Translations under genes and position numbers: made by a program
Shown: positions 1-38,284 of the stretch, piece after piece
Position numbering within the stretch: the stretch's first letter is position 1
How the letters are laid out: the number at the start of each line of letters is the position of its first letter
Assembly: GCA_000388065.2 (NCBI GenBank)
Contig: KB932201.1
Origin: Fonticula alba ATCC 38817
Lineage: Eukaryota > Protista > Nucleariida
Reading direction: 5' to 3' (one strand)
Length of the DNA stretch: 38,284 nucleotides
Notes under the pieces: generated by a model
Database searches by the model: none
The model's input: only the letters and a program-made list of their open reading frames with translations
What the model was told of the DNA's origin: nothing

Positions 1-540
1 GCAACACGTGAGTGAATTGCCACACGTGTTACATCGTGGGAATGATAGCATCCCAGAACAGCATTCCTCGGAGAGGAATGCGGGGTAGAACAACAGCCAG
101 GTGGCCGCCGAGGCCGAGCGGCATAAACGCTCGACCGAGGACGGAGATACGCGGGTGGGCGGGCCCAGCCGCGGGGTTCTCAGTTCCAACCCCTGACCGA
201 GCCCAAAGGTCAAAAAGGGGGACTCTCGTTGAGAGCCTCCTGAGAGCGAAAGCCTTAGCAGCTGTGTGTCGAAGAGTATACGGAAGTATAGCCGAAGCAC
301 CAGTTAGGCCGACGAACACCTGTTCTAAGGCTTCCTCTCGAACCCTTTTTAACATCCGAGTTCCTTTCTATTTTCGCTTGCCACTAACTCGTCTCAAGCC
401 GAGTTACTGACTCATCTGGTAACAGACGACCGTGAACCGCTGGTTGGTATGTCCCCTCCTTCATGCCAAGAGGTTACTAACCAGGTGGCAGATCACACTG
501 GTACCCTTCGTCAAGCCTCACTCACTTGACTTAGGCTTAA
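1..540. mobile_element. Putative inserted element (one end only, open at the window edge) interrupting a tRNA-Phe gene; class unknown
   Basis: Hand count 295/540 GC (~55%) vs ~69% for 601-720. Dense inverted repeats. Abuts a tRNA gene exactly where its T-arm should start. A diverged inverted copy is present at 31807-32200. No transposase, RT or terminal-repeat pair is visible, so mobility is inferred. Confidence 0.5.
29..355 (-). CDS. 108-aa hypothetical ORF inside the inserted sequence
   Basis: ATG 355 to TAA 29. R.EALEQ...GL.G.SA, AAK.FA..RL and G.GG..A are shared in the same frame with ORF 31883-32656(+). An antisense frame (12-410 +) is about equally conserved, so the coding strand is uncertain. 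Confidence 0.35.
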   Translation of the reverse strand: MLKRVREEALEQVFVGLTGASAILPYTLRHTAAKAFALRRLSTRVPLFDLWARSGVGTENPAAGPAHPRISVLGRAFMPLGLGGHLAVVLPRIPLRGMLFWDAIIPTM

Positions 541-599
541 CCCGTGTGAACCCTGCTACAATCTTCAGTCACACGCTCTCCCAACTGAGCTATCGCGGC
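541..599 (-). tRNA. tRNA-Phe(GAA): tRNA-Phe(GAA), 5' part only (nt 1 to ~47) with a 12-nt intron (562-551); T-arm and 3' acceptor strand absent
   Basis: Minus strand reads GCCGCGA TA GCTC AGTTGGGA GAGC G TGTGA CT GAA G [ATTGTAGCAGGG] T TCACA CGGG. D-arm is intact, anticodon stem TGTGA/TCACA pairs, the intron is at canonical 37/38, and intron CAG pairs with C32-U33-G34. No TTCRA loop or TCGCGGC follows. Confidence 0.85.
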
Positions 600-1147
600 G
601 CTGTGTGGGGGGACGGGCGCCACGCCGGCTACATCAGGTGAAACTGGAGCGCCTGGGCCCTGGCATGTGATCCTCCCGAGGCTGGCAATCCTCCGCCTGG
701 GGATTTGGCCCGGCGCAGAGCCGGCCCCCGACAACAGAGGAGGGAGAAGGCGCAGCGGGTGGTGTGTGTCTTTTTGGAGGGGCACGCCACCGGCGGCTGA
801 GCCACGCCCCTGGACGAGGGGAACCGCCTGGGTGTGCTCGGGCAGCTCCATGTTGAGGGGCACGAGTGCGGGCCAAAGAATGCCGCTCCTCCGGGGTACT
901 GTGGGCTTGGGGGCCGGGGGGGGGGGGGGGGTGAAGGACAGGGTTCCCACATCCAGGGCGCCAGGGAAAGAGAGGGAGGGACTCGGACAGTGGCCGATAT
1001 GTGGCCCGTGCCGGGAGTGGCCGATTCACACGGCTTGCTCGGCAGGTGGGGGTGGGAAGAGCACCCTCTCGGGAGGGGAGCTGCCGGAGCGGTTGCGGGC
1101 ACATTGTTGCGGTGGAAAGACGACAACGAAGGTTTTCCGGCGTCAAA

Positions 1148-1151
<4 letters not shown>

Positions 1152-1210
<59 letters not shown>
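1152..1210. repeat. (GA)n microsatellite
   Basis: About 29 uninterrupted GA units. Confidence 0.97.
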
Positions 1211-1212
<2 letters not shown>

Positions 1213-1308
1213 CGGGACGAGAGGGGGGCGAACAGCAGGGTGGTAGGGGAATAATCGCCCGGGGCGCGCCGAAGCCGGGGAAAAAGGACGGGCGCGGAAA
1301 AAGAGGCG

Positions 1309-1380
1309 AGGGCCCACCCGGGGTTGATCCGGGGACCTGTCGATCTGCAGTCGACCGCTCTACCACTGAGCTATAGACCC
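1309..1380 (-). tRNA. tRNA-Cys(GCA): tRNA-Cys(GCA)
   Basis: GGGTCTA TA GCTC AGTGGTA GAGC G GTCGA CTGCAGA TCGAC AGGTC CCCGG ATCAACC CCGGG TGGGCCC T: 72-nt cloverleaf with U73. TTTTT terminator a few nt downstream. Confidence 0.95.
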
Positions 1381-2148
1381 GTTCGCTGGAATCCAGCACC
1401 TCAGTGAAATTTATGAATCTTCTGTCATGGGCCATATGGCGCGCAGGCGGTTGCCGACGAAGCGCGGGGGGAGGGGTCCTGCTCGGTCCAGCGCCCCGAG
1501 ATCGAGAGCGGGAGCATTCCCCGACGGGCTGGGCGGGCCTCCGGGTTGTCTTTCGTGGTCTGCCGGTTCGACTGGGTCCGATGGGCTGGAACGAGCAGGC
1601 GGCCCGCAGGGTGGGGATGGGGCACTCGAGGCAAGCAGACATCCGGCGAAGTCCTGACAGGGGTGCCTGTGGCCGGATGAGGAGGATCATGCTCCGGGGC
1701 TTTTTGGCATTCTTTCTCGAGCGCGACTTTTGGGAAAGCCAGGCGGAGCCCTCTGCGGAGGCATCGCGCCACAGGGAGGCAGGGGGGGCGGGGGCCTGAT
1801 CCGGCCGCGAGGCCACGAAGCGAGAGTCCGCGAGGCAACCGAGGGCAGCATTGGCTTCCCAGTCCCATGGGGGAGTTCCCCCCGGTAAAAGGGGGCGTGG
1901 GCATGTGGGCTGCTCCCGGAAGCCGAGACACTCCGCATGTGTGCGCGTACTGCGGGTCAGGGGGCGCCGACATCTCCCGCCGGGGAGTTCGGCTGGTGGG
2001 CAGGGTGGAAGAGATGCCGAGGCCGAAGGGCGGTACTCTGGGGGTGGTGGTGCCAGGCCGCGGGGGCCCTCCTCCCGCTTCGAGAATGCGGAGCAAGAGT
2101 TACCGGCCGGTCGGCAGGGTATTGCATGAGAGCGGAACACCGGGGGGG

Positions 2149-2158
2149 NNNNNNNNNN
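2149..2158. other. Assembly gap (10 N) inside a poly-G tract
   Basis: N run flanked by G runs. Confidence 0.99.
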
Positions 2159-2326
2159 GGGGGGGGGGGGGGGGGGCCTGGGTTCAGGCATGGGGCCGGG
2201 GTATGTTGCTTGAGGGGAGCACGCCCGGCGAACCTCGGATAGGGCGAGACGCCGAGGGTGTACCAGGGAGAGAGGCAAGCCAGAAAGCAACAAGAGCCTC
2301 CCCGGACGACAATCCCCCATCTGAAG

Positions 2327-2398
2327 TCCCGATTAGTATAGTGGTGAGAATCCCCGCCTGTCACGCGGGAGGCCCGGGTTCAATTCCCGGATCGGGAG
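2327..2398 (+). tRNA. tRNA-Asp(GTC): tRNA-Asp(GTC)
   Basis: TCCCGATTAGTATAGTGGTGAGAATCCCCGCCTGTCACGCGGGAGGCCCGGGTTCAATTCCCGGATCGGGAG: 72-nt cloverleaf with G73. TTTTT at 2402-2406. Confidence 0.97.
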
Positions 2399-3538
2399 GT
2401 CTTTTTGCTTCACCACTCCCGGTGGTCGAGCATGCTCCCTCCCTCCGCCCTGTTGCGAGGGGGGGGGAGCCAGATCCGGGTCTGCATACATGGGGGGGCG
2501 CGGGCGGGCGGATTCCCGCTCGGCGCCAGCATGGCCCGCGAGTATAATACCAAGCCAGGGCTGGTGGCGGAACGGGCCGCGAAGTCGAAGCATGGCCGCG
2601 GCCAGCGCCGGGGGGAGCCCCAGTTCCTCCTCGCGGATGAGAGGGCGCCCTCTGGTGTGCAGCCATCGCATGGGCCGGGGGAGGGTGCGGGTCGGCGGGC
2701 ACGCCTCGAGAGATCTCTCCCCCGGGGGGGAGGGCGCGACGACTGACCCAATCAAGGGCCTGCTGCGTGTCGGCTATACCCGGGGGGGGGGGGGGGCCGT
2801 TCACGAGGGCAATGCATTTTGCCCGTACACACAGGGGCAGGCCATGCTCGGGGGCGTTCTAAAAAGAAGCAGGAATGACCTGTTCCGGAGCATCTGGTGG
2901 CTGAGGTGGGGGGCGCACTCGGAAAGCTGGCGCCCGTGCCATCGCCCTCGATCGGGCGAAGGGTTGCCCTGCCCAGCGTGTGTCGGCTGCCGGGGGGTGC
3001 GGCGAGACATCGGTGGCTCACTCGGGGAAGGGCCTTTTTCGGGGGAGAATTGAAACGCTCGGACTGATTCACCGAGGCTTGTTCTCCGATATGGAGATCA
3101 CGCCTCGGAAGAAAGCATTTCGTCTCGAGAGGTACAAGAAGGCAAGCGATGACAATAAAGCGCGCGCGGTCTTGTTGGGGGAAGCAAAAGTATTTACATC
3201 AGAGACTACTGGCTTGGGGGGGAGAAAGCCAGGCCAAGGAGGCAATGACTATCCTTTCTAGGGTAGCCGTACATGGGAAAGAGGGCGCGGATGCCGTCCC
3301 TTATATAGGGGTTAGGCGCATGGGAGAAGGAGCACCTTGCCCTCTTCCCTGGGCGCCGAGGGAGGAGGCGACCGGGCGGGGCGAAGGTCTGTACACGGAG
3401 GCGCGGCTCTCCCCAAGAGGAGAGGAGAGCCGGGGATCCGACTTCTCAGATATGGTCACGTGACAACCCGTGACCAATTCTGGGATTTGGGCGGCGAAGG
3501 TTACAGAATTTGAAGGTATTCGCGTTGCCCCCACATAT

Positions 3539-3612
3539 GGCCGCGTAGCTCAATTGGATAGAGCACCTGACTACGGATCAGGAGGTTGTGTGTTCGAGCC
3601 GCATCGTGGTCA
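3539..3612 (+). tRNA. tRNA-Arg(ACG): tRNA-Arg(ACG)
   Basis: GGCCGCG TA GCTC AATTGGATA GAGC A CCTGA CTACGGA TCAGG AGGTT GTGTG TTCGAGC CGCAT CGTGGTC A: 74 nt. TTTT follows within about 10 nt. Confidence 0.96.
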
Positions 3613-3669
3613 AATTCCATTTTGCCATCTTGGGCGCATCCTTTTTCTCAGTCTCTTCCGGCGGCTCAA

Positions 3670-3779
3670 GAGACAGAGAGAGAGGGGGGGAGAGAGAGGG
3701 GGGGGAGAGAGGGGGAGAGAGAGGGACATGCGTGGTTGGGCGGCAAGACAGGGAGTCCGGGGAACTACCGCCGTCGATC

Positions 3780-3820
<41 letters not shown>
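3670..3820. repeat. GA/GGA-rich purine microsatellite patches
   Basis: GAGAGAGGGGGGA-type repeats at ~3670-3725 and pure (GA)n at ~3783-3816. Confidence 0.85.
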
Positions 3821-3821
<1 letters not shown>

Positions 3822-4174
3822 CATCGGGCAAGCGCGGCGCGAGTTCACCAGTGGCGGCGCGCTTTTCCGCCACAGGGGTCTTCTCTCTTCGTGGCCCGCG
3901 GCACGCCGGGGCCTGACGGCCGGCCGGTGAAAGCACGGGCCGTCACAAAAGGTCATCCCGGCGACGACGGGGCGCATCCCGGCCAGAGAGGGCAGCGCCG
4001 ACCCCAGAGGGGACCACGCTCAGGGACTCGCCAGGGCCACGAGAGGAGCGGGCGTTTGGTTGCCCCTCGCACGAGTGGTGCGTGCCCGGGAGAGCCTCGT
4101 CGTGCGCGTCCTTCTCTCGCGGCCCTAAGCTGGGCTGTGGGTGGACACACCGGCCCCAAAAAGGAAGAGAGGCA

Positions 4175-4247
4175 AGCCCACTGTGGGGCTCGAACCCACG
4201 ACCCTGGGATTAAGAGTCCCATGCTCTACCAACTGAGCTAAACAGGC
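4175..4247 (-). tRNA. tRNA-Lys(CTT): tRNA-Lys(CTT)
   Basis: GCCTGTT TA GCTC AGTTGGTA GAGC A TGGGA CTCTTAA TCCCA GGGTC GTGGG TTCGAGC CCCAC AGTGGGC T: 73 nt. TTTTT terminator about 12 nt downstream. Confidence 0.96.
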
Positions 4248-7200
4248 TTACATGGCGTAGGGGGCTCGCCGCCGGAACAAAAACTCTTCATTTTCCACCC
4301 GGCTCCGAGGCCGAGCGAGGGTTTGCGCTTGTGTCTGTCCGCGCGAAGGCTCCTGACCCACTGCCGGGGCATCGACGCCTCGGAGCCACCGATGGCCAAG
4401 GCACGACGTGGGCAACCCCGGCGCTTGCAAAGCGAGGCTCGGCATGGGACACCCATGTCGGGAAGACACGCGGTCATCGGACGCCTGGGTCATCCGTTGG
4501 CGTTGTGGTTCCTCCATGGCGTCCGCGCAGGGCCCGACCTCGGGCGGGGAGGGGGCCATCGCAGCGGTGCCTGTGGGGGCTAAGAACGCAGGTGCGACCA
4601 TGATGAGAGGATCTGGCCTGCCACGCCGGCTGGCTGAGATGCCGGCTCCGGCGATGGAGGGTCAAAGGTGCCGGGGCCCCAGATGGTGCTATTTGCGACG
4701 CGGTGTGTGGGAAAAAAAGGGGCGGTGACGCGTCGGAAAGAGGCCACCCAACGGGTGGATCGGAGCAGGCACTCGGTGCTTGCGGCTGCCCATGGTGCCA
4801 GGAGAGCATCCTCCGAGCGCTCTTGGAAGGGGCCGGCCACACGTGCAGGCGAGCCGCGGGGCGGGGCCAACCAGCGCCTGCTTGACAGCATGCCTCCGCG
4901 CTCGCGCGGGCCGGCGGCCGCAGATGCCCCATGGCCTGCGTGGGGGATGCCATGCTCCCGGGCTTTGAGGTCATTGCAATAGGCACCGGGCCGAAGCATC
5001 GAGGGCGGGTCTGGTGTGCCAGCATGCAGCCAGAGGCGGCGCTCTCATTCCAGCGGAAAAAGTGACACAACCCGGGAATGATCAGTGCCAAGGTGGCGAT
5101 CACGACCGGCCGGGCAGGCGCCAGCAAGGTCCAAGACCAGACCCAGGCCTGTGCTCTCTGCCGGGTTGGCTAGCTGGCAGGGGGGGAATTGGCGGCGCCG
5201 CCGCTCCTGCATGAGTGAAACGCCCTCGCCGAGGGCGGCAGCCCATCTGGCTAGGGCTATGGCGCTGCCGTGTCGAGTGGAAGGGCATCGGCGCGTGGTT
5301 TTCGCCGACAGCGCCCCCGAGGCCTGCTTGCGTTGCTGGATGCGAGGGTATCGACATGGTGGACAGGCAGGGTGCTTGCAGAAGCGGAACCACTTGGGCA
5401 AAGGCCGGGCGGTGGCGGAGAACGCCGCCGCTCGCGGGGCCGAAGTCGCGACAGGATGCCATGATACCGACGCCCATTGCAGGGGGATTGGGCCACAGGC
5501 AACATTCATGGCGCATGTCTGCCTCGGAGTGATGGTGCTGCCAGCGAAGGGGACCCGACCATCCGCCAAGCAGCTGCCCTTTCAGCAGGCGGCCGCTCCC
5601 GCTGGGCTGGCTGGCTGCTGCCGTCGGCCAGGTAGCCGGTCTTTTTTCGAGGGCCTCCGGGTGTCAGGCCCGCCGGCAGCACCATAAATGCCCAGGCCCC
5701 ATCGAGCGCCAAAGCCCTTTGGCACTACCGGGGGCGGAACGTGTGCACTTGCCACACGGCCATCGGAAAACGCTTGCCGGCGGCAAGACCCTTTCCGATG
5801 GACCACATCACAGGAGGCAGACCTGCGGCCCGGATGCGCATGTTGCGTGGAGCTGGGCAGTGGCGATCGTACAAGCCGCCCATGAGGTGCGTTGTATCTT
5901 GACATCGATCAAGTGCGAGACACATGGACGGCCAGGGTCGATGGTGTGTAGGCCGCCGCACCGAGTGGCGTCGCCGACGCCCGGCCGGCTGGGTGGCGAC
6001 TTTGTCCCGCGAACGGCCATCCACCACGCGAGTCGAAACGCCTGGAAGAAGGCCAGGCGGCTCTCAGTCCGGGCGCTTGCTGTCGCATTGGCTCACCTGA
6101 TGGAACTTCCCGGGAGGGGCGTGCGCAGGTGCCCCGCCAAGCAGGCCACGCGCCCGGAGAATTAATCGGAGAGGTCGCGGCTGGCGTGGACAATGGCGGT
6201 TTCGGCGCCAGGGAGCCTTGGGCGCGCGGTCACCTCCGGCAGGGTGCACACCTGCCCAACGAGGGGAGGGGCGGGAAGCTCGGCTGGGGTGGCCCAGAGG
6301 ACCCGGCCGCCGGAAGGGCGTCCTCTGCTCTCGCTCGCAGACTCCCCCGGAGAGGCATGTGCGGTGGAATATGGGCGCACAGTGCCAGCGGGCCAATGTG
6401 GCGGCTCGCTCGGCGCGCGACGCCTGGCGCGCGACCGCGATCCACGGTGCTGGAAGCTGGCGGGCTTATTCTTGCCATGCCACGGAGTGGTGAATGGTCA
6501 TGGAGGGCACGGCCATTGGCCGGTGTGCCAGGCAGCACGTCTGCCCTGGGGGGCGGCGTGGGCGTGCCCCGCAGTCGCACCAGGCTCCCCGTGGTCAGTG
6601 GACATAGCATGGGGGCCTATGAACAGGTCACATGGCGGGATGGACGATGCCTGGCGAGGCGCGAGGCGCATGGCGGCGATGTCGGGGCCGGCCACCCCGG
6701 GCCGCAGCCACACAACGGCCGAGGTGTACCTCCTGACCACTTTGGGGGCGTGGGAGTGGCGGTACGCGAGCCCCGGCACGCGGCCGAGCAAGATCCCCAC
6801 GAGGTGAGCACGTCCTCCCGATGGCGCTGGGCGCATGCGTCACACGGGGTTCGAGGGGGCACCGTCGTCATCGGCGCGGGCGTGGCTTCCTCGGCCGGGG
6901 TGCCAGCCCGGGCGGCCGGGGACTTCGACGCCCGGTCGAGCAAGGACAACCGTCGCCATGGACCGGCGAAGCGTGTCCCGTGAAAGAAAAAGCCACAAAG
7001 TGGGCCGCCGGCGTTCCAAGAAGAAACCATTCGCGATCGAGGGGCCCCAGCCCTCGGCTCGGTCGATTGCCACATCCCAATGGCGGACCCTCTTGCGGAG
7101 GGAGCGCACAACCGCAGAGTATTGGCGGGGAAGGAAGCGGAAAAGGGCAGGGAGGCGGCAGTGCATCAGCCACGATCACCAAGGCAGCGGGGGAGGGTGT

Positions 7201-9444
7201 GTGGTGGCCGGAACAGGGGCCCCCCTCGCCCGAAACACTTGGACCGGTGCGCGCAGACCACATGCACGGATGTTGAACGGCGTTTGTTTTGCCGAGGGCA
7301 GATAGACACAAATGTGCCGGACTGACGTTGAGGGCGGGGATGTGCGCTGTTGGCCCGTGCGCCATGCGTGCCTTTCCAAGTGGGCGACGCGCGGCCAGAG
7401 ATCAGCCACCGAAAGAGGGGCCTCTTGCCGAGCGACCGGGATTCCGGTCGTTGCCGGGGGTGGGGAGGGGGTGGCGCGGGGCGTCATGTTCGGTGAGGGC
7501 CGGAGGACGCTCGGCCAGGCTCGGGGCTCGGCCGTGGGGAGCACACCACCGGCCTCTTTATGCGAGTGCTCACGGAAGAAGGCGAGAGGGGAGGGAAGGA
7601 ACAGGCAAATGTCACAGGGGACGCCCTTTTTTTTTTAAGGGAGGCTGTCGTGTCGAAACCCGCTTCGGAAACCCCTCCGGAGGGGCAAATCCCGCAGGCC
7701 TGGAGAGGGATCATATCAAAAAGGGCCATTATTTATTCCCTGCCCCTCACTGAGCTGGATATATTCCGTAGGATGGGCCGCTGGGGGCCCCGGCGGCAAG
7801 GTGCTCCCCGCCCTTGCCCCGACCGGGGGGCCGGCCATGCCCCCAATGCGCTGGCAGTAGCTGGTTCTTGTCGCAGGTGCTGGGCCGGCCGGCCCGCGAC
7901 GCTTGTCTCATGGGCCCCGTGTTTGGGCCATTTGTTGGAGGATGCCCGGGGCCGGGCCGGGCCCCGGGGGCGGATGATGGCGAGTCGGGTGTTCCCAGAG
8001 GATGGTGTTTGCTTTTTCGCGCCGGTCGGAGCCCCAGCGGCGGGGCCCCGTGAGAAAGAATCATATCCGACTTGGCGCCCGACCGATCGGCCGCCGCGCG
8101 CTGGGATGCCCCTCGGGCGGATGCTCCCCGATGAGGGCGCGGCTCCGCGGGCCGGCCACCGGCGTGAGATCCGCCTCCTCCGGTCCTACCGGTGGGTGCT
8201 TTTGCCGGCAGGGGCCCTGCCCCATTGGATGATCATTCCCGAGCCAAGTCCCGGCTGCCGTTGTTCTCCGAGGCGGGCTTTTGCATGTGGCAAAGCCCCG
8301 CCCACCGCCGAGGCACATCCAGTTCTTTGGCCACCGCTGCGGTCAAGACCGACGCCACGAGCAACGCTGCCGGGCCTTTGCTTCGCCTGGGCTGGACTGC
8401 CTCGGGAGCCGGGGCCGAGGAAGGGAAGGTGCCCTGTCAGGCATGGCGGTCCCTGGCAGGCTCGAAAAAAAAAAAGGCCGAGTCCATGGTATGTGGCGAG
8501 TCGAACGCCGCGGGGTGCATTTCAACCGAGCAGGCTGCCTTGCGGCCGGAGACCCTGCCTGGGAAGATGCGCCCAGCATGTTGGCCTTGGCAAAGTGGCT
8601 GTCCTGCCAAGTGTCTGCGCGGTGTTTTCCCCCTCGGCCGGAGCCCCATCCCCTGGACTCTGTGCCCCTTGTCGCGTGCCTCTTCGCGTCCTCCCGGCTC
8701 CTGAGATGGGTTCACCTCCTGGATGATCCGGCCCCGGCGAGGTGTGATGCCGTCGAGGGCGTCCTTTGCCGGCCGGCCCATGCCGTCGAATGGCCGCGCT
8801 CGTCCGGCTCGTCCGAGAAAAGTTGCCCTCCTTTGCCTTGCCATGGGCCGCAACCTCGGCCGCCCACCGGACACACCGCCTCGCAGGAGCAGACATGGTG
8901 GTCTGCTGACGATGGTTTCACCGACCGGCCGGCTGGCCGGCCCACCGGCCTCCTGAGGCCCCGGCTTCGGACATTGTGGGGCCACGCGCGGCATGCTCGT
9001 GGGTGGCTGCTCGCGGTCGTGCAACCCCCCCCCCCTTATGTTTTGGTCAGCGTTGGTGTGATGTCCTGCGGCTGTCGGGAGGGCCCTTGCCCGATGGACC
9101 ATATGCCATCCTGTGTGAGGAGGCTCCGCATTTGAAGGACACATGGTCCATAACCTGTGCACCGAGCCGAGGGTCTGATTTGCCACGGGGACGGGCGGGG
9201 CGCGCCCTGTGCCCGGCCGGTCCCCGGACACTTCCCTGGCCACTGCCAGGTCCCCCTCCCCCCCCTGAGCGTGCTTTGATCCAGGTGTGGTCGCATTGTC
9301 GGAGCTGGGTGCTGCCCGCGAGGGGCATGCGCACACCTGGCCCCGAGCCGGTGCACCGATGTCCCGGTGTTGCCGGGTCCTAGCACGGAAAGCGCGGCGG
9401 CGTCCTTCGCCCGCCCCGCCCCTCGGCGGCATTGGCCGGACGTG

Positions 9445-9526
9445 CACACCCACCCACACACCCACGCCCACACCCACGCCCACACCCACGCCCACACCCA
9501 CGCCCACACCCACGCCCACACACACA
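9445..9526. repeat. (CACACCCACGCC)n 12-bp tandem repeat / CA-rich microsatellite
   Basis: About 5 perfect 12-mers with CA-rich flanks. Confidence 0.9.
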
Positions 9527-10846
9527 ATCCCCTCCCCAGTCGGGATCTTGGTTGCATGTGTGCCCACGGTCAAGCCCCATGTGGATCGCGTCGGGATGGT
9601 TGGTCGCTAAGAGCGCGCCGAGCCTGCCCGGGGGCTCGGAAGCTGCCGGTGGGCCACCTCCGCCAAGTGCCCTGGCTGCTGATCGATCGGCGAATGGCGG
9701 CCGTGCGGGCTGCCGGGGTGGCCTTCGCCGGAGCCAGCCCCAAGCCGCTGAGTGATTCCCCGCACACACACACACACACCTCGCAGGGGGCGGGGAAAGC
9801 GCCCCCCCCCCCCCCCCAGAATGCATGATGCACGGGGCCCGAGGCTTCGACCCGCGGAGCAGGCGTATGCAGGCCAGGGCGCCACAGGGGAAGGTGGCCG
9901 GGACAGCCGGCCGTGCTCTGGAGGCCCCCTCCTGGGAAAATGGGCCCCGTCCGTGTCGGCGGGCCGCGGGGTGCGCATCCGTGTGATGCGTTGGCACCGG
10001 GGGGCATGCTTGTCGCGGTCGAGACCAAGATGGCCCTCCGGAGTGCAGGTCCACTTGGGGCTGGGCGGAGAGGGGGGGGGGGGCGTTTTCCTTTCGCCAC
10101 GGGGGCCTTGCGAAGGGGGGCTCGCGCGCGGGCACCCGCCCGCGCATGGGCCAGGTCCCCCCTGCGGTCGGGGGGAATGTCGGCCCGAGGGCGGTCCGCC
10201 GGCGCCGAGGGAAAAAGTCTCCCCCTGCGGCCGAGGCGGGGGCCTGGCCGGGAAGGGTGCGGGCATCGAGAATTCCTCCTCGCCGAAGAGCCGATGGCCT
10301 TGGCGCCACGGGCCCGTGGCGGCTTCGGCAAACGGGGGAGCCCCGTTCGGCCGGGCATGGCGCGGCCCGATCCCGGGGCCCAGGGTGTCCAAGCTGCACC
10401 GGGGGTCTGGCCCCCTTCACTGGGCCCGGTGCGCGCCCCTGCAGAGCAACCGCGGCCCCGGAGCGATGACAAATGTGGGGGGTGGCCGCGCGGCGCCGTC
10501 TTGGCCGGCCGGCAGTCTCTCGGCCCCGATGGCGCCTGGCCGCCCCCCCCCAGCTGGCTGCGACCCAGTTCGGACCTCCCGCAGGATACTTGGGCATCGG
10601 CGCCCCCGGCCCCGGGGACAGAATGTCCCTCACATCTACTCGACTCCCCCCCCCCCTTCTTCCTCTCGCTGTCCCCTTGTCGCTTTCCCTTCCGCGCTCG
10701 CCCTCTCTCGGTCCCTGGCCCGTGGGTCCCCCCTTCGGAAAGAGCCCCTCTTCCCGACTCCTCCCCCCCCCCCCCCCCTCGAGCGGGGCATTTCTCCGAC
10801 ACCGGGCTGCCCTTGCCGCGGCCGCTGGGCGACGACGGACTCCGAA

Positions 10847-13800
10847 ATGAGCAGCTCGCCCTCGCCACCGAGCTCGCCGGAATTGAACCGACAGCCGGGC
10901 ATCCCGCTGGCGGACCTCGATGAGCGGCCTCCGGCCGCCACTCCCGGGCCGGCGGCCTCGACGAAGGGCGACCCGCCGGCCGCGTCGATCCCGATCTGGG
11001 AGTTATTTCGCTTCGCACGCAAGACGGACTTGGTCCTGATCGCGGTGGGGACCCTGGCGGCGGCCGTGCACGGGGCCCTGCAGCCGGTGTTTACCCTCAT
11101 CACCGGTGACATTGTCAATGCCTTTGGGGACCCGAATGCGGAGCTCGTACGGACGGTGGCCGAGCGGGTGGTGTGGTTCGCGGTGTTCGGGTTCATTTGC
11201 CTGGTGGCGGCCTATCTCCAAACGTCGAGCTTCATGTACACCTCCTATCGCCAGGCGACGCGGGTTCGGGAGCTGTACTTCCGGGCCCTGCTGCGGCAGG
11301 AGGCCGGGTGGTTTGACACGCAGAAGGAGGGGTCGGTGACGTCGCGCATCAATGCCGACATCATCCTGATGCAGGACGCCATCTCGGAGAAGTTCGGGGC
11401 ATTGGTGCAAAATGCGGCGCTCTTTGTGTCGGCCTTCTCGATTGCCTTTGTCCATTCCTGGCGCATGACGCTGGTGGTGGCCGGGCTGCTGCTGCCGCTG
11501 CTGCTGCTCTCGGGTGTCGTGTCTGGCCGGGTGCTTCGGGGCCTGGTGGCCGAGGGCCAGCATGCGCATGCGTCGGCCGGCGCCGTGGCCGAAGAGGTGT
11601 TCGGGGCCATGCGCACCGTGGCGGCCTTTGGCGGGGAGGTGCGCGAGCTGAGTCGCTATGCGCGGGCCCTGGCGCCGGCCGTGCGGACCGGCGAGCGTCG
11701 GGCCCACATCAATGGCCTGGGCATGGGCTTCATCTACCTGGTGACCTACTCCCTGTATGGGTTTGCCTTTTGGTATGGCTCGGGCCAGGTGAACCGGGGG
11801 CGCCTGGACACCGGGGAGGTGATCATCGTCTTCTTGACGGTGATGATGGCCTCGACTGCCATCGGGCAGGTGGGCCCGAGCCTGTCGAGCCTGGCGCAGG
11901 GGCTCGGCGCGGCGGCCGGCATCTTCGGGATCCTGGATCGCCGGCCGGCCATCGACAACCTGAGCGATGAGGGCCTGAAGCCGGAGACCGTGCTCGGGGA
12001 CTTGGCATTTGAGGATTTGCACTTTGCCTATCCCAGTCGCCCGGAGAGCCCGGTCCTGCGCGGGCTGAATCTGAATGTCAAGGCCGGCACCACGGTGGCC
12101 CTGGTCGGGCATTCGGGCAGCTGCAAGTCCACGCTCTTGCAATTGCTCGAGCGCTTCTATGACCCGGCGTCCGGGGCGGTGAAGCTGGATGGGGTGGATG
12201 TCCGGCGGCTGTCCATCCGATGGCTGCGGGGGACCCTGGCGCTGGTGCAGCAGGAGCCGGTGCTCTTTTCCGGCAGCGTGTCGGAGAATGTGCGCTTCGG
12301 CAAGCCCGGCGCCACGGATGCCGAGGTGGAGGCCGCCTGCCGGCTGGCCAATGCCCATGACTTTGTGACGCGTCTTCCGCAGGGGTACGCCTCGCAGGTG
12401 GGCGAGCGTGGGAGCCTGCTGTCGGGCGGGCAGAAGCAGCGCATCGCCATCGCCCGCGCGCTCATCTCCAATCCCAAGATCCTTCTCCTGGATGAGGCGA
12501 CGTCGGCGCTGGACACCCGGTCGGAGCGCGTGGTGCAGAATGCCCTGGACCGAGCGTCGAAGGGCCGGACGACGCTGGTCATCGCCCACCGGCTGTCGAC
12601 CATCCGCCATGCGGACCTGATTGTGGTGGTCGACGAGGGGGTCGTCGTGCAGCAGGGCACGCATGAGGAGCTCATGGCGGCCGGCGGCATGTATGCGGAT
12701 TTGGTCCTGTGCCAGGACATGGCCGAGAAGGCGGCCAGCATTTCCGACCCCCCTGGGTCGGATGTCGCCGGCGCCCTGGACGACGAGGACCCGGATGCCA
12801 TCGCGCCGGCGGAGGAGGACCCTTCGCTTGATGAGCTGCTCGATGTCAGCCCCCGGTCGGCGGGCGTGCGTCCGGCTCTGGCGAGCCGTCTTCCCCTGCC
12901 TTGCTCGCTCGGTTTGGTTCTTTTTGTCTGTCTGGTTCTTTTTGTCTGTCTGGTTCTTTTTTTTCTGTCTTGTTCTTATGCCTGTCTGTGTTTGCCTTTC
13001 CCCCCTTCCCCCTTGCCTCTCTTCCGATTTGCTGCGGTGCTTCGCATCGGCTTGTTGGCACGGCCTCCTGCTCCTCTTCCCCGCCGTCCCATCTGCTGGA
13101 TGCAGCGAAAGTACCAAAGCAGCCCGGTCTTCCGGGCATACATGCAATCCCGCGGGGACTGGCACTATATCCTGATGGCGGTGCTTGGGGCCGTGCTCTT
13201 CGGGGCCATCTACGCGCTGTATGCCTACTTTACGGCGGAAATGACGGAGACCCTGAACTTCAAGCGCGGGGCGGATCTCCGCGAGGCGGCCCTCCTCTGG
13301 GGCTTGGTGTATCTCGGCCTGGGGATATATGCCGCGGTGGCCAGCTACTTGATGAATGTCGGGCAGCTTGTGACGGCCGAGCGGGTGGCCGACCGGATGC
13401 GCAAGCGCACCTTCCAGGCCGTGGTGCGGCAGGAGCTGGCCTGGTTCGAGCGGCCGGAGAACGCCACCGGGGCCCTGGCGGCTCGGCTGTCGCTTTTCGC
13501 CGACAACGTCCAAGGCAGCATGGTCAGCTGGCTGACGGCCATCGTGGTGACCCTGACGACGGTGGTCGGGAGCCTGATCCTGGCGACGGTGTCCTGCTGG
13601 CGGCTGGGCCTGGTGGCGATGGCCTGCATGCCCTTTTCGCTGATGTGCGGCTATCTGTCGACCATGGCCACGGCAAGGCTCAATGACAAGGGCCGCCGGG
13701 CCTTCGAGCTGAGCGGCAACTGCGCGGTCGAGGCCATCACCAGCATTCGCACGGTGATGGCCTTGAATCGGCAGGAAGTCTTCGCCCGGCGGTTTTCCCA

Positions 13801-15035
13801 GGCCCTCCAGGGGCCGATGCGGGCCTGCTTGCGGAGCTCGCAGGTGCGTGGCCGGGGCCGGGTGTTTTTCCCTTCTTTTTTTTCGCCCCCCCCCCCCTCT
13901 CCCGGTGTGCGCCCCTGTGCAAGGCCGAGTGATGCTGACTCGCCATCGGGTATGCGGACCTCCTTGCCCTTCATTCTTGGGTGTGTCTCTCTTTCTGGTC
14001 TCCCAGCTGGTCGGCCTGGGGTTTGGCTTGGTGGATCCGATTTTCTACTTCATCTTTGCGCTGGCCTTCTGGTATGGTGCGCGCAATGTGGAGGCCGGGC
14101 TGTGCGACTTTTCGCAGGTCATCCGCGGCGTGTTCGCGGTGGTCTTCGGATCGACGACGGCCGGGCAGATCGCGGCCCTGGCTCCGGGGTATGCTCGCGC
14201 GCGGGGGTCGCTGGTGGCGCTCTTCCAGGTGATTGATCGCCAGCGGGCGATCGACCCGCTGGCCGGTGCTGGCCACGGGCAGGAGGGCCGGCCCACGACC
14301 CAGGGGTATGTGGAGTTCCGCGAGGTGCACTTCGCGTATCCCCGGCGCCCGAACCAGCTGATCCTGCGCGGGGTGAGCTTCACGGCGGAGCCCGGCCAGA
14401 CCGTGGCCCTGGTGGGGACTTCGGGGTCCGGGAAGTCGGCGCTGATTCGGCTGCTGGAGCGCTTCTATGACCCGACCGCCGGGCAGGTCCTGGTTGACGG
14501 GGTGGATGTGCGGGATATCCCGGTGGCGGACCTCCGCCGGGGCATGGGCCTGGTGCACCAGGAGCCGGTCCTCTTTGCCGGGACCATTCGCGAGAACATC
14601 CTCTACGGCCGGCCGGAGGCCACCGAGGAGGAGGTGCAGGAGGCGGCCGAGGCGGCCAGCGCCCATGCCTTCATCCAGGCCCTGGAGTCCGGGTACGACA
14701 CGGACGTCGGCATCCGGGGGGGCCAGCTTTCGGGCGGGCAAAAGCAACGCGTGGCCATCGCCCGGGCGATCGTCCGGAAGCCGAGCATCCTGCTGCTGGA
14801 TGAGGCGACATCGGCGCTGGACTCCGAGTCGGAGGCCATCGTGCAGGAGGCCCTCGACCGGGCCTCCAAGGGCCGGACGACGATCGTGGTGGCGCATCGG
14901 CTGGCGACCATTCGCCATGCGGACAAGATTGTGGTCATCGATCGGGGGGTGGTCGCGCAGCAGGGCACGCACGATGAGCTGATGGCCGCCGGCGGGGTGT
15001 ATTCCCAGCTGGTCAACCAGCAGCTGGCCCGGTAG
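10847..15035 (+). CDS. ABCB1: Full-length ABCB (MDR/P-glycoprotein-like) exporter, 1261 aa; exons 10847-12865, 13106-13843, 14007-15035
   Basis: TMD1-NBD1-TMD2-NBD2 order. WELFRFA..TD N-terminal motif, LSGGQKQRIAIARAL and LSGGQKQRVAIARAI signatures, ILLLDEATSALD Walker B twice, Q-loops and H-loops present. Two phase-0 GTGCGT...CAG introns (240 and 163 nt) join the frames. Start chosen as the Met before the conserved N-terminus. The symbol denotes the subfamily, not proven orthology. Confidence 0.93.
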
Positions 15036-15686
15036 CGCCGGTGTCCGACGTCCAGACGGCCCGGGGCGCGGCCGGCCATCCGTCGGCCTTTCGACAGGGG
15101 TCTCCCCCTCGGGCACACGGTCATCCGGGGGATGGGGCTTCGTGGCGGCGCATCCGCGAGGCGCAGGCAGCCGGGCCCGCCGGGCTTGTGACCGCTGTGC
15201 GGCGGTGCGGCGGCCCCGGCGGCGGCGGCGAGGGCCATAGCCCCAAGATGGGTGCTTGTGCGCTGGTCAATGGTGTGGGCAGTTCCGCGATTTGTTTGCC
15301 CGATGTCCTGCAGCATGCGCAAGGTGCGCCGGCAAGCTGCATCCCGGCGGATGTACACTTGGATGTGTGTGTCTGTGCGCGCGTGCGCGCACGGGTATCG
15401 ATGCGCCTGAGGGGACTCTTTCTCCCGCTCCAAATACACCCTGACCTCCGTTGAGTGTGATGCATGTCCCAGCCACACTGAGTGTTCGTCGAGACGGCCG
15501 GCTGAGAACCTTTCAGGGGTTGCTTTTATGCCACGTCGATGCCCGGGCCTGTGAGGGGGGGCGGGGGGGAAGGGGGAGGCCCTGTGGCTGGGCGATGTGT
15601 CCCTGGCGTTCGGAGGCGGCATGCGCCTTCGTTTGTGGCCAGGCAGAGCAGGGAAAGGCCCACGGGCGTCGCCTGTTTGTTTGTTT

Positions 15687-15717
<31 letters not shown>

Positions 15718-17724
15718 GCCGGAGCCGCGTGGGCAGGCCCCCCCCCGGAAAGGGGGATCTGTCTTGATGGCCGAGGCGGGTGTGTGCGGCCGATCGGCCG
15801 GGGGGAGGGGGGCGGAGGGGGGGGGGGGGGGGACGGCCGAACGAGGGGCACGGCCGGGCTTATGGGGGCCTCCCACCCGAGGGGTGCCGCCGTTCATGGC
15901 GTACCTTTCTCGGCCATGAGTCTGCCAAGGCACCCGGCGGCCTCCATTGTTGGACAGATGTGTCCGGAGGCGATTCCGGGGGCGGGCTTTTGAAAGTGCC
16001 CATGGATCATGTTTCTTGGGTTTCCTCGCCGGCTGGGCAAGAGCATGTGCCCATGCCAGCCAGTGGGTGATCCTGCCTCCGCGGCGAGTTTTGATGAAGG
16101 GTGTCCACCGGTGGCAGGGCCCCGGGGGGGGGGGGGCATGAGCTCGCGGCAGGTGGTCCCGCGTCGACACGGCATCGGGACCGGGGCTGGTATTTTTTGT
16201 CGGTGCCGCGTGCCGTCTGCCATGGATCGTATGTCGCCTGGCTGGCGGTGTGTCTATGTGTGTGTATGTATGTATGTATGTATGTGTGTGTGTGTGTTTC
16301 AGAAGGTGCTCTGGCTGAGGTGCAAATCGTCGTCGGGCTAGATGAGCATGAGTGGCTGCGCTGGTGCTCCGCAAGTCGGAGCCACAGGAAGAAGACGGGC
16401 TTTGTGCTCTTTTGGTGATGAAGCCCATGGGCTTCATGTGTCATGTTGCCCTTTGGCGACGACACGCGCCCGGACCGCGCGACCCCCATGGGCATCGGGA
16501 CCGAAGCACAGTCCTGGTCGAGGGACCGGTGGACCGATTGCCCGGGGGCCCGCCGAGGGCACGTCTAAAATGAGGGGCCTCGGGCACGGCCCGGGGGCGT
16601 CGACCTCGCCTCGGTGTCGACTCCGAGCGGGTGCATCGCGGTGCGGAGATGTGAGAAGCTCCGCTGGCTGGTGGAGCCCGGGGCGATCTTGCAGGCCCCC
16701 TGGCGGAGGCTTGCTGCCCGCGGCGAAAGTGCAGCCTGCCGATGTGTGCCTGGCAGCCGGCAGTGGCAAATAGGGTGGGCACCTTGCTTGTGGACTTCGT
16801 GAGCACGGCAAGGAGGGAGGGCTCGCCTTGTCAGTGAGATTCCGTGCCCCGGCGTGCTTGGCGATCGAGAGTTCCCGGGCTATGCTTGGCCCCGGGTGCC
16901 GAGCCGCAGGGCAAAGCAGAGCCAACTGGTCGCCCTGGACTGGCCGCCTCTCCGGCCGGGACAATATGCCGGGCGAGGGGCGGCCGAAGTCCCAAGAGGC
17001 GTGCGCCCAGGACGTTGGCGATGCATCGGCCCTGTGTGCGCGGCCTCCGAAGGAAATCGTCCGGTGAGCCGAATGGCAGGCTTCAAGGGCTGGCCTTGGG
17101 CAGCCGTGACTCCGAGAGCGCCACCCACACACGCGCACACTGACATGTGGGGATCCGGGTGATCGTGCGGTGTTCACCGGGACGATTGGTCCGACCCCCC
17201 CCCGTCCCCGAAACCCTTCTTGGCGCCCTCGTCCGGTGCCGAGGCGTCAGCCTTGAGAGCCGGGGCCGCGAGGCGGGAGGCGGCATCGGGCTCGCACGTT
17301 GGTACGTGGGTGAGATGGAGTTGGCACTTCATCGGGTCCTCCGCCGGCAGGAGTGGGATCTGTGTGTCCGCGTCTGGCGCTCCAAAGCGGGAGGAGGGTC
17401 CGGTTGCCCAGTCGGGGTGGGCGACCCCGGCCGGGATGCAGGACCGAATGGGCACGCCAACTCGGCTGCCCTGTGATGGGAGGCCGCGGGGATGGTCGGT
17501 GGACTGGCCCCCGTACTTGCCCTTTTGGAGGCCTGTATTGTGCGTGTGCGTGTGTGTACTCTTCCGGGAGCGTCCGGCGGTGTGCCTTGTCGCCGCCATG
17601 CGCTATTCCTCGGTCCGAGCGGGGGGACGAGCCGGGAACGGGGTGACAACAAACGGGCCCCCCTCGTATCATTTTCCTGCGCTTCAATGGGAGATTGGCG
17701 AGCGGGAACACTTCCCCGGCCCGG

Positions 17725-17739
17725 NNNNNNNNNNNNNNN
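17725..17739. other. Assembly gap (15 N) next to a poly-C tract
   Basis: N run followed by a C run. Confidence 0.99.
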
Positions 17740-17937
17740 CCCCCCCCCCCCCCCCCTCGAGCCGGTCCTCGACCAAAGAAAGGCCCCCAGCCAGGGGGGC
17801 GAGTCCGGAGCGCGCACATAGCAAGCACCTTCGTGGCCCCCACCCATTGCCCGATCTCCTTTCCCCTCCTACTTACCCTCCTTCTCTCTCTCTCTCTCTC
17901 TCTCCCTCTCTCTCCCCTCCCCCTCATTGCTGCAGCC

Positions 17938-19649
17938 ATGCGAGGTGGACGTCGGGCCGGTGGCGGCGGTGGCATGAGTAGCGGCTCGCGCGGCACCACC
18001 AGCTCCAGCTCCAGCTCCGGGTCCTCTTACCGGCGCCGGCAGACTTACTCCTCGGGCGGCAGCTCGTCTTCCTCTTCAGACTCCTGCTGCTGCCCGCCCG
18101 AAGCCTCGCACAATTTGTTCTGCTTTGTGTTTTTTTGCTTTTGCATTACGGACATCTTGTGCGTTGTTGTTTCCTGTTTTGCCGCTCCCCCCCTTGCTCC
18201 CACGTTTCCCATGGGCCCACTGACCGGACCTCCTGATGGCTGGGGCTGTCCCCGGCATCCCCGCATGGGTGGCGGGTCTACCGCGGCGGGGTGCCCAGCC
18301 ACCGGCCCGATTTTGTGCACAGGCACCGGCGAATTTGCGTGGCGGCCTTTTGGATAGGGCTTCTGCTGACCCCGGTGGCCATGTCGGTGTGCCTGTCGAC
18401 GGTGCCGCTGTACACATCGCGGTCTTGGTCTTTCCAGCCGTCCGGCACCTTCAAGACAAGTGTCCATCCCTTCTTCTATGAGGAGGTGAGCCCGCTGTCC
18501 GGGTCGTCGGTCGAGACGTACCTTATCCCGGCGTCCGAGGGCCCGGTGAAGCGGGTCAGCCAGCTGACCGGGGACATGGTTTCCGAAATGAAAAGCCCCT
18601 CATCGCAATACTACCGAGCGATGGAGGTCTACCTGCCGGCCGGGTCGGAATTGGTGTCGGTCCTGTCCGGGGATGTCCCCTGCCCGTTGGATTACATCAT
18701 CATCCGGGGGGACAGTAACTTCGAAGACTGGGCGAGTGGCTACAAGGTGCCGGAGGAATTCCACGGGATCGTGTTGCCGAACCAGCCGCTACTGCACGTG
18801 CTGCTGACCGGCACCTCGGATACCTTCTTCTTCGTGGTGTTCAATGACTCCAACTATCCCTGCCCCAAGCCGCCGCTTTTCATGCAGCTGTCCTTGAATG
18901 CGCCGGCGTATCGGCTGCCGCCGAGCCATCGTCTGACCCGCGGCCAGGCGGCCCCGGTGCCGGCCGACCACCGTGGCAAGGCGTCGATCATCTTTCACAC
19001 CCCGCACGAGCTGAAGTACCACGACGTGCAGGTGAAATACTCCAAGCGGCCGGGGTCTTTGGGGCTGGTGCTCGGCCTGGGCATCAGCCTGCCCTTCGTG
19101 CTGGGGCTGATTGTCATGTTCATCAGCTGGGTGGTGTACCGGGTGGAGGCCCGCCGGAATTGGCGGCACATCGGCGGGCACACCTGGGTCCGTCTGGATG
19201 GAGGCGCCGGCAAGGTGGCCACGGAGCCCCTTTTGGCTGGGGGGAGTGCCCCGATGACGAGCGAGCCATCTGACGACATCAGCTCGGCCTCGAAAGTGGC
19301 CAAGACCCCGAAGCCGGTCTTTCTCGACGGGCCGAGGGCGCCGGCTGAGTCCAGGCGTTTCTCCACCTCCTCGGCGGACCCGATTCCCACATGGGTTTTC
19401 GGCGGGGAGGAAAGTACCTCGGCGTCGGCATCCTCAAGCTCGCTGGCCCTTTCCGAGGCGGGGTACGACAGCGAGCTGACGTCGTCTGTCGTGACGCCCT
19501 TCCGGCCGGCGGACGATCTCCACTTGGCCCATGTGGCACCCTACCAGGCCATGGACAATGTGCCCCTGGAGCAGGTCATGAGGGAGGCCCCGCCGTCGTA
19601 CTCGGCCACGGTGCTGCCCTCGTCCACCGATGGCTGGTCCAAGTACTGA
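17938..19649 (+). CDS. Predicted two-TM membrane protein, 515 aa; exons 17938-18158 and 18323-19649; luminal domain reminiscent of APD1-4 (DUF4792/DUF4793)-type domains; C-terminal PPxY
   Basis: GCCATG start after a CT-rich leader. Phase-2 GTGCGT...CACAG intron (164 nt) joins ORF 17695-18357 to ORF 18291-19649 in frame (...ITDI-L-HRRIC...). Hydrophobic segments ICVAAFWIGLLLTPVAMSVCL and LGLVLGLGISLPFVLGLIVMFISWVVY. PPSY at 19590-19601. The domain name comes from remembered motifs only. Confidence 0.8.
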
Positions 19650-20037
19650 GTGATCGTTGGTTCCTTTTTTTTTCTCCACGTCCAGGCCCCTGCTCTTAAT
19701 TTACTTGTCTTCCGACGGTTATGGGGGCCTACCCTGGCGGCACCCGTGTACTGTGGGCTGGTGGCGGGGGTGCCTCGTGGCTGCCCTTGGACGGAGGCCC
19801 GGCCATGGTGTCCATGGGTCTGGGCGGCCGGCGGCAAGGGCCAGGCATGTATGGGGGTATCTGTCGATGGGTTGGTGGGGCGGTGATCATGGCAGATGAC
19901 CACCCTCTGGGTCCTCGCCGCCGGGCGGCCCTGGGCTCGGCAAAGCTCCCGGGCCATGGTTGAGGAGGCTATACAAGGGCTTGGGAGCAGCCTGGGGATC
20001 TTTCCGTCAGGGGTGCCTGGACGTGTATTTTGTGTTT

Positions 20038-20275
20038 GCGCGCGCGCGCGTGTGTGTATGCATGTATGTTTGTATGTGCGTGCGTGTGTGTGTGCATGTT
20101 TGTATGTGTGTCTGTATGTGTATGCATGTTTGTATGTGTGTGTCTGTGTGTATGCATGTATGCATGTATGTATGTATGTGTGTCTGTGTGTGTATGCATG
20201 TTTGTATGTGTGTGTGTGTGTGTATGCATGTTTGTATGTGTGTGTGTGTGTGTATGCATGTTTGTATGTGCGTGT
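20038..20275. repeat. Compound (TG)/(TGTA)/(TGCA) microsatellite with a higher-order ~30-nt unit
   Basis: Repeated TGTGTATGCATGTTTGTATGTGTG... blocks. Confidence 0.95.
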
Positions 20276-20324
20276 CGAAAGGGGGTCCTCAAGGATGCGG
20301 CGCATGGAGCACCGAAACGGAGAG

Positions 20325-20377
20325 GGCACACCTCTCGCCAGTGGCTCGGACCCCGAACCACTGGCGAGAGGTGTGCC
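20325..20377. repeat. Perfect 20-bp inverted repeat (hairpin) with 13-nt spacer
   Basis: GGCACACCTCTCGCCAGTGG (20325-20344) is the exact reverse complement of CCACTGGCGAGAGGTGTGCC (20358-20377). The spacer adds a TCGG/CCGA stem. Confidence 0.95.
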
Positions 20378-23097
20378 TTACTCGAGGGAGGGAGGCGGGC
20401 TTGCGAGATTCGTGATGGCAATAGCACCGACGGGCATCCCGAGCAGGCCGATCCAAAAGCCGAGGGCGACCGGCACAATGGAGGGAGCTCGAGGGGATTG
20501 AGTGGCCGCTGGCAGGACATGCCCCGAGACAGCATGCTCTGGGGGACCGCCTTCGGGAGCGGCTCGGGAGCTCTTGCATGTCGCACTTGCCAGGCCGTCG
20601 AGGGTCTTCCGGGTAGGGGGGTGTTCGGCCCCGGCCATGGTGGCCCAGCTTTGGGGCCATGCCCATCTCACGGGAGGGGATGCCCTCCGCACTGGGATAA
20701 GGAGGCCCCGGTCGCGAGCAAGCCGGCTGGCGGGCAGAGGGAACCACCGCTCCCAGGCAGGCGCCTCGAGGCGGATAGAGGGGTGGTGGTTCGGCCACTG
20801 GCGCCGGTGCCCGGGGCGGGGGCGGGCTTTTGACCGGGTGGCATGCTGGGAGGGCTGCTGCATCGATGAGACCCGCCAGGACCCCGGGTGAAGAGAGAGA
20901 GAGAGCAAGCTCGGCACGAATGAGGCTCCGCCAGACGAAGAAAACAAGAGGCACCTCGGCTGGACGCAGGGAGGTCCCGTGGCCGGGAGGGTTCCAAGCC
21001 GGTGGCGGGAGCTCCCGAGGGGAGGGGGGCCTGGGCTCACCGTCCGGGCAATGCCGGGAACAATGGCCGATGTTCGGAACATTACCAGACCCACATTCTT
21101 GCGGCCACGAAGGTGCTGGCGACCGGTGCCGATTGCGGCGCCAGATCATCCACGAGGCGCGGATGGCCCGGGGATGTAGGCACGGCGGGAGCCATGGTCT
21201 TGGAAAAACGCCACTGCTCGCCGAGCGGAGGAGATCAGTCGGACGGGAAGCTCCGTGGGCCGTTGGTCCCGCAGTCCGACCATGCAGGGACCGGGATGCC
21301 CAAGGGCCGAATGATGGCCACCCGTAAGGGCGAATGGCCAGCATGGGCGAGCCCCCGGCGAGGGAGGATCCGCTATCCGAGCAAAGGGCGGATGCTGACC
21401 TGGCGGCGCCATTCCACGGCACGGAAGACACTTCCAAGCATCCCGAGAGCAGGTAGCGAGGGAGGCGGCGAGGGTGGAGGATGTGCGGCGGAGTGGCTGA
21501 GGATCTACTCGGGGAGGGGGGGCCCCCCTTCGAAAGCCACACATCCACCCGGGGCCGGCAGGGGGGAGCGCGCGGGCACACCAAGGAACCGACGCGGCGC
21601 CGCCTTCCGAGTCCATAGGGACACGTGCCTTTGATGGTCAGACGACTTGACTGGGCAGCATTCGCAATTCGGCCATATGAGCTGCGCCTTGGGTTGTAAG
21701 CCGCACTGGCCCCGCTGTTCGGCCGGCCGGCCGGCCGGCGAGCCGTTCCGATTTATGTCGCATGGTGGGAGGGACGCCGGGCAGGATGGCAGCCTGGAGG
21801 CTGGTGGGAGTGAGTCCTACCAGGGACCCAGATAAAGCCACACACGCGAGTGGGCCCGCCCGTCGGGGAGATGCTCCATTATGCGCCCCGGCCGAGCGGT
21901 CAGGGCGGAGGCCGGGCTCGCATCCGGAGGCCTCCCCCGGACGAAGACCATGGCGGCAGAGCGCCGAGAGGCGTATGCGGCAGTATTGTCGAAGGGCCCG
22001 CCGGACCCGGCGACCGCCTGATTTTTGGCACCCTCTCGAAGCTGGGCTTTTCGAAGGCCGAAGTGGTGGGGCCATTTACCCGGACACTTGGCCCCCTTCA
22101 TGCCAAGGGGAGCCACCCTTCCTCGGGGCAGTGACCCCCGGGAGCAGCACGCTTGCCTCATGGATCGAGGGATGTGGCGACAACGGCCGTGGATCTCTTC
22201 GCATCGGGGCGGGGCGTCCTGGTGCCGGAGGGTGGATGGGATGCAAGCTCGCTCGGGCAGTGCGCCCGAGCTGGGGATGAAGGGCTGCTGCGCCGGCCAT
22301 CCTCGGGCTGCGGTTACTCGGAGAGGCCGCCACTGGCCACAAGCGCCCCCTGGGGCGGGGAAAAATGCTCCTGTATCGGGCGACCGGGCTCGGGCTTCAA
22401 AGGGGGCCGGTCGGCCCTGGGGTAGACCATGCCGGGGCCGGACGTGTGGCGATGCTCACAGCTGCCGCCGGTCGACCCCACACACATGGCGTCCGGAGTC
22501 CACGGCCACACCTGGCCACCTCACCGGGACAGTCCCACCCCTTCGGGGTCGATGCCGATGCCGATGCCGGTGGCAGGCATATCCGCAGCCCCGGCCCCAG
22601 GGAGAGGCGGGACCCTTGGTCGGCCGGGTGGCACGACGCTCGGCCGGGCCAGAGCCCACATCGGGGGGCCTCTGGTTTCTGTTCCCTCCCCCCCCCCCCC
22701 CCGGCGGGGGGACCACCCACCGACTGGATCACTCGCGCCCCGTCCTCGCCCCATGATCCCACACCATGGATCTGTGTATGAGTGTCGCCGGTCGGTGGGG
22801 GAAGGAGACAGAGAGGCGGCGCGGGGTGCCGAGCACCTTCGAGTGGGGTGTGTATTAGGACAGGTGCTTTGCCCGGGGGGCGCATCTGCCCGGACACGCG
22901 GGCCCCCCCCTCCCCAGGCCCTCCGGGGCATCCACCCCCCGAAGAAGGGCCCCGTCCGTGGCTAAGAGGCGACCGGGAGGCCGGCTGCCTGCTTGGCACC
23001 AGGGAGGGAGCCCTGCAACGGGAGGGCGGGGAGACATTCCGCCGGGGAGGCCGCATGTCGCCCTCGGTCCCCGGCGGCCGCCGTGGCCCGGGCCGGG

Positions 23098-25344
23098 TCA
23101 TTCGTCGGGGGTGCTGCTGGGGGACGGCGGGCAGGCAAGGCCATCGGCGCTGAGGGTGTGGCCCGGGGCGCAGGCCACACACTGGACGGTGCGCTGGGCC
23201 GGGTCGTGGGGGTGGCGCACGAAGCAGCTGAGGCAATGGGCCGGGCAGGGGACGGCATAGCGGGCCTTTTGGGTCTGGTAGAAGAGCCCCCAGCCGGGCT
23301 GGGTGAGGGCGTCGGCGGTGCACCGGGCGGGCGGGGCCACATCGAAGGAGCCCGGGTGGAGTTCCTTGACGCGCGGGATGCTGAGGGGGCTGGCGGTGCA
23401 CTGGAGGCAGCCGACGCCGAGGCCGGTGCTGCAGGTGCCGCACCCGCCGCCGCAGGGGAGACACTGCTTGGAGTGCTTGTAGTAGCCCTCCGGGCAGGTG
23501 GCGAAGCACTGGGTGCCCTGGACCAGGGCGTGGCCGAACTTGCAGGCGGTGCAATTGGTGTTGCTGGTGCAGGTGGCGCAGTTGGGGTCGCGGCAGGGCT
23601 GGCAGCGGCGGTTGTTGTCGAGGAAGAAGCCCTCCGGGCACTGGGCCGCGCAGTACACGCGGGCCCCCTTCTCCCGGGGCATGACCTGGTACATGCCGGA
23701 CTTGCAGGAGGTGCAGTTGTTGGTGTAGAGGGTGCAGGTGTCGCAGTTTTCGTGGCACGGCCGGCAGCCCTGCTCCGCGGGCGGCAGGTCGAAGTCCCAA
23801 GTGGCGCGCGAGCCGCAGGGGGAGTAGCAGTCGTCGACCTCCAGGCGGTAGGAGGGGAAGCAGCGGTAACAGGAGAAGCCATCGTCGCAGAGGGCGCAGC
23901 CGGCCACGCAGGGCATGCACACGCCCTTGTTGTGGAAGAAGGTGGCCGGGCAGGTGTGCAGGCAGTTGTTGTCGTGCAGGTTGAAGGCGGAGCTCTTGCA
24001 GGCCAGGCAGATGCCGGGGTCTTCGCTGGCGCACTGGGCACACTTGGGGTCGGTGCAGGGGGTGCACCGGCCGGCCGGCGAGTCGCGGGCCGTGCCCAGT
24101 GGGCAGGTGTCGCCGCAGGTGCCATCCGGCCGGGCGAAGAAGCCCCGCATGCAGGCCAGGCAGATGGCCGGGTCGGTGGGGTCGCACTGGCGGCAATTGG
24201 GCCGGCAGGGCAGGCAGGCCCCGGCGTCGGTTTGGACCGTGGTGGCCGGGCAGGTGACCGGGGCGTCGGGGTCGCCGTTGGCCCGGTAGGGCCGGGTGCA
24301 GGCGCCCACCGGGACCGGGCCCTGGGGGAAGGTCTTGGAGCTGTGGGCCAGGAGCAGGCGGCCGGCCGGGCAGCGGGTGCAGTCCTTCGGGCCGGGGCCG
24401 GCGCACTCGTCGCACGAGGCGTGGCACTCGAAGCAGATGCCGGGGCGGCTGCACTTCAGGAGGTGCGCGTGCTCCGGCCGGCCGGGGGTGTCGTCGGTGC
24501 TGGGGACCTCCGGCCGGGCCATGGGCCAGGCATCGCAGTCGAAGGTGTCCGGGACCAGGTGCCGCGGGATGCAGTGGGCCCCGCAGCGGACATTGCCCGG
24601 GGTGGGGCAGTCGCTGACGCAGCCCCGGTCGAGGGTCAGCCAGTGGCCCGGGGCGCACTGGGCGCAATCTTCATTCAGGTGGGGGTGGGCCATGGCCAGG
24701 CAGCCGGGCAGCTCCAGGGGGCCCGGCCGGCAGAGGCCCTGGCCGGCGGCCTGGAACCGGCAGACCGCGCACTGGTTGTGGTTGCCGGGCACGACGTTCC
24801 AGCAATCGGCCGGGCCGATTTGCACGAGGCCCGTGCTGGACACCGCCTTGTCGGGCAGCTCGCTGTCCAGGTAGGCGTATCCGTCGACCAGGCGGAATTC
24901 GTGGCTGTACTGCAGGCACCGCAGGTCGCCGGCTTCGTAGCGGGCCTGAAGGCAGCGCCGCAGGCCGGGGAAGCAGTAGCCCCCGTTGCGGGCCTCGCCT
25001 ATGTCCGGGCCGGGCGGGGGGGGGGGGGGGGGGNNNNNNNNNNNNNNNNNNNNNNNNNNNNNNNNNNNNNNNNNNNNNNNNNNNNNNNNNNNNNNNNNNN
25101 NNNNNNNNNNNNNNNNNNNNNNNNNNNNNNNNNNNNNNNNNNNNNNNNNNNNNNNNNNNNNNNNNNNNNNNNNNNNNNNNNNGGGGGGGCCGTGCGTCGG
25201 TCCCGTACCGGGGCCATTGCAGTTGGCGCTGATGGGCCGGGGGGGCTGCTGTGCGCGCGCGAGGCCCAGAATAACCGAGGCGGCGAGGAGTAGAAGGCCC
25301 GGGAGGAGGCGCCAGCCCGGGCGCCGGCGCTCGAGAGGGGGCAT
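23098..25344 (-). CDS. Secreted Cys-rich protein with tandem furin-like (CxxCxxC) repeats, ~750 aa; spans an N gap
   Basis: N-terminal signal-like LLPGLLLLAASVILGLARA. Many repeats such as CHASCDECAGPGPKDCTRC, CRPNCRQCDPTDPAICLAC and CHENCDTCTLYTNNCTSC. Strong GC3 bias. No C-terminal TM segment. Frame continuity across the gap at 25034-25182 (Pro-rich flanks) is assumed. Confidence 0.88.
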   Translation of the reverse strand: MPPLERRRPGWRLLPGLLLLAASVILGLARAQQPPRPISANCNGPGTGPTHGPPXXXXXXXXXXXXXXXXXXXXXXXXXXXXXXXXXXXXXXXXXXXXXXXXXXPPPPPPPGPDIGEARNGGYCFPGLRRCLQARYEAGDLRCLQYSHEFRLVDGYAYLDSELPDKAVSSTGLVQIGPADCWNVVPGNHNQCAVCRFQAAGQGLCRPGPLELPGCLAMAHPHLNEDCAQCAPGHWLTLDRGCVSDCPTPGNVRCGAHCIPRHLVPDTFDCDAWPMARPEVPSTDDTPGRPEHAHLLKCSRPGICFECHASCDECAGPGPKDCTRCPAGRLLLAHSSKTFPQGPVPVGACTRPYRANGDPDAPVTCPATTVQTDAGACLPCRPNCRQCDPTDPAICLACMRGFFARPDGTCGDTCPLGTARDSPAGRCTPCTDPKCAQCASEDPGICLACKSSAFNLHDNNCLHTCPATFFHNKGVCMPCVAGCALCDDGFSCYRCFPSYRLEVDDCYSPCGSRATWDFDLPPAEQGCRPCHENCDTCTLYTNNCTSCKSGMYQVMPREKGARVYCAAQCPEGFFLDNNRRCQPCRDPNCATCTSNTNCTACKFGHALVQGTQCFATCPEGYYKHSKQCLPCGGGCGTCSTGLGVGCLQCTASPLSIPRVKELHPGSFDVAPPARCTADALTQPGWGLFYQTQKARYAVPCPAHCLSCFVRHPHDPAQRTVQCVACAPGHTLSADGLACPPSPSSTPDE
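25034..25182. other. Assembly gap (149 N) flanked by poly-G, inside the Cys-rich CDS
   Basis: N run. Confidence 0.99.
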
Positions 25345-26665
25345 GTGCTTGGTGAGGGTTGAGAGGGGGGCGCTTTACTTTTGGCCGAGGGGGCTGGGAG
25401 GGGGGGGGAGGAGCAGGGCGAGGCGGGTGGGGATAGAAAGGCGGGTTGGTGACATATGGCCCAGGCCAGCACGTCAACAAGTGAGGGGAGGGGCACTTAT
25501 ATGGCGGCGGCAAGCGGGAGCCAGGGCGGCGCGGTTGTGAGTGTGGGCTGGGACCGTGTGCAGCCGGGAGGAGGGGCAGCGCGTGGCGGGTGTGCGTCGG
25601 GGTCGGGCCGTTGGCGGGAGGGTGCGGCGCGTCCGGGGCGCGCTTGGCACGAGGCCGGGCCCCCTGGGGAGCGGGCCCCCGGCGCGGACGGCCCGAGCAT
25701 GCGGCGGGAGGGGTCGTCGAACCGGGAACACGGCCAGGAAGGAGGGGCGTGCGGAACAAGTGCAACGGGGGCAGGCCGCCGACCGAATGGTACGGCGCGT
25801 GTGTGTGTGTGTGTGCGCGCGCCAGTGGGGGACATGCGCCGGGGAGCGGAGGAGCCAGGCCCAAAGCAAGGGACAGCCTCGCGCGCGGGTGCGCCTCTCA
25901 CGCCCGCCCGGGCCCCTTTGCCCCGGGGCACCTCCCAACACCTCGGGCACCGGCGGCCATCTTCCCGGCATCGTGCGAGACGAGGGTGCATGCAAGAAGC
26001 AGCGGGGAGACGGGTCTCGGTGACAGGGGTGCGTCACCAGGTGCGATCCAGGGCCCTCGGTCACCAGGGCCCATGGGCGACGTTTGGATAGGGGCCGCCA
26101 GCACCTGGCCGACCTCCAGCCCCCGCGCCCCCCAGGGCGTGGCGGGGGGCGGGGCAGGGCCGGATGCGCCGGGTGCTTTGTGATTGCGCACCGACCGGCG
26201 AGAGGCCGGGCGCGGGCGAGAGGCACGGAGCGTCCGGGAGACCTGGTGGAATCCCCCTTCGGGCTGGTCCCCCGCGTCCCAGGCACGCGCCGCCCACGAC
26301 AGAGGGGGCGAGCCGGCCCAACAGGGGGGCCACTGTCACCCGATTGGTGGCCGTGATCTGGAATATCAGAACATATATTGTTGGCAGGTCGCCCTTTTAT
26401 GGCGTGCCCATCGCGTGCCCCATGCGCCCGGGGGGCGCCTCCATTCGATCCCCCCCTTGGACATTCCCCGCGGCGCTGGCGGCTGGCCGGCCGCGCAAAA
26501 GGGCAGCCTGGCCCAGTCCCGGGAGGGGGGGTGCTGGCTTGTTGTCCCGGGTGCGCTTGGAACGGGGCAGGGGCCACGTTGGCATGTATCGTGCGCCCCA
26601 TCGGGGGGCGTGAGTGCGGTACGCTCGGGCGCATCCTGGCAACTGTTGCGAGGGGCCCCCGAGGC

Positions 26666-26693
26666 GGGGGGGGGGGGGGGGGGGGGGGGGGGG
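26666..26693. repeat. Poly-G tract (~28 nt), the longest of many in the window
   Basis: Direct reading. Confidence 0.95.
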
Positions 26694-29600
26694 TTGGGCC
26701 CTGTGCTGAGCGTTCGAGTCTCATGGTGGAGTCCTTCCTGCGCGTGGGTGCCCCGCCCTCCCCGGCCACCCCAGCGCCACTGGTGCCCGCAGGCACGCCC
26801 CTGTGAAGTAGGACGGGTGACCCCATTCCGGCGGGGGGTGGCCGAGGAGTGCGAGGGGCCGGCGGCGGTCCGGGCTGATGGAGCGCCAGGGGAGCATGCA
26901 TCAGTCTCGGCAGGTAGCGAACGCCCAATGGCCATGGTTGGGCAGTGGGCAAAGCCGGGCGCGCGCGGGGCCAAGTGCCGGACGACGGGACATGCGTGCC
27001 GGTCCGGCTGTTGACCCGGCGGCTGAGCGGCACAATAGGATGCCAAGAATCGGTAGGTGGAACAGGAAGGGGGAGTGTGTCCTCCGGGATCCGGGACACC
27101 TCCCCGGCCGTGGCAGGGACCCCCGAATCGGAGGGCCCTTCCGCCGCGCAAGTGCTGGGCGACACCAGGGGCCAGACGCGCCACGCATCCAATGGCCCTG
27201 CAATCCGTCCCTGAGGCCGGGAGATGGCGGTGGGCCAGAATGAAGCATGTGGACCCGGCCGGCTCGGGCCACCCGCAGCAGGTGGGCGAGTGGCCAGCCA
27301 CCCCGGCCGGGGGCTTCTTTGTGGGTTTGCTCGCGCCCTTGTCGGCGACATGCGAATCGAGCGGCCTCTTGGCTGCCCCGCGGCAGGGTAACGGTGGCCC
27401 TCGTCGCATGGCCGGAAAGTCGGGCGGTATTTTCCTCGGTGTGTGCCGAGAGGCACCCTCGTCGTTGAGCCGTACGAGGAGGGGCCGCGGCCGGCGAGAG
27501 CATGCTCGACGGAGATGCTGACCATGGTCGACGGGGCATCCAAGCTGAGATCAACGCGGCGGCGCTCGCTCAGGCCACAAAACGAGGAGCCCACGAAGGC
27601 CAAGGGGTCCGAAGGAGGTATCCCCAAAGGGGAGCCTCTGCTGCATGTGCACTTCCCCTCCGGAGGGCCCTCACCGCCGGGGGACCCATGCCCGGAGAGT
27701 GCCGCATTTGAAGGCTCAAGACGGCCGAGGGCGAGTCGGCGTCTTGAATGCCGGAGCACCGCCGCCCATGTGGCGCCCGCTGCCATGGTGGCTGTGTCGA
27801 TGCATGGGACGCAGGGGACAGCGCCGGCCCAGTCACTGGGCACACTGAAAAACCGAGCCTGACGTATGGCATCTTCGTTCGGCGGAACCGCAACCGGCAT
27901 CCGCGGGCAAGGAAATGGGCCAACCCAGTGGACATGTCGGCCCTGGGCGGGGGGGGGGGGCATCCAGCCGAAGCGTGCTCCGGCTACCGAGCGCGTTGAC
28001 GTCTCGCCCGTCGAGAGGCCTAGCGGGGCGGCAGTCGATACGGGACCTGGCACCCGGTCGCCGCCGGGGGCAGGAGGTGACACGTTATTCGGCAGCCCCG
28101 TCGAGGGGGGGGAGGGCCTCGCCCGAAGGCCGGTCGCAGTGGGGCCTCCACTACGGCCACGGCCACCTGTTCTTGGCGATGTCGGAATTGCATGTGGGTC
28201 GCTGCCTGACGGCCGGATGATCCTGGCCTCACATCTCCTTCTGGGGTGGCTTCTTTCTGGCATATCCGAGTGTGCGAATGCCCCGGGAGCATGGGGCCCG
28301 GAGAGAGTCTGTGCGTGGGTCAGGCTCCATGCGCTGCAGGGCGCGGAGACAGCTTGGCAGTGGATTGGTACTTTCGCCGGCTGGGCCGGGGCAGCCGACG
28401 GCAAGGGCCATTGCCGAAGGGTCGGACTGATGTCTCGGCCTATGTACTCGCCGTGTGCCAGGGGTCGCCGCGCGGCATCATGGCAGGCCCTCGGCATCCA
28501 TGCTCCCGGGCGACGTCAAGGGCACTTCGCTGCCTGCGCTTGTCAATTCGCAAAGGTGGTGCACAAACGTCGGGGACAGCTCGATGCCCGCACCCGACCC
28601 CAGAGGGGCCGGGATTCGCCGGAAGACGGCAAGAGCGAGCAGGACCGAAACGAATCCCTGGTCAAATCGCCCGCTGGATGGGAGGGCGATGCGCACGCGG
28701 CCAAGAGAGGGAAGGCCGAGGGAAAGTGATGAGGGACATCCGAGGGATGTCCGGTGACAATAATGTGACCCCGGTAGAAGGGGGCCTCTCCGTGGGCGAC
28801 ATCAGACTTGGCTCACGGGGACGGAGAATAAGCACTCTAAACATTACCCTTCAAAAGGACACCGATCAATAAAAAAAAACTCGATAACCACAGTCCGAGA
28901 GCTGTGCGAGGAAAAAAAAACATGCGATCTCGGCACACGGTGCACCACCTCCCCCAGGCGAGGGAATCCAACCAAGGCCCGCATGTGCGGCCCGCTGTGC
29001 TACGGGGACAAAAACCCCATCTGGCCCGGGCGCCAGTCTGAGGGGGTGTGCGGGGTTGGTGCGCCGAGGCCGAAGGCTTTCTTTGCCTCGTACCTGTCGG
29101 CGGCCCTCTGCCGGCCGGTGGTCTTCGGTTTCTCGGTTGCCACACGGCCCGAGCAGCACGGACACGGGTCCCTCGATGGAGCATGCGCCGCTGGGAGTGC
29201 GCATCGTGCAAGGGGGCACGGCCGTCGACCCGCCGGGCTGCTTGCCATCACCCAGGCGGCGACCCGGCAGTCGGGACTCCTCCTGGCTCTGACGGGAATC
29301 TTTCTCTGGAACCCGGCACAGGTGCGCCAAGGGCGAGGCGTCTCGGAGCTGGGGCGGGCCAAGGACGCGACCGCCGGTCGCACCGGGGGAGACCCATGGA
29401 CACGGCGTCCGGGGGGGGTCTCGCAGGCCGCGGTGCACCGAGTCGGCCAGAGGGCCGGATAGGCCGCGGGAGCTCGGGGCGCCGTGCGCGGTGCGGCGGG
29501 CGCCTGGGGCGGGTGGCCGGCCGATGTACACATCTCACTCGACAGGGTCGGCATGTGCGCACTGTGCGTGCGGGGTCTCGCCCGGCCGGTGGCTTTCCCT

Positions 29601-29721
29601 TTTCTTGTGCGCGGCATCCGGCTGTGAGCGGCCATGTGCTGTTGGCCGGGAAGGGAGAAGACAGGCTCTCCAGCAGGCCGGTGGCCGGTTGGTCCCTCGC
29701 GTGGATCCCCATTGTTCCCTC

Positions 29722-29817
29722 CCGGGGCATCTTCATTGTTCTACCCCGGGGCATCTGCATTGCTCTGCACCGGGGCATCTGCATTGCTCTACACCGCGGC
29801 ATCTGCATTGTTCTATC
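29722..29817. repeat. 24-bp minisatellite, 4 units (CCGGGGCATCTGCATTGYTCTRCM)
   Basis: Units start at 29722, 29746, 29770 and 29794. A degenerate unit precedes them at ~29700. Confidence 0.92.
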
Positions 29818-31806
29818 CCGGTGTCGGGGCCCGGCTCGCTGGCACGCCCGGCGGGCATTGCGGTTGAGGGCAAGGCCCGTGGTTTGGGGATGAACAGACG
29901 CCCGGCATGCCGGTCAGGGCCGGATCACAGGCGACACGACGGCCGGCGTGCACCTGGGACGGGGGCGGCTCCTGTCGCCTGAAGCTCAAGATGGCAGTTC
30001 TGATTGCCCACCGGCGGCCAGCACGGGTCCTCCTCGCGCTCTTTTCCTTCCTGCCAGCTGCATGCGTACTGGGACTCGGCCTTCCACATGGGGGCCAGCC
30101 GATGTGGCGGACCTGACACGAGGCAATCGAGGGTGGCCGAGGACGTGGCGCGGGGGGGATTCCCCCACGGTGGAGTGTGGTCATTCGTCGTGTGTCATTA
30201 CGTTATGCATGTGTGTGCATTTGTGTGTATGCTCGTGACTACGTACGCTGGGTGTGTGCATGGATCGGCACTTGGGTGGACACATGGCCGAGACCGTGCT
30301 TGTTGCCCAGTCCCTGGCCGATACATACCGTGGCTATGGGTGCCGGTTGGGGGGACTTTGCGCCCCAGCGATCGCTGGCCAGCAGGCGAGTGGCAACCTG
30401 TTGGAACCAGGCCCGCCAGGCGGTTGGGCCGGTGGGGCGTGCTCTCGGCCTTTTCGGCTGTTCCAAATTCGGTGCCATGTACATGCATGTGTTTCTCCGC
30501 CTCCTTGACCGCAAAGTAGTCCCCCATCCGGCTCGCGGCAGGGGCACGCCCAAAAGTGCCCTCGGCCGGGCATCGCCCGCGGTATTCGAGTGCCAGGCCA
30601 ACAGGATGGCGCAACATCGCGTCCACAGGCGATCCGAGAGCATGGTGCTCCCTCTCGCTTTTGCCCATGCGAGCGCCCCGGTCTGGCGCGGCTATCCCAG
30701 CCATGGCGTTGAGCAGCTCGGGGCGATGCGCGGCCTGGCATCTCCATGGCCGGACATATGTCACCCTCGCGCAACGAGGCGACTTCGAGCACGCTGGCCT
30801 GCTTTGAAGGTTGCTTGGCGGCATTGTCGGCGGTGGGAGGACGTCGATGGCAGTCGCCGGGGGGGGGGGGGGGGGGAGTTTCCATGGAGAAAGGGGCTGG
30901 CTGGGCGTGATGGCTGGTTCTATGGTGCCGAGGAGCCGGAGCCGGAGGAAGGGCCGAGGGAGGCTTGCGCGCGCTTTCCGTTCCCGAGCATGGCTTGACG
31001 GGCAGCAGTGTGCGCTCAAATCGAGCCGGACAGCGTGCGAATATGTGCCCATGGCCAGAGTGCCATGCGTTGATGTGAACAGAGATGCCAATCGAGAAGT
31101 TATGGCGGGTTTTATAATGTGGGATAATGCGAACCCAACAACCAACGCATGGGCCTGTGATATGGCGGCCCTTTGTCGGTTCTTGCTTGATGCACCTCGG
31201 CCTGTGTCTGTCGACGTCCGCTGGTTGGGCGTGGACGATCAGGATATAGCTATCAGCATCGGGCGCGTGCATGTGCTGGCTCTTCATCCACAATAACCTC
31301 CCTCCCCCTCCTCCGCTGCTCCTCTGCTCCGTTGCTCCTCTGCTCCATTGCTCCTCGGGTTTCTCCTGTCTGCATTGTCTTTTTCTGCTACCCACGAACA
31401 TTTGTGCATGTGAATCGCCTCACCAACCGGTCGAGCTTGCCCGAATCGCGGGGCCGGGTTTTCTTCGGGGCCGGGCTTCCCCGGACGGCTGATTGGGTCG
31501 GGTTCTCGAGCGGGCCGGCCGTCCTTCGACGGTTTGAATGGGGCCTGTTCTACTGGGCCTCGTCGAGGACGTCTCTCCCGGGTCATGCCCAGCGCATGCT
31601 CGGAATCCATGGATGGGCTCTACTCCGATGTTCCGATCACTAACGCTCTGCCTGTTTGTGAGTGGTGTGTCGGTCGCCCGCAGCATCCGGGGCTCTTGTG
31701 GTTTCTCTCAGCCTCCCCGTTGAGTCTCTCTCTCCCTCTGTATGTGTTTTCGCGTCAGCGCGCGTCTGCGCGGGTGCGGGGATCAGGGGGGGGGGGGGAC
31801 GCCCTG

Positions 31807-32200
31807 GGCATGAAGGATTAGCGTCTCGGTCCTGGGGATATGCTGCCGTGCGCTTCTTGATGAGTCAGCAACTCGGCTTGAAGTGGGTGCGCGGCAAGTG
31901 ACATTGGCCATAACTTATGGTTGTTTAGCAGGGCTCCGAGGGGAGGCCTTGGAGCAGCTGCTCACAGGCCTGGCTGGTACTTCAGCGAGACGATGGCACG
32001 CGCCTCCCCAGGCAGCGGCGAAGGTCTTCGCTGGTGGGCGGCTCCCCCGGAAGGAGCCTCCGCTTATGGGCAACGGCTTCGGCCGAGAGGCCGGCCTGAA
32101 AGCCTCGCGCATGCACGTGCCCTTCCTTCTTCCCGGGATCGGTGGCCGCATGGCCGCCACCTTGCAGCCGGACTCCTCCCGACGCGAATGCCGCTCAGAG
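31807..32200. mobile_element. Diverged inverted copy of positions ~52-467
   Basis: Collinear blocks vs the minus strand of the left-end sequence: 11/11 (31807-31817 vs 467-457), 22/23 (31859-31881 vs 416-394), 36/49 (31938-31986 vs 339-291), 14/18 (32139-32156 vs 111-94). Homology is solid; the mobile-element label is inferred. Confidence 0.65.
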
Positions 32201-35200
32201 GTCAAGCCGTGTCATGGCAGCCCGGCACGCGCCATTCGCGGCCCAGCAAGTGAGTTGGCTTTGCCCATCCAGGGCATCGACCACACTGCAGTGCCGAGCC
32301 CCGTGCCTCACCAGGCCAGAGCAGTGTGCTCCAAGAGGGCACAGAACCTCCGGGACACCGGACGCCAGGCAGACAGGGCCTGGTTCCCGCGACTACACCG
32401 TCCTATCTCGGTCGAATGGCATGTTCTTCACGCTCTGCTGCTTGTGTTGCTCTGCTTCCCGTCCCTTTGCCACGCCGGTGGTGGTTTACCGAAACCCCAG
32501 GGGGGGCAACCTGGCGGATGTGTGCCTTCGAGCGAAGGAGATTGTGGAAGACTGCGGTGCGCCGAACGCCCGGGCGTCCGCCTCCCCCGGGCGGGTATAC
32601 CCTCATCCAGCCGGCCCTGTGCCGGTGGACAACCATCCCGGCAGATCTACACGTAGCCCATTGGATAATCCATCGCCCAGGAGGCCCAGCCGTGCGGGCC
32701 CTGCTGTCGGGCTGTTTTTTTTGGTGGGATGGCTGGGCAGCGGCTCCCGGGACCCACCCCCCCCGATGCACGGAAGGCCCCATGCCCGGGCGGTGGCAGA
32801 AAGGGGTATGCCAGCCGCGCCGCGGCGGTGATCAGAGTCGTATGTCCTGTGAGAGACGGCGTGGAACTGTCGCTTGTCTAATGTTGGTCGCGTTCGAGCC
32901 CCCGGAATTGCTTTCTCGCCAGCGGAAAGCCAAGGGGCGAAGTGAAGTGGTGGCAGGGAGGCTGCCGTCCACTTTCCAGCGGCCGGCGAGGAGCTCGGGG
33001 CCCGTCATTTCTGATGGCGTGGGACGCATCCGTCGACAGTAGAAGGTCGCCTTTTATGCTGGCTGGCCCGGATTCTCGCGCGAGTGGCGTATCCGCACCC
33101 CCCTCCTGTGCCTCTGTCCGCGGATGTGGATTTTTCGGCGCCCGGGGGACAGCTCTTCGACCTTGTCGAAGCGCTGGGGATCCCACCCGCGGGCCGAGGG
33201 ATGGCTCTGCACGTGTGCCGCGCCTCCTCGCGCCGCACGCACACGCCGGACGCGCTGTGGCCACACGTACAACGTGGTGCCTGCCTCCTCATCTACGCGC
33301 GGTTGTAGGTGTGCCCTGTCAGTTGTGCCGGCGCGCAGGTATTCGATGGATGTAATGGCACTAGCTGCCTGCTTGGCTCTTTTCTCTCCTTCCCCCCACA
33401 CAAACGCAAACGCCGGCACACGCTGTGGGTCGCTGGGTGGCATCTTCCCCCTGCGCTGCTCTTTCTTGGCGTCCGGACTCATTGCCGCCACCAGCAAGCC
33501 GGTCAATTGGTGCGCCGGGGACCTGCCGGGTGGAGGCTCTGCAGCGGGCGGGGCATGCATTTTAGGCGGTTATTTCTGCTGGGTATGTGTCTGGGAGGGG
33601 GAGGACCTTCACGGGGCGATCCTGACGGGCAACTGACGAGTGACAGCCCGGCCCTTCGGGAGTCCCGACACCTTGCCTGGGGGCTGGCCCGGCGCCCATG
33701 CTTGGGCTGTCTCGAAGGGAGGGAGGCCTCCCGTGCGGTTGCCCGTGCTCTGTGTGTCTGCGCTTGTGGGGCGTGTGTTGTCATTGTCGGGGCGTCGGGG
33801 ATGACGTCGGGGGAGGCCTGGAGCAGGAGGGCAAGGCTTGCTGGCAGATGTGCGTTCTTTGAGATCTGAGGCGCATGAAGTCGCGGGTTGCACACGGTGC
33901 CAGGGGACCGGTCGGTGGCCTGATCGGGATGCTATGGGTGGGTAGTCTGATGTGTGTGTGCGTGTGTGTGTGTATATATTTGTGTGTCTATGTGTGTGTG
34001 TACAGCAACAGGGCCACCTCGATCTCGCGAGGGGGGGCCCCGGACTGCGAGGAATGGGCCCCCCGTGGCCCGAGGGGTGCGCCGACTACCACCTGGAGCG
34101 GTGCCAAAGGAGCCTGATCTGCGGGCCAATGCCGATTGTCTGGGGTGGCGCGAGCGGGTGAGCACCGGAGCTCGTGCGACAGCGATCCGCCGGCATCTTT
34201 CAGCGGGATCTTCTCTCCTGGACCCGGGGTGGAGGTGGCTTGCACGGTGTCAGCTTCACCGAAAGGCGGCGCGAGTTCGAGGTCTTTGCGCGTGGCTTGG
34301 ACGGAGGGTGTGACGTGCGCACGTAAGGGCCCCATGCCCGAAGGAAGGGAGAATGGTCCAAGTCTCTTCTTCTCTGGTGACGGGGCCAAGAAGGCAAGGG
34401 GCGAGAAGCCGTGCGCATTGCCGGACTACGGTGTGCTTCGAGGCCCGCGAGGCCTCCGCTCCGGCGGGAAAGATAAAAGCCGAGCCGGACGCTCCGAGCG
34501 GGGAAGCCTCGGCGAGGGGCCAGGGAAGGGCCGCACTTCGGGCGGTGCAAGGCTCGGACCACACCTTCAGGTGGCATGTCGGGGCAGCCGTGTGCGCGTG
34601 TGTGTCACCAGCTGTGGCCGGTAGATGTGCATTGGTCCGAGGATGACCCTGTGGGACCGGTCCCGGGTGCGCGATCAGGGTGGGGGAGCAGAGGCAAGGT
34701 CAAGGATCGGGAGGTACAGGGAGAAGGGAGCGAGGAGAACGGTGGCCACCGAGTTGCTGGGGGGGTCTTTTCATCAGGGAGGAGAGAGCGAGCGAGGGGC
34801 CCGGCCTGCTGAGGCCCGACCGAAGGCGGTAGGTGCCTCCCGAAGTCCAGTGGTAAGGCCGCGGCAGCTGTCAACGTATCAGGGGGCTCGGAATGGCCCC
34901 CACTGGCAGTGACCGGAGAATCCCGCCCGCGGCGGCGGCGGTGGCGGCAACTGGAGATGCCTGGGGCGACCAAGGGAGTGGAGTGTTTTCGAGCCCGGGG
35001 TTGGAATGTCAAGGCCCGGCAACCCCCTCAGTTGGGCGGCTGGGGGAGGGGCGCGGCGTCAACGTAGGCGAGCCTGGTCCCCGCGTCCGGGGAAACAGAC
35101 GCCGGTCTTCTGGCCGGTCGGGGTAGATTCCAGGATGCCTCACCGGGGGGAGGACGCGCATGCAAACTCACACAGACACACACACACACACACATTTACA

Positions 35201-35252
35201 GACGCGAATGTGCAGGCAAAACAAGTAGGCTCAAACGTGGATCAGGTGGGGT

Positions 35253-35258
35253 TTTATT
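35253..35258 (-). promoter_or_regulatory. AATAAA polyadenylation signal of the small Cys-rich gene
   Basis: AATAAA on the minus strand, ~85 nt after the stop at 35344, in otherwise GC-rich DNA. Confidence 0.55.
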
Positions 35259-35343
35259 GAGGGGCGTCTTTGCTGCGGGAGATGTCGCAGGAGAGTCGAC
35301 GCAAGACCTTCAGGTTGGTCCGGGAATTGACTCACCTGGCGAG

Positions 35344-35523
35344 TTAGACCCTGTTACGGGGGAGGGCGGCGTGGGTGACGGTGCCGGGGATGCTGCAGCA
35401 GTCAATGCCGTAGCCAGGCGGACAGGCGCGAAGGCGGCACGTCCCATTGGTGCAGAGGGGGCAGTTACCGCCGCAGCGGATGCAGGGCGGGCAGCGACGG
35501 CGACCAGTCGGCTTGGGGGGCAT
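35344..35523 (-). CDS. 59-aa Cys-rich microprotein, metallothionein-like (MPPKPTGRRRCPPCIRCGGNCPLCTNGTCRLRACPPGYGIDCCSIPGTVTHAALPRNRV)
   Basis: GAAAAATG start context; first ATG after the pyrimidine-rich leader. 9 Cys in CxxCxxC, CxxC and CC spacing. TATATAA ~120 nt upstream and AATAAA downstream. Confidence 0.65.
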   Translation of the reverse strand: MPPKPTGRRRCPPCIRCGGNCPLCTNGTCRLRACPPGYGIDCCSIPGTVTHAALPRNRV

Positions 35524-35641
35524 TTTTCGGTGCAGAAGGAGAAGCCTCGGAGCTGGTGAGGCGGAGGGGAGAGGGGCGAGAGCGAGGCGAGAGGGGCACG
35601 GGAGGATGAAAAGTTGCTGGAGGTGGGACAACATCGGCTCC

Positions 35642-35648
35642 TTATATA
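35642..35648 (-). promoter_or_regulatory. TATA box (CCTATATAAG context)
   Basis: TATATAA on the minus strand, followed by a CT-rich 5' UTR-like stretch leading to ATG 35523. Confidence 0.6.
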
Positions 35649-35728
35649 GGGTCGCGCATGGGCTTGGGCAAGAGGGCCTGCATGCAAGTGGCCATGGGCA
35701 ACTCGCACACATGCAGGTAAACGGAAAT

Positions 35729-35870
35729 GCATACAGACACGCATATAGACACGCATACGGGCGCGCATACGGGCGCGCATACGGGCGCGCATACGGGCGC
35801 GCATGCGGGCACGCTTACGGGCGCGCTTACGGGCGCGCTTACGGGCACGCATACGGGCGCGCTTACGGGG
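35729..35870. repeat. 12-bp tandem array (GCWTACGGGCRC), 11 full units plus one partial, upstream of the TATA box
   Basis: Units in register from 35729 to 35860 plus a partial unit. The first two are GCATAYAGACAC variants. Confidence 0.95.
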
Positions 35871-38284
35871 TAGATGATGGCCAGGGCCATAATTGCAAGG
35901 CTGACCGTCCCCTCTCTCAGCCACGCACATGCACACATATGCTCATTTGCATACTCGCACATAAGCCGCTGCGCTAACGCACCGCCAAATCCGCCCAGAT
36001 AAGCTTCCACGCACGCTCCGGCACTGACGCCCGGAAAGTGGTCCCTCTTGAAGGCCCCCGGATATCGCGCGGGTACCCATCGGGCTGCTCTGCGTGTCGC
36101 CCCTCCCCCGACCGGTCGGGGCTTCCAAGGCCGCCTCCGAATTCGGCCTCCGCGCCCTGGCCCCCGGACGCGCCCCAATTTTCCTTCCCCCACGCCAGGT
36201 CCCGCTCAGCTGGCCTCCTTGCGGGCGCGACCCCCCTGCCAGGAGGAGAAGCCTGCCTGCGTCATCCTGGCCCCGACCCGGGCAGCGCCCGACCGTCCTG
36301 GGGCTGTCCAATATTTCCCTCACAGCCGGGATGGCGAGGCCCCCACTCTAGGCTGGGCTGAGTGGATTACCCCTGCGCCCTCGGTGCCTCTACTCATCCC
36401 AGGCCGCTCATGCTGCCCGGTTATTCGCCTGCCCGAAGGGGGTCGACGGTTCGCCTCTTCGCCGGGGACACGTTCCGGCGCAGGAATGCTGGACTCGGGC
36501 CTCGACTGAAGGAGGGGAGGGGGTCATCCCTCCGCCAGCCACACAGGAGGGCGGCCAAGCTGCCGGCGGGAGTGAAAGTGCCGGCCAGCCAAAATACCCC
36601 ACCACCCTGAAAATGCCGGGTGTCGGGGGAGGCACGACGCCAAGCGTGTCGGAGGGCGCCTCCGTGCTGGCCTGCCGACTCGAACTATGGCGGTGCGTGA
36701 GGCGGGGCGTGCTGAGGCTGAAGCCACGTTTTGGGCCTGAGCAATATGGGCCCGCTGAATGGTGTCGGCACGCACCTGTGGCTCTGGAGCTGGAGGTGTG
36801 TCGGCGGCTGGTGATGGCCGCAGTGGAGGCAGGAGGGCAGACGCTCAGCATGTGCAGACCGCAGGGAGGACCCGGCGAGAGTTTCTTCCCGCCGGGTCCT
36901 TCACTTGCGCCCGCAATCTCGCCTGTCGCCGAAGTGACGCGTGCTCCCTGGGCCTGAGTGCCAGTGAGGCCTCCGGCAGCTCGGGAGATGACACGAATGA
37001 GATCCTCCGGCGGGCATGTCTCGCGTGTGCACCCCCTGAATGAGAGGCCAGGGGGCCTGTGATCGGTCCGACCCGGATGAGTACGGGCTCTCGATCCTCT
37101 GGCCTCGGATGAGGCACAACCATCGAAGAGTATGCTCAAAGCCCTTCGGCTTCAGCGGAGAATGAGGCGAACTCTGTGGGTGGGTCTTGTGGGTGGTATT
37201 GGGTGCCAGCATGCAGGGGCGGTGGCCCGGGGGGACGCGGACCGATGCACCAGCGGTGCCAGGGGTCCCTGCGGGTTGGAGACCAGCAAGGGAGTTTGGA
37301 GCGATGGCTGCCCTTGTGCGGTGTCTCCCCTCGACCGACGGGAGGGAGGGGGAGATTGGCTGCATTCTTGTCTGTCAACGAGGGTGGGCCGCCCCTCGGC
37401 CTCTCCCCGGCCAGAACGGGCCAGGTAAAACGCGGCCGGGATTCCGCCATCTTGACTGCCTCTACTCTGGGCCTTCAGCGCGGCAGAAGGGACAAGGGAG
37501 AACAAGCCAATACCAATAGAAGTGTCCCAGTGGATTGTCCGTCTCTCGCGTGAGCAGCCCCTCCCGTGCCAGCTGGCCCTCCCGAGGAGAGATGGGCATT
37601 GGAAATGGGAGCACGGTCCCTCGCAGCCGAACACGCATGGCGAATGGCGATCGCCATCTTGGGCCCGCGCCACTCGAGGCGGAGCAAGGTGGAATCCCTC
37701 GGGACTCCGTAAATTGGACGACCTGCATCATTTCGAGCGCACGTGCCTGTTCTCGTGACGCGGTTAGCCCTCCGAAAGAGCCCCGCTCTGAGGCTTCCTC
37801 TCGAAGCCCCTTTGTTTGTATATTTCTCCCCTCAATCAACTTCGCGCTCTCCCCCGGTCGAGTTTTGCTGCTCCCTCTCTCCCTCCGAGTGACCGTGTAT
37901 ATTCTCGGGTCTGATACGCCCTCCTCTCACGAAACCCGAGGGGGGCCCAACCAGCGGCAAGGTCCCCGGTATGGCTTCCGACGGAGCGTCTCCCCTTTGA
38001 TGGTAGGGTGGATATGTGGCTGCGCCCCGTTTTCAGGCAACGCGCAAGACGACCTACTTCCCCGGCTCGGGGACCGTTTGGTTCCGACGCATCCTGTGTG
38101 TTCCCCGGACTGTCAGCCTCAGTCTGCAGGTTCTCGCCCTTGGACCGCCCCGTCCGCCCTCCGCAACCACCGGTGACTGTGGACCTCCACTACCCTCCTT
38201 CTCCGGACATCAGTGGCTCTTTAGCCGCATACCGCCTTCACCCTCTTTTCCCCTCCCTCCTCAGCATGACACCCTACTTGGATC

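Follow-up and report, generated by a model that had tools for sequence, protein, structure and literature searches.

On one contig of the Fonticula alba scaffold, a tRNA-Phe gene breaks off partway and gives way to DNA of quite different composition. What interrupted this gene, and was the gene itself the target? The initial annotation took the gene to contain an intron and to be cut in its variable loop by an undescribed element that aims at that loop. The window analyzed here, meaning the whole stretch of 38,284 nt, corresponds to ~4,670,216-4,708,499 of KB932201.1. It is exactly one contig, bounded by a gap on either side (Table 1), and the gaps of this scaffold carry separately estimated lengths of 10 to 4,840 N. 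The lineage-specific ORF at 18.2-19.6 kb is F. alba H696_01005 (100% protein identity), and an annotated ORF of 183 aa at 4474-5025(-) served to locate the adjoining locus, L011, which reaches 5.5 kb past window position 1.

Table 1. Positions of the interrupted tRNA-Phe gene, the insert, its relatives and the flanking gaps (window coordinates unless a locus is named).
Feature	Position	Strand	Basis or remark
tRNA-Phe(GAA) nt 1-39 (acceptor 5′ strand, D arm, anticodon stem 5′ strand, anticodon loop, U39)	561..599	-	sequence read; ARAGORN on joined halves
Target-site duplication (TSD), left copy AAGAT (tRNA nt 35-39)	561..565	-	right copy outside the window, L011 18819-18823
Copy A, first 560 nt of the element, starting TGTAGCAGGG...	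1..560	-	non-coding, 55% GC; ends at the 3,785-N gap
Copy B, putative diverged solo LTR of 659 bp, TGTATG...GACTACA	31739..32397	+	homology to A, termini, TSD
Flanks of B: left CCCTC; right CCGTC	31734..31738; 32398-32402	+	degraded 5-bp TSD, 4/5 match
Copy C, degraded and apparently older relic, ~50% identity overall	21662..22204	-	nhmmer E = 1.5e-13, A+B profile
Copy D, weak fragment with conserved block GGGGCTTCGAGAGGAAGCCTCAGA	37778..37960	-	nhmmer E = 0.0045; E = 0.0024 in L012
Left gap, 3,785 N	L011 15026-18810		starts exactly at window position 1
Right gap, 1,273 N	L012 5021-6293		abuts window position 38284
Upstream-motif positions	600-612, 2314-2326, 3526-3538, 4248-4265		

Read on the minus strand from 599 (GCCGCGATAGCTCAGTTGGGAGAGCGTGTGACTGAAGAT...), the 5′ part of tRNA-Phe(GAA) at 599-561(-) is flawless, and it includes the D arm and the 5′ strand of the anticodon stem that the initial annotation had described within 599-541(-). 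Its D-arm motif recurs in the window only in tRNA-Lys. Neither ARAGORN nor Rfam called the half gene at 541-599. The T arm, the 3′ strand of the acceptor stem and the T-run were sought across the window and are all absent from it, as first reported. The structured, foreign DNA of ~55% GC said to follow the tRNA is likewise borne out: copy A has 54.6-54.8% GC versus ~66% nearby, folds more stably than shuffled sequences (z = -4.1) and carries stops in every frame.

Four intact tRNA genes (Cys, Asp, Arg and Lys; ARAGORN and Rfam) occupy 1.3-4.3 kb of the window. The upstream motif said to be common to all of these genes holds in part: CCCCCA is found at about -6 to -13 upstream of tRNA-Phe and before the Arg and Asp genes, but the Lys gene has CCCCCT and the Cys gene has no such motif. 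At ~6-13 nt upstream, CCCCCA may represent a Pol III upstream promoter element. Clustering of tRNA genes is also seen elsewhere in F. alba, in gene-poor stretches near scaffold ends, for example at 5600-19200 of L005 (9 in 22 kb).

The initial annotation had proposed looking left of position 1 for the 3′ remainder of the tRNA and for a target-site duplication, and L011 provides both. The sequence immediately beyond the 3,785-N gap, oriented like the 5′ part, is CCACTACA-AAGAT-CACAAGGTCACCAGTTCAATCCTGGTTCGCGGCA, followed by ATGCGCTCC and TTTTT. Divided by structural element, this far-side part is CCACTACA-AAGAT-CACAAGGTC-ACCAG-TTCAATC-CTGGT-TCGCGGC-A, and it comprises anticodon stem nt 40-43, AGGTC as variable loop, then the T arm and the discriminator A, and finally a T-run that serves as Pol III terminator. 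The acceptor strand TCGCGGC is exactly complementary to GCCGCGA of the 5′ part. When both flanks are joined with one AAGAT, the result is a 73-nt tRNA-Phe(GAA) in which all stems are perfect and ARAGORN finds no intron.

Between these flanks, the insert begins with TGTAG (window 560, minus strand) and ends with CTACA, a 5-nt terminal inverted repeat, and AAGAT on either side is a 5-bp target-site duplication. The chance of meeting a 5-nt direct repeat, TG/CA ends and a 5-nt terminal inverted repeat together is ~4e-5, with 400 offset pairs allowed for. Element ends, duplication and restored gene bear out the claim that a mobile element interrupts a genomic tRNA-Phe. That conclusion had been argued from a retained intron, which was a misreading; it is the 3′ part and the duplication that carry it.

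The point of interruption also differs from the one first given, at ~543-540 in the variable loop, beyond a 12-nt intron at 37/38 (TTGTAGCAGGGT). Taken together, the AAGAT repeat, the TGTAG start and the intron-less joined gene indicate that the supposed intron is the first bases of the element (TGTAGCAGGGTT), and the helix drawn between anticodon and intron does not hold. The true junction is 561/560: U39 is the last tRNA base before the insert, 560 is the first base of the element (TGTAG), and nt 35-39 are duplicated. The TCACA downstream of the 12-nt stretch, which had looked like the closing strand of the anticodon stem, belongs to the element; the genuine TCACA (nt 39-43) is found beyond the insert. 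As read from the sequence, it is the anticodon loop that is broken, and the native gene is intron-less. Among the 12 other tRNA genes listed by ARAGORN -i (L005 and L007-L010; L012 has no tRNA genes), none is marked with an intron; for the window and L011, a standard tRNA finder was used. The fetched loci, all of which were searched, contain no intact tRNA-Phe paralogue of F. alba.

What kind of element is it? Its TG...CA ends, short terminal inverted repeat and 5-bp duplication are characteristic of LTR retrotransposons, which integrate by means of a retroviral-type integrase. Duplications of 5 bp are typical for LTR elements of fungi and plants (PMC10886601). By the scaffold gap estimate, the insert measures ~4.35 kb (560 sequenced bases, 3,785 N and 8 sequenced bases).

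Further evidence comes from three related sequences in the window. Copy B aligns with copy A over A 91-494 / B 66-462 (nhmmer, E = 2e-19 to 5e-25), with ~53% identity over the full alignment, 60-64% in core blocks and one identical 23-mer. Substitutions between A and B show no codon periodicity, as in a non-coding family. The ends of B were defined via similarity to the ends of the insert: both copies have the 5′ terminus TGTA, the first 15 bases of B match the element start (the supposed intron) at 10/15 positions (TGTAGCAGGGTTCAC / TGTATGTGTTTTCGC), and the 3′ end of B, CGACTACA, matches the right end of the insert, CCACTACA, at 7/8 bases. Because the left 560 nt of the insert resemble the 5′ part of B and its right tip resembles the 3′ tip of B, the arrangement has the geometry of two direct LTRs or of one LTR. 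The terminal inverted repeat of B is 4 nt only (TGTA...TACA), and an exact-duplication scan of B and C gave nothing convincing. Overall, by its termini and flanks B looks like a solo LTR, and the absence of Pfam TE domains from the ORFs beside B or C fits solo LTRs.

Copy C retains conserved blocks that include GCTTCGAGAGG and TTGGCATGAAGG, and its ends and target-site duplication are no longer recognizable. The flanks of B and C share no homology with each other. Host-like GC contents of B (66%) and C (68%), set against 55% for A, suggest that B, C and D are older than A and have drifted to host composition. This GC contrast, the perfect duplication and the perfect tRNA halves of A together suggest a young A and old B-D. 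Insertion of copy A was probably recent, given that both tRNA halves and the duplication are perfect and the LTR is still at its own 55% GC. No further copies of the family were found in ~115 kb (five other F. alba loci plus the region past the right gap); the copy search covered ~165 kb of the ~31-Mb genome in all, with B-D old and diverged. The family is apparently undescribed.

Several other identities for these sequences were considered and rejected. A tRNA-derived SINE is excluded since B and C have no tRNA-like head and the duplication falls within the tRNA, which makes the tRNA flanking sequence. An abundant SINE or SIDER-like repeat does not accord with the 0 copies in ~115 kb of other F. 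alba loci. For a structured non-coding RNA (RNase P/MRP, SRP, U3, telomerase RNA or ribozymes), A, B and C returned no Rfam match even at E up to 10, and an RNAalifold signal that had looked promising with two sequences was gone with three (covariation term only -0.56 kcal/mol). A hammerhead-like CUGAUGA motif is missing core bases in both copies, and a protein-coding exon is contradicted by the lack of codon periodicity and by stops in all frames. Degraded full-length elements beside B or C do not accord with the absence of Pfam TE domains there or with the unrelated flanks of these two copies. When the conserved 21-23-mer was used to scan metagenomes and viral sequences, only chance matches in bacterial coding sequence turned up, or none at all.

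Our preferred explanation, which we consider likely, is that an LTR-type retroelement integrated in the anticodon loop of an intron-less F. alba tRNA-Phe(GAA) gene and that the gap conceals its interior. Integration cut the tRNA gene with a 5-bp stagger over positions 35-39, so that AAGAT is now present at both sides. The known 560 bases would be the 5′ part of an LTR of ~690 nt, a length inferred from collinearity with B, with ~130 nt missing at the contig end; the last 8 bases would be the end of a second LTR. The ~3 kb between the two LTRs, wholly in the gap, would be the internal region. By the gap estimate this interior is smaller than an autonomous gag-pol element requires; either the element is non-autonomous or the estimate is off. 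Two identical LTRs could have led the assembler to break at the gap, although the left contig stops ~130 nt short of the predicted LTR end, which a simple break of that kind does not fully explain. Copies B, C and D would stem from earlier integrations of related elements into this gene-poor stretch close to a scaffold end. As judged from Pol III biology, this tRNA-Phe copy would be dead, its A box and B box standing ~4.3 kb apart and a T5 run occurring ~350 nt into the LTR.

Some features of the contig ends and repeats deserve separate mention. Window 1-32, the contig end inside the LTR, contains a perfect 8-bp palindromic stem (AACACGTG...CACGTGTT), which may have contributed to the assembly break. 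Long poly-G/C runs flank most other gaps in the fetched loci, whereas the gap inside tRNA-Phe is free of them. Long (GA)n / (CA)n microsatellites and poly-G runs are found at window 1143-1210, 9400-9480, 902-930 and 31785-31799, and in the 5′ part of the putative solo LTR B the poly-G run may represent an assembly collapse.

The same sequenced ends could belong to a much smaller insert. If the 560 nt on the left and the 8 nt on the right, which correspond to the two ends of B, belong to one such unit, the insert would be a solo LTR of only ~690 bp and the 3,785-N gap would be grossly over-estimated. This fits the other copies, which resemble isolated LTRs or fragments, with B bounded and no TE domains by B or C. 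We nonetheless regard this as rather unlikely. A unique 690-bp sequence of 55% GC with no near-identical copy nearby should assemble, the gap lengths of the scaffold are individually estimated, and the perfect duplication and non-host GC suggest a youth that makes recombination to a solo LTR less likely.

Was the tRNA gene a target of the element? One proposal is that young copies, like elements of yeast and Dictyostelium, are steered to Pol III genes, can be placed inside a tRNA coding region, and hit tRNA-Phe by such targeting. The sample contains one young copy, and it sits in a tRNA cluster; because only this young copy is visible and the copies away from tRNAs are old and diverged, there is room for Pol III steering, which we judge unlikely. 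Still less credible, and in our estimation very unlikely, is the element of the initial annotation, undescribed and targeting tRNA genes site-specifically, in the variable loop of an intron-containing tRNA-Phe. To its credit, the insert really is inside a tRNA gene and in a tRNA cluster, the next tRNA gene being tRNA-Pro (AGG), with the insertion site ~117 bp upstream of it, and all of this in a genome with a reported TE content of only 0.36% (bioRxiv 10.64898/2026.06.24.734286).

The distribution of the family argues against such an element. No tRNA gene, and no other Pol III gene that Rfam can detect, lies within 17 kb of B, C or D, and the empty site reconstructed for B contains no tRNA. 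The family has no copy next to any other intact tRNA gene among those in the window (4), in L011 (1) and in L005 and L007-L010 (12). Furthermore, the insertion point falls in the anticodon loop, the supposed intron belongs to the element, and the ends and 5-bp duplication are generic to LTR elements. In place of repeated copies at one position of one RNA-gene type, we find copy A alone in a tRNA in ~165 kb sampled. On these sequence comparisons, site-specific tRNA targeting is not supported. The initial annotation had held that copies in random contexts, combined with the lack of a tRNA 3′ remainder, would point to simple rearrangement; other copies do lie away from tRNAs, but the 3′ remainder exists.

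An intron can be kept if the same insertion is read with a different register. The duplication would then be TCACA (nt 39-43), the element would extend from CGGGTTAAG... to ...ACAAAGA, and the gene would retain the 12-nt intron ATTGTAGCAGGG and U38. TCACA does occur on either side, and ARAGORN calls an 85-nt tRNA-Phe from this arrangement. However, the AAGAT repeat, the TG...CA ends, the TGTAG/CTACA pair, and the TGTA start and duplication of B would all become coincidences. This register also requires U38 instead of the usual A38, which is what the right-hand copy has, and ARAGORN -i marks no intron in the other F. alba tRNA genes listed. We consider it highly unlikely.

Since the element type is read at the termini and duplication only, a non-retroviral mobile element with short TG...CA termini and a retroviral-like DDE integrase or transposase could in principle be responsible. 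TG...CA ends are also found in several integrase-related DNA transposon groups. Against this, the 659 bp of B form a self-contained unit whose terminal inverted repeat is just 4 nt long, and the collinearity of B with the left end of the insert, together with the match to the right end, describes the direct-repeat geometry of LTRs, unlike that of TIR transposons. This, too, seems highly improbable. Finally, four further readings are extremely improbable, namely an artefact of assembly or scaffolding, a simple rearrangement, a split tRNA gene that still functions, and a giant tRNA intron. In their favor, the assembly is a draft with many gaps and the junction is at a contig end, but two independent contigs meet the junction at the same tRNA position with complementary ends, a perfect 5-bp duplication and a restored gene, the halves are collinear on one strand ~4.35 kb apart and bounded by the duplication and TG...CA, unlike those of a split or permuted tRNA, and eukaryotic tRNA splicing is not known to handle a 4-kb intron.

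The remaining gene content of the window can be outlined briefly. H696_01005 and H696_01006 (furin-like/EGF, cysteine-rich) occupy 17.9-19.65 kb and 23.1-25.3 kb. Their paralogues are H696_04663 as well as H696_05070, 05297, 00016 and 00021 (L005, L007-L010); these lie ~25-125 kb from scaffold ends, often by receptor-kinase genes with VSP/furin-like repeats, and the families look subtelomere-like. In L007, the sequence at 2222-2271, left of a 20-N gap, is large-subunit rRNA-like (TGGGTGAACAATCCAAC...GATAGGAAG), which suggests that scaffold KB932208.1 carries rDNA ~20 kb from its end. The ABCB (MDR-type) transporter H696_01004 has two nucleotide-binding domains, encoded at 12018-12694 and 14326-15002 with 72% DNA identity, and at least one T-rich intron around 13.0-13.3 kb. 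Small annotated hypothetical proteins of 112-208 aa, at 4474-5025(-), 32416-33042(+), 34200-34577(-) and 29813-30285(-), fall in regions lacking coding-like GC3, and one such gene begins 19 nt past the putative solo LTR B. These models are probably spurious, and small ORF models beside LTR relics merit suspicion.

Comparison with known systems places the favored LTR-type retroelement among the LTR retrotransposons (Ty1/copia and Ty3/gypsy) and their solo LTRs. It is like them in its TG...CA termini, TGTAG/CTACA repeat and 5-bp duplication, and likewise has a non-coding terminal unit of ~660-690 nt that also occurs alone with its own duplication (copy B); it differs in that its interior, with any PBS, PPT and gag/pol, falls within an assembly gap, as does the second LTR, and in that the interior, at an estimated ~3 kb, is short for an autonomous element. 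Insertion in a tRNA cluster of a compact, TE-poor genome recalls yeast Ty1 and Ty3 and the Dictyostelium elements DGLT-A, Skipper-2, TRE5 and TRE3. Those Pol III-directed elements, however, spare the gene and land upstream or downstream of it in most copies, whereas the Fonticula insert destroys the gene and the other copies are far off. Dada, Utopia, Keno and other NeSL/Tx1-type elements resemble it as mobile elements inside a multicopy small-RNA gene, but they have many copies at the same nucleotide and other ends and duplications, in contrast to one tRNA insertion with LTR-type ends. Helenus/TRIMp3 (PMC10886601) is comparable as an LTR element linked to tRNA sequence, with a 5-bp duplication, in a fungal lineage (Holomycota). 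There, the tRNA-like part is inside the LTR (PMC10886601); in Fonticula, the tRNA halves are outside the TG...CA ends and the duplication, and are the target.

In annotation, the locus is best entered as a tRNA-Phe pseudogene that an insertion has disrupted. Scaffold gaps hide some of this draft assembly's TE content, and the 3,785-N gap should contain one of the few young Fonticula retroelements. Should Pol III steering prove true after all, it would represent a third independent origin of tRNA-directed integration, in the compact genome of an aggregative amoeba. As it stands, the locus offers a clean, probably recent LTR-element insertion together with putative solo-LTR relics, in an organism whose elements are essentially undescribed.

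Follow-up and report, generated by a model that had tools for sequence, protein, structure and literature searches.

The sequence flagged near the right end of our window (38,284 nucleotides of Fonticula alba ATCC 38817, position 1 of which is position 4,670,216 of record KB932201.1 in plus orientation; assembly GCA_000388065.2) is an inverted homologue of a sequence at the left end of the window, and both belong to a small family of non-coding repeats with at least three, probably four, copies in both orientations within these 38 kb. We call the left-end member copy A, the flagged stretch copy B, and the further members C and D (Table 1). The repeat unit is roughly 450 bases long (about 0.45 to 0.52 kb). 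Copy B is best explained as a dead, neutrally decaying member of this small non-coding family. For the family as a whole we prefer, at a little under an even chance, an old, low-copy, non-autonomous mobile element, whose least decayed member, copy A, would lie in a tRNA gene. Repeats are reported to make up 0.36% of the F. alba genome, and a mobile family with its freshest member in a tRNA gene would therefore be a rare handle on the mobile DNA of this sister lineage of the fungi.

Homology of copies A and B

A sequence-only reading of the window had proposed the homology from four collinear blocks, and all four are present. GGCATGAAGGA occurs at 31807-31817 and as the reverse complement of 457-467, GATGAGTCAGYAACTCGGCTTGA is identical at 22 of 23 positions between 31859-31881 and the reverse complement of 394-416, the 49-nt block is identical at 36 positions, with transitions making up 11 of its 13 differences, and the 18-nt block is identical at 14; the gap between the first two blocks measures 40 versus 41 nt, as claimed. 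The pairwise alignment by BLASTN (word size 7, scores +1/-1) is significant, with E of about 1e-22: positions 157-470 align in inverted orientation with 31804-32122 at 62% identity over 321 columns (E = 2e-22 to 4e-22). MAFFT carries the alignment on to about positions 50 and 32200, with 222 of 379 positions identical (58.6%) plus 36 gap columns, and the global match spans from the common 5' block (467-457/31807-31817) to the common 3' block (67-53/32184-32198). The local-alignment score is 77, compared to 15.3 ± 2.3 for shuffled sequences. These alignments of the DNA letters confirm that the homology of A and B is real. A 29-nt segment present in A and C is missing from B. The clustering of the matches into conserved blocks goes mildly beyond chance (P about 0.035), and the block with 22 of 23 identities is not strong evidence of selection.

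Table 1. Coordinates of the repeat copies and of neighbouring features in the window
Feature	Position	Strand	Remark
Copy A core	40-470	-	Best preserved member
Copy A 5' block	467-457	-	
Copy A 3' block	67-53	-	GGAATGCTGTTCTGG
Hairpin inside copy A	212-237	-	GGCTCTCAACGAGAGTC, then CCCCCTTTTT
Stretch after the 3' block of A, to the window edge	1-39	-	Hairpin AACACGTG...CACGTGTT (1-32)
Stretch between tRNA remnant and 5' block of A	471-539	-	Hairpin GTTAAGCC...GGCTTGAC
Truncated tRNA-Phe(GAA)	540-599	-	In copy A orientation; read from the letters
Copy B	31804-32215	+	Decayed, non-coding family member
Copy B 5' block	31807-31817	+	GGCATGAAGGA
Copy B second block	31859-31881	+	GATGAGTCAGCAACTCGGCTTGA
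Copy B 3' block	32184-32198	+	GCGAATGCCGCTCAG
Copy C	22104-21651	-	Third copy, more decayed than A; A+B profile
Copy C 5' block	22104-22095	-	GGCATGAAGG
Copy C 3' block	21665-21651	-	GCGAATGCTGCCCAG
Copy D	38000-37763	-	Probable partial copy; nhmmer, local alignment

Further copies and the extent of the unit

The left-end sequence had been described as a family member, not as unique flank; this holds, and the family is larger than was claimed, with copy C and probably copy D in addition. Copy C was found with an nhmmer profile of A and B (E = 1.2e-13). By BLASTN, positions 342-73 of A match 22040-21769 of C at 59% identity over 275 columns (E = 8e-12), and the match of B to C is far weaker (E = 3e-4). 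About 60 nt are deleted from C, the GATGAGTCAG block among them, and an insertion containing (GGCC)n stands upstream of its 3' block. Copy D is recognised by its core, AAAGGGGCTTCGAGAGGAAGCCTCAGAGC, which is identical to A at 26 of 29 positions (nhmmer E = 0.008 to 0.013; local-alignment score of 29 versus 14.2 ± 1.8), and nothing is recognisable downstream of this core. Upstream of it, D has a weak collinear match into the 471-530 stretch of A, which scores 17 without the core, compared to 11.1 ± 1.8 (12 of 1000 shuffles reach 17, P about 0.012), and which is spaced 77 nt from the core in both copies. From this collinear alignment, 471-539 is probably part of the ancestral unit. B and C may only seem to begin at GGCATGAAGG, since 60 nt would be undetectable at such divergence.

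No further copies were found in 88 kb from four other F. alba loci or in 6.3 kb from beyond the right edge of the window (about 94 kb of F. alba DNA outside the window in total). Metagenome and prokaryote collections, scanned by 21-mers, yielded three isolated chance matches of that length and no homologues. Within the window, the self-matches 16199/33911 and 1181/3669 were set aside as microsatellites, and a circular permutation or tandem origin, considered because of the motif CAAGTGAGT upstream of A and downstream of B, was dropped because the motif is not significant.

Similarity between the flanks of the copies is not significant in any pairwise comparison, and the unit is therefore discrete. 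This observation bears on an origin by old local segmental duplication of non-coding DNA, for example of a promoter or UTR module with a TGAGTCA bZIP-type site, of which only a slowly evolving stretch would remain recognisable. All copies indeed lie within 38 kb of a possibly subtelomeric region, an annotated ORF on the same strand follows B after about 200 nt, C is located about 1 kb downstream of H696_01006, and the conserved block contains TGAGTCA. We nevertheless consider such an origin improbable: the flanks have no residual similarity although the units are 59 to 62% identical, copy C has no TGAGTCA block, the ORF downstream of B has no codon-position G+C signal and is probably spurious, and the loci of the paralogous cysteine-rich genes carry no copy.

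Relationships and base composition

The homologies A-B, A-C and B-C are each significant at the sequence level, and copy A is central among them (local-alignment scores of 77, 49 and 34, respectively). Three-point K2P branch lengths are 0.29 for A, 0.38 for B and 0.36 for C, and lineage-unique changes above chance number 12.5, 27.5 and 27. Over all estimates the branch of A is 0.19 to 0.29, which makes all copies old. Two ages of insertion had been proposed, and these branch lengths support them only weakly.

Copy B is shifted toward G+C as had been noted (64.5% versus 56.7% in A, with 66.7% in the window), and the first 255 nt of A have 50.8% G+C versus 61.7% in B. The shift had been ascribed to a drift toward host composition, which is not established, because the changes unique to B and to C have no bias from AT to GC (AT>GC versus GC>AT, 15 versus 18 in B and 16 versus 15 in C), and because the excess in A is partly parallel change: A-unique sites count 27 GC>AT versus 5 AT>GC, and parallel change in B and C would account for about 18 of the 27. 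The low G+C of A is part of an island of 48 to 54% G+C between the tRNA start at about 600 and the hairpin with its T5 run at about 215, within surroundings of 67%. Copy A lies beyond both thresholds for repeat-induced point mutation, RIP (TpA/ApT of 1.21, threshold >0.89; (CpA+TpG)/(ApC+GpT) of 0.91, threshold <1.03), in contrast to B, C and the window as a whole. No CpA or CpG context was seen at the C>T and G>A sites specific to A, and much of their excess may be parallel change in B and C.

A truncated tRNA-Phe gene next to copy A

Upstream of copy A and in the same orientation lies the 5' part of a tRNA-Phe(GAA) gene. Over tRNA positions 1 to 37 (599-563), the 5' strand of the acceptor stem, the D arm, and the anticodon stem and loop are flawless. 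An insert of 12 to 13 nt follows at the canonical intron site after 563, TCACA (549-545) then restores the anticodon stem, and after CGGG(TT) all likeness to a tRNA ends; up to this break the remnant is otherwise flawless over 43 to 48 positions plus intron. A T arm and the 3' strand of the acceptor stem were found nowhere in the window, and neither ARAGORN nor Rfam calls the remnant. A tRNA with a giant intron and a permuted tRNA were rejected as the 3' half is absent from the window. The A box of the remnant, TAGCTCAGTTGG, is perfect, and a B-box-like sequence, GGTTCACACGG, agrees at about 6 of 9 specified positions and comes 4 nt early.

Judged through copy D, the homology of copy A starts at most about 10 nt from the tRNA break, and since the D match reaches into 471-530, the ancestral unit itself probably began that close to it. 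At the other end, TTCACTCACGTGTT (17-4) resembles the tRNA junction TTCACACGGGTT (550-539), with a rough P of 0.1 to 0.2 for letters compared by eye, and the pair is a possible target-site duplication. If so, the T stem of the tRNA would start within three bases of the window edge. Copy A may thus interrupt the tRNA gene, whose 3' half is not in the window; the other end of copy A lies beyond position 1. Upstream of B, C and D we found no tRNA-like sequence, the one candidate upstream of D being non-significant; for copy B this agrees with the sequence-only reading, which had seen no tRNA half near position 31735, where ARAGORN and Rfam both have no match.

A special case of a mobile element would be a tRNA-Phe-derived SINE, with A as the full-length copy and B to D truncated at the 5' end or decayed. 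Like tRNA-derived SINEs, copy A would join a tRNA-like 5' part, whose A box is intact, in sense orientation to a non-coding body, here of about 0.5 kb and without coding capacity, and the copies vary in completeness and divergence: D includes 471-530, and B and C are detectable only from GGCATGAAGG. In contrast to such elements, the tRNA fragment is undecayed and carries an intron-like insert next to a body that is 19 to 29% diverged from the common ancestor, its B box is poor, a T5 run lies inside the unit, neither B nor C ends in an A-rich or simple-repeat tail, the copies found are very few and locally clustered, and the host genome is very poor in repeats. Taken together with the lack of tRNA-like sequence upstream of B, C and D, these differences make the SINE reading quite unlikely in our view.

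Coding capacity, RNA families and transposon hallmarks

The sequence-only reading had named as its own refutation that both copies are exons of an ordinary host gene family; frame, phase and Pfam checks show a non-coding unit instead. Copy A has stop codons in all frames, the mismatches between A and B are spread over the codon phases without periodicity (47/56/54), no ORF on or near the copies has a Pfam domain, and the longest ORF of A (108 aa) has no relatives among 1.84 billion representative proteins. We therefore rejected a protein-coding exon or gene family.

Known RNA families were searched for as well. Rfam gave nothing credible on copies A, B and C at E values up to 10, and in the window only four tRNAs reach the gathering score. 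RNase P/MRP, SRP, snRNAs, ribozymes and group I and II introns were rejected on this basis, with the tRNA cluster included in the search. RNase P and MRP RNAs, of which the RPR1 product is an example, have two conserved regions, CR-I and CR-V, that form helix P4 from far apart, and a terminal helix P1. A CR-I-like GGAAGCCUUAGA in our unit pairs only about 70 nt away with 200 nt still to follow (compared with the consensus by eye), and this assignment was dropped. A 5-bp terminal helix, GGCAU/AUGCY, between the common 5' and 3' blocks of the copies is possible. Inspection for hammerhead and C/D box motifs found a CUGAUGA-like string that deviates in both copies, and both readings were dropped; a telomerase RNA was rejected because a telomere-repeat template is absent.

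Hallmarks of transposons are likewise missing. The only candidate for terminal inverted repeats at copy A is a pair of 11 nt with 91% match (5-15 with 518-528); six pairs of this kind occur in 700 nt, which is chance level, and the flanks of B and C contain none of the terminal inverted repeats of a DNA transposon or MITE. Candidate TG/CA boundaries of a solo LTR in A, B and C give no matching flanks, where a duplication of 4 to 6 bp would be expected, and a host gene, not element sequence, lies upstream of copy C. A-rich tails are absent at B and C, where target duplications are not recognisable either, and the ORFs of the window encode no transposase or reverse transcriptase according to Pfam.

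Folding of the unit

Copy A is predicted to fold into many perfect helices of 7 to 11 bp, with a z score of -3.84 relative to shuffled versions, compared to -0.13 ± 1.25 (minimum -3.09) for 29 other windows of 430 nt in the region; the stretch 1-606 reaches z = -4.5. B and C fold at background (z = -0.92 and -0.79). The opposite strand of A folds equally well (-3.84 versus -3.74), and the signal could therefore be one of DNA hairpins no less than of RNA. Relative to column-shuffled alignments, the consensus fold has z = -3.6 to -4.0 in sense and -0.5 to -1.6 in antisense, and this predicted excess on the sense strand hints at constraint at the RNA level. Alifold returned 14 to 18 apparent compensatory pairs. 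Excess covariation is not demonstrated, because shuffled alignments give an equal number (18 observed versus 17.3 in column-shuffled controls) and the helices of A are lost in B and C. Indeed, when the 140 predicted pairs of A were traced in B, 53 were unchanged, 24 had changed and still paired, and 44 were broken, with G-U and A-C outcomes equally frequent (14 versus 15); copy C has the same pattern of loss. With most helices broken and G-U and A-C outcomes equal, B and C look like products of neutral decay. The hairpin at 212-237, whose T5 run pairs in the predicted fold with an A5 run at 343-353, is missing from B and C together with its T5 run, and it marks a boundary in copy A between a 5' part of 51% GC and a 3' part of 67% GC.

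The fold brings in the main alternative explanation, namely, that copy A is a lineage-specific gene for a structured non-coding RNA with the truncated tRNA-Phe as leader promoter, and that the other three copies arose from it by local duplication and are dead. Precedents exist in fungi: the RPR1 and SNR52 genes of Saccharomyces cerevisiae are transcribed by polymerase III from tRNA-like leaders, as is Zod1, and Yarrowia has dicistronic tRNA-5S genes (PMC2566860). The outlying fold of copy A with B and C at background, the low-GC island described above, the upstream tRNA part in the same orientation with its perfect A box and a weak B-box-like GGTTCACAC, the possible GGCAU/AUGCY helix and the greater stability of the consensus fold in sense would all fit such a gene, and local clustering fits tandem duplication. 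As in RPR1, SNR52 and the tRNA-5S genes, a structured RNA some hundreds of nucleotides long would be preceded by a tRNA-type promoter in matching orientation, again within Holomycota. The fold signal could, however, be DNA-level, as the strands fold equally well; the helices of A are not kept in B or C, compensatory pairs are not in excess over the controls, the internal T5 run would be a likely stop signal for polymerase III, the resemblance to a B box is poor, Rfam has no match even at E = 10 and the ORF search among 1.84 billion proteins found no relatives. The putative gene also differs from RPR1, SNR52 and the tRNA-5S genes in that its RNA matches no known family, and we could not fit RNase P/MRP onto it, neither by the conserved regions nor by P4; in comparison with RPR1 and SNR52, the leader would be a recognisable half of a specific tRNA gene. 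On balance, an RNA gene with a tRNA leader is possible but doubtful, and the specific version in which copy A of F. alba, an early-branching holomycotan, encodes an undescribed structured RNA of about 385 to 430 nt that captured the 5' half of tRNA-Phe as its promoter, with B to D as decayed duplicates, is somewhat less probable again. If true, such a gene would illustrate a way in which leader promoters for polymerase III, like the one of yeast RPR1, come into being.

Origin of the family

The copies are a low-copy repeat that is unclassified, and the interest in them hinges on the junction with the tRNA gene. A mobile element, our preferred reading, is the simplest account because the unit is discrete with unrelated flanks, a fresh-looking copy A sits at a tRNA break and the older copies are without structure. 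It gains support from A being closest to both B and C and the sole copy with an exceptional fold, and from the tRNA remnant adjoining the unit in the same orientation, with D extending the homology toward the junction. Against it speak the low repeat content of F. alba (0.36%), the presence of all four copies in 38 kb with none in about 94 kb elsewhere, the age of all copies, and the hint of RNA-level constraint in the consensus fold, as well as the lack of terminal inverted repeats, LTR ends, tails and a nearby transposase or reverse transcriptase. The sequence-only reading had taken the copies to be insertions of transposable elements, and this was not borne out by any terminal inverted repeat, LTR end, poly(A) tail, target-site duplication or element-encoded protein.

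In our model of a mobile element, copy A would be the most recent copy, would retain the structure of the active source element and would have inserted into the tRNA-Phe gene of a tRNA cluster. The other three copies would be older insertions that later acquired substitutions, deletions and a microsatellite insertion and lost their hairpins. Movement may have been by cut-and-paste or by reverse transcription, with a polymerase III transcript as template and priming at its tRNA-like head.

Insertion into tRNA genes has a precedent in the Dada DNA transposons, whose specific target sites lie within genes for tRNAs and snRNAs (Kojima and Jurka 2013, PMC3706591). They are known from the protist Perkinsus and from animals, encode a DDE transposase and duplicate 6 to 7 bp of a fixed site (PMC3706591). 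Similar to Dada, the F. alba family may represent a discrete element in a multicopy tRNA gene with non-autonomous, internally deleted copies, of which one end may adjoin the tRNA fragment and the other unrelated sequence. In contrast to Dada, the ORFs of the window contain no DDE transposase, no tRNA gene is visible around B, C or D, and the break comes after the anticodon stem and not at the reported Dada target sites. The length of about 0.5 kb, the lack of coding capacity and the many perfect short hairpins of copy A resemble a MITE; the difference lies in the terminal inverted repeats, for which the sole candidate pair of 11 nt is subterminal and expected by chance. If true, the mobile reading could point to targeting of tRNA genes outside the groups where it is known.

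Genomic surroundings

The window is eukaryotic in character, with 66.7% G+C, four tRNA genes at 1.3 to 4.25 kb and a few intron-containing protein genes; a frame of 470 aa at 18.2 to 19.6 kb is 100% identical to F. alba H696_01005. The tRNA cluster (1308-4248) comprises Cys(GCA) on the minus strand, Asp(GTC) and Arg(ACG) on the plus strand and Lys(CTT) on the minus strand, in addition to the tRNA-Phe remnant, and it is located in a 10.8-kb stretch without coding signal. The second most stable window of 430 nt (3201-3630, z = -3.09) lies upstream of and includes tRNA-Arg on the plus strand, and at about 3456-3475 there are E-box motifs of the TCACGTGA type, which resemble the CACGTG pair at 1-32. 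Palindromes with a perfect center occur at 20325-20377 (53 bp, 91% self-complementarity) and 10476-10552 (77 bp, 70%). Assembly gaps (N runs) are at 2149-2158, 17725-17739 and 25034-25182, the last of them within the cysteine-rich gene described below.

Real genes in the window have a third-position G+C of 0.85 to 0.95. Codon-position G+C is flat, at about 0.65 each, in the annotated hypothetical proteins at 32416-33042 (plus strand), 34200-34577 (minus strand) and 29813-30285 (minus strand). Owing to this flat G+C and the lack of a Pfam match, these three are probably spurious ORFs, possibly on non-coding transcripts, and the annotation near the copies deserves caution as several of its hypothetical proteins have no coding signal. 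The window ORFs at 29-355, 42-410, 2490-3053 and 6357-6983 have no entry on record.

A full-size transporter of the ABCB (P-glycoprotein-like) type, 1261 aa in length, is encoded at 10847-15035 on the plus strand; its gene probably has two introns, at 12866-13105 and 13844-14006, with GTGCGT donors. Its halves are 68% identical at the DNA level, and the annotated protein is on record but missing from the homology-search matches. H696_01006 (23098-25344, minus strand) encodes a cysteine-rich, furin-repeat/VSP-like protein with four F. alba paralogues (50 to 69% identity) that lie roughly 25 to 125 kb from scaffold ends, like this window, and the family may be one of subtelomeric surface proteins. 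Logan contigs, which are short and derive from public sequencing runs, encode proteins that are 39 to 41% identical to H696_01005 and H696_01006, and these sequences suggest that the public reads include a relative of Fonticula whose genome has yet to be sequenced.
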